64,000 bases of DNA from positions 1 through 64,000 of IMG/VR virus record IMGVR_UViG_3300049200_000099. One strand, written 5' to 3'. The DNA is from a virus. The position numbers and the translations under genes are program-made. Of the stretch, positions 1 to 64,000 are shown piece after piece. How positions within the stretch are numbered: position 1 is the stretch's first letter; the number at the start of each line of letters is the position of its first letter. The notes under the pieces were generated by a model that was not told where the DNA came from, did no database searches, and saw nothing but the letters and a program-made list of their open reading frames with translations.

Positions 1-1
1 A

Positions 2-466
2 ACAAACGACTTTAAATTTGATTCCTTTACAAGCGTAGGTACCCAAATATTTGGTCATCGTGACCTGGAAACTTATGAACTTAATAAAGGATACATCGTT
101 AATAGTGGTCCTGTGACCTATAAGTTATTGGTTGGCGCTGCTCCAGAGGCTGCAATTGGAAAAGAATTTGTTGAAGTAAAAATTAATTCTACTGACGGCG
201 TGAAGCCAACTTCGATATTATTCCGTAAAAAAATTGATGGTCCTATAGTCTGCTCTTTGACCCCATCACTTTCTTCTCAGGGGGCTTTGTATGTGAAAGA
301 TTACAATGGATATAAGGGGCAAATTCCTCGCATGGATGTTCTTGTGAGCCCCGTCAGGGATCGTTTACAGGGGCGCGTTGTATTCTACGAAATTATTCAT
401 AACTTAGCCTCAGAGTTCAAGGTAATTGATTCTATACTTGAGTATAAACCTTTAAGATTAAAATAA
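2..466 (+). CDS. virion-module protein, C-terminal part (gene begins left of the window)
   Basis: The frame of listed ORF 113..466 has no stop back to base 2, so the GTG start at 113 is a window-edge artefact. The next gene starts 1 nt after its TAA. Confidence 0.6.
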   Translation, partial: TNDFKFDSFTSVGTQIFGHRDLETYELNKGYIVNSGPVTYKLLVGAAPEAAIGKEFVEVKINSTDGVKPTSILFRKKIDGPIVCSLTPSLSSQGALYVKDYNGYKGQIPRMDVLVSPVRDRLQGRVVFYEIIHNLASEFKVIDSILEYKPLRLK

Positions 467-467
467 C

Positions 468-1412
468 ATGGCGTGGCCAGCATTAGCAGCATTAGCAAAA
501 GGAGGCGCCGCAGCAGGCGGTGCAAGTTCAGCAGCAGGCGGGGGAGCCGCCGCTGGAGGAGCAGCAAAAGGTGGTGGTGGAATGATGAGTATGATGGGTA
601 AAATGGGTGGCGGTGGAGGCGGCGGAAACATGATGGGTGGATTGCAAGATCGTGCCAACATGCCAAAGCAAGCCGTAATGGGCCTCGCTTCCGGAATGCT
701 ACAAACTATTCAGGCTCAAAAATTGAAGCGTAAAGCAGAGTCTGCGATGCCAGGAATGATTGATCCCAACCAAGCTTCTTATCTTTCTGAATTAAATCAA
801 AAAAGAAAAGCTATTGATACCGGTGCAGATTTTGCAGCAGGCATGCAGACTATCGATCAGGGTAACGCTGCTACAAATGAAGCGATAACCCGTAATACTG
901 GTGGAAACGTTGCCTCTACCATACAATCTTTATTGCAATCCCAAAAGGTTGCCAGCGATGCTAAAAACAATGTCCTTGCCCAAGGCCAGCAACAACAACA
1001 GTTTTACAATGCTGCGTACGGGGGTTTGCTTGATCAAATTTCTGCAAGAAAGTTACAGTTGCAGATGTATCGCTCTCAACAGGCGCGTGGAGAGTGGGCG
1101 GCAAAACAACAGTCTGCCAACCAGAATTTAATGGCTGGAGTTGCTGGTTTAATGGAACAGAAACAGCAGTATGGCCAGCCGGTAACTACAAGCCCTATGG
1201 GCACAGGTCCTTCGAATATGCCTGTAGGAAATTCAACCGGTTTCAATCCGGTGATGGCAGAAAAGGCAGGACAGGCAATGGCTAAAAAACAAACATTCGG
1301 AAGCGATGCTTCTCCGGTTATAAATGAACAAGGCAACCTTGATGCAAGAAAACAGGTTTTTGGATCCGGTAAAAAAAATCCACTTGACTTTGGTAGCATT
1401 TTTAAAAAATAA
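468..1412 (+). CDS. virion-module protein with Gly/Ala/Met-rich N-terminus and Gln-rich body
   Basis: 314-aa ORF tightly packed with its neighbours. Residues about 10-60 are almost only G/A/S/M. No catalytic motif recognised. Confidence 0.6.
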   Translation: MAWPALAALAKGGAAAGGASSAAGGGAAAGGAAKGGGGMMSMMGKMGGGGGGGNMMGGLQDRANMPKQAVMGLASGMLQTIQAQKLKRKAESAMPGMIDPNQASYLSELNQKRKAIDTGADFAAGMQTIDQGNAATNEAITRNTGGNVASTIQSLLQSQKVASDAKNNVLAQGQQQQQFYNAAYGGLLDQISARKLQLQMYRSQQARGEWAAKQQSANQNLMAGVAGLMEQKQQYGQPVTTSPMGTGPSNMPVGNSTGFNPVMAEKAGQAMAKKQTFGSDASPVINEQGNLDARKQVFGSGKKNPLDFGSIFKK

Positions 1413-3062
1413 ATGGCAAAAGAAGTAAATCAGGAGTCTCTTGACCTGTTAGGCAGCATTCAGCCAAAAGGTCAAGCAGATTTTACAACTGATGACATAG
1501 CTAATTACACTCCTCCTGACCTTACCACAGATCAGATGAATACTTATCGTCAGAGTCAGCAGACTCCGTCTACGGGTGCTTTGCCAAACTCTACGTATTA
1601 TCCCGATATGGGTAAGCAGATATCTGTAGGTGGCTATAGTGGAAGCCTCATTGGAAGCACTACTTTATTTGCGCCAGGCGGCGGAGTTGTTCCAATAGGA
1701 ATGATGGATGCGAGGGACCTAGCGGTACAAAAAGCTGCGATGCAAAAATCAAAAGAAATTGAAGATTTCAGAAAACAATTTCAGGCGCCAACAACAAAAC
1801 TTACAAACATTCAACCAGAGTTGAGCAATCAATATATCGATTATGTTCAAAAGTCATGGCAGGGAGCTCTACGTAAATCAGGCGGTGATGCCAAGATGGC
1901 CACAGAGTACTTAAAGAATGATAGTAATTTTGTAAAGAAGGAAAGGGCATATCAGGACCTTGCCCGTAACGGAAATGCTATAGTTGAAAAAATTGCCCAG
2001 GATGAAGAAGAAATAAAAACAGGAAGGTTTACACCCACTCCCGGATACAAAGAAGCGAAAAATAAAATAATGACAGCGCTGAATCCTTCTCATCCGGAAT
2101 TTCAGAATCTTGGGAATAATTTCAGGAAGTTGCAGGTTGAAAGGGATTTTGCGGATTCGTTTAATGATGTGACTAAAAAAATGGTTGCTGATCAGGCGGG
2201 TATTGCCTATGCCGATATTGACAGTAATCCGGAGTTTGCTAAAATCTACGAGGAAACTGTTAGTCAGTGGTCACCGGAACAAAAAGAAGCGGTAGCTAGA
2301 ACCCTGGAGCAAAACTTTTATCCTGGCAGCGATTACTGGACACCGGATCGTATTTCACAAAATGTTAGTGGGCTTATGTCCGGTAAACAGCAAAAGAAAA
2401 ATATTTCTCTAAACCAGAAGCATGAGGCCGATGGTGCTGGTTACAAATATGAAGATAGTGATATCTCCCAGGAACCAAGTTCAACTAATGTTTATACTAA
2501 AACAACCGGTGGTGGTTCTGCCCAGGGTGAGGTTGTTGGAGATTACGGCGTGACCCATAAAAAACCAATTAAAGCCATTGTTCCTAACGGACGCACAATA
2601 TATATAAACGATCCTGAAAAGGGGTTGATCAAAACTTCTGAGGTTAACCCAAATGCAGCAACTCAGCTTATTAAAACGCAACTGGTGAAGGTTTATGATG
2701 GTCCGGCTAAAGAACATGAAGGAACGCCTTTAAGCGAAGAGCAAATCAAATCAGGTCGTCCATGGAAATGGGGAGTAATGACTACCGGCGTAACAACAGA
2801 AGGAACCGGTGAAGATAAAAAGGAAACGCAATTTTTTATTCCAGCCAAGGAAGTTGAAAATATACTTGTAAAGAAAAAAGATCAAAAAGGTGCTGTTATA
2901 AACGGAGTACCTATTGATAAATTACAGACAGAAGCGGATAAGCGAAATTCTTCTAAAAAAACAGGTGGCACTTACACTATAAAAGGTAAAAAATATTCCC
3001 TATCAGCTTTGCAGGAAATGGGATATAACGAATCGCAACTTTCATCTTATAAAGATAAATAA
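1413..3062 (+). CDS. hypothetical virion-module protein
   Basis: 549-aa ORF. Its ATG directly follows the upstream TAA, within a same-strand packed block. Confidence 0.6.
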   Translation: MAKEVNQESLDLLGSIQPKGQADFTTDDIANYTPPDLTTDQMNTYRQSQQTPSTGALPNSTYYPDMGKQISVGGYSGSLIGSTTLFAPGGGVVPIGMMDARDLAVQKAAMQKSKEIEDFRKQFQAPTTKLTNIQPELSNQYIDYVQKSWQGALRKSGGDAKMATEYLKNDSNFVKKERAYQDLARNGNAIVEKIAQDEEEIKTGRFTPTPGYKEAKNKIMTALNPSHPEFQNLGNNFRKLQVERDFADSFNDVTKKMVADQAGIAYADIDSNPEFAKIYEETVSQWSPEQKEAVARTLEQNFYPGSDYWTPDRISQNVSGLMSGKQQKKNISLNQKHEADGAGYKYEDSDISQEPSSTNVYTKTTGGGSAQGEVVGDYGVTHKKPIKAIVPNGRTIYINDPEKGLIKTSEVNPNAATQLIKTQLVKVYDGPAKEHEGTPLSEEQIKSGRPWKWGVMTTGVTTEGTGEDKKETQFFIPAKEVENILVKKKDQKGAVINGVPIDKLQTEADKRNSSKKTGGTYTIKGKKYSLSALQEMGYNESQLSSYKDK

Positions 3063-6000
3063 TGGCCGGAGAAAATAAAGATAAAGATCCACTTGGAATT
3101 TTAGCTGCTGGTAGTGATACTAACAATACTGTGGACCCTCTTGGTATTTTGGATCAGCCATTAAAAAAAAAAGAACCTTTAGTATCGGAATCCACTACAG
3201 TTCCGGTGACACCCAATACCAGTGCTCCATCTGTTGTGGCGGGTGGTACATCAGGATTGAAATCAGAGCCATCAACATACCAGTGGGATCCAGCGAAGGA
3301 ACAACAGAGGATGTTCTCGGGAAACACGACTCAGCTGGGGAACAAGCTTGAGGTTGAAAAAAAGCCGTTAGCTGTAGGCACTACAGCATCTTCTCCTAAC
3401 CTTGGAACCGGAAATCAATCCGTCTTACGAAATCAGGTTAAAACGCAGCAAGATGCTGATGTAAAAAAAGTTTCAGATTATTACGATTCTTACCTAAAGA
3501 AAAAATCTGCTGCCCAATTACCTCCAACGGATGACGATTCTGTTAATTTTTACCTGGAGTACATAAAGGAAAACGATCCAGACGAATACAACTATACCCT
3601 TGATAAGTTTAAAAATTTATCGAATGACAAGGACAACACTTTGCTGTTTGAAAAATTCAAAGCGGAGCAAATGGAGAAGGCTTTAGCGCTCAAAACAAAA
3701 GCCTTTAGCGGCAAGTACCAGTTGGCGAAGAATAATATTGATAATTATTATAAAGATAAGCTGGATACATTTAAACAGGCTGACAATTCTTCCAGAAGTA
3801 TTGTTTCCGAAATTCAAAACATAGATACTCAGCTGGCTGGTTATGAAAGAGACCAAAATGGTGCCATAATCACTAATTCCGGTAACAGGAAAGAGGTTGA
3901 GAATTTTCTTAAAGAGCGTGAAACAAAAATAACCGAACTCGGATCTCATTCCAAAACTATTGAGGACTTAAAAGCTGATCAGGATTTTAATGATGCCGCA
4001 ACGCTTTTAGACGAGGTGAATGAGCAGTATAAAGATGTTGCCGGCAGATACAGATCGGTTGCAGAAAAGGATCCGGAAGCGTTTAGATCATTACCTGAGT
4101 TTCAGAAATTATTGAAAGAAAATCAAGCAACAAAAAGGCAACAAGAATTGGGAGGTTCGGTATCAGTAGCCGATCCAACAGGATTATCCCAGTCGATCGG
4201 AAGAGCGGTTACTAATTTTGCTTCTAAAATGGCCTTTGTTCCAAAATCGCTTACCGATAACTCTCAATACGGATGGACGGATAAGCTGTATGATGTAACA
4301 AAATCTTCAATAGATGACTTTAATGACGAGTACCAGTCACTGCCATCAGGGTACGAAAAGCCTATTCTGGAGAATGGCAATTGGAATTTAAAATATTTGC
4401 CGGCCAAAGTTGCTGGTACGGTTACTGATATGGGGTTAATGCTTATACCAGCAGTGGCTACCGAAGGATCGATAGCTGCCTTGGGTGTAACCGGTGACCT
4501 TGCATCCGGCATGGGCACATTTGCTTCTGGATACATGATGTCAGCTTCTGACTATTACGAACAGGCCAAACAGGCTGGACTAAGCGATAAGGAAGCTACA
4601 TCGTTTTCGCGATCAGTAGCTATGCAACAAGCGCTATTGGAATTGGTATCTCCAAATAAAGAGCTTTTAAAGCCCTCGTTGCTGAAAAAATCTTTTGACG
4701 ATGTTGCCTCAACCCTTGTAAAAGGAGCGTCTAAGAAGGAGGCGTTCATTGAAACAGCAAAAGAATTTTTAAATAAAACCGGAAAAGAGATTACCCAGGA
4801 AGAATTACAAACACTTGACGAGATTGTAAATAATTATGCGATCAACGAGGTTTCCGGAGCTAATGAAAGCGCCCGCCAGGGAATAGGTGAGCAAATGGTA
4901 GAGACTGCTATTATCACTGCCCTTTCTGCTGGTTTAATGTCAGGTAAATCTTCTGTAAAAACAAAATCTCAACTGTATAGCGAGTCGCTTTATATGGCTG
5001 CCAATAATCCTGAAAAAATGATGGAGACAATTGGTAGGCTGGTGAATGATGGTGCACTGCATCAAATGAAAGCGGATAATATTATCCAAAACATTGAAAT
5101 GGCCAGCCAGGCACTTACTAAAATTGATTCTAGGTTGCCTGATGATAAAAAGGCTAAAGCGCTTCCGTTGGTAATGGATAAGATGAAATTGGAAGAAGAG
5201 AAACGAAACCTTGACGCTTCGTTTCATGAGTCCAAAATGCAGGAGATAACTGAAAAAGAAGAGGAGATAAAAAAAATAGTTACTGGTGATTCCGATGTCG
5301 AGGCATCTCTTAAAGAAAAAGAAGAGTTGGATGATCTCCTTTGGGAAAAGGATAACGTTGGACTGAATACCGAACAGGAATCCAGGTTAACAGATTTATC
5401 TAAAAAATTAAATGTTGTTCAGGAAGAAAAGCAGGAAGGCGAGAAAGAAACTCCTGCTGCCAAAAAGGCAGAAAAAAAACCTACTGAAAAGAAAGAAAAG
5501 CCTGCCTCCAAAAAAGCTGAACTAACCAAAGAAATAAAAACGGAAGAGCCCTCTGTAGTAGTTGAGAAAAAAGAAGATGTTCCTGTTGCAGAAGAAGCCC
5601 CGGCCGAGATCGCTAAAGTTGAAGAGGCTGTAAAGCAAAACCAACTGGATTTTTTTAATGAAAAGATAACTGCCAAAGAATACAATGACAAAAATGATGA
5701 GTTACAGGAACAACTTAAACCAAAAATAAATGAAAACAAAGAAACCGAAAAAACCGATGAAGCCAAAGCCGAAGTATTAGATACTCCGGTGGCTGAAAAA
5801 AAAGTTACTGCTCAGGCAGTTTCAGGGACAACAGTTAAGGAGCCTTCTGTAAAAAAGGAGGTTCCTGTCACTGTTGTAAAAAAAGAAAAGCCAAAACAGG
5901 AATTGATCGATGAAGAAGAGGTGCTGGAATCTACAAAAGAAGATGATAAGGCTTCTGTTGATCGATTGAATCTTGATATGGAGGCCATGAAGCAGATTGG

Positions 6001-7234
6001 AAAAGTTGTTAAGGATAGCCCTAAAAAAACAGCACAGGAGATCTCTGATCTTGCTATTAAAAAATATAAAGCTGTCCTGGAGCGTGCATTTAAAATGAAG
6101 GAAGAAGGTAAAATTTCCAAACCTACATTTACAAAGTATAAAAAAATGGCCCAGCAGATACTTACCGGCTCCGGTGACTTTAAGGGTAAGTTGAATGTTG
6201 AAGGTGAGAACGCTAAATATAAAGTTGTTCAGGCTGCCGAAGAGGTAAAGAAAAAATTACTCGGTGAAGGATATAAGAATTTTGTTCTTTCTGCGCCTGG
6301 TTTTGGTCCCAAACAGGTTGCCGACCTTGTTGATCTCACTACAAAAATAATTACCAAAAGTATTGATGCGGGAATGACCGTAAAGGAGGCTGTAGAAAAA
6401 GCCCTGGAGAAAATCAAAACACATCCAAAGTATAAGAAGTTTTCAGCCCAAGGTGATATTAACGACAAGGAATTTTCTAAAATTGTAAAAAAGAATTTCA
6501 AAATTGAAGAAGAGTCCCAGGTTGAAAATGGTGATATCGCCGGTGAAAAAAGAAAGCGATCTATATCTGCCCGCGTTGTTGAGAATGAAGATAAATTTGA
6601 AGAGGTAGCAAAGCGGTTGAAAGAAAAAGGTATTGAGTACACAAGTATCGATCAAAAGAAAGCTACACAGCTTATAAAGGATGTGATATCAGAATACGAA
6701 AAAGATAATCTGTTAATTGACCTGGCAGATCAGATCGTAACCGGGCAGTCGAATATACCATACGAAATACAAGGATTGACCGCAGCAAAATTAACTGATC
6801 GATTGAATGTTCTTGCAGAGCAGGAAACAAATGAATTTACTAAAAACGCTACCTATGACAAGGCGGCTGAGCTTGCAATGTGGTGGGCTCAGGAATCTAC
6901 CAAGGCTGGTCAATTTAATGGTGTAGTAAACCAGGAGATAGCCAATTCGTTGCCGTCAAGTAAAGAAGGTTTGCGTACATTTGCGGCAAAGGAGATCGAG
7001 AAAACTCACGACTTGCTTTTATCTGAAAAGGAAAAAAAGCAAATTGAAAAATTGACAAAGGAATTTAAGGAAGGTATGACGGAAATGGATTTGGATGCAA
7101 AGGAAAAAGCTATTCTTGAAAATATGGTTACCGAAAAGATACGTCAGATGTCAGAAAAATTGAAAGGCAAAGAATTTGTTACCTCTGTAAAAACAGCAAT
7201 GGCAAGTTTAAAAATGGATTTAGCAGATTGTTAA
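3062..7234 (+). CDS. very large structural protein (tape-measure-like or internal virion protein)
   Basis: 1390-aa ORF whose start overlaps the upstream stop (TAATG). It has long K/E-rich coiled-coil-type tracts, a central PAAKK/EKK low-complexity region and a hydrophobic G/A-rich segment (LMLIPAVATEGSIAALGVTG). Confidence 0.55.
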   Translation: MAGENKDKDPLGILAAGSDTNNTVDPLGILDQPLKKKEPLVSESTTVPVTPNTSAPSVVAGGTSGLKSEPSTYQWDPAKEQQRMFSGNTTQLGNKLEVEKKPLAVGTTASSPNLGTGNQSVLRNQVKTQQDADVKKVSDYYDSYLKKKSAAQLPPTDDDSVNFYLEYIKENDPDEYNYTLDKFKNLSNDKDNTLLFEKFKAEQMEKALALKTKAFSGKYQLAKNNIDNYYKDKLDTFKQADNSSRSIVSEIQNIDTQLAGYERDQNGAIITNSGNRKEVENFLKERETKITELGSHSKTIEDLKADQDFNDAATLLDEVNEQYKDVAGRYRSVAEKDPEAFRSLPEFQKLLKENQATKRQQELGGSVSVADPTGLSQSIGRAVTNFASKMAFVPKSLTDNSQYGWTDKLYDVTKSSIDDFNDEYQSLPSGYEKPILENGNWNLKYLPAKVAGTVTDMGLMLIPAVATEGSIAALGVTGDLASGMGTFASGYMMSASDYYEQAKQAGLSDKEATSFSRSVAMQQALLELVSPNKELLKPSLLKKSFDDVASTLVKGASKKEAFIETAKEFLNKTGKEITQEELQTLDEIVNNYAINEVSGANESARQGIGEQMVETAIITALSAGLMSGKSSVKTKSQLYSESLYMAANNPEKMMETIGRLVNDGALHQMKADNIIQNIEMASQALTKIDSRLPDDKKAKALPLVMDKMKLEEEKRNLDASFHESKMQEITEKEEEIKKIVTGDSDVEASLKEKEELDDLLWEKDNVGLNTEQESRLTDLSKKLNVVQEEKQEGEKETPAAKKAEKKPTEKKEKPASKKAELTKEIKTEEPSVVVEKKEDVPVAEEAPAEIAKVEEAVKQNQLDFFNEKITAKEYNDKNDELQEQLKPKINENKETEKTDEAKAEVLDTPVAEKKVTAQAVSGTTVKEPSVKKEVPVTVVKKEKPKQELIDEEEVLESTKEDDKASVDRLNLDMEAMKQIGKVVKDSPKKTAQEISDLAIKKYKAVLERAFKMKEEGKISKPTFTKYKKMAQQILTGSGDFKGKLNVEGENAKYKVVQAAEEVKKKLLGEGYKNFVLSAPGFGPKQVADLVDLTTKIITKSIDAGMTVKEAVEKALEKIKTHPKYKKFSAQGDINDKEFSKIVKKNFKIEEESQVENGDIAGEKRKRSISARVVENEDKFEEVAKRLKEKGIEYTSIDQKKATQLIKDVISEYEKDNLLIDLADQIVTGQSNIPYEIQGLTAAKLTDRLNVLAEQETNEFTKNATYDKAAELAMWWAQESTKAGQFNGVVNQEIANSLPSSKEGLRTFAAKEIEKTHDLLLSEKEKKQIEKLTKEFKEGMTEMDLDAKEKAILENMVTEKIRQMSEKLKGKEFVTSVKTAMASLKMDLADC

Positions 7235-7235
7235 G

Positions 7236-9902
7236 ATGTCAAAATGTGATATAAAAACAGTAGCAGAGGCGTGGAACGCCGGAATTGATTCTTTTGAAAG
7301 CGCATTCCTGCTCAGTGATAGCCCAACCAAGGCTATACGATTTGCTTTGTCCGAAATAAAAGAGAAGTATCCCGACATAGATTTTTCTACTGAAAGTTTT
7401 ACGAATCCGCTTATTGAAACATTGAAGGCGAATAAAATTGTTTCTGAGAGTTATAAATTTAAAGGTGATGCAAAAAGCCAGGTTGAAAAAATAGTTTCTA
7501 AATTCGAGGGCCTTGATGAAAAGCAGTCGAAAGAAATGTCTGGAAAGATATTCGAAAAGTTTTTTCAAAAAGGTGACATTTCTGAGCAGGATGTAAAAAA
7601 CGCATTTGCTCAGATGAAGGGATATCCTTCAATAACTCCTGAATTTAATAAACTTATTGACCAGGTTGCCGCCGACAGGCAAGCGTATGAATCAATAGAA
7701 AATGAGATAAAAGGAATACTCGGGCAAATTCAAACACTTAAAAAGAACAAGGAATACTCGAAAGAAAAAGATTCTGAATTCAGTGATCGCCTTACGCAGT
7801 TAAAAAAAGAACAGAATGTTGCCCTAGAGAATTATTTAAAGTCTGACCTGGCATTTGGAGAACATCTTTCTAAAGGAAGGCATTGGGTATATCAGTTTGG
7901 TGATATAATGAAGATGAACCTGATGACGCCGGTATCTCTTTTAAAGAATACTTCCGGAATGATCGGAGACACACTGTTTAGAAATTTTTCTAATCTTATT
8001 TCGGCTCCAGTTTCATCTACAGTGTTATTGGTCCGCCGGGCTCTTAAAAAAACTGACGCTACATTTTCATCTATTCCTTTGTTGTCAAAAACAGAAGGCG
8101 CTTTTAAGGGAAGCGCTAACGCAAAAGCAAAACTGTATGCTAAATATGGAACAGATCCTGTTTATAACGATCAGATAAGAACACCGAATTACATTGACGG
8201 GATGCGTAATGTTCGTAAAATTCTTGAAGGAGACAAAACACCACTTAATACACTGGCTGCTGTTTTTAAATTATCACCATCTATCATTACGCGCGGGCTA
8301 GGTAGCCCTGATTTCTTTTTTCAGGAAATGTCGGAAGTGTCTGAACTCAATCGCATTGGAAAAGAAAAAGGATATGATGGCGCTGAACTTAAAGCATTTC
8401 TGTTAGCTCCGGACCCAGAGTCTTTAAAGCTGGCAAGAGACTATGCAAAAAAAGTCACCTATAAGCAGGATATGCCCCTGGAGGAGTTTTTTAGAAGTAA
8501 ATTGGATTTCGCTCAGATTGGAGATAAGATGATCGAAAATGGGGGGAATCCATTCCTTGTGAGATTAGGCACGGGGGTTGGTCATGTTATAAAGAATTTG
8601 ATAATGCCGTTTACCAAAACCCCTATAAACCTATTGCGCTCTGCAAACAAGATAGTTCTTCCGGAGTACACCCTTATCAAAGGGCTGTATGAAGCATCAA
8701 AAATAACCAACGGTGATCAGAAAACAAATAAAATAATTACCAGTATATCGGACGCTACAGTGGGGTTTCACTTGCGCATGATTGCATTGAATATGGTTGC
8801 TCAGGGTTTGATATCGGCCGGCTATGATGATGAGGAACAAAAAACAAAAGAGATCGTTGAAAAGAAAGCCGGCGGATCAAACAGGGTAAACATAAATGCA
8901 CTATGGCGTGGATTGACGTTTCAAGAAATTAAAGAACGACCAGGAGATACTTATACCGACATCAATGCGCTTGGAACTGTAGGTATTGCCCTAGGGGCAT
9001 ACGCGCATGCGTATAACAAATATGGCAAGGATGATCTCCAAAATGAAATTGATTATTTAAAAAATGGTAATTATTTAAAAATACCAGCGAAAGCCGCTCT
9101 GTCAGAATTATCATCATCGCTTGATTTTACTTTCTTTTCTGGATTTAATGAAGCGGCCCGGGCAATTCGGGACGAAAGTGGATATGCTCTGGATAAATAT
9201 ATTCAAAACAGCATGATGACAATGATGGGTGGCATTTTGCCAGGAACACACCAGCTCTTGTCAAAAGCTGAAACTCCAGAGCGAATCAAAACTTATGATA
9301 AAGATTTAACATTTGGGCAAAATGTGTACAATCAGTTTGGATACCGTTTCCTGTTTGGAAAGGGTATCGATCCATCACTTAACTATAACGCTCTCACAGA
9401 AAAAGGAGAGAGTGCTGTTAAAGTAAAAGACCACTATTTGTTTGATGATTATTGGGGCCGGTTGTTGGCTTCTGCGGATCCGTTTAAATCCAAAATTATA
9501 AATAACCCAAATACACCTACTTACAAAATATACCAGGCGATGCGTACCGTTGAAAAGAAGGAGCGCGAGAAATTTATGCCGCCAATGGTGAATGATGAGA
9601 TCAATGTAGGAACCCGCAAAAAGCCGGTATATGCCAATCTTAACAAAGAACAGTATACCTACCTGCAACAACAGGCCAGTATGCACAGGATGTTGTTGGT
9701 AACGCCTTTTGTTATGAGTCAGGATTTCGAAACCATGGATTTCGAAACCAAAACCGATGTTCTGCAAGGATTGTATAAGAAGGGTAGAGAACAGGCCATT
9801 AATGAATTGAAGCTTAGGTATCCTGATCTTAGGAAAACGGGTACAAAGGGCCAGAAGGCCTCTAAAAAGGATGCCGAAAAGCTTATTAAGAAGTACAGTT
9901 AG
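7236..9902 (+). CDS. large structural protein (888 aa), function unknown
   Basis: Long ORF starting 1 nt after the upstream stop. It lies between the giant protein and the fibre genes. Confidence 0.55.
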   Translation: MSKCDIKTVAEAWNAGIDSFESAFLLSDSPTKAIRFALSEIKEKYPDIDFSTESFTNPLIETLKANKIVSESYKFKGDAKSQVEKIVSKFEGLDEKQSKEMSGKIFEKFFQKGDISEQDVKNAFAQMKGYPSITPEFNKLIDQVAADRQAYESIENEIKGILGQIQTLKKNKEYSKEKDSEFSDRLTQLKKEQNVALENYLKSDLAFGEHLSKGRHWVYQFGDIMKMNLMTPVSLLKNTSGMIGDTLFRNFSNLISAPVSSTVLLVRRALKKTDATFSSIPLLSKTEGAFKGSANAKAKLYAKYGTDPVYNDQIRTPNYIDGMRNVRKILEGDKTPLNTLAAVFKLSPSIITRGLGSPDFFFQEMSEVSELNRIGKEKGYDGAELKAFLLAPDPESLKLARDYAKKVTYKQDMPLEEFFRSKLDFAQIGDKMIENGGNPFLVRLGTGVGHVIKNLIMPFTKTPINLLRSANKIVLPEYTLIKGLYEASKITNGDQKTNKIITSISDATVGFHLRMIALNMVAQGLISAGYDDEEQKTKEIVEKKAGGSNRVNINALWRGLTFQEIKERPGDTYTDINALGTVGIALGAYAHAYNKYGKDDLQNEIDYLKNGNYLKIPAKAALSELSSSLDFTFFSGFNEAARAIRDESGYALDKYIQNSMMTMMGGILPGTHQLLSKAETPERIKTYDKDLTFGQNVYNQFGYRFLFGKGIDPSLNYNALTEKGESAVKVKDHYLFDDYWGRLLASADPFKSKIINNPNTPTYKIYQAMRTVEKKEREKFMPPMVNDEINVGTRKKPVYANLNKEQYTYLQQQASMHRMLLVTPFVMSQDFETMDFETKTDVLQGLYKKGREQAINELKLRYPDLRKTGTKGQKASKKDAEKLIKKYS

Positions 9903-9946
9903 GCCAGATCCCTTATTTAGAATGATTCTATTTAAGAAAAAATTAC

Positions 9947-9954
9947 TATTTTTG
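9947..9954 (+). promoter_or_regulatory. candidate Bacteroidota -7 box TATTTTTG
   Basis: Matches TAnnTTTG in the 56-nt intergenic gap. Its G lies 5 nt before the ATG at 9959. Confidence 0.4.
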
Positions 9955-9958
9955 CTTC

Positions 9959-10525
9959 ATGTCAGGGCTTTCCTACCAAATATCCATTACAGAAGAAGGT
10001 GTAAGTTCCATCTTTATTCACGATTGCACGGGTCGATATAGTTATAAAAATGAAGGTGGTTTTGGTAAGCCAAATTTTGAATTAAAGGACATCAAGTCCT
10101 CTTTCTTATATATAACAGTTCCCCACGCAACAGAGCCGGTTAAAATCGACGTTACCGGTGTGTTTCCAAACAAAGAAGAAAACGGTTATGAAATATTGCC
10201 GTTTATGCTTGGACTTCCGAATAATGAAATAACAAGTGGGGAATACAAAGTAAAAGCTGAAATATCCGGTACAGACAAAAATGGGGTTGAATGGATCAGG
10301 ACAGTCCTGATTGCCAAAGTCTTTATTAACCAGGTTGTTTGCTGTGTTGACAAAATGCAGAAAATAGTTGATAAAGACGCCTTCAAAGATGAAAAGCAGA
10401 AATTAGCTATTGAACTTAGTAATTTAATTGAGTCTGTAAAGCATGGTGTTGATTGTGAATTGAACTCTACGGTTGTGGAAACCATCGAGTATATCAGAGC
10501 ACAGTGCCAGTGTTGCGGATGTTAA
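9959..10525 (+). CDS. tail-fibre-module protein ending in Cys cluster CQCCGC
   Basis: 188-aa ORF. The C-terminus is ...RAQCQCCGC, and there is an internal VVCCVD. Confidence 0.55.
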   Translation: MSGLSYQISITEEGVSSIFIHDCTGRYSYKNEGGFGKPNFELKDIKSSFLYITVPHATEPVKIDVTGVFPNKEENGYEILPFMLGLPNNEITSGEYKVKAEISGTDKNGVEWIRTVLIAKVFINQVVCCVDKMQKIVDKDAFKDEKQKLAIELSNLIESVKHGVDCELNSTVVETIEYIRAQCQCCGC

Positions 10526-10537
10526 ACTTTTATATCA

Positions 10538-11041
10538 ATGTGCAAAAAAGGTTGTAGTTGTAAAAAGTGCTGCGTAAAAGTAGTTACTAAAACTGGTCCA
10601 ATAGGACCCACAGGAAAGACTGGTAAAACTGGTCCCCAGGGTCCTATTGGACCAGCAGGTCCTGCTGGAGCAGGTGCTGAGATTACCGCCCAAATAGAAA
10701 CTTATGATCCAATTGACGGCGAAGATATTTCTGGAGCCGGATACGATGTAGTTATTCCAATTACCGTAGCTGGAAATTACATGTTTATGGGTTATCTTTT
10801 TGTAGTTGCCGCAGGATCACAAGAAATTACATTAACAAATTATAAGAATGCTGTGGCTGTTGGTATAGGCGCTGCGGCAGGAATGAATGCTGTTCATAAA
10901 ATGACTGACACGGCAAATATTCCTGTAGGAAATGGCACTTATCTTGGTCTTGTTCCTGGAGACAATTTAAAGATAAATGTTGCTTCAAGCGGAGCAGGTA
11001 AATTATTCGCTTCTGTTTTACAATTAATAAAACTACCATAA
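10538..11041 (+). CDS. collagen-like repeat tail-fibre protein
   Basis: N-terminal MCKKGCSCKKCC is followed by nine uninterrupted G-X-Y triplets (GPIGPTGKTGKTGPQGPIGPAGPAGAGA). Confidence 0.7.
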   Translation: MCKKGCSCKKCCVKVVTKTGPIGPTGKTGKTGPQGPIGPAGPAGAGAEITAQIETYDPIDGEDISGAGYDVVIPITVAGNYMFMGYLFVVAAGSQEITLTNYKNAVAVGIGAAAGMNAVHKMTDTANIPVGNGTYLGLVPGDNLKINVASSGAGKLFASVLQLIKLP

Positions 11042-11042
11042 T

Positions 11043-11891
11043 ATGAGTAAAGAAAATTGTAACGGTTGTTCAGGTTGCGGTGAAGGAAACAATTCAGCCA
11101 GTATTGCTGCTCAGATGGCAGAACTTTCTGAAACCGTTAAAGAATTGCAAGAGGCTTTAGCGCCGTTTTTAAATGACGGACACCCAATAGTGCTTATTCA
11201 GCATGCTGACGATATTGACTTGTTTGATTTTGTGACTGGACGCGGAAGTGGTGCCTATCAAAGATATGCCATGTGTACCGGTGGAACACATAAAAATTCA
11301 AAAAATAAAAATATTACCACTCCTAACTGGATTGATCGTTTTGTTGTTATGGCAGGCGGAACTTATGCTGTTGATGACACAGGAGGATCTGCTACAGTAT
11401 CATTAACGATTTCAGAAATGCCAGCACATACTCATGTGATAAATGATCCGCAGCATACGCACTTAATAAGCGACCCAGGACACTTACATGCAGTAGATGA
11501 CCCAGGACATTTACATGCAGCTTCTGGGGGAGCGCATGTGCATGGTTTTACAACTGATGCGGATGGCAACCATACACACCAGTCTCTTGGTAGTATGTTA
11601 ACTGGCCCTGATGACGGAAGCTTGTCGGCTCCTAATTTAAATGTTGCAGGAACTGTTTTTGCTGATCATCAGCCGGCAGGAAATCATACGCATACCGGAA
11701 TAACCGATGCCGCTTCTGGTTCTGTGGCTGTTGATTCCGCGTTTACCGGAATAGCAACCCTTGATGCGTTTACCGGAATTACAAATGACCCAGCTTCAAC
11801 AGGAATAACTTTAGATAATGCTGGTAGCGGTGATTCGCACGAAAACCTGCCTCCTTATTTTGCGGCCGTTTATATTATGTATTTGGGATAA
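11043..11891 (+). CDS. phage tail-collar family fibre protein with His-x-His repeat array
   Basis: GGSATVSLTISEMPAHTH and the C-terminal HENLPPYFAAVYIMY resemble tail-collar domain signatures. There are seven HxH motifs and an N-terminal CNGCSGCG. Confidence 0.65.
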   Translation: MSKENCNGCSGCGEGNNSASIAAQMAELSETVKELQEALAPFLNDGHPIVLIQHADDIDLFDFVTGRGSGAYQRYAMCTGGTHKNSKNKNITTPNWIDRFVVMAGGTYAVDDTGGSATVSLTISEMPAHTHVINDPQHTHLISDPGHLHAVDDPGHLHAASGGAHVHGFTTDADGNHTHQSLGSMLTGPDDGSLSAPNLNVAGTVFADHQPAGNHTHTGITDAASGSVAVDSAFTGIATLDAFTGITNDPASTGITLDNAGSGDSHENLPPYFAAVYIMYLG

Positions 11892-12268
11892 TGAAATTGA
11901 ACGCAATTATATGCGAGGCAAAATGCTGTTCTGCGGAACTTGGTAGAAAGCACGCCAAGGCACTGAGCGTGGGGGAAGATACCCCTAATACATTTTATGA
12001 CCTTTTGCGTATAAATGCCTACATAAGAACACTGGAACGAAACAAGGTAAAACATGAAGTTAAAAAGGGAGTAAAGCCAATAACAAGTGGCAGCGTTTCC
12101 TTTGATGCTTTGGAAAAGAAAGATTCTTTCTTAACTTTGCCCAATAAAGAAGTAGTAGTTTGTACTAAAACTGAAATACGGCCTTGCTTATCCGATGATG
12201 AAATCTGTAAAATCGTAGAAGAAATTAAACTACTCTGTTCTACGTGTCAAAATTGTAATTGTTATTAA
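11891..12268 (+). CDS. Cys-rich tail-fibre-module protein
   Basis: 125-aa ORF whose start overlaps the upstream stop. It has N-terminal CEAKCCS and C-terminal CSTCQNCNCY. Confidence 0.5.
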   Translation: MKLNAIICEAKCCSAELGRKHAKALSVGEDTPNTFYDLLRINAYIRTLERNKVKHEVKKGVKPITSGSVSFDALEKKDSFLTLPNKEVVVCTKTEIRPCLSDDEICKIVEEIKLLCSTCQNCNCY

Positions 12269-12283
12269 AAACTATTTTATAAA

Positions 12284-12613
12284 ATGGCAGCAACAACATA
12301 TACTGATTCGAAGGAATACATGAAATTCCAGAAAGAAAAATCAACCAAAGGTTGTGGATGTGAGAATAAAGATACCTGCTCATGCGAAGAGGAGTGCTCT
12401 TGTTGCCCTGTAGGCACAGTAGCTCTATATGATGATGCCGGACACCACATAGGATGTTTAACGCCAAATGATGCCGAGTTGTACGAAAAGAATACACACC
12501 TGTGTGAACAGGGGTTTGTGAAACTTATTCGCACATCAGATGGAGAATTTCTAGGGTGTGTTAGTGAAGATAAGTATGCTGAACTTTACGAAGCAATTAA
12601 TCCTCCAGCATAA
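12284..12613 (+). CDS. Cys-rich small protein
   Basis: 109-aa ORF containing the cluster GCGCENKDTCSCEEECSCCPVG. Confidence 0.5.
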   Translation: MAATTYTDSKEYMKFQKEKSTKGCGCENKDTCSCEEECSCCPVGTVALYDDAGHHIGCLTPNDAELYEKNTHLCEQGFVKLIRTSDGEFLGCVSEDKYAELYEAINPPA

Positions 12614-12638
12614 TTTTTAATTTTAAAATATACACAAA

Positions 12639-13229
12639 ATGGATATTCAAATAGCAGCAGGCTCAACATTACCAAATCCAGCAGCGGGTTACAGAACCCT
12701 TTTCATTAATACAGAAGATAGTAACATCTTGTCCTGGAAAAATAGCGACGGAACCATTGAAAGGTTTTCGGAAGATATGGACATGGACTGTTGTGCATGT
12801 GAAATTTCTAAAGTGTTGGCAGAAGCTGCCGCATGTGCCGTTAAAAGTGGTAAGTGGGATGAAACCGATTTCAAAGACTGGATCACCCAAGGCTATAATG
12901 TTAAGGTCGTGGAGACTGATGATGGCGACGGTAATAAAACGTGCGAGGTTACCGTTGGTCCTAAAACTGCTGACATTCCTCCAACAGAATTGGCTATTAT
13001 CCCTGCCGACAATACTATTGTGGTTGCTGCCACGAAGCAGTTTTATCCTCAGTTTACGCCGGCTAATACAACTGACCAAAGTGTTATTTGGATTTCAAGC
13101 GATCCTTCCAAAGCTACAGTAAGCGCAGCTGGATTAGTTACCGGCGTGGCGTTAGGAGTAGCAACTATTTACGCATATTCTGTTGCAGACAATGCAATCT
13201 CTGCTTCAAGAGTAATAACCGTGTCTTAA
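12639..13229 (+). CDS. Big_2 (bacterial Ig-like group 2) domain protein
   Basis: The C-terminal ~80 aa (TKQFYPQFTPANTTDQSVIWISSDPSKATVSAAGLVTGVALGVATIYAYS) fit the Big_2 pattern. An upstream DCCAC cluster is present. Confidence 0.6.
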   Translation: MDIQIAAGSTLPNPAAGYRTLFINTEDSNILSWKNSDGTIERFSEDMDMDCCACEISKVLAEAAACAVKSGKWDETDFKDWITQGYNVKVVETDDGDGNKTCEVTVGPKTADIPPTELAIIPADNTIVVAATKQFYPQFTPANTTDQSVIWISSDPSKATVSAAGLVTGVALGVATIYAYSVADNAISASRVITVS

Positions 13230-13233
13230 AAGC

Positions 13234-13440
13234 ATGGACTACAAAAGGATAAAGTTTGATTGGAAGGCCCTTGCTGCAACAGCGCTTATAGTAAGCATGT
13301 GGTATGATCTAAAAACAGATTTTTCGGTTCACAAAGAAGAGCATAAGTTGATTGAATATAGAATAGTAGAACTTGAAAGATTAAACCACCAGGCAATATT
13401 GCCAAAGGGAACAAAAATAGAACACGCTGGTTATCGGTAA
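13234..13440 (+). CDS. small membrane protein (one hydrophobic helix)
   Basis: 68-aa ORF with a hydrophobic stretch ALAATALIVSMWY. Packed 4 nt after the upstream stop. Confidence 0.45.
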   Translation: MDYKRIKFDWKALAATALIVSMWYDLKTDFSVHKEEHKLIEYRIVELERLNHQAILPKGTKIEHAGYR

Positions 13441-13469
13441 TAAAATGGTTAACTCTAAATAATTTTTAC

Positions 13470-15197
13470 ATGAGCAAATTAATAGCAGTAACAGTAGAAA
13501 CACGCAATGGCGTAGATATTGGTGGCGAAGTTCGCGGATTTGATGTTGATGATATCATATCGCCAATAAAAGTAAACCTTGCCGGTAACACGGAGTTTAC
13601 AACCAGGATGTCGAAAGATATAGATAGCCAGAATCGTAACAGAGGAAGGGCAATTTATGAAGTGTCTGAAACTCTTGGTGCCATTGACGCTTTATCGTAT
13701 GATCTTATTAAATTAACCGTTATCAGAAGAAAAAATGAAACAGTTGCTTCTGTTGATTATGTGTTTGTTATTTCTAAAATTCAGGAATCGCTTATCACAA
13801 CAGGTAGCGGAACTAAATTTTCATACTTAGAAGAGGGTGATCCAAATCCTGTAGAATATGAAGTTTCTGATACCCTAGCGGCAATTATAGGGGTTATGCC
13901 GATTGCGCCGGCATCATTTGATAATGGATTAACTCAAACCGGAATGGTAGTTCAGTTGGGAGGTCCTCTTGTTCAAAATACAAATATTGATTTTGATGTA
14001 TTCAGTTTATCGTTTAGCAGTGTTCCGCTAGGATTATTAACAGATTGGGCGTTAACCGTAGATGGTAGCGGAAACATCAGAAGTATTCCGGTTTCATCTA
14101 TGTCGGGAATAACAAATTCTGCCGGAGCTAACGTTATTACTAAGTCTGACGGTACTAACCTGGTTGCTTCAACTATTTTAGATGATGGAGCTGGTAATAT
14201 TGATTTTGGTACAGATGGCCAGGTTAATATAAATGGCGGATCTAATTTAGGATATACGTTTTCTGTAGTTCAGGAATCTGTAGGATTCAGGGTAATGGAT
14301 GTACATAATGCCAATACTTCTAAAAAATTAGTTTCAATTGAGGATAATCTTGTAAATGGGTACGTTATATTGGCCGATAACACCATGGAAGTAAATGCTT
14401 ACAGCCATCACGTAGGTATTGGAATAATGTCTAACGCGTTTTCTCGTTTACGCGTTTACCAAGATGCCGCTGTTACGGATATAGTTGCTTTTCAGCCAGC
14501 TGTAGGTACCGGCGGAACATACATATCTGCTGACATTGTTACCGGAGCGCCGTTTTTATCAATGCAGGATCCAACTGCTGTTACTACATTATTAATAAAT
14601 GGAGACGGTGATTCTTATTTTAATGGCGGATCATTAGCAATTGGGGCACTTACAGTAGATGCAAGTGCAATTCTTGATCTTGTATCTACAACAAAAGGAT
14701 TGTTGATCCCGCGCATGACAACGGCCCAGAAAAATGCTATTGCTGATGAAGAGGCTTTACTGGTTTATGATACTGATCTGGGTGACTTCGATTATAACGA
14801 TGGTGCCGATTGGCAGAGTGTAGGTAAATATGAAGCGCTTTGTATTCCGGCAAGCGATGAAGTGACAGCGCTTGCAACAGGTGCCGGCAAAATGACCTTT
14901 CACATGCCTTATGCCATGAAATTGTCAGAAGTATTTGCAGGGCTTACAACGCCACAGGCCGCAAATGGCGGCGGCGGAATATTTACTGTAGATGTAAATG
15001 AAGCAGGCTCCTCTATATTGTCAACAGAAATTACCATCGATAATACAGAGGAGACATCTTTAACTGCGGCTACGCCTCCAGTTATCTCAGATGTTGATCT
15101 AGCTAAAGGTGCTAAAATAACTATTGATATAGATCAAATTGGTGATGGGTCGGCAAAAGGATTAAAAGTTTACTTAATAGGTAGAAGGATATCGTAA
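13470..15197 (+). CDS. tail fibre / receptor-binding-like protein
   Basis: 575-aa ORF in the fibre cluster. It is Gly/Ser/Thr/Asn-rich with beta-type composition. No enzyme motif seen. Confidence 0.5.
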   Translation: MSKLIAVTVETRNGVDIGGEVRGFDVDDIISPIKVNLAGNTEFTTRMSKDIDSQNRNRGRAIYEVSETLGAIDALSYDLIKLTVIRRKNETVASVDYVFVISKIQESLITTGSGTKFSYLEEGDPNPVEYEVSDTLAAIIGVMPIAPASFDNGLTQTGMVVQLGGPLVQNTNIDFDVFSLSFSSVPLGLLTDWALTVDGSGNIRSIPVSSMSGITNSAGANVITKSDGTNLVASTILDDGAGNIDFGTDGQVNINGGSNLGYTFSVVQESVGFRVMDVHNANTSKKLVSIEDNLVNGYVILADNTMEVNAYSHHVGIGIMSNAFSRLRVYQDAAVTDIVAFQPAVGTGGTYISADIVTGAPFLSMQDPTAVTTLLINGDGDSYFNGGSLAIGALTVDASAILDLVSTTKGLLIPRMTTAQKNAIADEEALLVYDTDLGDFDYNDGADWQSVGKYEALCIPASDEVTALATGAGKMTFHMPYAMKLSEVFAGLTTPQAANGGGGIFTVDVNEAGSSILSTEITIDNTEETSLTAATPPVISDVDLAKGAKITIDIDQIGDGSAKGLKVYLIGRRIS

Positions 15198-15779
15198 ATG
15201 TTTATTTTAAACTCTCACATACTACGACCAGCATCAATAATTTACTCTGAGAATTTTGATGCTGCTGCCGTTTCCACAGTACCAGGCGGGTCTGTTTACA
15301 AGTTCCCAGCAAGTTGGACTTCCCCAGCTGGTTCGCCTGCTGATCCAACAAGTACTGAATGGCAGGTGTTTGATGATGGTGGAACTTACCCTCCATACTC
15401 GGATGACGGCGGTGTTGGCGTTCCTGGCGCAAGCGGATTGCGGAGTTTGGTGTTTTTAAATTTAACCGCATTGACCGAAAGCGTTGTTTCAGAACCATTT
15501 TCTACTTTAGATAAAACAAACATAACCCTTGATCTTTTACAATACCGAGATATTGGCACGACCGCTGGCCTTATAGTTGAATGGTCAGATGATAATATGA
15601 ATTGGAATGCGTTGACATTTAACAACGTTACGGATACTGCGCAATGGTTAGCCGCCGCAACTGTTAACCTGCCTGCCGGCGCAGAAAATAAGGCTAATAT
15701 TTACCTGAGATTAACGGCTACGGGTGATTTGTCTGGGTTAATTATGGCCATAGATGATATCGTGGTTAAAGGAATTTAA
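15198..15779 (+). CDS. hypothetical protein of the fibre cluster
   Basis: 193-aa ORF. Its ATG directly follows the upstream TAA. Confidence 0.5.
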   Translation: MFILNSHILRPASIIYSENFDAAAVSTVPGGSVYKFPASWTSPAGSPADPTSTEWQVFDDGGTYPPYSDDGGVGVPGASGLRSLVFLNLTALTESVVSEPFSTLDKTNITLDLLQYRDIGTTAGLIVEWSDDNMNWNALTFNNVTDTAQWLAAATVNLPAGAENKANIYLRLTATGDLSGLIMAIDDIVVKGI

Positions 15780-15780
15780 T

Positions 15781-15788
15781 TATATTTG
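15781..15788 (+). promoter_or_regulatory. candidate -7 box TATATTTG
   Basis: TAnnTTTG match in an intergenic gap, 25 nt upstream of the ATG at 15813. Confidence 0.4.
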
Positions 15789-15812
15789 TTTTAAAAAAGA
15801 AACCCAGGATTT

Positions 15813-16217
15813 ATGAAAAAGACTTACGAACAGATTTTAAACTTTTGGAATGAGGCACAGAGTTACCTTGTTGCCAAAAAAGATGACAAAGTAACGCGTG
15901 CAATAATGATGATGGTGGGCCAGCCGACTAAAAAGCGTCCTGGGCAACTCTCTTCAATTTTTGCGAATTATAATGATGAAGCGGCCAAAATCGACATTAA
16001 GTATTGTCACGTTGATCCAAATACAAAAGTTATTACCAGAGATGGTAATAATAATTTGCAGTTTACACAGGATTCAATGAACAAGCGCAATGCGGAAAAG
16101 GCGAAGCTAAAAGACAAGGAATTTGAATTTGAGCCATGTTATGTAAATAAAGAAGATTTGCCGGCCGACCTTGATGATTACCAGATAAAAGTATTCACAG
16201 GCTTTATAATTGAGTAG
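15813..16217 (+). CDS. hypothetical protein
   Basis: 134-aa ORF with an ATG start and a candidate promoter just upstream. Confidence 0.5.
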   Translation: MKKTYEQILNFWNEAQSYLVAKKDDKVTRAIMMMVGQPTKKRPGQLSSIFANYNDEAAKIDIKYCHVDPNTKVITRDGNNNLQFTQDSMNKRNAEKAKLKDKEFEFEPCYVNKEDLPADLDDYQIKVFTGFIIE

Positions 16218-16238
16218 CCTGTTTTAAAAATATAAACC

Positions 16239-16553
16239 ATGACTTACCAAATAGTTTTAGGCGCTAGCAGCCTTTCAATCACCGCAGATCCGGTACTTAA
16301 TAACATTGCTACCGTTATTCCGTATGATGTTATTTCTTTGGTGCATGGTGCCTTTTCCCAAAAGCCGGTAACAGCACAGGACGGGGAATGGATTTATAAG
16401 TATGACACAATCACCGAGCTTATCATCGAAAAGAATGATGGTGGAGCGCCGTTGAGAGTGGAATTACAAGAAGTTTCAAACCAGGCTACCTGGGATGGTG
16501 GCACGCTTACTGATTTACAAACAGCAATAGCTGCTATACAGGCACTAATATAA
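16239..16553 (+). CDS. hypothetical protein
   Basis: 104-aa ORF, same-strand packed. Confidence 0.5.
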   Translation: MTYQIVLGASSLSITADPVLNNIATVIPYDVISLVHGAFSQKPVTAQDGEWIYKYDTITELIIEKNDGGAPLRVELQEVSNQATWDGGTLTDLQTAIAAIQALI

Positions 16554-16560
16554 AAACCGC

Positions 16561-16830
16561 ATGGAAGGAATAGTAAAAACAATAGAGTGCCCGCGTATTG
16601 AGCCGGCCGACAACGGAGTGATAATTTGTTATGATGAGCGTATCACTCATCCAGCAAAGAAAGGTGAGACCTACCGTAATACCGAATATACATCACGCAA
16701 AGAAGTTTTTGATTTTGACGCTGATGAGGACCAGGATGAAGAGTTCGAAAAAGCCTTTACTCGATTTAAAGAATTGTGGCAACAGGCGTCCAAAGACAAA
16801 AAAGTCAAGGATAAAATGAAAGGATATTAA
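16561..16830 (+). CDS. hypothetical acidic protein
   Basis: 89-aa ORF, the last gene before the convergent terminator. Confidence 0.5.
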   Translation: MEGIVKTIECPRIEPADNGVIICYDERITHPAKKGETYRNTEYTSRKEVFDFDADEDQDEEFEKAFTRFKELWQQASKDKKVKDKMKGY

Positions 16831-16834
16831 AAAT

Positions 16835-16862
16835 AAAACCCCGACTTGTGATCGGGGTTTTT
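16835..16862. terminator. bidirectional rho-independent terminator
   Basis: AAAA-CCCCGA-cttgtga-TCGGGG-TTTTT lies between convergent genes ending at 16830 (+) and 16866 (-). Confidence 0.75.
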
Positions 16863-16865
16863 AAT

Positions 16866-17321
16866 TTAGTTACCTTCTGCAAGAAAATCAGGAGCGCCAG
16901 GAAACTTTCCTATGTGATGCCCGGGTGGATTATTTTCTCCTAATGCAGCTTTTGATTCCATGCCGCTTATGGCCGATTCTTTTAGCTCAGGATTAGTGAT
17001 CTCGTTCTTTTGATCACTAAGTACCTTTTGTGTTGCATCGGCGTTCTGATGCATTTTAGTAGGGGTTGTCTCGGTTTTTCTCTCGCTGTTTTCAAGATAA
17101 TTTACCTTCAACTCAAACGGAATATCGTAAGCCACTATAATGTTTAACACATCAAACATTGTAGCCTTGTAATTTGATATCTCCTTTTTTGAGCCTTCCA
17201 TTTTCAGGAGTTCTTTTTTAGCCTGGTCAGGCGTCATATTCAGAATTTCCTTACACATTTCATTAAAAAGATCATTGGCATCATCAGCCGAATTGATCTT
17301 TATGTATTTTATTTCTGCCAT
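16866..17321 (-). CDS. hypothetical protein
   Basis: The listed ORF starts with GTG at 17348, inside the upstream gene. The ATG at 17321 (MAEIKYIK) removes that overlap. Confidence 0.5.
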   Translation of the reverse strand: MAEIKYIKINSADDANDLFNEMCKEILNMTPDQAKKELLKMEGSKKEISNYKATMFDVLNIIVAYDIPFELKVNYLENSERKTETTPTKMHQNADATQKVLSDQKNEITNPELKESAISGMESKAALGENNPPGHHIGKFPGAPDFLAEGN

Positions 17322-17331
17322 GGTTTTTTCT

Positions 17332-18099
17332 TTAGAACGGAAGATCACTTTTACCGAATGGATTGGTTCCCTGGTTTCCAGTGAAATTCTGTTGTTGATT
17401 ATTACCCTGTTGGAAATTATTTCCTTGCTGGTTCATGTTACCCTGCTGAAAATTTTGGCCAGCACCGTTGTTCTGGCTTTGTCCTTGTTGTTGATTATTA
17501 CCCTGTTGGAAATTATTTCCTTGCTGGTTCATGTTACCCTGCTGAAAATTTTGGCCAGCACCGTTGTTCTGGCTTTGTCCTTGTTGGTGATTTTGCATTG
17601 GCTGGTTAGTTTGACCCTGGTTGTTTTGCGCAGGCTGATCATTCTTTATCGGCAAGCCATATTTCTGGACCATCTGTGCATAAGGAATAGCGTTACGATC
17701 AACGCCAACTTCCCACGTGTGGTAGGAATTGTTCTTGTAGAATGGAGTGCCAGGAGGTGTTCCCTTTTTGTGTTTTTTCCCGCAATACTTAATGAAAATA
17801 AAGCTGCCTATTTGAAGAGTGGCCATTCTTTCGTCAAGAATTTTGTCGCCAATTACACCATACACTACACCCAAGGATCCGTCCTGTGGATTTAATGTGT
17901 GGATCAGGTAAAGGTTGTAAGGTTTATTATCGTACTGCGGCGACCCTGGCATGTCGATCACCTTTGCATAATATCCTTCACGGATACCATCGTTTGTCAT
18001 TTGAAAGCCATTGCTTTCTTTCATTTGCGGTTCCCAGCGCGTGCTGTCAAGCTGTGCGCCGCCGCCTACTGCTTCGTAGTTGCGTTGTCCTGGATTCAT
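17332..18099 (-). CDS. putative ssDNA-binding protein (SSB-like architecture)
   Basis: A ~160-aa globular N-domain is followed by a ~90-aa Q/N/G-rich linker and a C-terminal tip GKSDLPF, resembling the bacterial SSB tail DDDIPF. It lies in the replication module. Confidence 0.45.
   Translation of the reverse strand: MNPGQRNYEAVGGGAQLDSTRWEPQMKESNGFQMTNDGIREGYYAKVIDMPGSPQYDNKPYNLYLIHTLNPQDGSLGVVYGVIGDKILDERMATLQIGSFIFIKYCGKKHKKGTPPGTPFYKNNSYHTWEVGVDRNAIPYAQMVQKYGLPIKNDQPAQNNQGQTNQPMQNHQQGQSQNNGAGQNFQQGNMNQQGNNFQQGNNQQQGQSQNNGAGQNFQQGNMNQQGNNFQQGNNQQQNFTGNQGTNPFGKSDLPF
17390..17586. repeat. perfect 96-bp tandem duplication (2.05 copies)
   Basis: 17390-17490 is identical to 17486-17586. Each copy encodes QQGQSQNNGAGQNFQQGNMNQQGNNFQQGNNQ within the SSB-like linker. 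Confidence 0.95.
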
Positions 18100-18126
18100 T
18101 GTTTCTTTTGGTTTTTATGGTTTTGT

Positions 18127-18420
18127 TTAATTATTATTACTGTGCTCCCATGGCTTCTTTTCTTCGGCCAACGGAATTTCTTTTTTTGCTCTTTTTCGGG
18201 CCGGCTTGCTGTTGATCTCTGCCCGAATATTAATTACCAATTTTTTAAGTGGGTAAAAATCGTTCTGCTCAAAATCCTTGATGTCCCTTTTCAACCGGCG
18301 GGAAGCCTCATCGTTATCCAAGTACTCCAGCTTCGCGGCATCAGCGCTAAGCCTGGTAAGGGCAACAATGGCTTTATCCAACGAAGGAAGTATTTCTCTT
18401 ATTTTATTAGCCCCGTTCAT
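18127..18420 (-). CDS. hypothetical protein
   Basis: 97-aa ORF in the minus-strand operon. Confidence 0.45.
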   Translation of the reverse strand: MNGANKIREILPSLDKAIVALTRLSADAAKLEYLDNDEASRRLKRDIKDFEQNDFYPLKKLVINIRAEINSKPARKRAKKEIPLAEEKKPWEHSNNN

Positions 18421-18712
18421 ATTTTAGTTTCAATTTTTCCCTGACTTCATCTGGGTTATACTCCTGCCCAGGATTCTGTACTAAAAGTTGCATTCGTACT
18501 TTAATGCCCAGGTTTTCCAATATTTTTTCAAACTGCTCCTCTGTTACTTTAAATTCCTTATTCTCGATACTATTGATGTAGGCCTCCATAAAGTGCTTGT
18601 AGCTGAGATCAACATCTGTACATATATATCGGAAAGGTATGTCAAGTGCATGGGAGCGCTGTACTATTAATTTTTTTAATTCTTTGCTTCCTAAATATTT
18701 TTCTAAACTCAT
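18407..18712 (-). CDS. hypothetical protein
   Basis: 101-aa ORF with a 14-nt overlap with the downstream gene. Confidence 0.45.
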   Translation of the reverse strand: MSLEKYLGSKELKKLIVQRSHALDIPFRYICTDVDLSYKHFMEAYINSIENKEFKVTEEQFEKILENLGIKVRMQLLVQNPGQEYNPDEVREKLKLKYERG

Positions 18713-19062
18713 TATGCACGCTTAACCACTACCCGGGCGCTCATGCGATCTATAAAGCTTGTGTAATCCTCCGCAATAAGCATGGTAGGTAATTTTAACT
18801 TATCATCATTGTTGTCGGAATCACCGCTAGTTCCGGCGTCAGCAGGCCTAGCATCATCATTTTTGGTGGGATGACCATAAAACACGATCAGGGTAGCCTC
18901 GCCGGCGAAAGTATCCGATTTGCCTTTATGCCATGATCTGAAAGTTTTGATGTCTTTTACGTTAATAGTTTCTTTAACAACTGATTGTTCGCTACGCCTA
19001 TTGGTTATGACGCGTCTTACCTCTATGAATTCCATAAATGAGTCTTTATTTTCAGCAAACAT
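18712..19062 (-). CDS. hypothetical protein
   Basis: 116-aa ORF whose stop overlaps the next start. Confidence 0.45.
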   Translation of the reverse strand: MFAENKDSFMEFIEVRRVITNRRSEQSVVKETINVKDIKTFRSWHKGKSDTFAGEATLIVFYGHPTKNDDARPADAGTSGDSDNNDDKLKLPTMLIAEDYTSFIDRMSARVVVKRA

Positions 19063-19104
19063 ACCAATTTTTATCGTAATTTCTTTAAAAACACCAGAAC
19101 TTTT

Positions 19105-19614
19105 TCAACATAGATATTCGTCAATTATTTTCTTGGCCTCATCAAAACCGCACGCAAAACATGCGGCATATCCAGCTAATTTTAACCTGTTTAGAATTTT
19201 ATTTTGCTCATCTATGTGATCATACTCTTCGACAACAATTTTACCTTTTTTAATTTGTTTTTTGGCTTTTTTAAGCGTACTGCCATCTACTAGGTAAATT
19301 TCACTTTTGTCTTTTTTTAATTCAATAAAGAGTCCATTGAAACTGTATTTATTAGCTACATTGTTCCATTTACCAGGATGTGCAATGAAGAGATCCGGAA
19401 TACCTCGCGAGGATCGCATGCGTTTATGCAGGGCACCAAGAAATATCGGTAAATGAAGCCCAGAAGCCACATCACATGTGAATATTACATGTGGATATTG
19501 CAGTTTCAGATAATTGCATACCTGGAGTTGAATGCGCTCCTCATGCTTTTTCTTTTTGCCGGTCGATAGAATTTTCTTTGGCTTTTCAAATAGAGCCCCC
19601 TGGTTATTCAACAT
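19105..19614 (-). CDS. VRR-NUC domain nuclease
   Basis: EERIQLQVCNYL...RGIPDLFI...GLFIELK...GYAACFACGFDEA fits the VRR-NUC / PD-(D/E)XK pattern. The ATG at 19614 is preferred over the listed TTG at 19620. Confidence 0.75.
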   Translation of the reverse strand: MLNNQGALFEKPKKILSTGKKKKHEERIQLQVCNYLKLQYPHVIFTCDVASGLHLPIFLGALHKRMRSSRGIPDLFIAHPGKWNNVANKYSFNGLFIELKKDKSEIYLVDGSTLKKAKKQIKKGKIVVEEYDHIDEQNKILNRLKLAGYAACFACGFDEAKKIIDEYLC

Positions 19615-19888
19615 CGCCAAATTTTTCTCGGGTGCCTTTCAATGCGCTAAGCATACCATCAAAGATGTTAGCAGTACATACCGCTTCGTACAATTTGCCT
19701 TCACTATCGGTCATGAACAAGCGAACACCTGTTTTACCACCAGAGGTTGCTTTTTCGCAAAATACAATGGTATGAAGATGTACAGGTGTTCCTGATTTTT
19801 CATCTATCCCTGGTATTGGCGGCTTGCCGGCCACCTGGTCCGTTAGGGTGTGAATTAAAACTGTTAGCTGAGATACTTTTCCTGACAT
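19604..19888 (-). CDS. hypothetical protein
   Basis: 94-aa ORF, operon-packed. Confidence 0.45.
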   Translation of the reverse strand: MSGKVSQLTVLIHTLTDQVAGKPPIPGIDEKSGTPVHLHTIVFCEKATSGGKTGVRLFMTDSEGKLYEAVCTANIFDGMLSALKGTREKFGDVE

Positions 19889-19890
19889 AG

Positions 19891-21915
19891 TTATTTTCGG
19901 TTTAATTTAATTTCGTATTGCAATGGATCAACAGGCTCATGTGACAGGTGTAGCTTGTCATTTACATTGATAACAGCATTTATAATTCCAGCGGTTGATC
20001 TTTTGTCTGTAAAGCGAAGGTGGAACTTATTTTTTAAATATAAGAGATCGCTGCCAATATTATCAAAGCTATTTACCGCAGGATCCAAAAACAAAGAAGT
20101 CGAGAAGTATCCATCCATGTTGGCAACCGATTTCACGCCGCCCCTGCAAACAGGTCCGCTATCGCGCTGTAAGCTGTTGGGTGCTCCGGATACGTGCATA
20201 AGCCCGATCACAGCTACACCTGCACCATCATGCGCATGCTTAGCAACCTCTTTCAATACGCCTGTGTTGTGTATTGCAGCCTCCGCTTCTTTTTTACCAA
20301 GCGGGTCCATTTGAGTGAGACCATCCACAATCACCAGTTCTATCCTTTTACCTATTTTAGCTTCTACATTTTTTATGGTGGCCAGGATGCTTGTATATCC
20401 AGCGCCATTACCATTGAACATAATAAGGTTATTGTGTAACACTTTGTTGATCTCAGCAATAAATGTAGGAAGCGTTTGAGGATTTAATTTTTTACTTTCA
20501 ACAAGATCATACAGATTAACGCCAAGTGTCATTAGCGCCAGTCTCTCGTAGAATTGGAATGGAGACATTTCGCCATTTAAATATAGAACGGGTTTATTTT
20601 TGCATGCAGCCAGTGAGCTTATATACTGCGCAAACACACTCTTCCATGTTCCTCCAACACCGATAAGTCCGTAGAAATTGCCAGGCATGATACCTCCGCG
20701 CATTGGCTTATCGAAAATATCAAAGGTGGTAGGTATCGCAAGCGAAGAGGCTATACTATCCAAAATAGACATGCCCATATCCTCAGCTGTTGACCAGTTT
20801 AATGTATGCGCATCGGTAGCCATTGCCACATTCTGCTGTAGCATCTGAACTGACTTACCCATGATATCAAGCAGCGTGGCCCGGTTGATATCAATAAACC
20901 CCTCATTTTTGTAGTATTTAGCCACTTTGGCGACAATATCGTTGATCTCATTGATCGGAACACCATGATGGTATAACATCGCTGTTTTGGCCATTATATC
21001 GTTTAACACGATATCATTGGTATAGTTGGCTACGTATGGAGGCGCCTGAAATTCCTGCACTCCTCCCAGGTTTTTTATTTCTACACTTCCGTGTTCCCAG
21101 GCCTGATGGAAGTAGGCAGATTTTACGCAGTGAACCAATTCCTTTTCGTCAAGGTCTCCGTAATTATTCTTTATTAAGAATTCAGCATCACCCATGGACA
21201 CTCCACCCCGGTTAAGGGCACAGCACATGGCATGCACATAATTATTACGACCATTAGCGTAGACAAAAGATCGCTCTACCCACTTCACGCAGGTTTCAAA
21301 AATGAACTTGATATCCTTACTCGCCTGGTAATTTTGTAAGTTGGCAGGCATCACATATTGCTTACTGACCTCTCCAAAGCGCTTATCCACCTCAAAAACT
21401 TTCCAGTGTTCCTTTACGACCGGCGATGGATCGTATGACATGTAACATATTCTGGATAAATTCTTGCCAGAGTTATCCACCTTAAAGCAATACTTCTCTT
21501 CAAATACTTTTTGCAGGTGCAGAAATGCTGCCAGGTGATACTCGAAGCTTGTGTCTACTTGCACAAGTATCTTTAGCCCGTTACCGGAGGGAGACAGGAA
21601 AGCAAACTGGACATAATCATCCGTTGCCATTTGTGCCTTCAATCGCTCTACGCTGGCAGGATCTAGGTGATCGATATCCAGGATAAGGTGACGAGAGTAT
21701 TGGTTTATGCACTTATCAAATCGTTCTGTGAAGGTTCCTGACCATGTACAAGCAGGTAACTTTTCCTTGGCTGCCTTATACTCCTTGCCTGTGAGGGTCC
21801 GGAGCCGTGCGATAGTTTCAGCATAGGTGCCGTTGATGATGGCAGCCTTTACAGAATCCATCGGAACGTCAGCAAATTCCTCAGAAAAAGTATTCTTGTA
21901 CAGAGAAATATTCAT
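19891..21915 (-). CDS. primase-helicase (BT4734/VirE-like N-terminal domain + DnaB/RecA-type P-loop C-terminal domain)
   Basis: The N-terminus (PACTWSGTF...HLILDIDHL) is typical of VirE_N/BT4734-type primase domains. The C-terminal half has Walker A GVGGTWKS and Walker B-like LVIVDG. Confidence 0.7.
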   Translation of the reverse strand: MNISLYKNTFSEEFADVPMDSVKAAIINGTYAETIARLRTLTGKEYKAAKEKLPACTWSGTFTERFDKCINQYSRHLILDIDHLDPASVERLKAQMATDDYVQFAFLSPSGNGLKILVQVDTSFEYHLAAFLHLQKVFEEKYCFKVDNSGKNLSRICYMSYDPSPVVKEHWKVFEVDKRFGEVSKQYVMPANLQNYQASKDIKFIFETCVKWVERSFVYANGRNNYVHAMCCALNRGGVSMGDAEFLIKNNYGDLDEKELVHCVKSAYFHQAWEHGSVEIKNLGGVQEFQAPPYVANYTNDIVLNDIMAKTAMLYHHGVPINEINDIVAKVAKYYKNEGFIDINRATLLDIMGKSVQMLQQNVAMATDAHTLNWSTAEDMGMSILDSIASSLAIPTTFDIFDKPMRGGIMPGNFYGLIGVGGTWKSVFAQYISSLAACKNKPVLYLNGEMSPFQFYERLALMTLGVNLYDLVESKKLNPQTLPTFIAEINKVLHNNLIMFNGNGAGYTSILATIKNVEAKIGKRIELVIVDGLTQMDPLGKKEAEAAIHNTGVLKEVAKHAHDGAGVAVIGLMHVSGAPNSLQRDSGPVCRGGVKSVANMDGYFSTSLFLDPAVNSFDNIGSDLLYLKNKFHLRFTDKRSTAGIINAVINVNDKLHLSHEPVDPLQYEIKLNRK

Positions 21916-21919
21916 AGTT

Positions 21920-23077
21920 TTAATCGGCGAATGTGGTTATTACAAACTTTAGGTTGTTCTCCTTACTTGGGTCACTGACCTTTGGTTCAATGTAGCAAGG
22001 GATGTTAAATTCATCCGCAAAATAGAGATTAAAATCAGTTTCTTCAACATTACTTAAAATTTTAAGTATCTGATTTGCACTTATGATCTTATCAATATTC
22101 CTGCCAGTGGTGTTTTCAACGCTCATAAGCTCTTCACCTTCTTTGCCGGTTAATGAGTCACTAGCGGTAATGATGATCTCATTTTTGTTCTCGGCATTTG
22201 ATATGAGGCGTATTTTTTTACCCGCTTCCAGTGTGGAGGAATAAAGTTTAAGGCGCTTCACAGCATCCATAAATTCGGCAGTATTAATGATGATGTTGTG
22301 CTCTGGCCTACGGTTGAAGATAGATTCTGAGTTTGGAAACTTAGCATTAGAAGCAACGGATATAACTTCAAAGTGTTCGTCTGCACCCGGGTCAGTAAAG
22401 AAAATAATTTTCTTGCCATCATGTGCAATGCTGATATCACCTTTATCATCTAATAGCGAAAGTACCTTATCTACAGCATCATCGGCAATAACGATAGGCA
22501 CCCACTTATCTATCGAAGAAGGCTTTATATCAACGCGGCACATAAGCCGGTTATCAAGGCCCGTAAAGATGATCCGGTTTTTTATTGCATCTATATTCAT
22601 ACCGTGAGCGTTGATCGTGGAGGAGTCGTCGTTAATAAATTTGCCTGCACACTTTAAAGCCATTTTCAAGTAGAACTGGTGCATGTTTGTTTCATTCTCG
22701 ATCTTATCTACTTTCATTACCGGAAAATCATTCTCAAAAGTATCCGGTACAATGTTGTACTTGGACTTGCCATTCTTTAGCTCAACGGTTATCTTATCCT
22801 GTTTTTCTTTAACAGTTAATACAACTTCATTCTCCCTGAAAAGGTTGATGGTTTCCAAAAAAAGTTTTCCTGGCAGGCATACGCATCCATCATCACCGCG
22901 CACAGGACAGTATACCTTTATCTGTGAATGGTTATCGTTACACAATATTTCCATTACATTATTGGTAACAGTGAGTTTTACGCTTTTAAGGGCCGGAACT
23001 ACAGAGTTGTCGGGAATAAATTTGGAGATGCTCTTGAGCCTGGCTGCAAGCATCTCGCGGTCGATTTTTAGTTTCAT
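21920..23077 (-). CDS. DNA polymerase sliding clamp (beta-clamp, DnaN-like)
   Basis: 385 aa, collinear by eye with DnaN: MKLKIDREMLAARLKSISKFIP...VPALKSVKL, DFPVM, FPNSESIF, three-domain length. Confidence 0.7.
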   Translation of the reverse strand: MKLKIDREMLAARLKSISKFIPDNSVVPALKSVKLTVTNNVMEILCNDNHSQIKVYCPVRGDDGCVCLPGKLFLETINLFRENEVVLTVKEKQDKITVELKNGKSKYNIVPDTFENDFPVMKVDKIENETNMHQFYLKMALKCAGKFINDDSSTINAHGMNIDAIKNRIIFTGLDNRLMCRVDIKPSSIDKWVPIVIADDAVDKVLSLLDDKGDISIAHDGKKIIFFTDPGADEHFEVISVASNAKFPNSESIFNRRPEHNIIINTAEFMDAVKRLKLYSSTLEAGKKIRLISNAENKNEIIITASDSLTGKEGEELMSVENTTGRNIDKIISANQILKILSNVEETDFNLYFADEFNIPCYIEPKVSDPSKENNLKFVITTFAD

Positions 23078-23919
23078 ATTTTATTGAATAGAAGTTGTTG
23101 TTTAAGTTGTTTACAATTTGGACTGATCCACAGGCATTCCGTGCGCTCACCAGCACCATCGGAAAAAGTTTCCTTGGTTTCCATGCGCCAGCCTTTAAGG
23201 TGCTTCTGGTATATTTTATTGTCGTAACCGCTGATGATCACCATGCCCTTTATATCCTTGTAAATTTTACACATTTCAATATGGTCCTTATTGGTCATTT
23301 CGTGGGCATAGGCAGCATTTCCACGCTTCATGTTACGTGTTTCATGGACATACGGCGGATCAGCATAGAAGAGTGTTTCTTTGGAATCCTGCTGCTTTAT
23401 AATGGATCTGTAATCCTTGTTTTCGATTACAATATTCCTGAGGCGCTGTGTGAACTTTTCAATGTGTTGTGGATAATTAGCCCAGTCGTGTGCTGGTGTA
23501 GTACCACTTCTGTTTGCGTTGGCACGGAACCCAGTGGCATATTCAGAGTTAGTGGCAGCAGAGCCGAAGCCTGCGAAGGACCTGAATATTGTTAACCTGG
23601 CACGTTCGATATCATCCTCGATCGTTGTTATGTTTGCATCGCTGGTCGCCAAAAATTCAGTCCGGGAGTACGGAGTTAGTCTTAATAATTCTTCAAGGCG
23701 CTTTGCTTTAATGGGATCACGTAATACTCTGAAAACATTTACCACAATATCCCACCTGTCGTTATACACTTCGGCATAGCACGGCTCCTTGTTCATGATG
23801 ATGTTTCCACCGCCGCCAAAGAGATCAACAAAAATCCTGCACTCCGGAAAATGGCTAATGATCCAATTGGCTAACATGAATTTGCCGCCGTGATATCGTA
23901 AAACTGGTCTGTCCATCAT
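23074..23919 (-). CDS. DNA adenine methyltransferase (D12 class, Dam-like)
   Basis: N-terminal RYHGGKFMLANWI...FVDLFGGGGN and catalytic FYADPPY. Confidence 0.85.
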   Translation of the reverse strand: MMDRPVLRYHGGKFMLANWIISHFPECRIFVDLFGGGGNIIMNKEPCYAEVYNDRWDIVVNVFRVLRDPIKAKRLEELLRLTPYSRTEFLATSDANITTIEDDIERARLTIFRSFAGFGSAATNSEYATGFRANANRSGTTPAHDWANYPQHIEKFTQRLRNIVIENKDYRSIIKQQDSKETLFYADPPYVHETRNMKRGNAAYAHEMTNKDHIEMCKIYKDIKGMVIISGYDNKIYQKHLKGWRMETKETFSDGAGERTECLWISPNCKQLKQQLLFNKI

Positions 23920-24308
23920 TTGTAAATTAAAATTGGGTCTGTTATTCTTATGTATAAATTTTTTTTCTCAATTCCACTATCAATAATAATCTTCCAGGTT
24001 TTTGCCCAATAATCGTAATTCATGTTTTCATCAAAAAAACAATTCCAGTGAGTCTTTCCGTTTATATACGGGTGTTCAAGTTCAAATGGGCAATTTGGAA
24101 TTTTTCGCCAGCCTTTAGTTAGACATGGATTTATTATTGTGTATCCTGTTATTTTATTAGGGTTTATCTCTATATAGTACAATATTCTACCTATTTGTAT
24201 AGCATTAGTTCTGTTTTGTTCAGTGATTAAAACAAAATCATTTGGCAAAATTCCTTTAGACGGAATGCTTGGGGGATTCAGTATGCTAATGTCTTGTTTC
24301 TTTGCCAT
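23916..24308 (-). CDS. hypothetical protein
   Basis: 130-aa ORF with 4-nt overlaps at both ends. Confidence 0.45.
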   Translation of the reverse strand: MAKKQDISILNPPSIPSKGILPNDFVLITEQNRTNAIQIGRILYYIEINPNKITGYTIINPCLTKGWRKIPNCPFELEHPYINGKTHWNCFFDENMNYDYWAKTWKIIIDSGIEKKNLYIRITDPILIYK

Positions 24309-26329
24309 TAATCAAATGTTGGCGGGATAAGTAAACCGAGTTTGTTTTCTTCCTTGTCAATAGCCTCACGTGTTTTACGTATGTGATCAAAGGCATCCTC
24401 AGTTTGCTTTTTAGTAATTACTCCTGAAAGTTCTGGCATATCGGACAGTCGCATAACCCCTCCTTGCTTCCCACTTTCTTCATCATGCTTGTGTACATCA
24501 GATGTCCTTGTTCGAATGGTGTTATCAATATCTTCGGATTGTCCGATATCGGATCCGTTCCCGCTATGTAACTGTGTTTGTTGAATTCCTTGATTTTGTT
24601 CTCCGATTCCTGTTTGAATCTCTTGAACTTTCTCCAGCTTCTGAAATGGCTTAGCAAATACGATATCATCTCTATTTAGTAATTTTTTAATTAGTACTTC
24701 TTTTATATCCTCGCGCATCATGACCTCTTCGCCATCGTTTATAACGGCGTTGATGTCCATTTCCTTTTCTGCAACCAGGTGATATAGATGCTCATCAACA
24801 CTTCCGTTACAGAAGGTATAGTTTACGTTGATCGTGTTTTTCTTACCTATTTCCATACAGCGTTCACAGGCCTGGCGCAGTGGGCGTGGCACCATTGGAA
24901 AGTCAACGATGATGATCTCATCGGCAACAGCCAGGTTAATAGCCTCGCTGGCGGCTTCCATGTTTCCAATGAATACCGGAACATTAGGGTCGGTGCGGAA
25001 TTTCTCGACGATGCCATCACGCTTATGAGACTGGACAGATCCGGTAATAACAACACAGCGATCACCGAAATGTTTTTCAAGCTCAGCGATGGGATCACTG
25101 TAGTTACTAAATATAACCACCTTACCTTTATTTTCAATAATATCCTCCGCCATCTCGATGATACCTTTGAGTTTGGCTTTACTGGTGATAATATTCAGCG
25201 AGTGCAGGTTTCCGGTAAGCGTTGATATCTCTTTCTGTTGTGACAGCTCATGGATGATCTTATCATACTCCTCCCTGTAGTCATCCAATTCAAAGGTGTA
25301 CTGCATGTACGTTTGATTGGGGATATCAAGGCAATCTTCCTTACGCTTGCGGATCATAAAGTTCATAAGCTTTATCTTTAGGTCCCCCAGGTTCTTGGAG
25401 CCGGTAACCCTCTCTCCGCCGCGGCCGGTAGATTTAAGCGTAAAATCCTCCAGGAACTTTTTCTTATTGTTACCCAGCTGATGTTCTGATAGTTTCAGGT
25501 AGCTGAATAGATCATTTACGCGGTTGCTGATCGGTGTGCCCGATAAAAAGGTAATGCGTGGCAATGTAAAGTGCCGGATGATCTTTTCAATGTTTTTGAA
25601 GCGATTGGATTCAGTATTCTTTATTTTGTGGGCTTCATCAAAGATAAAATGACCAATATCAAGTGCTAGGAAATAATTCATGTACTTGTCAAGAATATCG
25701 TAGTTAACGATTATAAACCGCTCGTTGAAGGCCCTCATTGTCCGGGAGCGAGAAGCGTCCAGCACAGTAAAATAAAGGGGGTTAAAGCCAAATTTGGTGG
25801 TGAGATCACGGAACCATGCGTTCCACTTTGCGGTGGAAGGACAGACAATAAGCGTGCGCGGCACCTGATGTACGCGGGAGATTGAAGCGGCGATCACCGT
25901 TTTACCCAATCTCATATCGAGAGCTAGGAAGTTCACGCGCTTGTAAAAAGCTTCAATCAATGTTTCTTTCTGATGAAGATATAAGGAGTATTGCTTGCCA
26001 TCGGTGCCGGTAACAAATTTATTGTAGTACGGTAGCACCGGTTCAATGATAGACTCTGCATAGTTGCGTAGATCGTTGTAAATGCCGCCAATGGTTTGGT
26101 TGAACATATTACGGCGGTCATCTTCAAGTGGTGACTGGTGGAAATTCTTAAAGTTTATCTCTATGAACTTATCCAGTGCCTTTTGATTTGTATAGCGGGG
26201 ATCGCAGGTGATAACCCCGTTATCTGTGTTGATATCGAAATTGTAGCACTTGGCAAGAACAATGCCGGCATCGTCCCACAGCTGGCGGTGCATCTGTACT
26301 TTATTGTCCTGGGTGATTCTGATGTCCAT
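24308..26329 (-). CDS. SNF2-family helicase
   Basis: Motifs LDMRLGKT, DEAHKIKN and LSGTPISNRVNDLFSYLKL, plus a C-terminal helicase domain (ITGSV...KRDGIVEKF...GNMEAASEAINL). Confidence 0.9.
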   Translation of the reverse strand: MDIRITQDNKVQMHRQLWDDAGIVLAKCYNFDINTDNGVITCDPRYTNQKALDKFIEINFKNFHQSPLEDDRRNMFNQTIGGIYNDLRNYAESIIEPVLPYYNKFVTGTDGKQYSLYLHQKETLIEAFYKRVNFLALDMRLGKTVIAASISRVHQVPRTLIVCPSTAKWNAWFRDLTTKFGFNPLYFTVLDASRSRTMRAFNERFIIVNYDILDKYMNYFLALDIGHFIFDEAHKIKNTESNRFKNIEKIIRHFTLPRITFLSGTPISNRVNDLFSYLKLSEHQLGNNKKKFLEDFTLKSTGRGGERVTGSKNLGDLKIKLMNFMIRKRKEDCLDIPNQTYMQYTFELDDYREEYDKIIHELSQQKEISTLTGNLHSLNIITSKAKLKGIIEMAEDIIENKGKVVIFSNYSDPIAELEKHFGDRCVVITGSVQSHKRDGIVEKFRTDPNVPVFIGNMEAASEAINLAVADEIIIVDFPMVPRPLRQACERCMEIGKKNTINVNYTFCNGSVDEHLYHLVAEKEMDINAVINDGEEVMMREDIKEVLIKKLLNRDDIVFAKPFQKLEKVQEIQTGIGEQNQGIQQTQLHSGNGSDIGQSEDIDNTIRTRTSDVHKHDEESGKQGGVMRLSDMPELSGVITKKQTEDAFDHIRKTREAIDKEENKLGLLIPPTFD

Positions 26330-26344
26330 CGGTGTTCTTATTTC

Positions 26345-27622
26345 TTAGGTGGATTTGAATTTAAAAGGGTTAATATATTCTTTATGGCAAGTAGCGCAAA
26401 TGGTAGGATTATTTTCGCCCAAGTCAGGATACTTACAATTACAGTATGTATCCTCTCCTTTCTCCCCTGCATTCTTAGGAGGGTTTGGTAAGGGTTTCCA
26501 ATGTGTTATTTCTTCCGCTTCTTCAAATCCTTCATGCCATAAATCATAGCATAAAAATTTACCTTTCTGAAACATAGATGTTATTTGTCTATTGCCTTTA
26601 CCATACAATAAAACATATTGGCCTTCATCAGGCAATCTATCTCCAACACTTATCCACTCGCCCGCATCAGAGGCTGAGATGTCTTTGGCGAAGTCGGATA
26701 TTAGTTCGCTCATTTTAGTTCCTTCATACCATCCATTAGTTCCAATATCAAAACATTCTATTATTTTTTTATGCAATTCCTCCGCTTTCTTCTCAATCTC
26801 CCCCATGCTAATTTTATTGGGAGTAATTGTCTTTAAAAGAGATTCAATTTTATTAAGCAAACGCATGGTGTTATCCGCTCTAAATAAGTCGCCGTTGTTT
26901 TCCGTTTTAATAAGCTCGGTGCTAAAGAACCATTTTTTAATTTCTTCGTAGCTTTTCGCCACGTCCCATATGCTTACTTGTGGGGTGGGTTTGGAGGATT
27001 GCATTCTTTCACGCATCCATTTTGCGCCACGTTGAAATATTATTCTTTCGTGAGTTGAAATGCCTTTGAATTGCGGGTTGTCTTTAACTGACTCTTGATA
27101 AATCTCCTCATCCGTGACTTCGCTTATTTTCTTGTCTGGACATCCCGGACAGTTTAACCTACAACCGTTATTAAAGCAACCCTCATGATACCATTGTTTA
27201 TCCTCTTGGGTGGGACGGGATTTGAGAGTATTAAAGATTTTGAAAATATGCCATAAAGGATAATAAGTATCTTCGGAATCGTAATCTTCTTTTTTGTATC
27301 CATTTTTTAAAGCCTCATTCAGGTTTACAATAGTTACCCCCTCACTCCTTTCCGTTACCTCAGTATTAGATTTGAATTGAGAGGCGTATTCGTGCATGGC
27401 TTCAAGTACTTCGTTTTTGTAGTGAACAAAATGTTCATTTACATCATAAGTTACTGATTCTATTTTAGGCATTAATATTTCCTCTGCTGATTTTTTCTCC
27501 GTTACCTGTGAGGAGGAGAGATGTTTATGTACAATTTCTAACAATTCGTAGTAAGCGTCATACTGAGTCGTTTTATCAGTATTAACGGCGTTTTCTATTT
27601 TCTCAATGTCTGTCTTTTCCAT
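26345..27622 (-). CDS. hypothetical protein with DUF551-like C-terminal domain
   Basis: The C-terminus EWISVGDRLPDEGQYVLLYG...ITHWKPLPNPP resembles the phage DUF551 pattern. Confidence 0.45.
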   Translation of the reverse strand: MEKTDIEKIENAVNTDKTTQYDAYYELLEIVHKHLSSSQVTEKKSAEEILMPKIESVTYDVNEHFVHYKNEVLEAMHEYASQFKSNTEVTERSEGVTIVNLNEALKNGYKKEDYDSEDTYYPLWHIFKIFNTLKSRPTQEDKQWYHEGCFNNGCRLNCPGCPDKKISEVTDEEIYQESVKDNPQFKGISTHERIIFQRGAKWMRERMQSSKPTPQVSIWDVAKSYEEIKKWFFSTELIKTENNGDLFRADNTMRLLNKIESLLKTITPNKISMGEIEKKAEELHKKIIECFDIGTNGWYEGTKMSELISDFAKDISASDAGEWISVGDRLPDEGQYVLLYGKGNRQITSMFQKGKFLCYDLWHEGFEEAEEITHWKPLPNPPKNAGEKGEDTYCNCKYPDLGENNPTICATCHKEYINPFKFKST

Positions 27623-28971
27623 TACGCTTCGTGCTCTACAAATTTAACATCAAGGTCGGTATCTGTTACTACTTCGGCAATCACTTGGTATCCTCTTTTT
27701 TCAATTTTCTTGATAATGTTATGAAGCGATTGCTTGTCAAACAGCGAAGCGTCATGCAGGAACATTACTTTAAGTGTAGGGTTAAGCGCCATGGCAACAT
27801 CGATACCTATATCAATTAACCTGGCGGTGTTGATCTGTCCTCTATCAAGAGGTAGCCCATCAATGAATATCTGATCCTCAGAGAAGCTTAGGCCTTTGAT
27901 CTGTAGCTGGGATTTGGCGATGATATCAGAAACCCTTTTCTGTAATCCTTCGATCTCAGTTTGCACAGTATCCATATCCTGTTTTGTTTTCAATACCTCC
28001 AGGGATTGTTTCTCATGATTTTTAAGTACTTCGTGGTGCTGGTTGTGGGCGTTGGCATCGGTTAACTTTTTGGTGATGACTTCTACATTTGGTTTTTCAA
28101 CACCATTCATCCACATCTGACCTTTTTCAGCATTTTCCTTAGCCTTGGTATGTTTATCTGTCTCTTCCTTGATTTTGACCCGTTGCTCTGCAATAAGACC
28201 ATTTAAACGCTCGATCTCCTTGTTTGCAGCGATAATGGCCAGATCAGCATTAGCCATGTTTGTTTTAGCTGTATTGATGCCGTTCTCGACATACTGGTAG
28301 GTTTCCATGTTGGTGCCAACAGTACTTAGCTCATGTTCAATGGGTGCTATATCGATGGGGGTGGAATACAGATTTACCTGGTCCTGGGTATATCCATGGT
28401 TCTTTAACACCGATTCCAATTCTTCTGCACGCTCTTTTTTAGCCTTGTAGGTCGCTTTTTTCTCTACTACCTGAGAGATTACTTCATCGATCTGCTGTTC
28501 GCATTTTGTAACCTGCTTTAGCATCTTTAGCTTGGCGGCAGGAGTTTCGTTTAACCATTTGGTAGGATCAAAGGAAACGTTACCTATAAGCCCTTTTACA
28601 AATGATTTTGCGTTTGGAATAGTTTCACCATTTTCATTTGTAACAACCAGCCTTCCGCTTTTTTTACCTGGCGTAAAGTGCAGGTCAAGGAAATATTTCT
28701 TTGGCTGTCCTCCTATCTGACCAGCAAGCGTTACCTGAATACGGGATCTATCCTCTCCATTCTTTATTGGCTCGGTAGGAATTTCCTTGGTATCAAGTGG
28801 AGACATAATCGCCTGTATCAAAGATGATTTGCCAGCACCATTGCGCCCTATGATCATCAGTGACTCTCCACCTATTTCAATGATATGTTTTACAAGGTTC
28901 TTGAAATTTTCAAGAGACAGTGAGTCTAGCCACAGACCTTCGCCGGCGGGAATGTTGTTTTTATTTTGCAT
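27622..28971 (-). CDS. SMC/RecF/SbcC-like P-loop ATPase (recombination-associated)
   Basis: Walker A IIGRNGAGKSSLIQAI, a long central coiled coil and a C-terminal MFLHDASLFD Walker B-like motif. Confidence 0.65.
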   Translation of the reverse strand: MQNKNNIPAGEGLWLDSLSLENFKNLVKHIIEIGGESLMIIGRNGAGKSSLIQAIMSPLDTKEIPTEPIKNGEDRSRIQVTLAGQIGGQPKKYFLDLHFTPGKKSGRLVVTNENGETIPNAKSFVKGLIGNVSFDPTKWLNETPAAKLKMLKQVTKCEQQIDEVISQVVEKKATYKAKKERAEELESVLKNHGYTQDQVNLYSTPIDIAPIEHELSTVGTNMETYQYVENGINTAKTNMANADLAIIAANKEIERLNGLIAEQRVKIKEETDKHTKAKENAEKGQMWMNGVEKPNVEVITKKLTDANAHNQHHEVLKNHEKQSLEVLKTKQDMDTVQTEIEGLQKRVSDIIAKSQLQIKGLSFSEDQIFIDGLPLDRGQINTARLIDIGIDVAMALNPTLKVMFLHDASLFDKQSLHNIIKKIEKRGYQVIAEVVTDTDLDVKFVEHEA

Positions 28972-28976
28972 GAATA

Positions 28977-30020
28977 TTATTCTTTATCGGTTATTTCTTT
29001 TCTAAGTCGCAATTCTTCCTTACGCTGATCGCAGAACTCTGCGACCGGACAAAAGCTAGCGCATTTTACTGACTCACCCGGGCGATATTCCTTGTACATC
29101 TTGGGATGCTTGTGTTTATTCTCAAGGATGAAACTATCTACCTGGCCTTCGGTATCAGCAACACGAAGTGCTTTTTTAGCATTGGGAGTTTTTACAGCCC
29201 ACTGATCGGCTTTGGCCCAGCGCTGCTGGCCGGTACACAGAGGAAGTATTCCGGTATCTTCGGTTTCCTTGTGGAAGGTGAGCAGTTCGCCGATCCAGGA
29301 TCCTACTTTTGGTGTTTCACCAATAGGAATAACGATTTCCTTTATCTGTTTGTCAGGATAATCCTTATGGCGCATGATGCCGGATTCCTGCCAGTCGCGG
29401 AAGAAAGCAACGACAACAATTTTATTAACAGTGTAGCCTTCCATCTTTAGCAGCCATGCATAGATATTTGTCTGGTATGCCCAGCTATCTTTTGACTCAG
29501 GATACATGTAAGAATATACCGAGCAAAATTTGTAATCGTAGAGGGTGTTGGTAAGAGTATCGAAAAGATCAAAGGTGCCATAAAGAACAATACCGTTGAT
29601 CTCCCGGCGCAGGGTAACCTCAAAGATATACCGGTTACCGATCTCCGGAAAGAACACAGGTATCAGGTCCTGCAAATACTTAGCGCATGCACGTAGCTGG
29701 TTGGCCCTGGCCTCTTCATTTGCATTCTGGTATTCCTGAGCTTTAGCGATCAGCGTATCGGCGGTAAGTATAAACGCCCGCTTACGAACATCGTCGATGT
29801 TAGCACGCTCAAGGATGTGGTGGAGGGCGGTTCCTAATAACATGTATAGCCTGTCGGAAACATCCTCTTCGTATTTATGTTTTTTCTTTAAGATACGAAT
29901 TCTTGGGCTATCGATTAATTGTGAAACTGAAATATCTCCAGCGACACGATGACTATCGTGCAAACAAGCTTTATAGATTGTCTCAGGAAGGTTGAGTTTA
30001 TTTGTTATTACTGCTGGCAT
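28977..30020 (-). CDS. PD-(D/E)XK exonuclease, RecB/Cas4-like with C-terminal Cys cluster
   Basis: GTFDLFD...LYDYKF (D...DxK), QTNIY (QxxxY), N-terminal Cys (YKACLHD) and C-terminal CASFCPVAEFC. Confidence 0.7.
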   Translation of the reverse strand: MPAVITNKLNLPETIYKACLHDSHRVAGDISVSQLIDSPRIRILKKKHKYEEDVSDRLYMLLGTALHHILERANIDDVRKRAFILTADTLIAKAQEYQNANEEARANQLRACAKYLQDLIPVFFPEIGNRYIFEVTLRREINGIVLYGTFDLFDTLTNTLYDYKFCSVYSYMYPESKDSWAYQTNIYAWLLKMEGYTVNKIVVVAFFRDWQESGIMRHKDYPDKQIKEIVIPIGETPKVGSWIGELLTFHKETEDTGILPLCTGQQRWAKADQWAVKTPNAKKALRVADTEGQVDSFILENKHKHPKMYKEYRPGESVKCASFCPVAEFCDQRKEELRLRKEITDKE

Positions 30021-30489
30021 GTCTTTTATTGGTTCTTATTAATGAAATTGTTTGTCTACTGATGTTAAACATTTTACCAATTTCAATAGTTGTTAAATTT
30101 GTAGTGTTCAATAAATTTTTGATTTCTAAAACTTCTTCATCAGTAAGTTTGGCCTGACCATTCTTTTCTCCCTTAGCGCTTTTTAGCCCTGTTGCATAAG
30201 CGTGTTTATGATTATCTGAATGAGTAATCCATTCAAGATTTTCTACTCTGTTATCATGTTTAATTCCGTTTTTATGATTTATGGCTGGCAGATTGTTTGG
30301 ATTAGGAATAAAAGATAATGCAATAAGTCTATGAACTAATTGAGTAGTTTCTTTTTTATTTATGCTAAGACAAACTCTCAAATATCGATCATCCTTCGGA
30401 GACAATATTTTACCATTCAAATTTGATATCCTACCATCAGCAGAGGCTTTATAAGGATAGAAACCGGGTATAGGCAAAAATTCACTCAT
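29998..30489 (-). CDS. HNH homing endonuclease with NUMOD4-type N-terminus
   Basis: FLPIPGFYPYKASADGRISN (NUMOD4-like), then INHKNGIKHDNRVENLEW (HNH) and a C-terminal HTH-like tail. Confidence 0.8.
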   Translation of the reverse strand: MSEFLPIPGFYPYKASADGRISNLNGKILSPKDDRYLRVCLSINKKETTQLVHRLIALSFIPNPNNLPAINHKNGIKHDNRVENLEWITHSDNHKHAYATGLKSAKGEKNGQAKLTDEEVLEIKNLLNTTNLTTIEIGKMFNISRQTISLIRTNKRHASSNNK

Positions 30490-30614
30490 TACTCTTCCTC
30501 CTGGCTTTGAGTATCTGGCGTTTGAGGAACGGTGCCCTTTTTCTTAGGACTTTTTTCTTTGACCTCTACGATCCACTGTAGTAAACAGCTTATTTTTTGT
30601 GTGTGCTTTGCCAT
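30489..30614 (-). CDS. small ORF (41 aa), below the 60-aa track cut-off
   Basis: MAKHTQKISCLLQWIVEVKEKSPKKKGTVPQTPDTQSQEEE. Its TAA overlaps the HNH ATG (TAATG), and its ATG is 4 nt after the upstream stop. Confidence 0.4.
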   Translation of the reverse strand: MAKHTQKISCLLQWIVEVKEKSPKKKGTVPQTPDTQSQEEE

Positions 30615-30618
30615 AAAA

Positions 30619-31164
30619 TTATTTGTGAAATTTTATAAAAACGTAATTGTTTGACCTGTAATCATGACGAGTCCAATACTCTTCTTTTAATGTGTAAGAT
30701 GTATTTTCAAAAACAGACGGATTCTCTTTGTTAATGTAATAAAACTCAATTGCAGGTTCACCAAAAAGCTTCATTAACCAGGAATGTTTTTTATAATGTT
30801 TAACTGCTTTCTCAGGATACATCAAACAATCAACAAATTCCTTAAATGTTATAATTTTTCCTCTGAATTCAACGTTTTGCTTATCGGTAAGCTTGAAGTT
30901 GATATTTATCTTTGATTTACTCCTTACTACAACTTCAACGGTGTGATCTGCTCCAATATGAAAATGATCAATTATGCAGTAATTTTTATGGTCTTTGTTT
31001 AATTTACCTGTATAAACATGAAGGATTCCATTTTCTTCGCATACAATAGCATGCTGGCCGATGGAGGGTAATTCTGTATCAAATTTTTTTCCGTTTTCTA
31101 ACATAGTTTCAGATTTTAAATTTCCTGGAGAGGCAAGGTAGTCTTTTTGGGTTACTCGAACCAT
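30619..31164 (-). CDS. hypothetical protein
   Basis: The listed ORF starts at TTG 31233 and reads through the tRNA-like gene. The ATG at 31164 (MVRVTQKD) avoids it. The ATG at 31104 is also possible. Confidence 0.5.
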   Translation of the reverse strand: MVRVTQKDYLASPGNLKSETMLENGKKFDTELPSIGQHAIVCEENGILHVYTGKLNKDHKNYCIIDHFHIGADHTVEVVVRSKSKININFKLTDKQNVEFRGKIITFKEFVDCLMYPEKAVKHYKKHSWLMKLFGEPAIEFYYINKENPSVFENTSYTLKEEYWTRHDYRSNNYVFIKFHK

Positions 31165-31191
31165 TTTGACTACCGAGCGATCCCCGCTACG

Positions 31192-31264
31192 TGGAGAGGG
31201 ATGGATTCGAACCACCGACCTTCTGCTCTTCAAACAGACGCTCTACCTGCTGAGCTACCAATCC
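31192..31264 (-). tRNA. tRNA-Phe(GAA)-like gene with imperfect acceptor stem
   Basis: GGATTGG TA GCTC AGCAGGTA GAGC G TCTGT TTGAAGA GCAGA AGGTC GGTGG TTCGAAT CCATC CCTCTCC A. The D, anticodon and T arms are canonical. Pairs 4:69 and 5:68 are mismatched. Confidence 0.55.
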
Positions 31265-31533
31265 AAATTTCCCTGTTGCCAGGGAACTCCGTAATTTAAG
31301 CCGAAGCTACCATTACTACAGTTTTACTCAGTTACCTGAGTTCGGGATCACAATTTGCGGTCGTGATCTCCAGCAGTTACCTCCATTGACAGTACCGAAG
31401 TTCCCCTCGTTCGAACTGGAAGCGTTCTTTTCTGTCTTTGTACCTGCGCCATTGCCGCTACCATCACACACTGCATCTGTTTACCAGACTTCAATGTGCT
31501 TGGAATTTGAAACTGTTACGGTTGGATTTCTTG
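31265..31533 (-). ncRNA. structured RNA candidate rich in GNRA/UUCG tetraloop hairpins
   Basis: 10-bp helix 31282-31291/31396-31405, with a G-U pair only in minus sense. Hairpins capped GCAA (31271-31284), GUAA (31326-31341), UUCG (31299-31308) and GUAAA (31475-31489), plus a 6-bp hairpin at 31346-31368. Confidence 0.45.
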
Positions 31534-31611
31534 TGAACCGTCCCGGATTTGAACCGGGGACCTCCTTCTTGCTTGCGCGTGGGTGCTCTGGCCGGGCTGA
31601 GCTAACGGTTC
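31534..31611 (-). tRNA. tRNA-shaped element lacking a foldable anticodon arm (tRNA mimic or pseudogene)
   Basis: GAACCGT TA GCTC AGCCCGGCCA GAGC A [25 nt unpaired] CCCGG TTCAAAT CCGGG ACGGTTC A. The acceptor, D and T arms are perfect. Confidence 0.4.
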
Positions 31612-31621
31612 CAGCCACTGA

Positions 31622-31891
31622 TTACTCAGCAGCCTTATCTTCCGGCATGAACTGATCTTTTGTCGTCTCTGCCATAGCATCTTCCTTGCGATTTGGAAAA
31701 CCTTCGCTGCGAACCTTGTCGTTCTCGGTAGCAGCTTCGTTTTCAGCCATCGGATTTTTCATTTCTTCTTTAGAATCTTTTGATGGATCGCCGTTTTCTT
31801 TGGCATTTTCAGTTACAGGTGCAGTGCTACCTGAGTTCTCACCATTACCTTCATTGGTGGCTTCATTTTTGTTGTTTTCGTCTCCTGACAT
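31622..31891 (-). CDS. acidic, low-complexity (E/N/K-rich) protein
   Basis: 89-aa ORF with an ATG start and a composition suggesting intrinsic disorder. Confidence 0.45.
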   Translation of the reverse strand: MSGDENNKNEATNEGNGENSGSTAPVTENAKENGDPSKDSKEEMKNPMAENEAATENDKVRSEGFPNRKEDAMAETTKDQFMPEDKAAE

Positions 31892-31924
31892 AAAATAGGT
31901 TTTAAATGATTAATTATTTCCTCA

Positions 31925-31932
31925 CAAATGTA
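31925..31932 (-). promoter_or_regulatory. candidate -7 box (TACATTTG on minus strand)
   Basis: TAnnTTTG match in the 119-nt gap, about 34 nt upstream of the ATG at 31891. Confidence 0.3.
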
Positions 31933-32010
31933 GATTAATTTCCGCTTTTAACACTAAAAGCAGTAAAATATTTTATTAACAAAGTTATTGTAGTCTTGTT
32001 TAGATGGATT

Positions 32011-32475
32011 CTAAATAAAAACATACTTGCCGTTCTCAACACCAAGAAAAATAAAAAGCCCATACACGTGATGATACATGTTGTTAATGTCCTTTAAGGT
32101 TGTTTCAATAATGTCCTCTTTTAGGCTATCATAAAGGTATAATTTTCCATTTTGATCTATCTTTCCGCCAACAAGGTGATTTTTTCCTTTATCGGAAAAT
32201 CGGCAATTAATTAACACGGGTAAAAAATGAATACCTTCGCCAACAGGAATATAATGCAACGCAGAGTCCGGTAATTTTATTCCATTATGATCATAGTAAA
32301 GAACATCAATATAAAAAGGGTGGCCATCATCCTGCATCCATTTGGAAAGCTGTCCAATAAAATTACCATTTTTACTTAATTCAAGCCTTTCAGTGGTTAC
32401 AAAATTGTCTAAGTTACATGCGTTGGCGACAGCGTATAGTCCACATCCCCAAGGTTGCTTTTGTTTGTATTTCAT
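32011..32475 (-). CDS. papain-fold cysteine peptidase, C39-like
   Basis: The N-terminal QKQPWGCGLYAVANA has Gln six residues before the Cys, followed by CG. Later NHLVGG...LYLYDS resembles the C39 His...Asp arrangement. Confidence 0.4.
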   Translation of the reverse strand: MKYKQKQPWGCGLYAVANACNLDNFVTTERLELSKNGNFIGQLSKWMQDDGHPFYIDVLYYDHNGIKLPDSALHYIPVGEGIHFLPVLINCRFSDKGKNHLVGGKIDQNGKLYLYDSLKEDIIETTLKDINNMYHHVYGLFIFLGVENGKYVFI

Positions 32476-32942
32476 TTTATTCTGTTATAGTCTCTGCCGG
32501 CAAGGGAGGATTGTCTCATTTTCCATTCTACGGAATCCGGTATCTGCTGGTTAAATTTTGTCTCCAGGTGAAAGCAGATGTCTACAGCCCACTTGAGAAG
32601 CCTGGCTTTGGTCATTCCGCCAATATCCTCATAGATCGTTTGCACTTCACCGGTTATTTCGTTGACCATATCTTCCTTTGCGAATTCCGCCTGGAGCATA
32701 TAGCGAACCCTTACCTTGTCGATCCCCGCCCAGCCTGCGTTTGTATAGGCCTCGACCGCTGCGCGCATCAGAGGCCCAAATATAAAGGCATAGAGGCGTA
32801 ATTTCTCGCTCTTCTTTGAAAGGGCTGTAAGTTCAACATAAATCTCCTGGCCATCGTGCTCCATAAGATACTTAAACAGATCCTCCGGATTCTTCCAAAC
32901 CGGTTTACCGTCTTTAGCGAGTAGAGTGAATGTTACGTCCAT
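32472..32942 (-). CDS. hypothetical protein
   Basis: 156-aa ORF with a 4-nt overlap with the downstream gene. Confidence 0.45.
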   Translation of the reverse strand: MDVTFTLLAKDGKPVWKNPEDLFKYLMEHDGQEIYVELTALSKKSEKLRLYAFIFGPLMRAAVEAYTNAGWAGIDKVRVRYMLQAEFAKEDMVNEITGEVQTIYEDIGGMTKARLLKWAVDICFHLETKFNQQIPDSVEWKMRQSSLAGRDYNRIK

Positions 32943-33092
32943 TTAATCTTTCGAATTTTTTGAAGATGGATAAACTGCTAAAAAAATTGCTGCTGCAATT
33001 ACCCACCCCCAGCCTTCTATATCAAATGTCATCATGTACCACGATAAGGCCAGTAAGCAGAGTGGGAAAACATTATATCCTATAAAATTCAT
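32943..33092 (-). CDS. small membrane protein (49 aa), below the track cut-off
   Basis: MNFIGYNVFPLCLLALSWYMMTFDIEGWGWVIAAAIFLAVYPSSKNSKD. It has an ATGA overlap with the upstream stop, and its TAA abuts the next ATG. Confidence 0.55.
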   Translation of the reverse strand: MNFIGYNVFPLCLLALSWYMMTFDIEGWGWVIAAAIFLAVYPSSKNSKD

Positions 33093-33523
33093 CGTTTTCT
33101 GTTTTTATAATTTTCGTAAAGTTCCAAATGTGTTTGAAAAGTGGGCCATTGGCCGTCAAGGTGAATCATCTGTAGAATGCTTCCATATAAGTATCCTATT
33201 ATCAAAAGGCCAACGATAACGAATTCCATGCCTCTTACCCGGTAAACGGTGATCAGCCACACCAGCAAAAGCCATAGTGAAAGATAAAGGCTGCCATATA
33301 CAAATAAAACCGCTGCCTGTTTCCATTTGTTCTTCCGAATCACTCCAGAATAATATTTTTGAATTAAAGCCTGGTGCTTATGGTAGAGGTTTGTATTTCT
33401 ATTTGTAAAGTCTGGCTCCGGAAGAAGTGCCCTGATGACCACGTATGGAGAAACAGGATAATGGAATTGAATTCCTTCCTGCATTAGCATGTAATTTTTT
33501 AAATTGTCGTTATCGTTGTTCAT
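33089..33523 (-). CDS. membrane protein
   Basis: 144-aa ORF with hydrophobic helices (AAVLFVYGSLYLSLWLLLVWLI, FVIVGLLIIGYLYG). Confidence 0.5.
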   Translation of the reverse strand: MNNDNDNLKNYMLMQEGIQFHYPVSPYVVIRALLPEPDFTNRNTNLYHKHQALIQKYYSGVIRKNKWKQAAVLFVYGSLYLSLWLLLVWLITVYRVRGMEFVIVGLLIIGYLYGSILQMIHLDGQWPTFQTHLELYENYKNRKR

Positions 33524-34547
33524 TTTGTAAATGTTTAGCTAATAGATCAAGAAAGCCTATTTCGGCACAGCCTGCGTAGACGGAGTTTCCAATAGCACGA
33601 AGAAAATCTTCTCTGTAGTTGTGCCCATTAATTGTGCAACCCAGTGGGGGTTCAGCTTTCCCGTTGCTGAGTTGGGGGTGCTCCCATCCGAACTGAGGTT
33701 GTCCTCTTCCGGCGACCCTCGGAGTGGATTTCCTGATCCTCCCCACTCGCTCAGCGTACCAACGGAGTGACCTCCAAGGGCTGTCGGTGTCGGCCAGTTT
33801 TTGTTCACCGCTACCACTAAGTTTGGCGATCCATCCCGATTCTTCTGCGATACTCCCTTGATGTCCCTGGCCAATGGCGTTGGCCAATTCATCCGAACTG
33901 CTATCGATAGGTCCGGACCACAGCCGTTGCCCGTTTTGCCTTTGTGTCTCTCCTTCATCATTTTCTGATGTTCCAAAAAGTGTTCTACCGATTCCTGTCT
34001 CTCCCAAACGGAAGGTGTCGGCCAGGGCAAGGATGAAGAGTCGCTCTCGCTCTTGGGGAGCCCCAGCTTCTTCCGCAGAGTAAATTCCGCTCTCAACACG
34101 GTAACCAATTTCTCGTAAGCTATACTGTACCTCATCGTAACCCAGGGAGAGGTGTCCGGTGACATTTTCGAAGAAACACCAAACAGGTCGGATTGTATCA
34201 ACGTGTCTAAGTATATGTGGGAAAATGTGTCGAGGATCTTCTTTGCCTTTCCTTTTGCCGGCAGACGAAAATGGCTGACATGAATATCCGCCAAGGAGTC
34301 CGTGTATTTTTTTGCGAAAGTAGTGTGCAGGGAAGGTTTTAATATCCGACCACAGAGGCGCCGGATCCAATAAACCTTGTTCCATGCCATACATAAGGTT
34401 TTCAATGATAAAGGTTTCGATTTCCGAGTAAGCGGCAACTCTGAGTTTGGTGCCAAGTGCTGCTTCAACTCCTCTTTCGAGCCCAAGTATTCCGGGACAA
34501 AAGCTGATAATGCTGGGAGATTCGAAGGGATTATCCACATGGGTCAT
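33510..34547 (-). CDS. DNA (cytosine-5)-methyltransferase
   Basis: Motifs in canonical order: I FCPGILGLE, IV GYSCQPFSSAG, VI FFENV, VIII PQERERLF, X AIGNSV. Confidence 0.85.
   Translation of the reverse strand: MTHVDNPFESPSIISFCPGILGLERGVEAALGTKLRVAAYSEIETFIIENLMYGMEQGLLDPAPLWSDIKTFPAHYFRKKIHGLLGGYSCQPFSSAGKRKGKEDPRHIFPHILRHVDTIRPVWCFFENVTGHLSLGYDEVQYSLREIGYRVESGIYSAEEAGAPQERERLFILALADTFRLGETGIGRTLFGTSENDEGETQRQNGQRLWSGPIDSSSDELANAIGQGHQGSIAEESGWIAKLSGSGEQKLADTDSPWRSLRWYAERVGRIRKSTPRVAGRGQPQFGWEHPQLSNGKAEPPLGCTINGHNYREDFLRAIGNSVYAGCAEIGFLDLLAKHLQNEQR
33557..34540 (-). other. 327-codon ORF in the +1 frame of the C5-MTase gene (status unresolved)
   Basis: It has no stop for 984 nt. It carries three WPTP repeats and KLNPHWVAQLMG (motif IX-like). 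See findings. Confidence 0.25.
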
Positions 34548-34907
34548 TTATAGAAAAAATTGATAAAGTAAAATAAGGGAAATGTAGAGCAGGAATTGCT
34601 CAAGGATCATCATAAAGAACATCCATTGCTTTTGGCGGGTATTCCAAAAGTGATTGTAAGCCCTGGAGATGGGCCACTCGATTATAAAGTGAGCGGCCAT
34701 GGATGTGATCGTAAAGCCCGCCAGGAAATTATAGTTACCTGTGTAGTATGTAACACCACAGGCAAAGCAAAAGATGATAAGGCCCCAACTGAAAATGTGG
34801 GCGATCATCATTTCGGTATAGCTATGCTTGTTGTGCTTGACGCTTGGCAGCTGGATCATTTGATCTGCCACGAAGCTGATTGCCATTAGGATTAGGGCTG
34901 TTTTCAT
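34548..34907 (-). CDS. multi-pass membrane protein (possibly DUF3307-like)
   Basis: 119 aa with 3-4 hydrophobic helices. The start region overlaps the upstream gene by 86 nt, so a later Met is possible. Confidence 0.4.
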   Translation of the reverse strand: MKTALILMAISFVADQMIQLPSVKHNKHSYTEMMIAHIFSWGLIIFCFACGVTYYTGNYNFLAGFTITSMAAHFIIEWPISRAYNHFWNTRQKQWMFFMMILEQFLLYISLILLYQFFL

Positions 34908-35391
34908 TTGTATCTGGGTTTGATTTGTTTAAGAGTAATTTCATTTCTGCCTTTGCGGCGTTGTCCATCTTCTTATTCACGTGGCTGCGGGCATCGTCTT
35001 TATCGGTGTGAGCTTGCACGTGCCTGAATTCAACGTTTACCTTACCAAAGATAGGCTTATATTTTTGGAAGTACATGGAAGCGTATCCCGTCATTTGCCG
35101 GAGCTTATACTTTTTTATTTTAACCTGGTCGCGGTTAAAGATGTGGATCGCATTAAGGCAATCGGTGTTCACAATGATCCTGCTTGCTACTTTTACCATT
35201 TCTTTGTTACCGGCAACAACAGCCAAGGCATTAAGGATACACATGATCTCAGCTACTTCCGATCGGTTACACTTCTTTTTCAGGGGTCCTGACATTTGTA
35301 TCCGGCCAAGGTTTGAAATTATGTAGAACGCGTATGTCCCCCTTTGGAGTTTAACGGAGAAGGAAGCGTCTGTATTTATCGTAATAATCAT
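34822..35391 (-). CDS. RNase H (type 1 fold)
   Basis: DEDD-type pattern: INTDASF, SEVAEIMCILNAL, VNTDCLNAI, HVQAHT...KMDNAAK. Confidence 0.6.
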   Translation of the reverse strand: MIITINTDASFSVKLQRGTYAFYIISNLGRIQMSGPLKKKCNRSEVAEIMCILNALAVVAGNKEMVKVASRIIVNTDCLNAIHIFNRDQVKIKKYKLRQMTGYASMYFQKYKPIFGKVNVEFRHVQAHTDKDDARSHVNKKMDNAAKAEMKLLLNKSNPDTNENSPNPNGNQLRGRSNDPAAKRQAQQA

Positions 35392-35567
35392 TTTTCAACA
35401 GTAATGGTTTGCCCAAAAAGCCTGAATAGCCAGATTATTACTTTGGCCTTAGTTCGATTTGCCGTGGAGTAAAGGAACATAGTGTCCCTTGTCCTCATTA
35501 CGCAAAGTCCGCAATGGGTTTTCCCATCACCATCATCGTAGCCTATGATATACTTTGTTCTTTTCAT
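35388..35567 (-). CDS. small ORF (59 aa), just below the track cut-off
   Basis: MKRTKYIIGYDDGDGKTHCGLCVMRTRD... It has ATGA start/stop overlaps at both ends. Confidence 0.5.
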   Translation of the reverse strand: MKRTKYIIGYDDGDGKTHCGLCVMRTRDTMFLYSTANRTKAKVIIWLFRLFGQTITVEK

Positions 35568-36076
35568 GCTGCTATATCAATTTTACCAGCCATTAAGGCC
35601 TCGTAGTTAAATTTACTCTTTATTGCCTGGCGAACATCGATCATCTTGCCATCGTATGCCAGGAAGCGGTTATTGTAAACTTTAACAGCTTGTGGAACCA
35701 TCACCCGGCCGTTAATGAAGTCGAAACCTTTCTCCAGGACCTTATAGAAACCATTTTGGGGGTTCTTATCTTCGCGTTCGCCTGGTAGCGGCTCGATGAG
35801 TCCCCAGAAGCGAAGCTTTGCGATATCACCGCGTACCGAAGAAGGGCAGTCCATTTTCTTTAGGTAATCCTCCACATGTGTATGAATGCCTTTGGCTTGT
35901 TCCGGCGATTGTGATAATAGGATCAGTCCATAGACCATTGATGAAGTTAGTGGGCGCCTGTAGGCCTGCGAATGCTGTGTGCAGCACGGGCAGGTAACAC
36001 CATCGTATAGTTCCTTACGCATTTCTTCCTGAACCTGGGAGATCGTGTGCTCTTTATAAAATTCTGGTTTCTCCAT
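35564..36076 (-). CDS. hypothetical protein with CxxC...C zinc-ribbon-like N-terminus
   Basis: 170-aa ORF containing GVTCPCCTQH. Confidence 0.45.
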   Translation of the reverse strand: MEKPEFYKEHTISQVQEEMRKELYDGVTCPCCTQHSQAYRRPLTSSMVYGLILLSQSPEQAKGIHTHVEDYLKKMDCPSSVRGDIAKLRFWGLIEPLPGEREDKNPQNGFYKVLEKGFDFINGRVMVPQAVKVYNNRFLAYDGKMIDVRQAIKSKFNYEALMAGKIDIAA

Positions 36077-36743
36077 TTTCTGTTATAAGCGTTACTGTTT
36101 TATCGTAGTACAATTGTTTTAAATTTTCTTTTTCTTCAAGGGCGGCAGCAAAGTTCGGATTATCGGTAACGGATCCTGTTTCCCATAGGGTATGGCAATC
36201 GGGGCATTTGATCCAGATGTTCCTTCTAAGTAAACGGAACAGTCCGTATGCCGCTTTAGTGAGCAGGTGGCTAAAGAATCTGATATCGAGGTTTTTCCCA
36301 AGCCTTCTGGGACAACAAGTACATTTTGGTCCGTCATCGTCTCCATAAGTTTCTTCTGATATTTTAATCGCCTCTTCCCACATTTTTTGGAATAGCGCAA
36401 GCTCGCCAGATGGTTGCCTGCGACTGTGTATCGACTTGGCTTTTTTAAAAAGCTTACCCTTCTGAACCAGTTTGGAAAAACGGGAGATGGTCTCATTTGA
36501 TTCATTGCCCTTAGAAATGCCTTCACTTGATCCGGAGGCGTTATCCTTGGATCGCACACCTCGTCGTAACACGGCATCGTTGGCCTTGTTCCATCTGCTA
36601 CTGTTGGTCCGATTGATTTTGCCTTTATTATTCTGATTTCCTTCATGACAGTATCCTTTCTTTACAACTATTAATCGTTTAAGTCCGTGACAAACACATA
36701 TCCCATAGTGCGGTTTAAACATTTTCAGGTTGCCATTCTTCAA
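36054..36743 (-). CDS. Cys/His-rich protein, possibly NinG/HNH-like
   Basis: KCTCCPRRLG...FSHLLTK...RRNIWIKCPDCHTLWE loosely resembles the NinG-type metal-finger layout. This is weak. Confidence 0.3.
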   Translation of the reverse strand: MKNGNLKMFKPHYGICVCHGLKRLIVVKKGYCHEGNQNNKGKINRTNSSRWNKANDAVLRRGVRSKDNASGSSEGISKGNESNETISRFSKLVQKGKLFKKAKSIHSRRQPSGELALFQKMWEEAIKISEETYGDDDGPKCTCCPRRLGKNLDIRFFSHLLTKAAYGLFRLLRRNIWIKCPDCHTLWETGSVTDNPNFAAALEEKENLKQLYYDKTVTLITENGETRIL

Positions 36744-37053
36744 GAATAATTATGTTGTTATCCTTGCAAAGCTGAATGATTTCTTTCGTCATCATTTCGC
36801 CGGTTCCTATTATAACAACGTTTTTATTAATTCGTTCCATTATACAATAGCTACTAACTTCTGAACGGTGTACTCCAGCACAGAAGAAATCTCCTTTCAA
36901 TAACTTCAAAGAAGAAAGTATTTTTATAGCGCTTAATCTGTATTGATTTATACAATAAGACTTAAAACTTTCGGTAGATCCAAGCCAATTGTCTGAATCT
37001 ATAGGACATTCGTCCTCAATGATTTTAGCAATCGTAATTATTTGTTCAAACAT
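36715..37053 (-). CDS. hypothetical protein
   Basis: The listed ORF uses TTG at 37116. The ATG at 37053 (MFEQIITIAK) overlaps the stop of the upstream small ORF. Confidence 0.45.
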   Translation of the reverse strand: MFEQIITIAKIIEDECPIDSDNWLGSTESFKSYCINQYRLSAIKILSSLKLLKGDFFCAGVHRSEVSSYCIMERINKNVVIIGTGEMMTKEIIQLCKDNNIIILEEWQPENV

Positions 37054-37210
37054 AATTTTTAATATTATCATTGCACATCCTGGCTGTAATAGAACTAACT
37101 CTATAAAGCGGAACAAGTATTGTGGTCATTTCTCCTTTTGCTTTACCAACAAACGGTCGCCTTGGAAAAAATTTCTTTGGTTCTTCTAATGTTTCCCACT
37201 GGTAGCTCAT
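37046..37210 (-). CDS. small ORF (54 aa)
   Basis: MSYQWETLEEPKKFFPRRPF... It has an ATGA overlap with the upstream small ORF, and its stop overlaps the next ATG. Confidence 0.4.
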   Translation of the reverse strand: MSYQWETLEEPKKFFPRRPFVGKAKGEMTTILVPLYRVSSITARMCNDNIKNYV

Positions 37211-37350
37211 GATTTTAAAAATTCTTTTATTTGTTCGTCGTTGGCAAGTTGAAATAAAAGTGTTGCTTCATTATCGGAGATGTCTTTTATATCCATTTGA
37301 AGCAATAGATAATATAAATTCCTTTTTGCTTCTTTAACCTGTTCTTTCAT
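37207..37350 (-). CDS. small ORF (47 aa)
   Basis: MKEQVKEAKRNLYYLLLQMD... Its ATG is 2 nt after the upstream TAG, and it has an ATGA overlap downstream. Confidence 0.4.
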   Translation of the reverse strand: MKEQVKEAKRNLYYLLLQMDIKDISDNEATLLFQLANDEQIKEFLKS

Positions 37351-37352
37351 GG

Positions 37353-37883
37353 CTATATCTTCTTATACTTACCGGTAAAACTGTATTGAGGCCCTGTAGC
37401 GGGGATCACCGTAAAGTTTAGGATTATCGTATCACCAGAAATTTTACAAGCGTTGTTGATCTTACAGTTCATATCACTGTAAAACCCACCGGTAATATTA
37501 TTGATGTGCCGTTGTATTTTGGCTTTGGATTGGTTAGCATCCTTATAGGTAACGTTCTTGGATATCTTCATCCAGCCTGGCGCCATTGGATAGGTGTTAC
37601 GAAGAGCAAACCAGATATATGGATAGATCGTATCTCCGCTTTGGTAACCGTGGGATGAGTAGTTACAGTAGAATTCTACCGTGCTATCCATTTCTGCCGG
37701 GATGCTTGACGAGATCATTGCGTACTTCCCGGTCATCGAGGTGTCTGGTGAGGAGCTCACCGTAGGTGTCAGGGTTATGTTCATCGGGTTGCTCGGTGCC
37801 GGGGCGGTTGATTTCTTCTGGCATGATAGCGCGAACATCAACGTTAGCGCGAACATCATCAGGATTTTGGTTGTTGTTTTCAT
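37353..37883 (-). CDS. lipoprotein
   Basis: Signal peptide with lipobox MKTTTKILMMFALTLMFALSC. A rare strong AAGGAGG lies 8 nt upstream of the ATG. Confidence 0.6.
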   Translation of the reverse strand: MKTTTKILMMFALTLMFALSCQKKSTAPAPSNPMNITLTPTVSSSPDTSMTGKYAMISSSIPAEMDSTVEFYCNYSSHGYQSGDTIYPYIWFALRNTYPMAPGWMKISKNVTYKDANQSKAKIQRHINNITGGFYSDMNCKINNACKISGDTIILNFTVIPATGPQYSFTGKYKKI

Positions 37884-38535
37884 GGCTTATTTCCTCCTTT
37901 ATATTTTGGTTAGTAATTTCTTCTTTTACACCGGCGTACTGCGAATATTTTTCTTCCGGTTCAATTGGTTCTTTTCCGACACCATTTTTCAGATCCGCAA
38001 ACATCTGATCAAAATTCCCCTGGTTGTACAGCTTTGCCAGGGTAAGTAGCTCTGTGGTATTTTTAGCATTAACGATCTCTTCCATCATAAAGCCGAAAAC
38101 TGAGGCATAGTTGTCGAAAGTTACAGCGGCCGCGTCACTAAGACTTTTTTCAAGCTGTTCGATCTCTTTATACATAAGGTCGTTGAATTTTTCCATCTGT
38201 AGCTTTCTGTCCAGCACAACACCTTTAACACGCTGCGCTACCTTTGCAGATCTGGCACCGTTAAATTTGGTTTTGCCTGTTGCTTCCTGTCTGGCCATTT
38301 CAGCTTCTGCCTGCGCTATAACTATCTGCTCATACTCCGCTAATTCCTCACGCCAATACCCCTCACGATATCCCATTGCCTGTTGAAGAAGGACCAAACA
38401 GATCAGTTTCTGTTTTCCAATCCTCAACTTGTTTTCGTCGAGAGTAGAATTTGACTGTTGACTTTGGGGCTTTTTTAACTCTAATTCGGGTTTCTCCGTT
38501 TGAAGGTTTTTTTCCTCGCTGTTTTCGTTTTGCAT
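37684..38535 (-). CDS. hypothetical coiled-coil protein
   Basis: 283-aa ORF overlapping the lipoprotein gene by 200 nt and the upstream HTH gene by 173 nt. An alternative ATG at 38376 cuts the upstream overlap to 14 nt. Confidence 0.45.
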   Translation of the reverse strand: MQNENSEEKNLQTEKPELELKKPQSQQSNSTLDENKLRIGKQKLICLVLLQQAMGYREGYWREELAEYEQIVIAQAEAEMARQEATGKTKFNGARSAKVAQRVKGVVLDRKLQMEKFNDLMYKEIEQLEKSLSDAAAVTFDNYASVFGFMMEEIVNAKNTTELLTLAKLYNQGNFDQMFADLKNGVGKEPIEPEEKYSQYAGVKEEITNQNIKEEISHENNNQNPDDVRANVDVRAIMPEEINRPGTEQPDEHNPDTYGELLTRHLDDREVRNDLVKHPGRNG

Positions 38536-38827
38536 TTGAGTAGTATAAATTATGTTTTTCTAATTTAAGAACTTTTTCGGGGTAATCACTGATCTTTTTA
38601 GCCGCACGTACCTTACTTACGTTGAGCTGGTACCCCAGCATATTCAGTACCTTTATAAGTGAAACGATGTTGTAGGGCACACCCTTAAACATTTTGTTCA
38701 CGACCGGCAATGAGAGGTCTACCATGATCGCCATAGAAGCGTTTGTATGTCCTTCGGATTCCAAGGCATGCCCCAAGATGTTTGCCAGCCGTTTCAACTC
38801 CTCTTTATCTTCTTTGTTGTGCAGCAT
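38363..38827 (-). CDS. putative HTH DNA-binding protein
   Basis: The N-terminal segment (SMAIMVDLSLPVVNKMFKG) is HTH-like and the tail is basic. Confidence 0.35.
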   Translation of the reverse strand: MLHNKEDKEELKRLANILGHALESEGHTNASMAIMVDLSLPVVNKMFKGVPYNIVSLIKVLNMLGYQLNVSKVRAAKKISDYPEKVLKLEKHNLYYSNAKRKQRGKKPSNGETRIRVKKAPKSTVKFYSRRKQVEDWKTETDLFGPSSTGNGIS

Positions 38828-38831
38828 GATT

Positions 38832-39227
38832 TTAGTCCTCCTTCCAACCAGTAACTAATGTTCTGGCATACTGTTCAATTTTCTCGATTTGCTCCAGGTT
38901 AAGATTTTTATTGATGCCGACCAGAACTTTTGCTTTCGTTTCATCATAAAGTGTATCGACACTAACTCCAATGTCTTCTAATTTATTTTCAAGAGACGTT
39001 ATTTCTTCTCGAAGTTCTTGCATTTCTGAACGTTCGATTGAAAGCAAATCATCGTTTTTCGATTGTAACCAGGAGCGTTCATCATCAAGAGCATCCGAAT
39101 ATTTTTGAATATTATCAAGATGTTCTTCAATGACATTTTTTTCTCCGTCTGTAATTGATTGTGATTGGGAAACTTTTTGACGCATCTCATGAATAGAGAT
39201 ATTGATTTTTCCTAGTGTGTTTGACAT
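38832..39227 (-). CDS. coiled-coil protein
   Basis: 131-aa ORF with heptad-like E/K/L-rich sequence. Confidence 0.45.
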   Translation of the reverse strand: MSNTLGKINISIHEMRQKVSQSQSITDGEKNVIEEHLDNIQKYSDALDDERSWLQSKNDDLLSIERSEMQELREEITSLENKLEDIGVSVDTLYDETKAKVLVGINKNLNLEQIEKIEQYARTLVTGWKED

Positions 39228-39274
39228 AATACTGATTTCTTTTACCTGGGTTTCGTTTTGTAAAAATAGTGAAT

Positions 39275-39700
39275 TTATTTGTTAATGCAGCAATGCTTAT
39301 ACTTCTTCCCTGATCCGCAGGGACATGGGCTATTGCGCGGTATTTTGGGTTCTGATCTTACCGGATAAAGTTCAACATGCCTTTCCTTTTTAGGCAGGTG
39401 ACCATACGTCTCGTTGTCTAAAGCCTCTACGTCTTTTTGCATCATAGCTATCCGTTCCTTCATGTTACTTTCAATAGTGTAAGTTTGTGTGGTTCCATCT
39501 TTTCGCGTGTTCATTCCGCCAACCAGGATTGTTTTACCCATTTGGTAACTACTACCTATTGCACAAATATTTTTGTCAAGCCGGTATTGAAGCTTCTCTT
39601 TTAGATCCGTTTCATCTTCGGCAAGTATTTCTCCGTAACCATAAACATGGTATACGTTCATAGCTGGTTGAAAGAGATAGAAGTTTGTTACTGTTCCCAT
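39275..39700 (-). CDS. SEC-C motif (zinc-binding) protein
   Basis: The C-terminus is [15 protein letters not shown]. Confidence 0.65.
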
Positions 39701-39897
39701 TACTTCTCGTCTTTACTAACTTCAAGTTCATTCGGAATAAATGATCTTTTTGTTTTGTGCCCGGTGGCTTTAAGCACAGCCTCGGCAGAAGCTATTTCAT
39801 GCTCGGTATATGGAACAACACTCTGGTAGATGGGTATGCCATCGCTATTGTTTTCCATTTTCTTTAGGATGGTTTGGGTTAAGTCTGATTTTTTCAT
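39700..39897 (-). CDS. hypothetical protein
   Basis: 65-aa ORF whose stop overlaps the next start. Confidence 0.4.
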
Positions 39898-39907
39898 ATA
39901 GATGGGT

Positions 39908-40729
39908 TTAACTTGCTAATTTATATTTGCCGGTATCTACAGATTCAAATGGGCTTTGTCTGATTATCTGTCTCACCTTTTCTTTCCAGTAAGGGTTTTT
40001 CGTGGGACGCTTACCTTCTATTTTCTTATATATCTGTTCGAGTGTAGCAGTGCCGCCGATATCTTTTACTACATCTACAAGCACTTGGCGCCATATGCTT
40101 CCGTTTTTATTTATAGTTTTTGTAAGCGCTTCTTTTATTTCAGGCAACATGGACTTGATATCAATTAGTTCGTTGTAAAGAATAAATCCTGATAGCACCG
40201 GAGAAGCATCGCGAATAAACTGTGCCCACACCAATGGCTTAGATAAAAGGCTTTCGGTTTGAAATAAGTCTCGCGGCATCATCTTTTGATCGATATCCCA
40301 GCTTTTTGTTAACCGCTTGAATGTTTTACTGGTTTGCATAAAATATGCTGGTATAATGAAAGCGGCCTTGTTCCCGAACGGCAGTATATCTTCGCATCTC
40401 TCCATAAATGTTTCGAACATATCAAGGTCAAATGGCGGATTGCCTATGATCGCAGTAACTTCATTTATCTTTTCGAAATGAACTGTTCTAAAATCACCAT
40501 GATAAACCAGTCTCCCGGTATTTTTGTTTGACTCTTTTACAAGTTCTGGATCTATCTCTGTTCCAATAGCCCGTATGTGCTGTGGTACGGCGCTTAAAAA
40601 ACTTCCTTTCCCACAGGTAGGCTCCCACACAAGATCATTCTCGTTTAATTCAGGAAACGTTTTGTTGTATAATATTTCAGCAGCCCATACGGGGGTAAAA
40701 AACTGATCCAATTCTTTTTGTTTACTCAT
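39908..40729 (-). CDS. N6-adenine DNA methyltransferase (gamma class)
   Basis: DQFFTP, AdoMet motif EPTCGKGSF and catalytic IIGNPPF. Confidence 0.75.
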   Translation of the reverse strand: MSKQKELDQFFTPVWAAEILYNKTFPELNENDLVWEPTCGKGSFLSAVPQHIRAIGTEIDPELVKESNKNTGRLVYHGDFRTVHFEKINEVTAIIGNPPFDLDMFETFMERCEDILPFGNKAAFIIPAYFMQTSKTFKRLTKSWDIDQKMMPRDLFQTESLLSKPLVWAQFIRDASPVLSGFILYNELIDIKSMLPEIKEALTKTINKNGSIWRQVLVDVVKDIGGTATLEQIYKKIEGKRPTKNPYWKEKVRQIIRQSPFESVDTGKYKLAS

Positions 40730-40849
40730 ACTGTTCGTTTAATTAATTTCTTATTTGAAAAAGGAAACGCCCGCCCCACACCACATGTAGCTGACGCTTC
40801 CTTTTCGTTTATATACCGGGCACATGGCATGCGCCGGCGGGTACATTAG

Positions 40850-40922
40850 TGATGCAGCGGGGAGTCGAACCCATATCTTTCCTGTTCCATAAAGCGCTTC
40901 CATGGAAAGCCTCGCTTGCATC
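40850..40922 (-). ncRNA. 73-nt tRNA-sized relic (acceptor pairing and T-loop only)
   Basis: 6-bp GATGCA/TGCATC terminal pairing and GGGTTCGACTCCC, but no D or anticodon stems could be folded. Confidence 0.2.
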
Positions 40923-40932
40923 GTTTTATTTT

Positions 40933-41400
40933 TTAGGTTACACCATACTTGTTGTCCAGGTACCCGCCAATGTCTTTCATGATAAGATCATCATAGCCTG
41001 GCACGCCTAATTTTGCACATATAGTTTCCCATTCTGCTTCGGGGTTATGTATCTGCTTCTTCCATTTCTCGTAGAACCAGTGTGAAGCCTCCCATATTAC
41101 TTCGGCGGCATCTTTGTATGACTTAATGTCGGATCTTTGCCGAAGGCCTTGAACAAATACACCACCGGCGATGGCGCAGATAATTCCGATCTCGTATGCT
41201 TTTGCTTCCTGTTCGATGTTAGCTTCAATGCTATTGCAGCGTCTTGCAATTTCATTTGCCAAATCAACCACTTTTTTGGAATCATTGTAAAATATTTCAG
41301 CAATAACCCTGTTTTCGGTCATAATCATTATTCCATACTGATTGCTGAATCCTTGCACCTTATATGCTTTTTCGTCAACTGTTAATATTCCTATTTCCAT
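40933..41400 (-). CDS. hypothetical protein
   Basis: 155-aa ORF. Confidence 0.45.
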   Translation of the reverse strand: MEIGILTVDEKAYKVQGFSNQYGIMIMTENRVIAEIFYNDSKKVVDLANEIARRCNSIEANIEQEAKAYEIGIICAIAGGVFVQGLRQRSDIKSYKDAAEVIWEASHWFYEKWKKQIHNPEAEWETICAKLGVPGYDDLIMKDIGGYLDNKYGVT

Positions 41401-41402
41401 TA

Positions 41403-41642
41403 TTAAAAGTGTTTAGATATTATTAGTAAATGTTTTACGTGTGTAAGCACCTCTTGCAATGATGAGAGTCCAGACTTTACCTGTAGGTCCTGAGCGTGGC
41501 GAAGCCAGTCATTTGCCATTACAGCTGTTTGTTCGCCATATAGCCTATCGCAAATCTCCTTTGCTATTCGGATATCTTCCCCGAGGTTTTGCCCGCGCTG
41601 ATTGGAGGATTGCTGTGTTGTCAATGAAAGTATTTTCTTCAT
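41403..41642 (-). CDS. hypothetical protein
   Basis: 79-aa ORF, operon-packed. Confidence 0.4.
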   Translation of the reverse strand: MKKILSLTTQQSSNQRGQNLGEDIRIAKEICDRLYGEQTAVMANDWLRHAQDLQVKSGLSSLQEVLTHVKHLLIISKHF

Positions 41643-41646
41643 GGCT

Positions 41647-42048
41647 TTAATGCGATAATTGTTCTGCGGTTACTATTTGTTCGTCCGGAAACCTCATTTG
41701 TTTTATTAGTCGGTTCACTTCTATCCTGCTAAGGTCAAACTTTTTGTTAAGTTCAGCAAGACTGAACCTTTCCTTTGTATGAACAGTTGCTCCGTTGATA
41801 TTAACAATAAGCCCATATTTTACATGTGGCGTTTCAAGATACCTGATAGCTCCGGTAATTACGGCATCCATACTTTTTACAATCGGTTCGATTATTCCTC
41901 CAAAGAGCCGAGCTTTCTTTATTGCTTCGCCACGTGTGTAGGTAAACGCTGTTCCATAGTCACCCAGGTATCCCCTGTAGTTCTGATCTTCTTTGGCATC
42001 GTGGCCTGGCAGAAGAAGTACTTTGTAAAGTTTAAGGTTTGTATTCAT
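41647..42048 (-). CDS. hypothetical protein
   Basis: 133-aa ORF. Confidence 0.45.
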   Translation of the reverse strand: MNTNLKLYKVLLLPGHDAKEDQNYRGYLGDYGTAFTYTRGEAIKKARLFGGIIEPIVKSMDAVITGAIRYLETPHVKYGLIVNINGATVHTKERFSLAELNKKFDLSRIEVNRLIKQMRFPDEQIVTAEQLSH

Positions 42049-42448
42049 TGAATTTTCCTTCCTGTTCGTTAAATTCTTTCCATTTATTTATGTCCCCGTA
42101 GTACCTTTTAACGAGGGCTGGCTGTGTGTGAATATCTAAAAGTATAGGCGCGCGGTCACCATCTCCGGTAATGTACCTATACCAAAGGTCTAAAATATAC
42201 CGACCCTCTATTACTAAGAAGTCGTGACCGCATGTCCAAAGCCCTATTTCTGCTGTTGGATTTTTGTCGTGTTGGTAGCCCACAACTTTTGCATTTGGAA
42301 AAAATTGTTCCTTTATCCATCGTGCGCCATTGGTACATATAGTGAACGGGTTTCCGTTTTCTTCTGTTTCCGGCAATGCAGCAAGCCTATCGTCCTCTGC
42401 TTTGAATGCCTTTACTATTTTACTGATATGAATGTTTAACGTTTCCAT
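42032..42448 (-). CDS. hypothetical protein
   Basis: 138-aa ORF. Confidence 0.45.
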   Translation of the reverse strand: METLNIHISKIVKAFKAEDDRLAALPETEENGNPFTICTNGARWIKEQFFPNAKVVGYQHDKNPTAEIGLWTCGHDFLVIEGRYILDLWYRYITGDGDRAPILLDIHTQPALVKRYYGDINKWKEFNEQEGKFNEYKP

Positions 42449-42449
42449 A

Positions 42450-43199
42450 TTAATCTTCGATTTCTACAAGTTTACCATTCTTTACAATGTACTGCGCATC
42501 CGCTGGCACTTCCCATTGGGTATAGTAGTACTCTTCTTCGTCGTAGGCTTCCTGTAATGATTCGTATCCTATTTTCTTGGCATACTTTTCAGCGTCTTTT
42601 TCGTATTTGAAATACGCTGTACCATCATTGAAACAATAACCCTCATTCATTCCTTCAAGCGTTTCGTCACATTGGCGGGCATACTTTGTGCCCTCTACAA
42701 GCGGTTCTGAATTAGAAGGCGCGTCCCTGTTCTCAATGGCTTTTTCAAGCTGTTCGTATTCTTCCTGAGTTATCTCAGCAAAGCCCATCCATCCGTCACA
42801 CTTGCCAACAAGATTTGAGGGGTGGTCGCCTTCTGTCCATTGGTATATATCAAAGTCTCCATTTTCTTCTGCTTCTTTTATTACCTCTTCAAATTCTTCC
42901 GTGTGGTAGGTGTTGCAAATGCTTTGCCCCATTAAGAAGCAAAATGTTTTTGGTTCCGTATCCTGTATCTCAAAGAAAAAATCATACTCTGTTCCTTCCA
43001 CAATATCCTTTACGCTCTGTTCAAAATCATCATCGTCAATGGTGTCAATTTTTTTCTTTGAGAAGTTTCTACTGGTCAGGTAATCTGTAACAAATGTTTT
43101 CATTTGCTGGTACCGACTCTCTTCCGTTCCTGTTATAACGGTTACGCTGTCCAGTATTCCACCGGACATGAATATTAGTATGCTTAAATGATTTTTCAT
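42450..43199 (-). CDS. strongly acidic protein
   Basis: 249-aa ORF, visibly D/E-rich throughout. CACACCAC box 1 nt upstream of the ATG. Confidence 0.5.
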   Translation of the reverse strand: MKNHLSILIFMSGGILDSVTVITGTEESRYQQMKTFVTDYLTSRNFSKKKIDTIDDDDFEQSVKDIVEGTEYDFFFEIQDTEPKTFCFLMGQSICNTYHTEEFEEVIKEAEENGDFDIYQWTEGDHPSNLVGKCDGWMGFAEITQEEYEQLEKAIENRDAPSNSEPLVEGTKYARQCDETLEGMNEGYCFNDGTAYFKYEKDAEKYAKKIGYESLQEAYDEEEYYYTQWEVPADAQYIVKNGKLVEIED

Positions 43200-43219
43200 A
43201 GTGGTGTGTGTTTGTTAAT

Positions 43220-43438
43220 TTATAATCTGTCGAATAGGTTGGCAATTTTATGTGACGCGAGGCCAGAATTCCAGCCACCTACGGTCATTGCCTTTAACAT
43301 TTCAATCTTTTTCTTTCGCGGCATGGCATCAAATTGCGTATAGGCCTGTGAAAATTGGCCATTGTGAAACGATTCCACTATCATTTCACAATATTGCATA
43401 TCGGAATTAAAACCGTATTGTTTTAGTAGTTTTTTCAT
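43220..43438 (-). CDS. hypothetical protein
   Basis: 72-aa ORF with the CCACACCAC box 1 nt upstream of the ATG. Confidence 0.45.
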   Translation of the reverse strand: MKKLLKQYGFNSDMQYCEMIVESFHNGQFSQAYTQFDAMPRKKKIEMLKAMTVGGWNSGLASHKIANLFDRL

Positions 43439-43463
43439 AGTGGTGTGGTTTTTGTTTGCGTTA

Positions 43464-44033
43464 TTATTTTGGTTTAATTTCTCCTATCAATTTCTGGATA
43501 CCGGCGTACACTTCTTCCAGTACAGTGAACGGCGCTTTTGCGTACAGTTCTTTCGATCCCAGTGCTATTTCTGTAGAGTGTTTATCGTAAATATCGTATA
43601 GCCCTGTTTTATCGTACAGTTCACTTATTGCAAGCGTTTCGCCACCGAGGCGGAAAAATATGCGTGTTAGTTTTTCCGCTTCTTCTGGGGTATGGCGGGA
43701 TGCGTCAAAGTCAATGATCTTTGCCATACTCCAAGCTTTGTTAAATATTTCGTTTTGCCGTTCATGGGTATCTATATCTCCTTTTGTAACTGCGCTGTGT
43801 TCAAATGTTCCATTAAGAATAAACTCGAATCCAAACACATCTTTCCATGCCTGTAGCATTGCCTCGTTTGAATCGCAGAATTCATGCGTACAGCAAATAT
43901 CGCTATTGGCGAGGTTTCTTGTAAGGTGGCCGTTTACCATTAATTCAAATTCATTATCAAAGCCAACGGCGGGTTGGCACTCAAGCCACTCTCTAAGAAC
44001 GGCTATAAATGATATTGCTAGTAGTTTTCTCAT
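43464..44033 (-). CDS. hypothetical protein
   Basis: 189-aa ORF. Confidence 0.45.
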   Translation of the reverse strand: MRKLLAISFIAVLREWLECQPAVGFDNEFELMVNGHLTRNLANSDICCTHEFCDSNEAMLQAWKDVFGFEFILNGTFEHSAVTKGDIDTHERQNEIFNKAWSMAKIIDFDASRHTPEEAEKLTRIFFRLGGETLAISELYDKTGLYDIYDKHSTEIALGSKELYAKAPFTVLEEVYAGIQKLIGEIKPK

Positions 44034-44440
44034 GCGTATGATTTTATAAATTTTCCTTTCAGTATTTTATCGGCTACTGTTTTGCCTGCAAAATTTTCAT
44101 TGGGCAGTTCAATGGTCAATGGGTGTACCTTTTCAGGATCTTCCCAAAACGCTTCGTATAGACTGTTTAAGCCCTGAGAATCTTTGAATGGTTCCGATAG
44201 AGTAATATCTCCAGTCACACAATGGAAGCCCAGCCATTTGTTATCTGTTCGCTGGACAAATATGTGGAAGAATCCCCCGCCGCTGCCCATTGAGAATATT
44301 TTACCGTTCAGGGTTTTGCTTATGTCGGTCACTATCTGGTAAATGTTCTTTAGCTGTTTGTCGGTGAAGCCATAACCCTCTTTGTTGATTTTTTCTGTGG
44401 TAATTTCAGGGTTTACCGATGTGGTGTTTTTCTTTTTCAT
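44030..44440 (-). CDS. hypothetical protein
   Basis: 136-aa ORF with a 4-nt overlap. Confidence 0.45.
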   Translation of the reverse strand: MKKKNTTSVNPEITTEKINKEGYGFTDKQLKNIYQIVTDISKTLNGKIFSMGSGGGFFHIFVQRTDNKWLGFHCVTGDITLSEPFKDSQGLNSLYEAFWEDPEKVHPLTIELPNENFAGKTVADKILKGKFIKSYA

Positions 44441-44442
44441 GG

Positions 44443-44925
44443 TTACGATATTTTTATTAATAACATTTTTGCGGACCGTTCGCTTTTGTGCCTTGAAAAC
44501 AATTCACCGTTAACAGTTACTTTATGTGTATAGCCCGTTTCGGTATTTCCGGGGGTTGGTTCGATTAATATGTGGTCTTGCTGATAATTAGGCGCTTTGT
44601 AAAGGACATTTTTTGTTTTTGCGTCTCTTATCCTTAGTATGCAACCGTCTAAAATTCCACCACCCCCCATTGAGCGGGCGGTTTGTATAAGCAAGGGTAT
44701 TTTAATACTCCCTGTGCTTCTGCCAACGTGACCTATTATGTCATTTGTTTCGTGCCAGCTTTTTCCGGTTTTAGTATCTCCATAATCAAGTATAAGGCGG
44801 GTTTCACTGTCACGTGACCACTCAAGTATCTCTATAACCTTTTCTGGAGTGTCCATGCTATAGGCAGTGTCGTTAACGAGTTGGTATTTTTTACCTTCAC
44901 TTGTTATTAAAATTTGTTTTTTCAT
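44443..44925 (-). CDS. hypothetical protein
   Basis: 160-aa ORF with CCATACCAC 2 nt upstream of the ATG. Confidence 0.45.
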   Translation of the reverse strand: MKKQILITSEGKKYQLVNDTAYSMDTPEKVIEILEWSRDSETRLILDYGDTKTGKSWHETNDIIGHVGRSTGSIKIPLLIQTARSMGGGGILDGCILRIRDAKTKNVLYKAPNYQQDHILIEPTPGNTETGYTHKVTVNGELFSRHKSERSAKMLLIKIS

Positions 44926-45021
44926 TTGTGGTATGGTTTAATATCCGGTTCGGTCACACGTTCCCTGGAGGGATCTCTGTTAGCCTGGCGTTTCGGATTT
45001 TTGGTTAATGATCTTTATTTT

Positions 45022-45726
45022 TTAAGCTGCTTTTTTCTGCTTTGCGCCCTCAACTACATAAGCAAGGCGGGTTTCGTTTTCCGCCAAATACTGCTTTACC
45101 AATTGCCTTGCTTTATCTACATTTTTTAGTTGAGGTACTAGGTAAACGTGTACGCAAAATATATTAGAGGTTTGACAAACTGTTTGCTTAGTGGGGACAC
45201 CATTTTGCAGAAGCATATTTTTAATAGCCTCAAGTTCTGCTTCCATTATATTTGTAGGACATGGACTATCGGAATACATGCCCGTGTCATTTGCTCCTAC
45301 ACACGCAAACTCTGGTTCATTATATCCCCTCCATCCGTCTGTTTTGCAGTAAGTCGAGGTCATTAGATATAAGTTACCAGCTTTTTTGGTATCAAATTCA
45401 GTGGGCGGGGTCACGCCTTCTATTTTAATCCAGCCTCCATTCCACTCTTGACAATTTAGTATCCACTTGCATTTAGCTTGGTGTAAACGAACCCCGGGTA
45501 ATGCGTTCAATTTATCCTTAGTGGTTTTTGACCCGGGAATTTCCGTGCCATTTCTTGAGTGGGTCACATATCCCCCATTAGAAATATACAAACCGTCTTT
45601 TTTCCATTCAGCAATTAAATTGCCATGGTAATACAGTTTTTTGCCTGTAGACTGGGTTACGCCTTGTGAACCTGCTTGACCTAAAGCGAACTTTTCCGCT
45701 ATTGTTGTTGAACCTTTGAAACTCAT
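45022..45726 (-). CDS. hypothetical protein
   Basis: 234-aa ORF with CCACACCAC 3 nt upstream of the ATG. Confidence 0.45.
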   Translation of the reverse strand: MSFKGSTTIAEKFALGQAGSQGVTQSTGKKLYYHGNLIAEWKKDGLYISNGGYVTHSRNGTEIPGSKTTKDKLNALPGVRLHQAKCKWILNCQEWNGGWIKIEGVTPPTEFDTKKAGNLYLMTSTYCKTDGWRGYNEPEFACVGANDTGMYSDSPCPTNIMEAELEAIKNMLLQNGVPTKQTVCQTSNIFCVHVYLVPQLKNVDKARQLVKQYLAENETRLAYVVEGAKQKKAA

Positions 45727-45781
45727 TTTGTGGTGTGGTTTTGTGCCCGTTCGGGCGGGTTTATAATAAGTGAGTTTATTG

Positions 45782-45997
45782 TTACGGATTTATTTCAGCA
45801 TCTATAAAAAATCGCTCTACTTCCATGTTTGGGAATTCGGCTTTTACAATGTCAATAAATTCATCAATGCCAAAATTCTGTGTTTCGTAATGTTTAACGT
45901 ATTTAGCCCAAAGTTCCTGAATTTCCGGCTCTGTTAAATTGGTAGAAAGTATTCCCATACTTTCACCCTCGTTGTTGTTTAATTGTATGTAATTCAT
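45782..45997 (-). CDS. hypothetical protein
   Basis: 71-aa ORF. Confidence 0.4.
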   Translation of the reverse strand: MNYIQLNNNEGESMGILSTNLTEPEIQELWAKYVKHYETQNFGIDEFIDIVKAEFPNMEVERFFIDAEINP

Positions 45998-46002
45998 GGC
46001 CG

Positions 46003-46188
46003 TTAATCTTTAGGTATTAATCCAAGTGAGCTGAGCGTCATTATAACACCCAGCGCGGCGGTTACATAGGCAATAAACATAAGTACGCCCTTGTTCACTT
46101 TGCGTACATTTGATGAGGTATTACCCTCGTTGGCTTGCATCGTCGCAACCTCGTTACGTACTGATGCGCTGTTAAACTTTGTTGTCAT
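46003..46188 (-). CDS. small protein with C-terminal hydrophobic helix
   Basis: 61-aa ORF (LMFIAYVTAALGVIMTLSSLGLI) with CCACACCA 2 nt upstream of the ATG. Confidence 0.45.
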   Translation of the reverse strand: MTTKFNSASVRNEVATMQANEGNTSSNVRKVNKGVLMFIAYVTAALGVIMTLSSLGLIPKD

Positions 46189-46267
46189 ATTGGTGTGGTT
46201 TTAAATTATTAAAATTGCTCCCTTTAGCCGTTGCGAGCGGCTCACAAGCCTAATTGGTTGCGTAACG

Positions 46268-46297
46268 CTAAAAGGGCGGGTAAACAGATTATTACCC
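46268..46297 (-). terminator. possible terminator after gene 46315..46887
   Basis: In minus sense, GGGTAA-taatctgt-TTACCC is followed by GCCCTTTTAG. The stem is short and AT-containing. Confidence 0.3.
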
Positions 46298-46314
46298 AGC
46301 TTTGTAGAGTGTCA

Positions 46315-46887
46315 CTATACCCTTATTTCTTTCCACGTTACCCGTTTACTGTCTATTGCATCCCTGATAAGCTTTTGCTTATCGTTAAGGACGCTACGAC
46401 CGGTCTTTACCTCAACAAAGATGATTGTAATGGGCTTCTTTTCGGAAGCGCCTGAGAACACAATCAAATCTATTGGGTTACCGATAAAACGGGCATCGCG
46501 GGGATTGAACTCGAAGGACTCAACGAACGGGATAAAATTCTCAACGTACTTGCCTGATAGTATGGCGTTCGAGCGGGTGACCGCATCGTGCCTTATATCG
46601 GCTTCCCATTGCATTTTATAGCGTTCAAAGTCTAGGTCGAACTCCTTTTTAATTGCCGTCTTTATGTGGTCAGTTTCAGCGGCTTGCCATTCAGTGAATA
46701 GCTGGCGTGCTGAGACCTCACGGGCGGTTAACAATCGCTTATTCTCATCACTTAACCTGTAGACCCATATAATGAGGATAAGGATAGCGATGAGCGAAGC
46801 AACGATAAACCAGCCATTCGGCGGGTTAGCCTGCATTATGTAGGCTTTATAGTGTATAAGCATTGTATATTGTTTAGATTGTGGCAT
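46315..46887 (-). CDS. membrane-anchored PD-(D/E)XK endonuclease (archaeal Holliday-junction-resolvase-related family)
   Basis: An N-terminal TM helix and a coiled coil are followed by C-terminal GNPIDLIVF...IIFVEVKTGRSVLNDKQKLIRDAI. Confidence 0.5.
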   Translation of the reverse strand: MPQSKQYTMLIHYKAYIMQANPPNGWFIVASLIAILILIIWVYRLSDENKRLLTAREVSARQLFTEWQAAETDHIKTAIKKEFDLDFERYKMQWEADIRHDAVTRSNAILSGKYVENFIPFVESFEFNPRDARFIGNPIDLIVFSGASEKKPITIIFVEVKTGRSVLNDKQKLIRDAIDSKRVTWKEIRV

Positions 46888-47009
46888 AATTGCCTGTAAG
46901 ACCCCAAACCGCTTAACCGTCTTACCTGTTAGCTTTTTCCGTATTACTGAGCGTTTGTACTCGCCCCGCTTTCATTTGCGCGTCGGTTGTTACATGATGT
47001 CAATGAACC

Positions 47010-47017
47010 CAAAGTTA
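47010..47017 (-). promoter_or_regulatory. candidate -7 box (TAACTTTG on minus strand)
   Basis: TAnnTTTG match about 120 nt upstream of the ATG at 46887. A second match (TATCTTTG) is at 47180-47187. Confidence 0.3.
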
Positions 47018-47869
47018 ACCCTGCCCCGTAAAACCCCTATAATATGAGAACACCCTATCTCCCCTGTGCTGTTTCCTGTGTCAATTATAGCGGGCTACTG
47101 TCTGCCCTTCAATCTGTTAACCTCTCAATGAACGTGGGTGCCTGTTGTCTTTAGTGCTTTAGTACCCGATTTGTTGACACAAAGATACAACGACAAACCT
47201 GCCATGTCAAGTAACTAAAGTTATTGGACACATGACAGAATGGCATGATTTGACTGTAACTGGCTGCTGGTTACTGTGTTATGAGCCTATTTAGAATGGG
47301 TCTAAGTTTGCTTTTTAACATATCAATGAGTATTAATTGGTAGAGTTATTAGTTCGTGGCTCACAAACAAACAAATTAAATACCAGCGAGTTATGAGACC
47401 ATTGACCAGTCTCCAGCACATGTATGATAATTAACATTATGTTAAGTAGGAATCTAACACACTGATACACAGCACACAGTAGTCGGGAGCAAGCGCTTAC
47501 AATGGGCTAATGACTATATGACAGTTAAATTAGGTGCTGTTAGTCGGTTGCTGTCTGGTTTGGGTTCCGATTTGAAAGGGGGGCAGGGGGTAGAAGGTAG
47601 TAGTTAATACCCACCCACACTTATATTGATCCACAACACCTACCGGGGCCCTAATGAACACATCTGATGGACAAGCAGTTACCAAAGTATCCAGAATCCA
47701 GCCACTGCGATCTGCCACCAGGGCTGTACAGTTGCCGTGAGCAGGATAACCAGGTAAAAACCCGGCAGAATAACCTGGTAGCTGTACAATGATCTGCTAA
47801 TAGGCTGGGAAAAAAAATAAAATAGGCCCCTAGGGGGTCTAGGGTAGTGGTACTTTAATGGATAGAGAT

Positions 47870-47883
47870 AAAAATCGATTTTT
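47870..47883. repeat. perfect 14-nt palindrome AAAAATCGATTTTT
   Basis: Self-complementary over all 14 nt, 226 nt upstream of the XRE gene. Candidate operator. Confidence 0.5.
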
Positions 47884-48092
47884 AGCGTGTTAGAATGACC
47901 TAGGAATCGAGAACTATAAACTCATTGCATGGACGCTCATTTAAAGGGTGGATGCGTTGTAGGGCAGATTTTTCATGGCATAAAGTTGGTGGATCGGTCG
48001 TTTGTGGAAAATTTTTCCTGTTCAGGACCAATGTGTTGCTATAAAAAATACACATTCTTCGGGTGAAATGTTGGCAAACATGAGAAATGATG

Positions 48093-48100
48093 TATATTTG
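48093..48100 (+). promoter_or_regulatory. candidate -7 box TATATTTG for the XRE gene
   Basis: TAnnTTTG match whose G lies 9 nt before the ATG at 48109. Confidence 0.4.
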
Positions 48101-48108
48101 TAGCATAA

Positions 48109-48333
48109 ATGGAACGAAACACAGAGCAAGGCACCAAAAATTTGGTAAAGATCATCAGGGATACGCGGAAGGCGAAAAGGTTCACGCAGGAACAAATGGC
48201 CGCCGCCCTTGGGATCAACAGGTCCTCCTACGGCCATGTTGAAACGGGTACCCACAAGTTGTCGGTAGATATGTTATGTAAAGCCTGTGGTGTTTTGGGG
48301 CTAGAAGTTAAAATTGTTAATCCTTTGAATTGA
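48109..48333 (+). CDS. XRE-family helix-turn-helix transcriptional regulator
   Basis: FTQEQMAAALGINRSSYGHVETGTHKLSVDML is the classic XRE HTH pattern. 74 aa. Confidence 0.7.
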   Translation: MERNTEQGTKNLVKIIRDTRKAKRFTQEQMAAALGINRSSYGHVETGTHKLSVDMLCKACGVLGLEVKIVNPLN

Positions 48334-48626
48334 TGCCTGACTGCAAAAAGGTAAAGTTTTACCGGGAACAAGATGCTTTGGACCTTATTGCCAGGTATAA
48401 GCGAACGGCAAAAAAAGTGGAGTTGGAGAGAAGGGTTTATTTTTGTGATCACTGTAGTAACTGGCATATAACATCAAAACCATTGCTGCTACAAAAACAA
48501 ATGGAGAATATGCAGCGGCAGATCGATAACCTGAAAAGAAAACTGGAGCACTATAAAAAAGAGAATGACAGATTAAAAGAAAAACTGACACCAAGGATAT
48601 GGCAAAACGGAAAAATGAAAAGCTGA
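48330..48626 (+). CDS. hypothetical protein (CxxC + coiled coil)
   Basis: 98-aa ORF containing FCDHCSNWH, followed by a heptad-like tail. Confidence 0.45.
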   Translation: MMPDCKKVKFYREQDALDLIARYKRTAKKVELERRVYFCDHCSNWHITSKPLLLQKQMENMQRQIDNLKRKLEHYKKENDRLKEKLTPRIWQNGKMKS

Positions 48627-49159
48627 TCACCAAAAACCTCAACACAACCGCAGCCCTGATTGCGGACTTGAAGGCCAAAACCAACAACCAGGGCTTTATT
48701 GTCCTGGAGATGAATCGCAATGAAAAAGTGGTTCACTATATATGTATCACCGCCGATGGCAAGGTTATCGGACCCAGGGCGAAAAAAGGATCCGTGCGTA
48801 TAATCATAAACGGTATCCGCCCATATATCGAACTGGTCAAAGAGCAGATTGAAAAGAGATTGTTGCGACCTAAATCAAAGCGGGTTCCGGTTTTGTACAG
48901 GAAAGGCACCCTTTTAATAAGTAAATGGGATAAAAAGAATGACGGCGAAACCGATATCGCACAGGTAACCTTTTGTATGAGAGATCATTTTAACACCAAT
49001 AAGATGATTCGGATAAACTCCAGGGGAACAAACGCATGGCCTGTGGAGATCGATGAAGGTGGTATAGAATACAAAGATCCAAGGAAAGAGTTTAACTGGC
49101 GCAGGCTCACGCCAGAAGAAAGGACTAAATACGGGAAATTTATAGATTCAAACTTTTAA
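48599..49159 (+). CDS. hypothetical protein
   Basis: 186-aa ORF. Confidence 0.45.
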   Translation: MAKRKNEKLITKNLNTTAALIADLKAKTNNQGFIVLEMNRNEKVVHYICITADGKVIGPRAKKGSVRIIINGIRPYIELVKEQIEKRLLRPKSKRVPVLYRKGTLLISKWDKKNDGETDIAQVTFCMRDHFNTNKMIRINSRGTNAWPVEIDEGGIEYKDPRKEFNWRRLTPEERTKYGKFIDSNF

Positions 49160-49161
49160 TA

Positions 49162-49587
49162 ATGAAGGCGCCTATACTCATCACCCGCAAAAAACTGACC
49201 GGCTTTGGCCTGGTACTCCACAAGAACGTGATCGCTATCATGGTCGGTCGCTGGAGACTCGGCATACGCCTACCAAAATCCCCAAAGGAATTCGTGCTCA
49301 CGCCAGGCTTTATCGGCAACCAAACCGCCCAATACCGCGACCTCAGCAAAAAGTTAAATGTGGTAACCAGGGACCTGCGGCAGTTTGATCCCATGAAACG
49401 AAAGCAAGATGAGATTACAGATCACATACGCCGGGGCATTGAAAGAGCTATCTGGGGAGACCCGCTTACACGGAAAAGTGATTATCATTTCAAGGTTATA
49501 AATCCGCTGTTTGACGGTGTTATCGATCCGGTAAAAGCAAACAAGGATGAGTTTGAATATTTAGAAAATTTATTTAGTAAAAGATAA
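49162..49587 (+). CDS. hypothetical protein
   Basis: 141-aa ORF. Confidence 0.45.
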   Translation: MKAPILITRKKLTGFGLVLHKNVIAIMVGRWRLGIRLPKSPKEFVLTPGFIGNQTAQYRDLSKKLNVVTRDLRQFDPMKRKQDEITDHIRRGIERAIWGDPLTRKSDYHFKVINPLFDGVIDPVKANKDEFEYLENLFSKR

Positions 49588-49590
49588 TAT

Positions 49591-49689
49591 ATGAAAAACG
49601 AATTTTTATTCTTACTCCTTGAGATAGCTCAGACGTGTATGTTAGGCTTCATCTGCGGATGTCTTTACGGATTATCAAAGAAAAAATGA
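49591..49689 (+). CDS. small hydrophobic peptide (32 aa)
   Basis: MKNEFLFLLLEIAQTCMLGFICGCLYGLSKKK. Its ATG is 3 nt after the upstream TAA, and it has an ATGA overlap with the next gene. Confidence 0.35.
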   Translation: MKNEFLFLLLEIAQTCMLGFICGCLYGLSKKK

Positions 49690-50369
49690 CAAAAGAAGAA
49701 CTAAAAAATATTTTTGTTCGCAATTCCGATTGCTCTTATGAAACCGCCAACGATCCGGAGCCGGCCATGAGTGAGGAGAAATTTATTGAGATTGCGGAAC
49801 TTATGTTATACGGTCAGCAAAAAGACCTTGACGTTGCTAATAGCGTTCTTCAAGAAACTGTTGAACACTACGAGTCTCTCAAAAACAGTTTGATTGATGC
49901 TGTCCACAATCTTTCCTTTATGGAACCGGAACAAAAGAAAAATTTTCAAGGCAGGCTTAACAGCGAAGGTGTAAAAACAGATGCCGAAGCAAGGTATATG
50001 ATAAGGTGTTCCGTTAAAGCCTTGTTTGATAAAGCTGAGAACGAACTCGCTTGGGAAATAAAGCAGAACGCTGCCATTAAACACAATCTATTGAATACCC
50101 CATCATTGATTGTGTTCGACGAAGCTTATAAACTGGAATCCCATCATCAGGAACAAAAGCACGGCAATGAAAACCATGCACCTCCTCACCATTTTGTTTT
50201 AGTGATCACACACCTGCTCGGTAAACTTACCAGGGCTATATGGGATAAGAATAAAGATAAATATGCTCATCATCTAATTACAATAGCTGCTGTATGTTCT
50301 AAAGCTCACGGTAAAATAAATAATAAAAATGCTTTTACTCACGAATTTTTTAATAACATGAAATCATGA
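49686..50369 (+). CDS. hypothetical protein
   Basis: The listed ORF uses GTG at 49635. The ATG at 49686 (MTKEELKN) is coupled to the upstream peptide by ATGA. Confidence 0.45.
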   Translation: MTKEELKNIFVRNSDCSYETANDPEPAMSEEKFIEIAELMLYGQQKDLDVANSVLQETVEHYESLKNSLIDAVHNLSFMEPEQKKNFQGRLNSEGVKTDAEARYMIRCSVKALFDKAENELAWEIKQNAAIKHNLLNTPSLIVFDEAYKLESHHQEQKHGNENHAPPHHFVLVITHLLGKLTRAIWDKNKDKYAHHLITIAAVCSKAHGKINNKNAFTHEFFNNMKS

Positions 50370-50857
50370 GCTACTACTGTAAAGACTGCGGAGGCACATC
50401 CTCCACTTCAACGGTCTGCGAAAATCCAGACTGTCCGCTGATGCCGTGCTGCCAGCGATCAAAGGAAATGTGCACGTGTCACGAAGAAGAAAGTTGGACC
50501 CGGGAGTACGGAAAATGCCTGGAGAGCCCATGGTACTTCTTTACAAAGTATGCCGTTGTAGATGGCAAACCACCCGTTACCCCCTTAAATGAAGAAGCTT
50601 TTAATGCACTGTTTTATAAATATGTGGCTACCGGATACGCACGCATTAAGGCAGAAGAGAAGTTCAAAGGCAAAAGTACGTATGAAAAGGCAAAAGAGTT
50701 GGTGATTGAAAGACAACAGTGTAGCCCAGCGTTCCTGCAAAGACACCTGGGAGTAGGTTACATGGCAGCACGACTTTTAATCGATCAGCTGGCAGATGCT
50801 GGTGTTGTTGGATATTCCAATGGATCAGTTGCAAGAGAAGTTTTAATTAAAAAATAA
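50366..50857 (+). CDS. FtsK-gamma-like winged-helix domain protein
   Basis: The C-terminus CSPAFLQRHLGVGYMAARLLIDQLADAGVVGYSNGSVAREVL matches the FtsK/SpoIIIE gamma-domain pattern. The N-terminus is Cys-rich. Confidence 0.6.
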   Translation: MSYYCKDCGGTSSTSTVCENPDCPLMPCCQRSKEMCTCHEEESWTREYGKCLESPWYFFTKYAVVDGKPPVTPLNEEAFNALFYKYVATGYARIKAEEKFKGKSTYEKAKELVIERQQCSPAFLQRHLGVGYMAARLLIDQLADAGVVGYSNGSVAREVLIKK

Positions 50858-50860
50858 AGT

Positions 50861-51601
50861 ATGAAAACAAAATTATTTAGAATACCAAGGGTAGAGGTTA
50901 TTGAAACCGCCCTGTCTGAACTTGAAAAGCTTGCTCCTGTAGGAGACGATAAGTACCTGGCAACCGTTGTAGTTGCTGACAGTGTGTTTCCGGAATTAAT
51001 TTCAAGGATGATGATGTTTTTCGCAAAAGAAGTGGAGGCTGCTGGAATTTTTGAAAGGGCTTTCCCTGGAGGCGTTGTGCAATTTTGTACGGAGATATTT
51101 TTCAAAAAAGAAAATAGCCTGGTGTGCATTGACTGGGAAAATCTTAACACCATTGATGAAGAAAGGTTCTGCCGACATTTTAAAAGCACTATCGGCAACC
51201 GGTATATTTATAACGTAGAAGATAAGGTAAAGGGTACAGAGATCGAGGTTTCTATAAAGCCTGGTGGTGGTAAGTTGCCATCCCTGAATGATCTTTTACA
51301 TCAACGCCAAAGAACTGATATAGCCTCTCGAATATTAGCCTCTCTTATTTCTTCAAGCCAAACGGTGCCCGGTGGCGTTAGTAAGAAGGAAGCGGCCAGA
51401 AAGGCTGTAGCGTACACCGATGCCCTGTTAAAAGAGTTGTCCCAATCAAAAGAAAATACGGACATATACGATCTCCTGGCAAAGCATTTAGGCCTTCGTG
51501 AAATAACTCCAGGTCACTTTGTTGACGAGAATAATTTTGAATTCAGGCTAACAAAGTATGGATTTAAAAAAATAGAATCCTTTATAGAGCCTTTAAAATA
51601 A
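50861..51601 (+). CDS. hypothetical protein
   Basis: 246-aa ORF. Confidence 0.45.
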   Translation: MKTKLFRIPRVEVIETALSELEKLAPVGDDKYLATVVVADSVFPELISRMMMFFAKEVEAAGIFERAFPGGVVQFCTEIFFKKENSLVCIDWENLNTIDEERFCRHFKSTIGNRYIYNVEDKVKGTEIEVSIKPGGGKLPSLNDLLHQRQRTDIASRILASLISSSQTVPGGVSKKEAARKAVAYTDALLKELSQSKENTDIYDLLAKHLGLREITPGHFVDENNFEFRLTKYGFKKIESFIEPLK

Positions 51602-51610
51602 CAAATAAAT

Positions 51611-51863
51611 ATGGCAAAAGTAGTAGTAAAAAAAGACGAAGAGAATCCGGGAACCAACCGAGATAATTGCAGCGGCGATTATAGAGATCAGCGCTGCAAT
51701 AAAGAAAATGGACGGCGGCAGGTTAAAGCGCCGGGCTATCGAAGTATTAATCCGCGATCAAACAGGACTGCCTTTTAGTACCATTGACAGGGTGTTAAAT
51801 GCCGTCGGCAACCTTGAAAAAGATTATGTTAAGTTTGTTATACCAAAAGACAAGAAAAAATAA
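51611..51863 (+). pseudogene. 83-codon gene interrupted by a +1 frameshift at an A7 run (recoding, or a homopolymer error)
   Basis: The ATG at 51611 opens frame 1, which stops at 51776. The +1 frame is protein-like from the A-run (51628-51634) to TAA at 51863. The minimal in-frame CDS is 51708..51863. Confidence 0.45.
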
Positions 51864-51865
51864 TT

Positions 51866-52351
51866 ATGATACCATTACACATGAGAGGGATACCTGTATT
51901 CCCTAAAATACATACAGAAATTTACGAGGAACGACGCAGTGAAACGATTACTGTCACCGTTAGTTGTTTGGCTAGAGTAAAACATACTGATGGGAAGTAT
52001 TGGCTTACCCTTTGCGAACGTTCAAAAAGAATCGGTAAAATAGAAGCGATGGAAATAGGAAATGGAAAAATGACGCCTTCCATTGAGGTAATAGAAAAAA
52101 TGCGAGGCGAAGTGACTGATATTGTAATTATGGATGCCTATATTTTATCTCGATTCGGAAAGGCAGACACCATGTTCAGGTACACCCCTGTGACTGGTGC
52201 CTCTCCAGAGTATCTTTTTCAACTTGATCCAGATCAAAGATCAGAAAGAAAAAGATGTGGACAGTGTAAAGATGATGATTGTCCTGATGAGATAGAAATT
52301 AAAAAAAGCAGGTTTAATATGAGTTTTATTTACAAATTATTTACTAAATGA
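51866..52351 (+). CDS. hypothetical protein
   Basis: 161-aa ORF. Confidence 0.45.
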   Translation: MIPLHMRGIPVFPKIHTEIYEERRSETITVTVSCLARVKHTDGKYWLTLCERSKRIGKIEAMEIGNGKMTPSIEVIEKMRGEVTDIVIMDAYILSRFGKADTMFRYTPVTGASPEYLFQLDPDQRSERKRCGQCKDDDCPDEIEIKKSRFNMSFIYKLFTK

Positions 52352-52641
52352 TAGTCTATCCATCAATAACAATTCTTTCTTTAGTAGGAATAACCTCTGC
52401 TTTGGATGATGTGTGCGTTGAGTGTTATACTAACAGTGAAAACGAATATTCCTTTCAATTTGTAATACCCAATAGAGATATTTGGTTTAATTTTTTTATT
52501 GAAATTGAAAGACACAGAATCTCGCCGATGATAAGTAATAAAAGAGTAATCAAGTGGGAAGAAAAAGAGGTTTTTGTAAAATTTGACAAACATGAAATAC
52601 GAGTAATAATGCAAGATTTGTTACAACGAACCCCCTCATGA
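52348..52641 (+). CDS. hypothetical protein
   Basis: 97-aa ORF with a 4-nt overlap. Confidence 0.4.
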   Translation: MIVYPSITILSLVGITSALDDVCVECYTNSENEYSFQFVIPNRDIWFNFFIEIERHRISPMISNKRVIKWEEKEVFVKFDKHEIRVIMQDLLQRTPS

Positions 52642-53009
52642 ACATTTTTGCTAAAAAATTAATGCAACAGAGCATGCTAATAGGTCACAATAATGAATTC
52701 GGTTACATTGCTACAGCGATGAATGAAAATGAACAAGAGCGATATCCAATCGTGAATGTGAGATTATCTTATGATGATGCTAAAGAAGATTATGGCAAGC
52801 GCACATACTTCCTGGAGTTTCAGGTTATAGCCCCGCAAGGGAAAGATGATCCAGATCGCATTAAATACTATCAGCAGGAACTTATGAAGCATATTGCGGA
52901 GATGACAAACATCGATCTGCCATGGAAGTTTGATGGCGTACTTTATAAATTCTCGACCAATGAACTTATACCTGGCAGAAAATATTCACTATTACCACTT
53001 GTGCAATGA
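52638..53009 (+). CDS. hypothetical protein
   Basis: 123-aa ORF with a 4-nt overlap. Confidence 0.45.
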   Translation: MNIFAKKLMQQSMLIGHNNEFGYIATAMNENEQERYPIVNVRLSYDDAKEDYGKRTYFLEFQVIAPQGKDDPDRIKYYQQELMKHIAEMTNIDLPWKFDGVLYKFSTNELIPGRKYSLLPLVQ

Positions 53010-53332
53010 TCACAATACATTTAATAAACGGAGATATAGTTGAATTGCCATCAGCAACAAATCAGTCTACCAGCAATTCCGGAAATACAACCTATTATGA
53101 CAAGGATAAGGTGTGGGTGGGAACGCTTACCCGTAACGGCTCTTTTATTGATCCGCATAACGCAAAACATCCAAACCGCTATATCAGGAACAAAGGCAAC
53201 ACTTTGGAGGATATGATCTCCAGGATCGGCAACCGGGATAATTTCACCTGGCAGGAAAACGAAGCGATGATGAAGCTTAAAAAGCTGCTCACCTTTGTGT
53301 ATTTGCCAAAATCAGGCAAGTATAAGTTGTAA
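53006..53332 (+). CDS. hypothetical protein
   Basis: 108-aa ORF with a 4-nt overlap. Confidence 0.45.
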   Translation: MITIHLINGDIVELPSATNQSTSNSGNTTYYDKDKVWVGTLTRNGSFIDPHNAKHPNRYIRNKGNTLEDMISRIGNRDNFTWQENEAMMKLKKLLTFVYLPKSGKYKL

Positions 53333-53342
53333 AATAAATTTT

Positions 53343-53350
53343 TATCTTTG
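53343..53350 (+). promoter_or_regulatory. candidate -7 box TATCTTTG
   Basis: TAnnTTTG match whose G lies 5 nt before the GTG at 53355. The same 8-mer recurs at 54244-54251. Confidence 0.35.
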
Positions 53351-53354
53351 AAAT

Positions 53355-54227
53355 GTGATTCTCGACGCCACAGACAAATCCATTGTAGCCAAAACGGCGG
53401 TTGCTCCAACAACCACAGCTCCCGTATTCTCTGTAGATTTTGATGACGAGGGGTCCACTCAAAAAGAAAACACCCTGACCGGAACTATCACAGAGGCTTT
53501 AACGGAAATTCTTGCCGCACCAACCCTAAACACAACTTCCGAGAAGGCATACCTAAAGCGCCTCAACCACCTTACGATTGCAAATACAGATACTGTTGAT
53601 GCAACAGTTAACATATATATTTTAGATAACTCCGGTATTCCAAAACAGTTATTTCAGGCAGTGCTGGAGCCTAACTGGACCCTTCAATATCCGTGCAATG
53701 AAGGGTGGGGTGTTTATGATGAGAATGGTGTTAAAGTTTTTTTTTTAAATGAAGGGATTTCTATTACCGGTGAAGTTGAAATTAAAAATGACTCTGGAAG
53801 CCCGGTGCCGGTAGTTGCTGCTGCCATTGAAGCTGTTCTTGCTGATATTTTAGGGAGATTAACGCTTGGCCAGGGAACAATGGCCAATTCGTTGCCAGTA
53901 GCTATAGCCTCGAATCAATCCAATTTGCCGGTAACAGATGCTAACCTTAAAAATAAGATCGGCGCCAATGCGGTAGTTACGTCTGTGGCAGGATCGGCAA
54001 CCGTTGTAGACGTTTTGGCGTCAAACGTAAACCGCATATCGTGCGTGATCAATAATGACAGTACAGCAATTCTTTATTTAAAATATGGGTCCGGAGCCGC
54101 CACAACATCGTATACACATAAACTCACCCAGGATGATTCTGTCATAGTTGACGATTATAACGGGCTCATAACCGGAATATGGGCTTCCGCGACCGGCGAT
54201 GCGCGGGTAACCGAAGTTACTTCATAA
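53355..54227 (+). CDS. hypothetical beta-rich protein (possibly structural)
   Basis: 290-aa ORF with a GTG start. No in-frame ATG occurs for ~175 codons. Confidence 0.45.
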   Translation: MILDATDKSIVAKTAVAPTTTAPVFSVDFDDEGSTQKENTLTGTITEALTEILAAPTLNTTSEKAYLKRLNHLTIANTDTVDATVNIYILDNSGIPKQLFQAVLEPNWTLQYPCNEGWGVYDENGVKVFFLNEGISITGEVEIKNDSGSPVPVVAAAIEAVLADILGRLTLGQGTMANSLPVAIASNQSNLPVTDANLKNKIGANAVVTSVAGSATVVDVLASNVNRISCVINNDSTAILYLKYGSGAATTSYTHKLTQDDSVIVDDYNGLITGIWASATGDARVTEVTS

Positions 54228-54243
54228 AACCACAATTTATTTA

Positions 54244-54251
54244 TATCTTTG
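54244..54251 (+). promoter_or_regulatory. candidate -7 box TATCTTTG
   Basis: TAnnTTTG match 23 nt upstream of the TTG at 54274. It overlaps two alternative hairpins. Confidence 0.35.
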
Positions 54252-54273
54252 TGGAAGTTTTTCCACATTTACA

Positions 54274-54660
54274 TTGACACGGGTAGTAAAAAATTTATTG
54301 CGGCCTCCCACAGTTCGTACGTCCAGCAGGGCGCTTAATTCTGCTGGATTTCAGCCAAATACTACCAGGCCATGCCTAGTGAAATATACAATTAGGATTC
54401 AAAGTACAATGTCCATTGCTGGGGGTCAAGCGGGGCTCGTTGAGCTTCGTAGCGACATTAATGCTACTCCGACCACCGTTCGTGCCGAAGGACGCGCAGG
54501 ATCTACTGGTGCAGTTTTGATTGGCGTTGCTATAAATGATGATTATACCGTTGTCCTATGTTACATGGTACCGGCAGGTCATTATGTTCGAATTGTAACC
54601 ACAAATATTACAGGAACGCCGACATTTACCCTTTCCCGACAAACAGAAGAGGACCTGTAG
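54274..54660 (+). CDS. hypothetical beta-rich protein
   Basis: 128-aa ORF with a TTG start. An internal ATG at 54409 is possible. Confidence 0.4.
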   Translation: MTRVVKNLLRPPTVRTSSRALNSAGFQPNTTRPCLVKYTIRIQSTMSIAGGQAGLVELRSDINATPTTVRAEGRAGSTGAVLIGVAINDDYTVVLCYMVPAGHYVRIVTTNITGTPTFTLSRQTEEDL

Positions 54661-54931
54661 TTATTAGCTCCGGTAAGTTTCTGTATGAAGCAGGAAAAGG
54701 GGGTCTGTAATTTGGAAATAGCGTAAGGAAGTATCCTGGTCCTACCGGTTCTTTTATTCCGTAATTTATTTTGGCCCTCTTCCTGTCAGTTAGATCAATT
54801 CTGTAACACTTGTAGCATAGGCTTAAACATCTTACCGGCCGGCACTTGCACCAAAGGCACAGAACAACGTCTGTCTCAACACCTATTTCATCAGCCGGCG
54901 TTCTTGACATTGAAATAAGCTTCGCGCTCAA
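54626..54931 (-). CDS. Cys-rich small protein (uncertain)
   Basis: 101-aa ORF containing CLWCKCRPVRCLSLCYKCY. It overlaps both neighbours. Confidence 0.3.
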   Translation of the reverse strand: MSAKLISMSRTPADEIGVETDVVLCLWCKCRPVRCLSLCYKCYRIDLTDRKRAKINYGIKEPVGPGYFLTLFPNYRPPFPASYRNLPELITTGPLLFVGKG

Positions 54932-55334
54932 TTTGCAACCACATTTTAGCTTCTTCGACAGCGGTTATAGCTGTGATCAGGTGTGTGAAGAACATTGCCC
55001 TGCCCTCCTCTGGAACCTTGGTATCGTATGCTGATCTGTAAAGTTCCTTTGTAGCGGAGATGTCAGCATCCATAGAATCACAAAGCTCATCGATCTGCTT
55101 GTGGTATTCTTCGGAGTCAAAATTATATTCCTCCAGGTTATTTGGCCAGGCTTGCTTTGTACCCATATCGCTGATTGTAAGAGAAAGGTATATCTTGCTC
55201 TTCATCATGCCGTGCATGGCTTTTTCAACGTAGCCATAGTTCTCTGGGAATTTTAGTAGAAATTTTACTAATCCGGACTCTGTTTTTTGCTGGAGTTTGA
55301 TTCTATTGTTGATCTGTTCTAAATTTATTGCCAT
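54891..55334 (-). CDS. hypothetical protein
   Basis: The ATG at 55334 (MAINLEQ) is preferred. The listed N-terminal extension to 55394 runs into a strong hairpin. Confidence 0.45.
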   Translation of the reverse strand: MAINLEQINNRIKLQQKTESGLVKFLLKFPENYGYVEKAMHGMMKSKIYLSLTISDMGTKQAWPNNLEEYNFDSEEYHKQIDELCDSMDADISATKELYRSAYDTKVPEEGRAMFFTHLITAITAVEEAKMWLQIEREAYFNVKNAG

Positions 55335-55455
55335 GGTAAATGTGTTTTTTAAGAACCCCCACTGGTGCCCCGGTTCGCAGAGAACTCTGCACATTCGTTC
55401 TCTACCTGCGGGGGCACCTGAGTTTTTAGTCCCGGATGTGCGTCCAGGCGGGTTT

Positions 55456-56202
55456 TTATTTTACTAACTTTTCTACTTTTAAATGTTCAAATTCTACGGT
55501 GTGATCGGTCATAAGTTCCGTTTCAACATAAAATTTGGCCCTGGTCCTGGCGTCATGATCATCATCGGCCATAAACACAGGAACTGTAACTTTTTTTGAG
55601 TCATCTCCATCCGGAGAATACGAGGCTGTAAACTTTTCCATTTCCCTGACTTCTATATTAAAAGATTTAACTTCATTGTCACCATGAACCTGAATGTTCA
55701 AAGAGTAAAACACCGCATACGCAATACGATGATTTGGTATCCGGAGTTTTGTTTGCCTGAATATATCGTTCTCCTGTTTCTCCAAAATAACCCACTCTAA
55801 AGGATCTTCATCATTGCGAAACAATGAAATTTTATCGTTGTACTTTGAGGTATATATTTTAGTGGGGTTATCTTTAATTGACTTAGGCCCTACGGTTTTT
55901 TTAAAGCCAAAGTCATCAGGGATAAATGGAGAATCTTCCAGTATATGTGTAATTTGATTCTCTGCAATTTTAAGCGCTTCCTGAAAGTCAAATAATCTAT
56001 CATAAAGAAAGTCTAACATTTCCTCATCACTCATTGTTTCTTTCATTCGCGGAAATGCGCCAGGCTCCACGCTCATTCGCACCCTGTTTTCATTGTCAAT
56101 AGTTAAAATCGGCCTAGAGACAAGTTGCTCTCTTGAGATGCTTTTTTCATAGGGATAGCCCTTGGTTGTACTATGGCCCGGTTTCCAGTTGTCTGTTATC
56201 AT
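55456..56202 (-). CDS. hypothetical protein
   Basis: 248-aa ORF. Confidence 0.45.
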   Translation of the reverse strand: MITDNWKPGHSTTKGYPYEKSISREQLVSRPILTIDNENRVRMSVEPGAFPRMKETMSDEEMLDFLYDRLFDFQEALKIAENQITHILEDSPFIPDDFGFKKTVGPKSIKDNPTKIYTSKYNDKISLFRNDEDPLEWVILEKQENDIFRQTKLRIPNHRIAYAVFYSLNIQVHGDNEVKSFNIEVREMEKFTASYSPDGDDSKKVTVPVFMADDDHDARTRAKFYVETELMTDHTVEFEHLKVEKLVK

Positions 56203-56380
56203 ATTTCTGTTTTTCTTTTAAATTTTGCAGTTCTTCTGTTGCTTTGTAATAGTTGCCGTGCAACTCACGGTAATGGTGCATGCCGATGCACATAAACACC
56301 AGCAGTAAAACTAAAATTCCAAAAAGGATGGAATTCCAATTTTTGAGGTCCTTTAGTTCTTGTTCTGTTTCCTTTGCCAT
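56171..56380 (-). CDS. small membrane protein
   Basis: 69-aa ORF with the helix ILFGILVLLLVFMCIGM. Confidence 0.45.
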   Translation of the reverse strand: MAKETEQELKDLKNWNSILFGILVLLLVFMCIGMHHYRELHGNYYKATEELQNLKEKQKYDNRQLETGP

Positions 56381-56384
56381 ATTT

Positions 56385-56834
56385 TCAGTTGTAAGGGGTT
56401 ACATTGCTATATAGAACGTTCCGGAGCGCCTCATCCATATTTGCCGGGTTGACGCCTTTGGGAAAAAAGTTAGTTGAAAGGGAATACTTGTCGCCGGCAA
56501 ACTTTGAATCCATCATGCCTTTATACCGGTATTTGGCAACATACACTTCCTCGATCGGCGAAGAGCGGTCATCCAGCAGTCTGTTATCTTTAAAGAAGTC
56601 ATTCATAACCTGATCAAAGTCTGTAAACGGCACGCGGATAAATATTAGCTGTCGGGATCTCAGTGTTAGCTGTGTGCGCTCGATCCAATCATTAAAGCCT
56701 TCGTATTTATTGTCTAGCGTTGTCCATTCAGCGACATCAAAAAGATTGAATACCATCATGCGCGATTGTGGTTCTCTGGTGGATTCATCGATCCACTCTA
56801 CCTGGGCCTTATATCTTCGAAATGGTGTTACCAT
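56385..56834 (-). CDS. hypothetical protein
   Basis: The ATG at 56834 (MVTPFRRYK) is preferred. The listed TTG-start extension covers a terminator hairpin. Confidence 0.45.
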   Translation of the reverse strand: MVTPFRRYKAQVEWIDESTREPQSRMMVFNLFDVAEWTTLDNKYEGFNDWIERTQLTLRSRQLIFIRVPFTDFDQVMNDFFKDNRLLDDRSSPIEEVYVAKYRYKGMMDSKFAGDKYSLSTNFFPKGVNPANMDEALRNVLYSNVTPYN

Positions 56835-56843
56835 TGTTTTTTT

Positions 56844-56906
56844 AAAAAAGAAGAGCGAACGGTGTATAGCGTGAAGGCATCCAGCACTATTTCGTAGTTC
56901 GCTCTT
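56844..56906 (-). terminator. rho-independent terminator (10-bp stem, large loop)
   Basis: In minus sense, AAGAGCGAAC-36 nt-GTTCGCTCTT is followed by CTTTTTT. It lies downstream of gene 56989..57258. Confidence 0.55.
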
Positions 56907-56988
56907 TGGTATGCCACATCCTTGGTCCCTTGGGGTAAGGACATAGCAATTTTTTGAAACTCCTGATGATGCCTTCAAAAGTTGGAGA

Positions 56989-57258
56989 TTATGCGACCGC
57001 TGTGGTGATCGCCGTTTTCAAGTTGGTAAGGCTTGTGTTCCTTGCTGCCGAAGTAGCAAAAGGAATAGTCACCGACTTGGTTGGGCCACCCTGGCTTCTG
57101 TATGTAATAAGGATATTAAACCTTGCGGTGTTTGCCGGCCCATTTGGATCGGCAGGGATATCCTGCGATACTGCATCATGAACATCATCAACATTCACCA
57201 ATGTATTAGGCGAAAGGGAGTTCGTAAAATTTACTGTTGGTTTTGCAATGCCTGACAT
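56989..57258 (-). CDS. hypothetical protein (apparently monocistronic)
   Basis: 89-aa ORF bracketed by terminator-like hairpins. Confidence 0.45.
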   Translation of the reverse strand: MSGIAKPTVNFTNSLSPNTLVNVDDVHDAVSQDIPADPNGPANTARFNILITYRSQGGPTKSVTIPFATSAARNTSLTNLKTAITTAVA

Positions 57259-57344
57259 GTCTTTAGTTTTTTGAGGTTATTGGCATAAAAGTAGTGTGAA
57301 AATTTCGTTTGTCCAAATTCTTACTCAATTTATAATGAGTCTAA

Positions 57345-57380
57345 ATAAAAAAGGTCCCAGGAGTGACTCCGGAACCTTTT
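57345..57380. terminator. possible bidirectional terminator
   Basis: A-run, an imperfect hairpin with core GGAG-tga-CTCC inside GGT...ACC, then TTTT. Confidence 0.3.
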
Positions 57381-57448
57381 CGATGTTTAAAACCCGTTTT
57401 TTACTATTACGGTAAAAAATATGGAAAAGAACGTGGGGTAAATGTAAA

Positions 57449-57479
57449 CAAAAAACCCGGAAGTCTATCGCCGGGTTTT
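57449..57479. terminator. bidirectional terminator after gene 57507..57812
   Basis: CAAAAAA-CCCGG-aagtctatcg-CCGGG-TTTT. In minus sense the stem is followed by TTTTTTG. Confidence 0.6.
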
Positions 57480-57506
57480 AAGTATAAAACTAAGGTACCA
57501 ACAAAA

Positions 57507-57812
57507 CTAACACTGTTTTATCGCACAATTTATAAGCCATAGCTTATCGGTCGGCAAAAGATCATGATTTGGTAGTGGCGTTGCTAAATAGTTTATACGT
57601 GTCCATTGTCGCATATACTCATCCGGTTCAGGGTTGAGAATAGCTTTATGGAGCTCTAAACTCAGATCATTATAATCCTTTTGTGTTTTCGAAAGAAACG
57701 CCTTGTCATCACTGACCTTGTAGTACTTACCTACATCGTTGGCATAGCTTACGCTTGTTACGATCGCCACCAGGCAACCGATCAAGAGAGTAGCAAAAAT
57801 TGATTTTTTCAT
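57507..57812 (-). CDS. secreted protein (signal peptide)
   Basis: MKKSIFATLLIGCLVAIVTSVSYA, then a mature part. A LIGC lipobox-like site is also present. Confidence 0.55.
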   Translation of the reverse strand: MKKSIFATLLIGCLVAIVTSVSYANDVGKYYKVSDDKAFLSKTQKDYNDLSLELHKAILNPEPDEYMRQWTRINYLATPLPNHDLLPTDKLWLINCAIKQC

Positions 57813-57832
57813 GTGGATAAAAGTACACGGAA

Positions 57833-57863
57833 TTTGTTAAATAAAAAAATATACCTACTTTTG
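57833..57863 (+). promoter_or_regulatory. consensus Bacteroidota promoter (TTTG-N19-TACTTTTG)
   Basis: -33 TTTG at 57833-57836 and -7 TACTTTTG at 57856-57863, with 19-nt spacing. Confidence 0.55.
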
Positions 57864-57867
57864 TTGT

Positions 57868-57963
57868 GTCATCTGGCGATGATCAAATAAAAATTTTCTT
57901 TTCGGGAAACCGAGCAAGCCCACTTCCAAATCCGCCAGATGACCCGGTGGGTTTTGTGTTTTT
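57868..57963 (+). ncRNA. promoter-proximal hairpin RNA with U-run (sRNA or attenuator candidate)
   Basis: 11-bp stem 57868-57878/57933-57943 encloses a GAAA-capped hairpin (57902-57913). It is followed by ACCC-ggt-GGGT and TTTGTGTTTTT. Confidence 0.4.
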
Positions 57964-58250
57964 GGGGGTATGCTGAACGGACAACGGTGGCGGCATACCC
58001 AGCAGTGAGCTACCACGGGCACACATAACTCAAGCGGCGGCAGTGAAAGGGAAGAGCCGGTGTGAATAGGGCATGAAAACCTATGCTAAGTTGATCCCTG
58101 GCTACATCATACATGTGTGGTGTAGTCGCGCACAGTGGCTGTTCGGCTCGTTCAAGCAAGCACCTGGCGTGAAGTTGCCAACAGAAGATCAAGCGTCTTT
58201 TGGTAGGGCACTTCACGCAGTGGCCCCAGGGCGTTCTCTCATTTAGCAAA
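57964..58250 (+). ncRNA. GC-rich multi-helix RNA element (unclassified; leader or stand-alone RNA)
   Basis: Helices: 57966-57973/57993-58000 (8 bp), 58100-58106/58121-58127 (7 bp) and 58167-58175/58210-58218 (9 bp). No plausible coding frame. GC is clearly above the flanks. Confidence 0.4.
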
Positions 58251-58323
58251 CCTTTTTCTTTAAGTAACTAAAGGTAACCAAGTCAATAAAGTTTCAAGCC
58301 TGCGATTTATCGGTAATTTTTTC

Positions 58324-58331
58324 TACATTTG
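58324..58331 (+). promoter_or_regulatory. candidate -7 box TACATTTG
   Basis: TAnnTTTG match whose G lies 6 nt before the GTG at 58337. Confidence 0.3.
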
Positions 58332-58336
58332 TTTCT

Positions 58337-58612
58337 GTGAACTCTGGATGGAGAAAACTACGTGCCATTGTGTCTGGTTTTAAGAACTACCGTTTTAAAA
58401 ACGAATATTTCGAGAACCTGGCAAAAGAAAGGGCTAAAGTGTGCGCCGCATGCCCCGAAGCTAATCCAGAACATCCGTTTAAACTATTACTCGATGATAA
58501 CGTAACCGTAGAGCCAATAAAGGGCATGGGATGCAAAATATGCAATTGTTACCTGCCGGCAAAGGTGAGACAGGCATTCGAGGGATGCCCCCTTAAAAAG
58601 TGGAAAGAATAA
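58337..58612 (+). CDS. Cys-rich (zinc-binding-like) small protein
   Basis: 91-aa ORF with a GTG start. It contains CAACPEANPEHPF...GCKICNCY...GCP. Confidence 0.45.
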   Translation: MNSGWRKLRAIVSGFKNYRFKNEYFENLAKERAKVCAACPEANPEHPFKLLLDDNVTVEPIKGMGCKICNCYLPAKVRQAFEGCPLKKWKE

Positions 58613-58652
58613 AAGTTATTAACAATTTAATATTAAAAAATAAATTTAACCC

Positions 58653-59456
58653 ATGAAAAGACAAGATGCCATTATCCTTGAATCTGGCCGCCGCCAAATT
58701 CTTATAGATCACGCCAACCACTTTTTTCAACTATATGCCGGTACAATGAATGCCCAGGCTAAAATAGATATTAAAGCCGCTGCAACAGAAGCAATCACCC
58801 AGCTTCGTAATATTGAAGCTGAACTTTTTGATACGCTTTCAATCGATTATACACAAGGTGTTTACGATTCTGATGTTGCCTATATCAGCAGGGTAGCCAT
58901 TCCGCAGCAAGCCCTGGAGGACAATATGAGTTACTTTGGCCTGGAGATAACGGCGATCAAAGAAGCCCTTGAAGAAGAAATTGAACAGTTGCAGTTTATC
59001 AAAGATGTCGATGGTGAAGAAAATGGTTTTGTTGATAAAACCGGGGACTGGACAACAGCCGAAGAAGATGCCATAGTGGCCCTGGAGGACCTTATCACAG
59101 CAATAGAAGCAGCAAATAACGGTATCATTACCGCTAATATTGATCTTTCATTCCCTGATACCGCAACATCTGCCACCAATGCGCAGGACATATTTACTGT
59201 TGCCGGATCTGGCCTTGATGGTGATATCACAATAACTAAAGTGGGCGCCACTGCTGATCAGTGGAAATTCATGGATGAAGGTGCTCCGGTTGATAGTTTA
59301 ACGTTCTCTCCGGTAGACGGCGTAGTGGATACGGAAACAATTAATTTCAGGTTCCAGCCAACAACCGAAGGAGTAAAGGATATTACAGTTCGGATATCTT
59401 CCCCAGGAATGGCAGACATAGACAAAGTGATCACCGGAACCGCTATTGCTCCGTAA
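58653..59456 (+). CDS. hypothetical protein (paralogue of next gene at N-terminus)
   Basis: 267-aa ORF. The N-terminus MKRQDAIILESGRRQILID compares with MKRQNEILTLSTQRQRLLD in the next gene. Confidence 0.45.
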   Translation: MKRQDAIILESGRRQILIDHANHFFQLYAGTMNAQAKIDIKAAATEAITQLRNIEAELFDTLSIDYTQGVYDSDVAYISRVAIPQQALEDNMSYFGLEITAIKEALEEEIEQLQFIKDVDGEENGFVDKTGDWTTAEEDAIVALEDLITAIEAANNGIITANIDLSFPDTATSATNAQDIFTVAGSGLDGDITITKVGATADQWKFMDEGAPVDSLTFSPVDGVVDTETINFRFQPTTEGVKDITVRISSPGMADIDKVITGTAIAP

Positions 59457-59475
59457 TATTTTAAAATTTTAATAA

Positions 59476-59970
59476 ATGAAAAGACAGAACGAAATATTGA
59501 CACTATCCACACAGCGACAACGTTTACTGGATGAATTTTTACAGGTGGTAGAAAAGTTTTTACTTAATACACAGCAATTTGATGCTGCTACAAAAACAAC
59601 TATTACTACCGAGGTTACAGATAGTATAAATAACTTTTTGGCAATTGAATATGAAATGTTTTCAGCTTTGCCTGGTTATGTTGCTGCCGATGCCTATGCC
59701 CCGCCTGGTTATATCGTAAATGAAAATGATCTTCCTACATTTCAGTCACTACAGGAAATTCAAACTCATTACACGGCACTGCTGGCAAAGCTGATAGAAG
59801 AAATGACACCAGAAGCGGCAGAAACAAAATACATTGTGACCGACGCAGGATCCGAAAATACAACAGCAACAAAAAGCGCAACCTGGCAAACCGCAGAATC
59901 AGATATTGTAACTTCCCTGGGAGTAATGAATACAACGATGATGGCCGATGATCCTAGTGTTGTAGTGTAA
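59476..59970 (+). CDS. hypothetical protein immediately upstream of terminase (small-terminase position)
   Basis: 164-aa ORF. Position is the only evidence; no motif was recognised. Confidence 0.4.
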   Translation: MKRQNEILTLSTQRQRLLDEFLQVVEKFLLNTQQFDAATKTTITTEVTDSINNFLAIEYEMFSALPGYVAADAYAPPGYIVNENDLPTFQSLQEIQTHYTALLAKLIEEMTPEAAETKYIVTDAGSENTTATKSATWQTAESDIVTSLGVMNTTMMADDPSVVV

Positions 59971-59974
59971 TAAT

Positions 59975-62353
59975 TTGTCAGTACAAGAACATATACAAAG
60001 GCAAAGCAAGGTGGTCCGAGAAAACCACCTTGACTTTTTAGATCAACTCTATAGGAAGGGAGTGCCTCTTGTTGATGAGGATATCGCGCTTTTAAAAAAA
60101 CACGGATTCATAAAAGAAGAAAAGTATCAGCCTGCCGGCAAAGAGGATACTTCCCTGAAAGATTATATAAAAGATGATTTTTTAAAAACTACAGGAGAGC
60201 AGCGAGAACACGATCAGGATGTAGATATCCTTTTTGATGATAAGCAAGGAACATGCCCGCAAATTGTATTCAGTGAAGAACTGGAAGAGAGGCGCAAGAA
60301 AGGCGGATATTTATTCGAGGGACGCAATCAGGAGATCAATCGCCAGGAGTGGATGCCGGAATCCCTGACAAACCACGCAGCGGATTTTGTGGAATGGATA
60401 GACTCCATAAACTTTCTGGGCTTTAAAAAGAAAACCAACTACAGAAAATTTAATCTTTATGTACAGCAAGCCTATACCTGGTTGAATGAAAAAACAGAAT
60501 ATACAGAACATGACAACGAGGAGGACCTGGATGACTACAGGATGGAAGAACTTCGAAGGTGCTATGATAACACACTGTACTTTTTAAATAAATACGTTTA
60601 CTATAAGGAGGGTGATGATGAGTCGGGGCGCGTGAAGTATGTTGCTGCGCCGGCGCACGAAGTAATGGCATACCTAAACGACTGCGGATACTCCGTAGCT
60701 CTATTGAAGGCTAGGCAGATCGCAGCAACAACAACCCTGATGTCCTGTGATGTTAAAGATGTTGTGTTTAAGCGAAACCACTTCATGAAGTTCATCACCG
60801 AGGATCAGGAAAAAGCAGAAGAGATTTTCGAGGATAAACTTAAATACGCATTCTCCCAGCTTCCATACTGGATGAAACCGGATGTGATCAATGAGCGAGA
60901 TAATCTATTTAAACTCGGAAAAAAAGATGGCAAGGGTGAAAAAAAAGGTGTTAACTCCAGGATCCTGGTAGTGCCACCAAAACGAACAGCAGTTGCCGGT
61001 GGAGCCCCACAGAAAGTAAAAATAGATGAGGCTGGTAACATTGGTATCCTTTCTGTAATGATCAACAATGCCAGGCCTACAATGCTTTGGTTTAATCCAA
61101 AAACAAAGAAGCTGGAGATAAAACGTCAGCTATGGTTTTGGGGAACCGGTGGAGAGATGGAAAAAGGCGGAGCAGCATTCCAGTCAGAATTTATGGCCAT
61201 TGTTAACCAGTGGAAAGACAGGAATTTTGACTCTTGCATCATTCCGTTATTCTTAGACTGGACAGCAAGACCGGGTGCTACCCAGGAAGATTATGATCGT
61301 GAAAAGCGCGTTGCTTATAGCAAGGTGGGACTTGATCTTAAAAAATCCATTATCGAATTCCATCAGTCATGGCCACTTACAATGTCAGATGCCTTTATGA
61401 CCTCTGACAGAACACTCGTTGATACAGACTTTATAAATACTAATATAGAGCGCATCCGTACCGCGAAATCAAATGGTAAATTCCAGATTTTCCAACGCGG
61501 GTATTTTGAGCCGGTTTATGATTACACAGCACCAACGGATGAAAATTCAGATGTTCCATTCAAAATCATTGGGGCCAACTTCGTTCCTACAACAGATATA
61601 GACGAGCGGGCCTCGACGATAATTTTCATGCACCCAGAACATGACTGGAATAATAGATACTTTCAGGGCACCGATCCGATATCCTCAGATACCGGGCTTT
61701 CGAACATGGCCTCGGCAATTTGGGATAAACACCTAAAAACAGTGTCGGCAGTGATGGACTTCCGGACAAAAGATTACAGGTACGTATTCTTACAGTCAAC
61801 CTTGCTAGGGCTTTATTATGACACCAAAAACGAAGGAGGAGTGAATGAGCTTGTTGAAAGCAACATCGGACAGTCGTACACTCAATATAAAGAGGGCAAG
61901 GGGTGTGGTAACAAAATGACGCTTAATTACGAGCTACCTCCGTATCTGCAAAACAGAACAACAGTGAACGAGGGTGTTGGAATTGATAACCGGGGATTAA
62001 GGAATATGTCGATCATCAACAGGCTGCACGAATTGATCCAATCCTATGGTGACAAAAATTACATGGAAGTTTTCTGGGAGCAGCTGAAAACCTTTGTTTG
62101 TAATGTTTCAGAAAAATCAGGCAAAGAAATGTGGGGGCCTACCAACAGGAAGCTGTTTAAGGATGACGTTTTATTTGCAGTGGTTTATTCATATATTTGT
62201 GCTGAGCTGTGCCAATATCCTGAGCCGGAAAGCCTTAAACAAGAGGAAATGAGCTATGAAATACGTTACGAAACAATGTATGATGCCCAGTTTAATCTTG
62301 TAATGGTTCCAGTTAAAAGAATGGTATCCAAACATGGAAGAATTATTCAATAG
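59975..62353 (+). CDS. terL: terminase large subunit
   Basis: 792 aa. ATPase core LLKARQIAATTT...KVKIDEAGN, nuclease-domain start YFQGTDPISSDTGLSNMASAIWD, and a portal gene downstream. TTG start. Confidence 0.7.
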   Translation: MSVQEHIQRQSKVVRENHLDFLDQLYRKGVPLVDEDIALLKKHGFIKEEKYQPAGKEDTSLKDYIKDDFLKTTGEQREHDQDVDILFDDKQGTCPQIVFSEELEERRKKGGYLFEGRNQEINRQEWMPESLTNHAADFVEWIDSINFLGFKKKTNYRKFNLYVQQAYTWLNEKTEYTEHDNEEDLDDYRMEELRRCYDNTLYFLNKYVYYKEGDDESGRVKYVAAPAHEVMAYLNDCGYSVALLKARQIAATTTLMSCDVKDVVFKRNHFMKFITEDQEKAEEIFEDKLKYAFSQLPYWMKPDVINERDNLFKLGKKDGKGEKKGVNSRILVVPPKRTAVAGGAPQKVKIDEAGNIGILSVMINNARPTMLWFNPKTKKLEIKRQLWFWGTGGEMEKGGAAFQSEFMAIVNQWKDRNFDSCIIPLFLDWTARPGATQEDYDREKRVAYSKVGLDLKKSIIEFHQSWPLTMSDAFMTSDRTLVDTDFINTNIERIRTAKSNGKFQIFQRGYFEPVYDYTAPTDENSDVPFKIIGANFVPTTDIDERASTIIFMHPEHDWNNRYFQGTDPISSDTGLSNMASAIWDKHLKTVSAVMDFRTKDYRYVFLQSTLLGLYYDTKNEGGVNELVESNIGQSYTQYKEGKGCGNKMTLNYELPPYLQNRTTVNEGVGIDNRGLRNMSIINRLHELIQSYGDKNYMEVFWEQLKTFVCNVSEKSGKEMWGPTNRKLFKDDVLFAVVYSYICAELCQYPEPESLKQEEMSYEIRYETMYDAQFNLVMVPVKRMVSKHGRIIQ

Positions 62354-62963
62354 CCAGAAAAACCAGGAGCCCGACATTATTTTGTTCGGACCCAGAAACG
62401 GTAAAGCCCTGAAATCGCTTTATCCTGAGCTTGCCGACAACAAAAGGTTCAAAGACCTCGCTAATGAAGATTTATTGTTTGTGTGGTATTTTGCATGTAA
62501 ATCCAGCCCAATTGATGACGATTTACCAGATCACATTCGTGCAATAACATCGGTTTCTGAAACCTCATTTAAAGATCCGGATAAAAGAAAAAAGTTTTCA
62601 AACATGGAGTTTCCTGAATATATTAAGGATGCCATTATGGAAATGCGAAAATATGAACCAAAAGCCCGTGACCTAGCAAACAAAATTGTACAGCGAACAT
62701 TCAACAACTTTTTAAAGATGTCAAGCGTTAATGTGAATGAGTTTGTGAAAAAGGATGATGATGGCAACGATACAACTGAAATTGACTTTCAGGCTAGGTT
62801 GCAATATATTAATGGCCAGGAAAAAATAACCTCCATGCTTCCATCGCTTTTAGCGCAGGTAGAACAAGGTTTTGGAATCATTGATCTGAAAACCGGTAAA
62901 GAATCAGCTGGAGAAAAAACAATCGATAAGTTTCACGAACAAAAGAAAAACACCACATCATAA
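62334..62963 (+). CDS. hypothetical protein
   Basis: 209-aa ORF with a 20-nt overlap with the terminase gene. Confidence 0.45.
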   Translation: MEELFNSQKNQEPDIILFGPRNGKALKSLYPELADNKRFKDLANEDLLFVWYFACKSSPIDDDLPDHIRAITSVSETSFKDPDKRKKFSNMEFPEYIKDAIMEMRKYEPKARDLANKIVQRTFNNFLKMSSVNVNEFVKKDDDGNDTTEIDFQARLQYINGQEKITSMLPSLLAQVEQGFGIIDLKTGKESAGEKTIDKFHEQKKNTTS

Positions 62964-64000
62964 TGCTATCACTTGTAAACCCAACATCTAAAAGGCCAAG
63001 CATGTTAACCGAGTCTAAGGACGAGCAGTATCATGTGGACTTTGCACGTTATTTTGTAGGCCAGGCAAACAATCATTTTCATTCAGAATTTATTGAAAAA
63101 ATTAGAATGAATAAGGAGTTTTACAAAGGAAACCAATGGCAAAACGATGAGGACCTGGAAGCGTTTTTTAAAGACGATACCGGTCAGTCGCGTAATCGTA
63201 TTAAAATTATAAAGAACCTGATTCGTCCAATGGTGGAGCAATATCGAGGGAATGCGGTTCGTATGCAAATTAACGCGAAACTTAAAAGCACCTCGTCAAA
63301 CGCAGTATCACGAAGGGAAACAAAACTGGAAGAGATGACGTTCTATTCCAAAATTGCAAACCAACCCGAAAATCCTTATGCTGCTGACATGAAGAGCAGG
63401 CTTCCCATAGGAAATTCTGAATCTGAAACACAGCAGATTTTTGACGCTTACTGGGTAGATCGTTATGTTGAAACAATGAATGATCTTTTGGAGTATGTGG
63501 CGGAGTTAAACAGGTTTGCATCAAAGCAAGTGCATGTTGCGGAAAACCTGGCGCTCTCAGGGCTTGCAGTAATGAAAACATTTGAGTATGCAGGCCATCA
63601 AAGATTTTCGCTTGTTCCTACAGAAAACTTTTTTTGGGATCGCTCGGCACGCGAGTATGATCTATCGGACTCTGAATATGAGGGTGAATATAATTATTAC
63701 ACCCCGAGTGAGGTTTTTGAGCTTGGGAAAAACATGACCTCTGCCCAAAGAAAGGGAATAGAAAACTTTGCTAACAAATATTCTCCTACAGCTGGAGCAA
63801 TAAATCCAAACGACCAGAATCACTTCTACGGACGCGTTCCGGTGGTTGATGTGTACTGGAGAGACACAGATCACTTTGAGTTTGGGTATGTGCGAGATGA
63901 ATTTGGATACCCTATTTTTACTATGATAAACTTCACCCACGAAGGGGAAGAGGGTCCGCGCTATACCGACGATGATCTTATAAAAGTAAATACCGCTAAG
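62963..64000 (+). CDS. portal protein, N-terminal part (runs off right edge)
   Basis: From ATG 62963 (TAATG overlap) the frame is open for 346 codons to the window end. It is not in the ORF track because it has no stop. Position after terL and KEFYKGNQW-type N-terminus. Confidence 0.5.
   Translation, partial: MLSLVNPTSKRPSMLTESKDEQYHVDFARYFVGQANNHFHSEFIEKIRMNKEFYKGNQWQNDEDLEAFFKDDTGQSRNRIKIIKNLIRPMVEQYRGNAVRMQINAKLKSTSSNAVSRRETKLEEMTFYSKIANQPENPYAADMKSRLPIGNSESETQQIFDAYWVDRYVETMNDLLEYVAELNRFASKQVHVAENLALSGLAVMKTFEYAGHQRFSLVPTENFFWDRSAREYDLSDSEYEGEYNYYTPSEVFELGKNMTSAQRKGIENFANKYSPTAGAINPNDQNHFYGRVPVVDVYWRDTDHFEFGYVRDEFGYPIFTMINFTHEGEEGPRYTDDDLIKVNTAK

Follow-up and report, generated by a model that had tools for sequence, protein, structure and literature searches.

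A pseudoknotted non-coding RNA between a tRNA-like element and tRNA-Phe in an uncultivated phage

What is encoded by the 269 nt that separate a tRNA-like element from a tRNA-Phe(GAA) gene in an uncultivated phage? The source is the IMG/VR record IMGVR_UViG_3300049200_000099, of which positions 1-64,000 were analysed (this 64,000-nt stretch is called the window), and the spacer lies at 31533-31265 on the minus strand. An earlier note had read it as a structured RNA transcribed from the minus strand, and folding bears this out. The minus-strand spacer has a minimum free energy (MFE) of -87.2 kcal/mol and a z-score of -4.92, with none of 200 shuffles as stable, whereas the plus strand gives only z = -0.89 against its shuffles. 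The minus strand is also the orientation of the surrounding gene block. In a genome scan of 270-nt segments on both strands, the spacer ranked 6th of 472 by z and had the second-lowest MFE; this ranking is noisy because 10 shuffles were used per segment. The conserved core described below, folded alone, gives z -3.86 on the minus strand. Together with the comparison to a sister phage, it is well supported that the spacer encodes a real folded non-coding RNA with a pseudoknot, a rare candidate present in two genomes.

The core covers about 200 nt (31516-31318, minus strand) and folds into a multi-branch structure that helix P1 closes. P1 encloses a pseudoknotted module composed of the nested helices S1 and S2 and hairpin H3, in which the 7-nt loop of H3 (GCWUCCA) pairs with a UGGAKG strand located just 5' of the S1 return strand. 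All features are on the minus strand. A conserved leader of 17 nt, CAAGAAAUCCAACCGUA (31517..31533), immediately follows the 3' end of the tRNA-like element. The 5' strand of P1, ACAGUUU (31510..31516), pairs in the MFE folds with 31324-31318, the 3' strand AAACUGU (31318..31324; shared block UAAAACUG). A variable insert of about 63 nt (31447..31509), missing from the sister phage, carries a GGUAGCGG segment and, in the MFE folds, a long hairpin (31499-31466) with the tip GUCUG-GUAAA-CAGAU. S1 joins CAGGUAC (31440..31446) to GUAACUG (31374..31380) with one G.A mismatch and is present in the MFE folds of both phages, and S2 joins GACAG (31432..31436) to CUGUC (31388..31392). H3 is the hairpin GAAC-GCUUCCA-GUUC (31413..31427). 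Its loop (31423-31417) is the 5' strand of the pseudoknot, and loop bases 31422-31417 (CUUCCA) pair with the 3' strand UGGAGG (31380..31385). The MFE folds also contain a local hairpin, CGAGG-GGAA-CUUCG (31396..31409), as well as hairpin C, GGAGAUCAC...GUGAUCCC (31344..31371), which keeps its position but not its sequence in the sister phage, and hairpin D, ACUCAG-GUAA-CUGAGU (31326..31341), which is found in the window only. The 3' tail (31269..31316) contains two hairpins and the word GGAGUUC. The first hairpin is GUAAU-GGU-AGC-UUCG-GCU-UAA-AUUAC (31316-31291), and the second is UUCCCUG-GCAA-CAGGGAA (31286-31269), which was flagged as terminator-like.

The comparison rests on L218, a distant sister phage whose exonuclease is 54% identical and whose cassette protein of about 160 aa is 35% identical to that of the window. 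L218 has the same core, including the loop-strand pseudoknot as well as P1, S1, S2 and H3. In an alignment of the two sequences that was hand-anchored and padded by hand, each of the 20 scored pairs forms in both phages, and six pairs are changed on both sides compared with 0-1 in slid controls. Covariation statistics at n=2 are weak; the helix columns are fixed by neighbouring invariant blocks. P1 in L218 is UCAGUU/AACUGA, with the first pair changed from A-U to U-A, and S1 is invariant. S2 is GAACA/UGUUC, with three pairs changed on both sides, and H3 is GGC-GCAUCCA-GCC, with two stem pairs changed on both sides. The pseudoknot is CAUCCA/UGGAUG, with one pair changed from U-G to A-U, and its helix appears in L218 centroid folds. 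Independent folds of the two cores gave the same topology (P1, S1, S2, H3 and hairpin C). At the place of hairpin C, L218 has AAAGCCU-UUCGU-AGGCUUU, and another small hairpin stands in place of 31396..31409. The L218 RNA is no more stable than its own shuffles (z -0.5 and -0.4).

Conservation is also visible in the primary sequence. The 12-mer CAGGUACAAAGA and the block AUGGAKGUAACUGC are kept in the window and L218, with spacings of 66 and 64 nt. The leader together with the P1 5' strand is identical at about 19 of 26 nt to the stretch after the L218 tRNA-Phe (z 5.6; 0/300 shuffles), and the P1 3' strand block is also similar (z 3.1; 1/300 shuffles). In both phages, the RNA starts 17 nt past the 3' end of a tRNA or tRNA-like element. 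The gene order differs, the RNA preceding tRNA-Phe in the window and following it in L218. The earlier note had named a lack of conservation or covariation as a finding against its RNA; L218 instead keeps the core with compensatory changes.

The hairpins listed earlier were all found by direct reading of the minus strand, namely CCCUG-GCAA-CAGGG (31284-31271), ACUCAG-GUAA-CUGAGU (31341-31326), AGC-UUCG-GCU (31308-31299), GUCUG-GUAAA-CAGAU (31489-31475) and the 6-bp GAUCAC...GUGAUC (31368-31346). Neither the UUCG hairpin nor the two GNAA-capped ones (31341-31326 and 31284-31271) belong to the conserved core. The earlier architecture had been built on a 10-bp long-range helix, and the complementarity of GGGAACUUCG (31405-31396) and CGGAGUUCCC (31291-31282), with one G-U, is present. 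Its role as organiser did not hold up. The helix would run from inside to outside the core and cross the conserved S2, S1 and P1, competes with the local hairpin at 31396..31409, is missing from the MFE fold and has no L218 counterpart on reading by eye. It is not significant alone because about 0.2 such complements (10 nt with one G-U) are expected by chance per 270 nt by our own estimate. Thus, the earlier view of a structured minus-strand RNA beside tRNAs stands, and the fold it proposed is replaced by the P1-closed pseudoknot.

The flanks are a genuine tRNA and a tRNA-like element, where the earlier note had placed two tRNA-like elements. On the 3' side, tRNA-Phe(GAA) (31191..31264, minus) was called by ARAGORN and scored 62.1 bits in Rfam; in both copies of the cassette, the acceptor stem of this tRNA has mismatches at 4:69 and 5:68. 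On the 5' side, the tRNA-like element (31534..31611, minus) matched the Rfam tRNA model at 45.3 bits and received no ARAGORN call. When it was aligned to that model and with phage tRNA-Phe genes, the acceptor stem, D arm and T arm were intact, and the core of the anticodon arm was replaced by 16 unpaired nt. Upstream, a TTAGAAnnnTTCTAA-like palindrome with one mismatch (32000..32014, minus) is a candidate operator and opens a hypervariable hotspot; exact copies occur in the hotspots of relatives L003, L134/135, L141, L213 and L214/215. It is followed by a TACATTTG box (31925..31932, minus), read in the sequence as a Bacteroidota-type -7 promoter-like element (TAnnTTTG), and a copy of it also follows the palindrome in L003, L007, L140, L137 and L213. 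This box is likely the start of a transcript that would contain an 89-aa ORF, the tRNA-like element, the RNA and tRNA-Phe. The structured non-coding RNA is therefore flanked by same-strand tRNA-type units in what gene orientation and the promoter-like box suggest is a single transcription unit.

The third member of the cassette is an orphan ORF of 161 aa (30619..31104, minus). Its homolog in L218 (L218:3522-3998) is 35% identical (E 1e-26), and an ORF in L149 is 39% identical. A library of 1.84 billion proteins yielded 14 proteins at E<=0.001, two of which were the query's own sequences. The protein has no Pfam or PHROG family, its AlphaFold model has a pLDDT of 35, and a scan of IMG/VR with a 5-sequence profile gave no match. 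Other searches with this protein recovered only the query and the L149 ORF. The homologous ORF comes after the RNA in both the window and L218, so that the two co-occur in the two assessable genomes. The link is not obligatory, because the homolog P0124 directly abuts another gene and has no room for the RNA upstream. The site is a hypervariable hotspot between the conserved gene F0 and the exonuclease. In relatives, it holds tRNA-Phe or tRNA-Met, Acb2/Tad1-like and Tad2-like genes and, in the sister phage L214/L215, a circularly permuted tmRNA. Other relatives were seen to have small basic ORFs at the same position.

Taken as a whole, the best reading, which we advance tentatively, is a stable, structured non-coding RNA that is freed by tRNA enzymes and is the RNA part of a three-part accessory cassette. 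The RNA would be made within a polycistronic early or middle transcript starting from the palindrome and promoter at about 32014-31925. The host tRNA-processing machinery (RNase P and RNase Z) might then cut it out, as its position suggests. Processing at the 3' end of the upstream tRNA-like element would leave the conserved 17-nt leader as the 5' end of the RNA, and RNase P cleavage at the 5' end of tRNA-Phe would produce its 3' end. If the ends are set by such cleavage, the anticodon-less tRNA-like element would therefore serve mainly as a processing handle, and a 5' handle is its probable role. The putative cassette would comprise the RNA, tRNA-Phe and the orphan protein of about 160 aa in a hotspot of the counter-defence type. 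During infection, the RNA would most likely work in trans, perhaps in concert with the 160-aa protein or by acting on the translation or tRNA machinery. A more far-reaching version, that the pseudoknotted RNA, the unusual tRNA-Phe and the protein form an undescribed RNA-protein accessory system in a counter-defence hotspot, is rather unlikely. In such a system, the RNA might for instance serve as a decoy or cofactor by which tRNA-Phe or translation is protected or re-routed when a host immunity system targets tRNAs.

The strongest alternative, though unlikely, is that the element is a cis-acting leader (a riboswitch-like sensor, an attenuator or a translational operator) for the downstream gene of about 160 aa and not a free-standing RNA. 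Closure of a pseudoknotted pocket by a P1 helix is typical of aptamers, and the core has this plan. In addition, the homologous ORF of L218 comes right after the core, its ATG about 90 nt beyond the P1 3' strand, RNA and ORF occur together in the two assessable genomes, and the window hairpin at 31286-31269 is terminator-like. However, a complete tRNA-Phe separates the RNA from the ORF in the window, and tRNA processing would therefore sever the leader from its message. Immediately upstream of the ORF, the similarity of the two phages is not significant (z 1.2), and a putative conserved 'module N' considered there was rejected on that value. No conserved expression platform was found in this stretch, and no conserved intrinsic terminator or anti-terminator alternative was found. 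The sole riboswitch match was to SAM/SAH, at chance level (12.1 bits, E 9.7), and it lay outside the element. P0124 has no upstream space for such a leader. A T-box-like reading of the H3 loop was also dropped; the loop has UUC in the window and AUC in L218, and the position covaries with its intramolecular partner.

A free-standing RNA must also be weighed against a non-functional spacer of decayed tRNA or tmRNA copies in a fast-turnover hotspot, with hairpins as leftovers. In relatives, the hotspot is crowded with tRNAs and tRNA-like fragments and also holds a tmRNA, and the upstream element is itself a tRNA without its anticodon arm. The spacer contains T-loop-like words (GUUCGAA, UUCAAAU) and UGGUAGC words, its local alignments to relatives are not significant, and the 63-nt insert and several tetraloop hairpins are unconserved. 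Against this, the tRNA model had no match inside 31265-31533 at E<=10 and found only the two flanking units within 30900-31900, so that the tRNA debris considered earlier was not detected. The tmRNA models likewise had no match in the spacer at E<=10, and ARAGORN found one tRNA and no tmRNA in the whole 64,000-nt window. Moreover, the two phages share identical 12-14-nt blocks although their adjacent proteins have only 35% identity, six double compensatory changes preserve the helices, and the independent folds agree in topology. We consider decay improbable.

Searches for known families and further members place the RNA on its own. Rfam, searched at gathering score over the whole window and at E<=10 over 30900-31900 and L218, returned tRNA alone as a relevant family. 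The earlier failure to assign the spacer to a family thus persists, as it has no Rfam match at E<=10, and the GOLLD and ROOL models have none at gathering score or at E<=10. Among 50,697 phage records, BLAST with the locus found nothing but tRNA-Phe matches, and a scan with an exact 37-mer of the window gave 0 matches. The CTGGTAAAC..GGTAGCGG motif gave 47 matches, of which only the L003 contig was real. The GGTACAAAG..ATGGANGTAACTG scan gave three matches in IMG/VR and one among 185,579 bacterial genomes, all by chance and in coding DNA. In 0.67 Mb of related loci, the covariance model R1, built on the module, detected no additional member; a 17-bit match in L132 was discarded for want of H3. 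The known members are therefore two, the window and L218.

That the RNA is catalytic, as a self-cleaving ribozyme aiding the release of the neighbouring tRNA or as a degenerate group I-like intron, is very improbable. Small self-cleaving ribozymes do occur beside phage tRNAs, the RNA has a pseudoknot and GNRA loops, and by eye the words GUUUCAAAUUC and CAGUUCGAAC look like the J3/4 and P7 segments of group I introns. These words are either external to the conserved module or within the part of it that varies. The group I intron model (RF00028, Intron_gpI) and the Rfam 15 models of self-cleaving ribozymes (hammerhead, HDV-like, twister, pistol and hatchet) had no match at E<=10 in the window or L218. 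Both flanking tRNA-type units are complete, which leaves no exons to be joined, and the L218 RNA follows a complete tRNA-Phe. An HDV-like topology was dropped on inspection, the helix order being unlike its nested double pseudoknot. An RNase P RNA was dropped as no P4 consensus was seen by eye, and K-turn and 11-nt receptor readings of the S1/S2 internal loop were considered and dropped.

The permuted tmRNA in the same hotspot of L214/L215 also raises the idea of a tmRNA-type element, divergent or CDS-less, acting together with the upstream tRNA-like domain. CDS-less tmRNA forms exist, one of them from a mycobacteriophage (PMC11915505). An alternative pairing of the tRNA-like element, between its 3' acceptor strand and AACCGU at 31523-31518, mimics the permuted-gene topology. 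However, the element has a perfect 7-bp acceptor stem of its own. Its pair 3:70 is A-U, not the G-U that is the alanine identity pair. The tmRNA families (RF00023, RF04321, RF01849-51) gave no match at E<=10 and ARAGORN made no tmRNA call; the L214 permuted tmRNA, as positive control, scored 43.8 bits and was also called by ARAGORN. L218 has the RNA with only an ordinary tRNA-Phe as tRNA-like domain, and the short frames after the module (AGDHDRKL in the window, AKPFVGFK in L218) are mutually unrelated and, on reading, not tag-like. A tmRNA-type element is thus highly improbable. A small protein from the minus-strand ORFs of 47 and 48 aa that overlap the region on the transcribed strand, with small basic ORFs at this position in other relatives in its favour, is barely credible and was dropped. 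Because the conserved blocks are spaced 2 nt differently in the two phages, the second one falls in another frame in L218. L218 also lacks a start codon from the tRNA to the first block, and its sole ORF across the core begins inside the tRNA. Conservation follows the base pairs, with compensatory changes, and does not track third codon positions.

The preferred reading, an RNA released by tRNA enzymes, can be set beside known systems. We know of no established role for phage RNAs beside tRNA genes such as GOLLD, ROOL and the T4 stable RNAs. In the tRNA cluster of phage T4, 'species 1 and 2' (RNA C and D) are small stable RNAs that are co-transcribed with tRNAs and freed by the tRNA-processing machinery. 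This release route is the mechanism proposed here, but the T4 lineage and host are unrelated and the likeness is one of description only. To our knowledge, no pseudoknotted module or linked protein gene has been found for the T4 species. The mascRNA of MALAT1 and the tRNA-miRNA units of gammaherpesvirus 68 use tRNA-like elements as RNase P/RNase Z signals. In both, a non-decoding tRNA shape sets the end of a neighbouring RNA, and 31534-31611 fits such a use, although those systems are eukaryotic or eukaryotic-viral and cleavage in the window is only predicted. GOLLD (RF01998) and ROOL (RF03087) are likewise phage-borne, often by tRNA islands, and highly structured with pseudoknots, and GOLLD can carry tRNAs within its linker (PMC12286853). 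In contrast, they have about 500 to more than 800 nt, compared with about 270 nt here (core about 200), their sequences and folds differ, and the window RNA is known from two genomes only. The circularly permuted (two-piece) tmRNA (RF04321) is tRNA-related, pseudoknot-rich and matured by tRNA enzymes (PMC11915505); it differs in that the window has no tmRNA match, tag frame or G3-U70 and a different tRNA-like topology. The window RNA is compact, of a size that suits structural and genetic work, and it offers a defined pseudoknotted core, a plausible maturation route by tRNA enzymes and a linked protein gene. If it acts with the 160-aa protein or on tRNA-Phe, it would represent an RNA-based accessory or counter-defence function.

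Some resemblances to the relatives' hotspots were also recorded. Short collinear words are common to the spacer and L003, L219 and L213, with words of the insert matching L003 and L219. This is suggestive of mosaicism only, because nhmmer and Smith-Waterman alignments of the spacer to these hotspots were not significant. A resemblance seen by eye at L141 2620-2865 was dropped (fold z +0.46). In the 3' tail, the arrangement GGAGUUC + CCUG-loop-CAGG looks by eye like terminal elements in L003, L136 and L219.

The spacer RNA (31533-31265) was described in the earlier note as a hairpin-rich RNA of the minus strand, and a direct reading of the sequence finds all of its hairpins on that strand, at the positions given there. 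There are four hairpins capped by tetraloops or pentaloops, a 6-bp hairpin (31368-31346) and a 10-nt complementarity (31405-31396 with 31291-31282). The 269-nt spacer folds on the minus strand with a minimum free energy (MFE) of -87.2 kcal/mol and a z score of -4.92, and none of 200 shuffles was equally stable, whereas the plus strand reaches a z score of -0.89. Genes around the spacer, between 18.7 and 48.7 kb, also lie on the minus strand, which agrees with the proposed orientation. When 270-nt windows were scanned across the genome, the spacer ranked 6th of 472 by fold z score and had the second-lowest energy, a noisy ranking with only 10 shuffles each. The same coarse scan gave strongly negative z scores at 5615-5884 (+), 10475-10744 (+), 55295-55564 (-) and 57725-57994 (+). 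Two stretches of 1.5-1.7 kb without long ORFs are located at 46887-48385 and 56978-58653.

Two members of this RNA are known, that of the window and that of L218, a Logan contig from a distant sister phage with an exonuclease 54% identical to that of the window. In L218, the RNA sits directly after tRNA-Phe. The two RNAs have three blocks in common, namely the 12-mer CAGGUACAAAGA, AUGGAKGUAACUGC (with a spacing of 66 versus 64 nt in the two phages) and UAAAACUG. The first 26 nt past the tRNA or tRNA-like 3' end are also similar (about 19 of 26 identical, z 5.6). Blocks of 12-14 identical nucleotides beside a protein that is only 35% identical point to selection on the RNA. Between the anchor blocks the sequence diverges while pairing is kept. 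Helix S2 is GACAG/CUGUC in the window and GAACA/UGUUC in L218, the H3 stem is GAAC/GUUC and GGC/GCC, and the enclosing helix P1 is ACAGUUU/AAACUGU and UCAGUU/AACUGA, respectively. The H3 stem closes a conserved 7-nt loop, GCWUCCA, which forms a pseudoknot with a downstream strand (CUUCCA/UGGAGG in the window, CAUCCA/UGGAUG in L218). All 20 scored pairs, taken from S1, S2, H3 and the pseudoknot, form in both phages, and in six of them both bases differ; P1 was assessed by eye. The alignment was hand-padded, with the helix columns fixed by adjoining invariant blocks, and controls in which the partners were slid by 1-3 columns gave 0-1 double-changed pairs and 18-36% pairing. Folded separately, the two cores adopt the same topology, with P1, then S1/S2 around H3 and a small hairpin, then hairpin C. 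The L218 RNA is thermodynamically unexceptional, and the pseudoknot helix is visible in its centroid folds. These comparisons demonstrate that a pseudoknotted fold is conserved on the transcribed strand; the fold is real and tractable.

The 10-bp helix that the earlier note took as the frame of the structure did not hold up. One of its strands lies inside S2, S1 and P1 and the other outside them, it is absent from the MFE fold and has no counterpart in L218, and about 0.2 such matches are estimated by chance. The most it could be is an alternative pairing or tertiary contact specific to the window. No third member came up when a covariance model of the module was run on 0.67 Mb of related loci, and pattern scans of IMG/VR and 185,579 genomes returned chance matches only.

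The RNA belongs to a three-gene cassette with tRNA-Phe and a protein of about 160 amino acids. A 161-aa ORF (30619-31104) lies downstream of the window tRNA-Phe, and its product is homologous to that of the ORF after the L218 RNA (E 1e-26, 35% identical). The truncated contig L149 carries another homologous ORF, and 12 more homologs occur in a library of 1.84 billion proteins. Among all loci gathered, the ORF is confined to the window, L218 and L149, and the RNA, tRNA-Phe and protein therefore form a unit. The order is tRNA-like element, RNA, tRNA-Phe and ORF in the window, and tRNA-Phe, RNA and ORF in L218. The RNA begins 17 nt past a tRNA-type 3' end in either phage. One homolog (P0124) abuts another gene with no space for the RNA, so the link between RNA and protein is not obligatory. 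The 161-aa protein has no Pfam or PHROG family, and AlphaFold gave no usable model of it (pLDDT 35).

The tRNA-Phe(GAA) gene (31191-31264, minus strand), which flanks the RNA on its 3' side, was called by ARAGORN and scores 62.1 bits in Rfam. Both cassette tRNA-Phe(GAA) genes (the other is L218:3216-3289) are mismatched at acceptor pairs 4:69 and 5:68, while the acceptor stems are perfect in the tRNA-Phe genes of L007, L140 and L141. The tRNA-like element on the 5' side (31534-31611, minus strand; 45.3 bits on the tRNA model) was not called by ARAGORN. Its D and T arms are present and its 7-bp acceptor stem is perfect, and 16 unpaired nucleotides take the place of the anticodon arm core. The hotspots of L213 (3562-3644) and L143 (about 2890-3070) hold similar odd units, as does, by eye, that of L212 (about 2520-2640). 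ARAGORN reads L143:2975-3070 as a 96-nt tRNA of undetermined type with a four-base anticodon (gatg), and it scores 40.7 bits on the Rfam tRNA model.

With slightly less than an even chance of being right, we propose a stable RNA that is transcribed with the tRNA units, released by tRNA enzymes and active in trans. The transcript would run from the palindrome/TAnnTTTG promoter through an 89-aa ORF, the tRNA-like element, the RNA and tRNA-Phe. Upstream, the RNA could be freed by tRNA 3' processing, for which the anticodon-less tRNA-like element would be the processing handle; downstream, RNase P could make the cut. Once free, the RNA may work together with the 160-aa protein or target tRNA and translation. 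A cis-regulatory leader for the 160-aa gene would suit the L218 arrangement, but in the window a tRNA intervenes before that gene, and this reading is unlikely.

By kind, the element is one of the structured ncRNAs that phages carry among their tRNA genes, as are the T4 stable RNAs. GOLLD and ROOL are of the same kind (PMC12286853), but the spacer has no Rfam match to either. The earlier note could assign the spacer to no family, and Rfam 15 (covering tRNA, tmRNA, group I intron, self-cleaving ribozymes, riboswitches, GOLLD and ROOL) bears this out, with no match at the gathering score or at E<=10. The spacer RNA falls outside in every sequence- or structure-family membership test run, and tRNA-Phe is the sole part of the window locus in common with GenBank phages. 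Decayed tRNA or tmRNA debris is improbable, as it is contradicted by the covariation between the window and L218, and the spacer has no Rfam tRNA match. A ribozyme or intron is still less probable given the empty Rfam search and the lack of exons to join. There is very little to be said for a tmRNA-type element, with neither a tmRNA call nor a tag frame, and least of all for a small ORF. The conserved blocks are not protein-coding, because the 2-nt spacing difference places the second block in another frame, and in L218 the stretch from the tRNA to the first block contains no start codon.

The window is part of a Logan metagenome contig of about 75 kb. The neighbours in the window form a replication/recombination module of helicase, SbcC-like ATPase, PD-(D/E)XK exonuclease, HNH endonuclease and methyltransferase. 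Homologs of the exonuclease (28977-30020) number in the hundreds, with 45-62% identity, and many of them lie on contigs of about 60-75 kb. About 225 loci were gathered in all, a number that includes some duplicates and chance pattern matches. The conserved gene order is F0 (32472-32942), variable interval, exonuclease, ATPase and helicase. The HNH gene (29998-30489, minus strand) overlaps the exonuclease gene start and looks like a homing-endonuclease insertion, because relatives compared for gene order have no such gene directly before the exonuclease. In most relatives, including L003, L134, L141, L213 and L214, the interval opens with the palindrome TTTAGAAnnnTTCTAAA (32014-32000, minus strand), followed by a TAnnTTTG promoter-like box (31932-31925, minus strand). 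The pair is likely an operator plus an early or middle promoter. The box is taken to be of the Bacteroidota type.

Depending on the phage, the interval carries tRNA-Phe (L007, L140, L141, L218), tRNA-Met (L219), odd tRNA-like units (L213, L143), a circularly permuted, two-piece tmRNA (L214:1278-1647, L215:498-867), small basic ORFs, an Acb2/Tad1-hairpin-like gene (L219:3091-3351) and a Tad2-like gene (L224:1395-1718). The last two genes mark it as a counter-defence island. Judged by this varied cargo, the interval between F0 and the exonuclease is an accessory, counter-defence-type hotspot in which translation-related RNAs are frequent, and the cassette in this context is suggestive. ARAGORN calls the tmRNA of L214/L215 as tmRNA* with the tag DTQVEYRAAA, and it scores 43.8 bits on Rfam tmRNA_permuted, just below the 47-bit cut-off. 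The promoter-like boxes near it are of the Bacteroidota type, beyond the clades behind the Rfam permuted-tmRNA models.

The 63-nt insert and 3' tail of the window RNA have short collinear words in common with L003, L219, L136 and L213, which fail alignment statistics; such words may reflect a mosaic of hairpin modules. L003:5750-5985 forms a non-coding unit of its own, which runs from promoter to terminator over about 230 nt (fold z -2.2). It has GUCUGGUAAAC and, 17-18 nt later, GGUAGCGG in common with window 31489-31455, and may be a mosaic relative of the non-conserved insert. A three-hairpin terminal element recurs at the RNA cargo end in L003 (5924-5985), L136 (3594-3664), L219 (3765-3830) and L224 (about 1895-1960), with apparent compensatory changes among them. 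It consists of AGUUGUCCUUC-loop-GGAAGUUCU, CCUG-loop-CAGG and a terminator with the conserved loop UACUUYAAC, of which the window retains only GGAGUUC plus CCUG-GCAA-CAGGG (31290-31271).

Follow-up and report, generated by a model that had tools for sequence, protein, structure and literature searches.

The closest described system is the Betaproteobacteria-1 motif (Rfam RF02932), which comes from a survey of 224 motifs, is typed as 'Gene; sRNA' and has no known function (PMC5737381). In the literature consulted, we found nothing on Betaproteobacteria-1 beyond the survey listing. Motifs upstream of terminases are reported in a survey of 10,000 viral structured-RNA candidates, and these could not be mapped to the present RNA. 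The RF02932 model has 120 positions and describes two hairpins, whereas the RNA considered here, located at 57964-58255 on the plus strand of a 64-kb stretch of viral DNA (64,000 nucleotides; the window), is about 290 nt long and additionally contains helices H2-H6 and three pseudoknots. The phages considered here appear to infect Bacteroidota or related bacteria of the FCB group, in contrast to the Betaproteobacteria of the family name.

A preliminary description of the locus had proposed a GC-rich, multi-helix untranslated element immediately upstream of packaging genes, and had offered three interpretations: a long regulatory leader or riboswitch-like element, a stand-alone RNA acting in packaging, or a captured foreign fragment.

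Composition, strand and fold

The GC content at 57964-58255 is 54-55%, compared with 41% for the whole window (0.54 against 0.409), which agrees with the GC-richness reported earlier. Sliding windows over 57900-58199 yield 0.53-0.55, and the element is among the three most GC-rich 290-nt stretches of the 64-kb window. The region has no credible ORF, again as initially proposed: at E<=1, Pfam has no match for the 79-aa minus-strand ORF, the 57-aa plus-strand ORF, or two more small ORFs, and the sequence variation in the element is of the type of compensatory base pairs. Folding is better than that of shuffled sequences on the plus strand only, with z-scores of -2.2 and -3.2 in two runs, compared with -0.5 and -0.9 on the minus strand. 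In the eight-sequence alignment, G.U pairs account for 17 cells of the compensatory helices, and non-standard cells number no more than 10 overall. The promoter and the U-tract described below are also on the plus strand. Both the fold stability and the covariation thus confirm a multi-helix non-coding RNA on this strand.

The covariation analysis across related phages, suggested in the preliminary description, was performed on eight sequences, namely, the window and seven related Bacteroidota-type phages. Alignments A7 and A9, on which most of the analysis rests, were fitted to the structure by hand; two of the eight sequences (L027 and L088) were found by a covariance model and not used in deriving the structure. 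For 42 pairs, 97.0% of cells are paired, compared with 66% after shuffling and 32-48% in slid controls, and 34 of the 42 pairs change on both sides, which was reached in none of 500 shuffles. The same architecture is present in 17 unrelated IMG/VR sequences, where in an unedited MAFFT alignment 84% of cells are paired (59% when shuffled, 35-45% when slid).

Eight helices make up the fold, which includes three pseudoknotted interactions. Hairpins Pa, H1, H3, and H4 form its 5' core and are held together by these pseudoknots, which involve the Pa and H1 loops, H1 and H2, and the H3 loop with the strand after UAAGUUG. Hairpin Pa (57967-57999) pairs GGUAUGC (57967-73) with GCAUACC (57993-99) around the 19-nt loop UGAACGGACAACGGUGGCG, and is the counterpart of hairpin 1 in RF02932. 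It had been noticed earlier as GGGUAUGC/GCAUACCC (57966-73/57993-58000), and all seven counted pairs covary. Pseudoknot PK3 (57987-58016) connects GUGG (57987-90) in the Pa loop with CCAC (58013-16) in the H1 loop; 100% of its cells pair in the eight sequences and three of four pairs covary, the variants being GUGG/CCAC, UUGG/CCAA, CUGG/CCAG, GUAG/CUAU, GCAG/CUGU, UUUG/CAAA, and CCUG/CAGG. Helix H1 (58006-58032), the counterpart of RF02932 hairpin 2, is formed by UGAGCU (58006-11) and AACUCA (58027-32), with 94% of cells paired and a conserved UAC...GGG in the loop.

Helix H2 (58020-58064; CACAC at 58020-24 with GUGUG at 58060-64) forms a pseudoknot with H1 and encloses H3. All five of its pairs covary both in the eight sequences, where 95% of cells pair, and in the 17 independent ones, where 61% are paired in the unedited MAFFT alignment. 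Hairpin H3 (58034-58059) has a stem of (G)CGGC with GCCG and the purine-rich loop GGCAGUGAAAGGGAAGA; its cells are paired in 97% of cases in the window group and in 87% in the independent set. From this loop, GGGAA (58049-53) pairs with AUCCC (58094-98), located 3' of the conserved UAAGUUG, to form pseudoknot PK2 (58049-58098), with 97.5% of cells paired and four of five pairs covarying (GGAAU/AUUCC, GGAAC/GUUCC, GGAAA/UUUCC, GAAGA/UCUUC, GGAGA/UCUCC). In high-GC members PK2 can be found by eye, e.g. as GGUGU/ACACC or GAUCA/UGAUC. Hairpin H4 (58066-58084; AUAGG with CCUAU) pairs in 100% of cells and all five pairs covary; an alternative GCAU/AUGC register is possible in the window. The three pseudoknots and helices H1-H4 (58006-58098) are additions to the helices described earlier. 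The core is compact and multiply pseudoknotted, and contains invariant unpaired nucleotides; U68, A69, C70, G74, and G76 are invariant in alignment A9.

The 3' domain is predicted to comprise H5, a small hairpin, and the large H6 between two near-identical direct repeats. H5 (58100-58127) pairs GGCUACAUCAUAC with GUGUGGUGUAGUC over 13 bp, including three G.U pairs that become A.C mismatches on the opposite strand. The previously proposed GGCUACA/UGUAGUC helix (58100-06/58121-27) is the base of H5, and it covaries. The segment 58137-58164 contains GGCUGUUCGGCUCG and direct repeat 1 (UUCAAGCAAGCACC, 58151-64), a counterpart of 'GGCUCCG'+X of the family. The long hairpin H6 (58167-58218), GCGUGAAGU(U)GCC ... 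GGCACUUCACGC, is taken from minimum-free-energy folds, and these retain the helix GCGUGAAGU/ACUUCACGC (58167-75/58210-18) of the preliminary description. An equivalent long hairpin is predicted at this position in every relative, the domain is seen in all family members, and ..CUAUGC.. on its 3' side is conserved family-wide. About 13% of the predicted 3'-domain pairs are G.U. At 58233-58252, GUUCUCUCA and direct repeat 2 (UUUAGCAAACC, 58242-52) correspond to 'YUCACCA'+X and mark the 3' limit of the conserved RNA. One earlier pairing had to be abandoned, as the supposed closing helix CCCUGG/CCAGGG (58096-101/58226-31) overlaps with its 5' strand both the covarying AUCCC (58094-98) and H5, and neither it nor analogous long-range closing helices of the 3' domain have a consistent position among members.

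A captured host fragment or a decayed, functionless gene seems hardly credible as the origin of the element. Its GC content above the rest of the genome would fit such an origin. Against it, compensatory evolution is observed across phages whose terminases are only 42-65% identical, the small ORFs have no Pfam match and no ORF is conserved, and the family is found in at least 55 viral contigs. Nor is there any sign of the capture that had been considered earlier, as the element is inherited among related phages, BLASTN of the element and two family members against 50,697 phage records gave no match, hence no cultured phage with the RNA, and no second copy is present elsewhere in the window at E<0.5. 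The latter result also eliminates the template repeat of a diversity-generating retroelement, which would call for a second, A-mutated copy (the variable repeat) and a reverse-transcriptase gene in the vicinity.

Relationship to RF02932

At E<=10, Rfam yields no match within 57964-58255, and RF02932 is not matched by the window sequence when the larger segment 57400-58800 is searched. The earlier statement that the element belongs to no known family hence holds for the window sequence itself. It does not hold for its homologues: RF02932 matches L164 at 41.7 bits (E 1e-4) and L027 at 33.3 bits (E 0.01), both below the curated gathering score of 49.4 bits, and both matches fall exactly on the 5' core.

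The correspondence is seen at the level of individual features. Hairpin 1 of RF02932 has a loop of about 19 nt with the consensus GGuCGG...ACggCAGC, the respective loops being GGUCGGUUUAAUGACGGUAGC in L164 and UGAACGGACAACGGUGGCG in the window. The window Pa has a loop of the expected size (about 19-21 nt) and keeps the CGG...ACGG.GG positions, and its stem covaries. The hairpin 2 loop ACUGUGGG corresponds to ACCACGGG in the window, and the following ..GGUGGC.. to GCGGCGGCAG. H1 thus has the (U)ACNNNGGG loop start and the purine-rich GG.GGC, represented in the window by ACCACGGG.. and then AGCGGCGGCAG. In addition, the CAG/CUG complementarity between the two hairpin loops of RF02932 is the PK3 of the present fold, and the Y/R positions of PK3 in our scan pattern co-vary in the wider family.

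A motif scan with one narrow pattern, which sets a lower bound on family size, retrieved 55 further viral contigs. Six of the 20 contigs run against Rfam pass the RF02932 gathering score (84-96 bits), and 17 others represent a long form with the architecture of the window. Bona fide RF02932 members in viral contigs also carry the GGCUCCG+X ... CACCA+X 3' domain. The long form, with H4, H5, and a bigger H6, escapes the Rfam threshold even in high-GC phages. A covariance model built solely from 17 IMG/VR long forms with the window group excluded (R2) detects five of the eight window-group members, L164 (3e-15), L027 (4e-14), and L088, L001, and L085 (about 1e-5; the weakest 7e-5). On the window, its match at 57965-58073 is weak (12.8 bits, E 0.0055 with filters off), being the top one of 14 kb and in the correct register. 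The family membership of the window rests mainly on the chain through the seven relatives. Model R1 recognizes only two of the 55 motif-scan contigs, since it was trained on the AT-rich subgroup.

Other searches added few loci. Metagenome and genome scans revealed two more RNA-bearing ones, L085 and L088, and DNA patterns with fixed spacing recovered L027 and one false positive, L181. A single-protein scan of IMG/VR produced no closer relatives, the terminases of the best ones being only about 65% identical, and the zinc-finger protein used as an IMG/VR anchor gave no new loci.

All extended features of the long form (PK3, H1/H2, PK2, H3-H5, and the repeat-H6-repeat 3' domain) are present in the window. 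We interpret the RNA as a highly diverged long-form member of a phage-borne family whose 5' third is RF02932. This means that RF02932, a two-hairpin orphan motif in Rfam since 2017, is the 5' end of an RNA of about 250-300 nt with three pseudoknots, and that this RNA is widespread in uncultured phages, including the 55 contigs and a diverged branch in phages of about 73 kb apparently infecting Bacteroidota.

Leader, promoter and gene context

The element was thought to lie between a strong promoter and the first packaging gene. A Bacteroidota-type promoter, TTTG-N19-TACTTTTG, is indeed found at 57833-57863 (+), but a leader of about 95 nt separates it from the element, and a TAnnTTTG box at 58324-58331 separates the element from GTG 58337. 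The promoter is one of six full-motif matches in the window and the sole intergenic one, and equivalent motifs occur upstream of the leader in L001, L085, and L027. It is likely, judging by these motifs, that the transcript carrying the RNA starts here, and transcription would proceed through the conserved leader into the RNA.

The leader (module A, 57870-57963, +) comprises helix P1 (CAUCUGGCG at 57870-78 with CGCCAGAUG at 57933-41), an inner hairpin CGGGAAACCG (57903-12), and a terminator-like T stem (CCCAC at 57919-23 with GUGGG at 57947-51) followed by a U-tract; a simple terminator scan flags 57941-57953. In seven phages, aligned by hand with the pairs counted by script, the cells are 99% paired (40-51% for a slid partner), and compensatory changes occur in 17 of the 18 pairs. 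The 3' strand of P1 sits within the T-stem loop, which suggests a conditional terminator, and the stem probably gates the amount of the RNA.

The box TACAUUUG (58324-58331, +), 5 nt before GTG 58337, bounds the RNA and is not part of it. It is probably the promoter for the 91-aa zinc-finger protein, whose mRNA would be nearly leaderless. TAnnTTTG boxes can be read 0-8 nt before the start codon in six relatives, the same arrangement recurs in the window at 9947 and 53343, and L027 has a full TTTG-N20-TACATTTG downstream of the RNA. With a promoter-like box so close to GTG 58337, the element need not be the leader of that gene. We found no intrinsic terminator 3' of the RNA, either by the terminator scan or in the family members inspected. 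Hence, transcripts that pass the leader would run on into the late genes, so that the RNA is physically also a long leader.

The context of the RNA is variable. In the window group the element adjoins the terminase module, and elsewhere in the family it is adjacent to replication or DNA-modification genes. Downstream genes across the family encode primase/helicase, DNA methyltransferase, Mom-like protein, exonuclease, terminase, and head-tail adaptor, and no protein family is common to all neighborhoods of the loci compared. The link to packaging genes is thus not general, and there is no support for the proposed action of the RNA in packaging. In every locus inspected, the RNA shares the strand of the next gene, often at the head of an operon, which also fits regulation in cis; its distance to the next start codon is about 80-90 nt in the high-GC members that were inspected. 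It is absent from the close relatives L002, L165, L167, and L172-L175, where the slot is occupied by tRNA genes, homing-endonuclease genes (GIY-YIG or HNH), or nothing; permuted tmRNA genes lie next door to the slot in relatives. L165 and L173 possess module A without the RNA. Absence from close relatives with the same gene order had been named beforehand as an argument against the element; this absence is observed, and the element is inherited and covaries among seven other relatives.

These observations bear on the possibility that the RNA and module A act in cis as a leader controlling the downstream operon. Such a leader would be a switch that senses a ligand or factor, or else, like HK022 put or EAR, an RNA for processive antitermination that allows RNA polymerase to pass the leader terminator and continue through the long late operon. 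The constant orientation, frequently directly after a divergent promoter region, the lack of a terminator 3' of the RNA, the conserved terminator-like stem that in the window group precedes the RNA and holds the P1 3' strand in its loop, and the duplicated strands of the 3' domain (X1, anti-X, X2), which could form alternative helices, would all be consistent with such a leader. We nevertheless consider it doubtful, and the riboswitch-like leader of the preliminary description a weaker candidate than a stand-alone RNA. The downstream genes are functionally unrelated, close relatives dispense with the RNA while keeping the same late operon, in the window group a promoter box separates the RNA from the gene, and there is no expression platform that would overlap with a terminator or ribosome-binding site. 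Moreover, most riboswitch aptamers are smaller than an RNA of about 290 nt with three pseudoknots. A generic metabolite riboswitch is likewise disfavored by the diversity of downstream genes and the lack of overlap with a terminator or ribosome-binding site.

In the window group, the proximity of the element to the terminase module also raises the question of a DNA-level site, such as pac/cos, a terminase-binding site, or a replication origin, in which direct repeats surround an inverted repeat and the RNA folds are incidental. Known pac and cos sites can show a similar layout of direct repeat, inverted repeat, and direct repeat, and in L004/L169 the zinc-finger gene lies 1.3 kb downstream of the contig end. 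Such a site is very unlikely, as the helices are kept by G.U pairs far more often than by non-standard ones, with G.U pairs common in the 3' domain as well, and the three long-range pseudoknots covary, which would be meaningless for duplex DNA. Besides, family members are located beside other kinds of genes, and close relatives with the same terminase lack the element.

Function and known systems

We estimate a probability of about one half that 57964-58255 (+) is an independently folding accessory RNA gene of about 290 nt, acting in its own right and not as a control element of packaging genes. Of the three interpretations offered initially, a stand-alone RNA has fared best. Such an RNA would be accessory phage cargo, comparable to the tRNA and tmRNA genes that occur in relatives at this slot or next to it, and would most likely act in trans, or as a scaffold or catalyst, and not in packaging-specific control. 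We infer its expression, ends, and stability from the sequence. Intricate folds maintained across terminases of about 40% identity usually mean catalysis, ligand binding, or particle assembly. In annotation, the region should be described as a non-coding RNA gene with an upstream leader carrying a terminator-like stem rather than as a packaging-gene leader. Both the full-length model and such concrete features as the pseudoknots and the genome-specific repeats make the RNA amenable to testing.

Throughout the family, the two repeats are near-identical in any one genome, and their sequence varies from genome to genome. Repeat 2 is preceded by a conserved 'CACCA', which in high-GC members lies close to the 3' end. 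This could point to a new class of large functional phage RNAs in several phyla, in which a ribozyme, or a host RNase recruited by the RNA, cuts at 'CCG'+X and 'CCA'+X and frees H6, whereby many members would acquire a ...CACCA 3' end, or in which the duplicated strands create domain-swapped multimers comparable to the GOLLD and ROOL cages. The compact core with its invariant unpaired nucleotides agrees with such self-processing or self-assembly, as do the association with phages and the proximity to tRNA genes, both also known for GOLLD and ROOL (PMC5737381). We consider this unlikely: RNAduplex revealed no consistent common partner or guide-like complement of the repeats, no known ribozyme family was matched in Rfam by the window or its relatives, and the repeats can be explained as two copies of one small hairpin.

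Several known RNAs were rejected as matches. A cobalamin riboswitch, considered for ..AAAGGGAAGAGCCGGUGUGAAU.., has no Rfam match at E<=10; the GGGAA segment is unpaired in the cobalamin riboswitch fold, whereas here it pairs with AUCCC and covaries. More generally, look-alikes of cobalamin and RNase P CR-I elements (GGGAAG..GGUG.GAAU in the window; GAAAGUCC in L001 and L003) have no covariance-model support and are not conserved. The strand order of H1, H2, and H3 is that of P3, P7, and P8 in group I introns. Such introns also have a P4-P6 domain, a J8/7 of about 6 nt, a G-binding site, and flanking exons. A group I intron was rejected, since the P4-P6 domain and J8/7 are missing; the 5' strands of H1 and H2 are 8-11 nt apart, the distance from H3 to the H2 3' strand is 0-4 nt, and no intron is matched in Rfam. 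The phi29 pRNA is, like the present RNA, phage-encoded and structured, but its architecture is unrelated to the present fold, no Rfam match was obtained, and the family is not tied to packaging genes.

The 5' flank of the locus resembles the lambda PR'-tR' '6S' leader and HK022 put, with a terminator-like stem and U-tract no more than about 100 nt downstream of a strong promoter and upstream of the late packaging and structural operon, and with a structured RNA heading a long operon. The differences are that no Q-like protein, qut, or put sequence was identified here, that the present RNA follows the terminator instead of preceding it, and that it is missing from L165 and L173, which keep the leader.

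GOLLD and ROOL are 500-800 nt long. Like the present RNA, they are large and intricate, have no known function, and often reside in phages or prophages near tRNA genes (PMC5737381), and the slot in the window group, with tRNA genes in sister phages and tmRNA next door, recalls that proximity. They share no sequence or covariance-model similarity with it. GOLLD and ROOL are reported to be homo-oligomers forming multimeric cages (PMC12286853).

The last comparison is with tmRNA and tRNA genes. The present RNA has no T-arm, acceptor pairing, or tag reading frame, and its pseudoknots are interleaved, not serial; in the window ARAGORN predicts only tRNA-Phe at 31191-31264, and Rfam reports no tmRNA at E<=10 in 57400-58800, so that the RNA is not a tmRNA. 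Still, the tmRNA and tRNA genes of related phages reside in the same or an adjacent intergenic slot, and the high-GC members share with them a 'CACCA' near the 3' end.

The GC-rich element and its slot

The element (57964–58255) has 54–55% G+C against a window average of 40.9%, in line with the preliminary description, and is one of the three most GC-rich 290-nt stretches in the 64 kb window. The top stretch (58%) is at 33550–33950, within the minus-strand ORF 33510–34547. Only four ORFs run across the element, three on the minus strand (79, 55 and 47 aa) and one on the plus strand (57 aa). Pfam matches none of them at E ≤ 1, and the earlier view that the region has no credible ORF, the 79-aa one being noise, still holds. 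The plus strand folds better than its dinucleotide shuffles, at z = −2.2 (−3.2 with a cruder shuffle), and the minus strand is no better than shuffles (z = −0.5 and −0.9). The Infernal search against Rfam that had been suggested gave no match for the element region (4227 families, E ≤ 10), nor did ARAGORN; BLASTN of the element against 50,697 phage records found no match, and no second copy was found within the window. The sole tRNA of the window is tRNA-Phe (GAA), at 31191–31264 on the minus strand.

The 792-aa ORF at 59975–62353 encodes a distant large terminase, as judged by PHROG matches, with more than 300 homologues in uncultured phages, several of them on 70–75 kb contigs; the best are only ∼65% identical. 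Seven terminase homologues (P0039, P0061, P0066, P0067, P0082, P0089, and P0098) have ∼1160–1190 aa, not ∼790 aa, and match PF14528 and PF14890 (intein / LAGLIDADG), so that they are large terminases with an intein. The sample of relatives comprised 175 related loci (L-numbers). MAGs of related contigs are named Kordia, Flavobacteriia, and Ignavibacteriae, and the intergenic signals are of the Bacteroidota type (TTTG..TAnnTTTG).

By nhmmer, the element matched L085 (E = 0.003), and L085 matched an intergenic block conserved in L001 and L003 (E = 3e-6); profile searches added L166 and L164. In all of these loci the element is in the same place: a region of divergent promoters comes first, then a short leader, then the element itself, which precedes a conserved 87–92-aa zinc-finger gene, the first of the late cluster with the terminase. 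A covariance model of the six-sequence alignment (R1) recovered all training sequences and gave two new matches, L027 (E = 1e-10), whose terminase is only 42% identical, and L088 (E = 5e-7); by eye, both keep every helix and the pseudoknots.

Other close relatives lack the RNA. The slot of L002 holds five tRNA genes instead (Pro, Gln, His, Arg, and Leu; 2896–3468), with a ∼190-nt GC-rich spacer between tRNA-Pro and tRNA-Gln (2972–3164). The GIY-YIG gene in the slot of L165 (2288–2923) and the faint-HNH gene in that of L175 (2468–2959) mark this site as a hot spot for accessory cargo. L167 and L172–L174 have unrelated sequence at the slot. L167 (2740–2830) and L174 (3020–3110), both without the RNA, have another conserved intergenic block in common, ccctacca.tggacgggt.tcatgc.gttcgggcgagccttt... 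A permuted tmRNA adjoins the RNA upstream on the opposite strand in L001 (3677–4160, minus) and L003 (3712–4204, minus), and ARAGORN also finds one adjoining the RNA slot in L032, L041, L047, and L062. These tmRNAs have plausible ...AKLAA tags and score 39–42 bits with Rfam tmRNA_permuted (gathering score 47); the window phage has none.

Architecture of the RNA

The first helix of the RNA is Pa (57967–57973/57993–57999, plus strand, as are all features of the fold), which has a 19-nt loop, followed by H1 (58006–58011/58027–58032), H2 (58020–58024/58060–58064), which is knotted with H1, H3 (58034–58038/58056–58059), H4 (58066–58070/58080–58084), and H5 (58100–58112/58115–58127). Two further pseudoknots connect the H3 loop with a downstream strand (PK2, 58049–58053/58094–58098) and the Pa loop with the H1 loop (PK3, 57987–57990/58013–58016); the latter was recognised after the R1 search had added L027 and L088. 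The 3' domain consists of a small hairpin with repeat 1 (58137–58164), the large hairpin H6 (58167–58175/58210–58218, with 3 more bp possible), and repeat 2 (58233–58252). Pa, H5, and H6 had been proposed correctly in the preliminary description; its fourth helix, a closing pair 58096–58101/58226–58231, is incompatible with both PK2 and H5 and lacks a consistent equivalent among the relatives.

Compared side by side, six sequences show helices that vary through compensatory substitutions. Their alignment was made manually and N-padded so that MAFFT would retain it, and the pairs were then counted by a tool: over 38 pairs, 96.5% of cells are paired, versus 66% when shuffled and 30–48% when slid, with 31 two-sided changes. 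The covariation check across related phages proposed earlier was carried further with eight sequences, where 34 of 42 pairs change on both sides and 97.0% of cells are paired (shuffled 66%, slid 32–48%), values matched by none of 500 shuffles; both alignments were hand-fitted to the structure, L027 and L088 being the sole members outside its derivation. When helices as defined in the window group (the window and seven related phages) were mapped onto an unedited MAFFT alignment of 17 independent long-form IMG/VR sequences, 84% of cells were paired over 23 pairs (shuffled 59%, slid 35–45%), with 19 two-sided changes.

Within the compensatory helices of the eight-sequence alignment, 17 cells are G.U, versus at most 10 non-standard cells overall. 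Taken together with the U-tract and the promoter, this pattern assigns the RNA to the plus strand. About 13% of predicted pairs in the 3' domain are G.U as well, which argues for selection on RNA rather than duplex DNA. A pac, cos or origin site acting at the DNA level is very improbable, given G.U-rich compensatory helices and pseudoknots in the fold. A putative self-processing or self-assembling RNA is somewhat less improbable, if still unlikely.

In every member H6 lies between two imperfect direct repeats, near-identical inside one genome and different from genome to genome: CCGAUGAGCAAGC and CCAAUGAGCAAUC in L201, CCGGGAGUCAAAC and CCAAGAGUCAAAC in L191, CCGAAAAGCUAUUAG and CCAAAAAGCUAUUAG in L196, and GGCUCG+UUCAAGCAAGCACC and CUCUCA+UUUAGCAAACC in the window. 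In high-GC members, repeat 1 closes a small hairpin (GCUC-CGNN-GAGC), and repeat 2 pairs with a strand just upstream, forming a hairpin whose loop contains a conserved CUCACCA. A complementary partner common to the repeats was not found in the window group. The repeats may represent a single hairpin in duplicate, a bistable switch, sites of processing, or strands that pair between molecules. On the minus strand of L234, tandem ACUGUAGUUAC and CUAGUUAC units directly follow the RNA, ∼200–330 nt past its start.

Transcription and possible role

Upstream of the RNA, a promoter (TTTG-N19-TACTTTTG, 57833–57863, plus strand) precedes a conserved leader, module A (57870–57963, plus strand), composed of helix P1, an inner hairpin, and a terminator-like T stem with a U-tract. 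The T-stem loop contains the 3' strand of P1; such a topology is unusual and may allow conditional termination at the leader. In a hand alignment of seven phages, 99% of module A cells are paired, with compensatory changes at 17 of 18 pairs. L165 and L173 keep module A in the absence of the RNA, and in L002 the tRNA genes come after it. As the RNA begins where the U-tract ends, leaving no space for its own promoter, it is probably made by read-through of the leader. No intrinsic terminator was found downstream of it.

A TAnnTTTG box stands 0–8 nt ahead of the zinc-finger start codon in six relatives and 5 nt ahead of it (58337) in the window (58324–58331, plus strand). Together with the window boxes at 9947–9954 and 53343–53350 (plus strand; starts 9959 and 53355), it lies 4–5 nt from a start codon, an arrangement that suggests mRNAs with no leader or almost none in this phage. 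In L027, a full promoter (TTTG-N20-TACATTTG) past the RNA is followed by an exonuclease gene. Across the wider family the next gene encodes a DNA primase/helicase, DNA methyltransferase, Mom-like protein, vWA-like protein, large terminase, or head-tail adaptor, and no protein family neighbours the RNA at all loci.

We estimate at about one half the probability that the element is an accessory RNA gene, which would act as RNA and not as a dedicated control element of the packaging genes. Its patchy distribution among close relatives, the tRNA genes in the same slot of sister phages, the unrelated neighbouring genes, and the separate promoter downstream all favour this reading. A cis-acting role at the operon head, whether by processive antitermination or by making read-through conditional, is consistent with the constant co-orientation of the RNA with the next gene and with its lack of a terminator; we consider it less likely. 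Of the earlier idea of a leader or RNA serving packaging, the real RNA element stands; the dedicated packaging role does not fit the patchy distribution and unrelated neighbours, and the link to packaging appears to be positional only.

Relation to Betaproteobacteria-1 RNA

Searched against Rfam, L164 (2784–2886) matches RF02932, Betaproteobacteria-1 RNA, with 41.7 bits (E = 1e-4; gathering score 49.4), and L027 (1831–1945) with 33.3 bits. Both matches cover exactly Pa, H1, and the first part of H3. Only two hairpins, Pa and H1, make up the Rfam model, and its loop consensus (..ACggCAGC / aCUGuGGG) holds the CAG/CUG complementarity of PK3. The motif originates in a survey of 224 motifs (PMC5737381), whose main text is silent on it, and no other paper on it was found in the literature searched.

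A scan of IMG/VR with the pattern GGTCGG-N6-9-ACGGYAG-N18-36-ACTRTGGG gave 55 contigs of 5–170 kb, far above chance. By eye, nearly all have Pa, H1, H2, H3, H4, and H5 in this order, then a conserved GGCUCCG, and an H3 loop pairing 3' of AAGUAG or AAGCAG. Six of 20 scanned contigs reach the RF02932 gathering score (84–96 bits) and represent a shorter form; the remaining ones are of the long form, missed at the Rfam threshold. A second covariance model (R2), trained on 17 long-form IMG/VR sequences only, matches L164 (3e-15), L027 (4e-14), and L088, L001, and L085 (3e-5 to 7e-5), all at the right coordinates. With filters off, its top match in 14 kb is window 57965–58073 (12.8 bits, E = 0.0055), and the register of this alignment is correct. 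From this chain of significant matches, we infer that the window RNA is related to RF02932 as a long form that has diverged very far, below the curated threshold.

The element merits annotation as an ncRNA gene. The feature is real, a strongly diverged long-form variant, in Bacteroidota-type phages, of a known uncharacterised RNA family, and the analysis gives the true size and the pseudoknotted architecture of this RF02932-related RNA.
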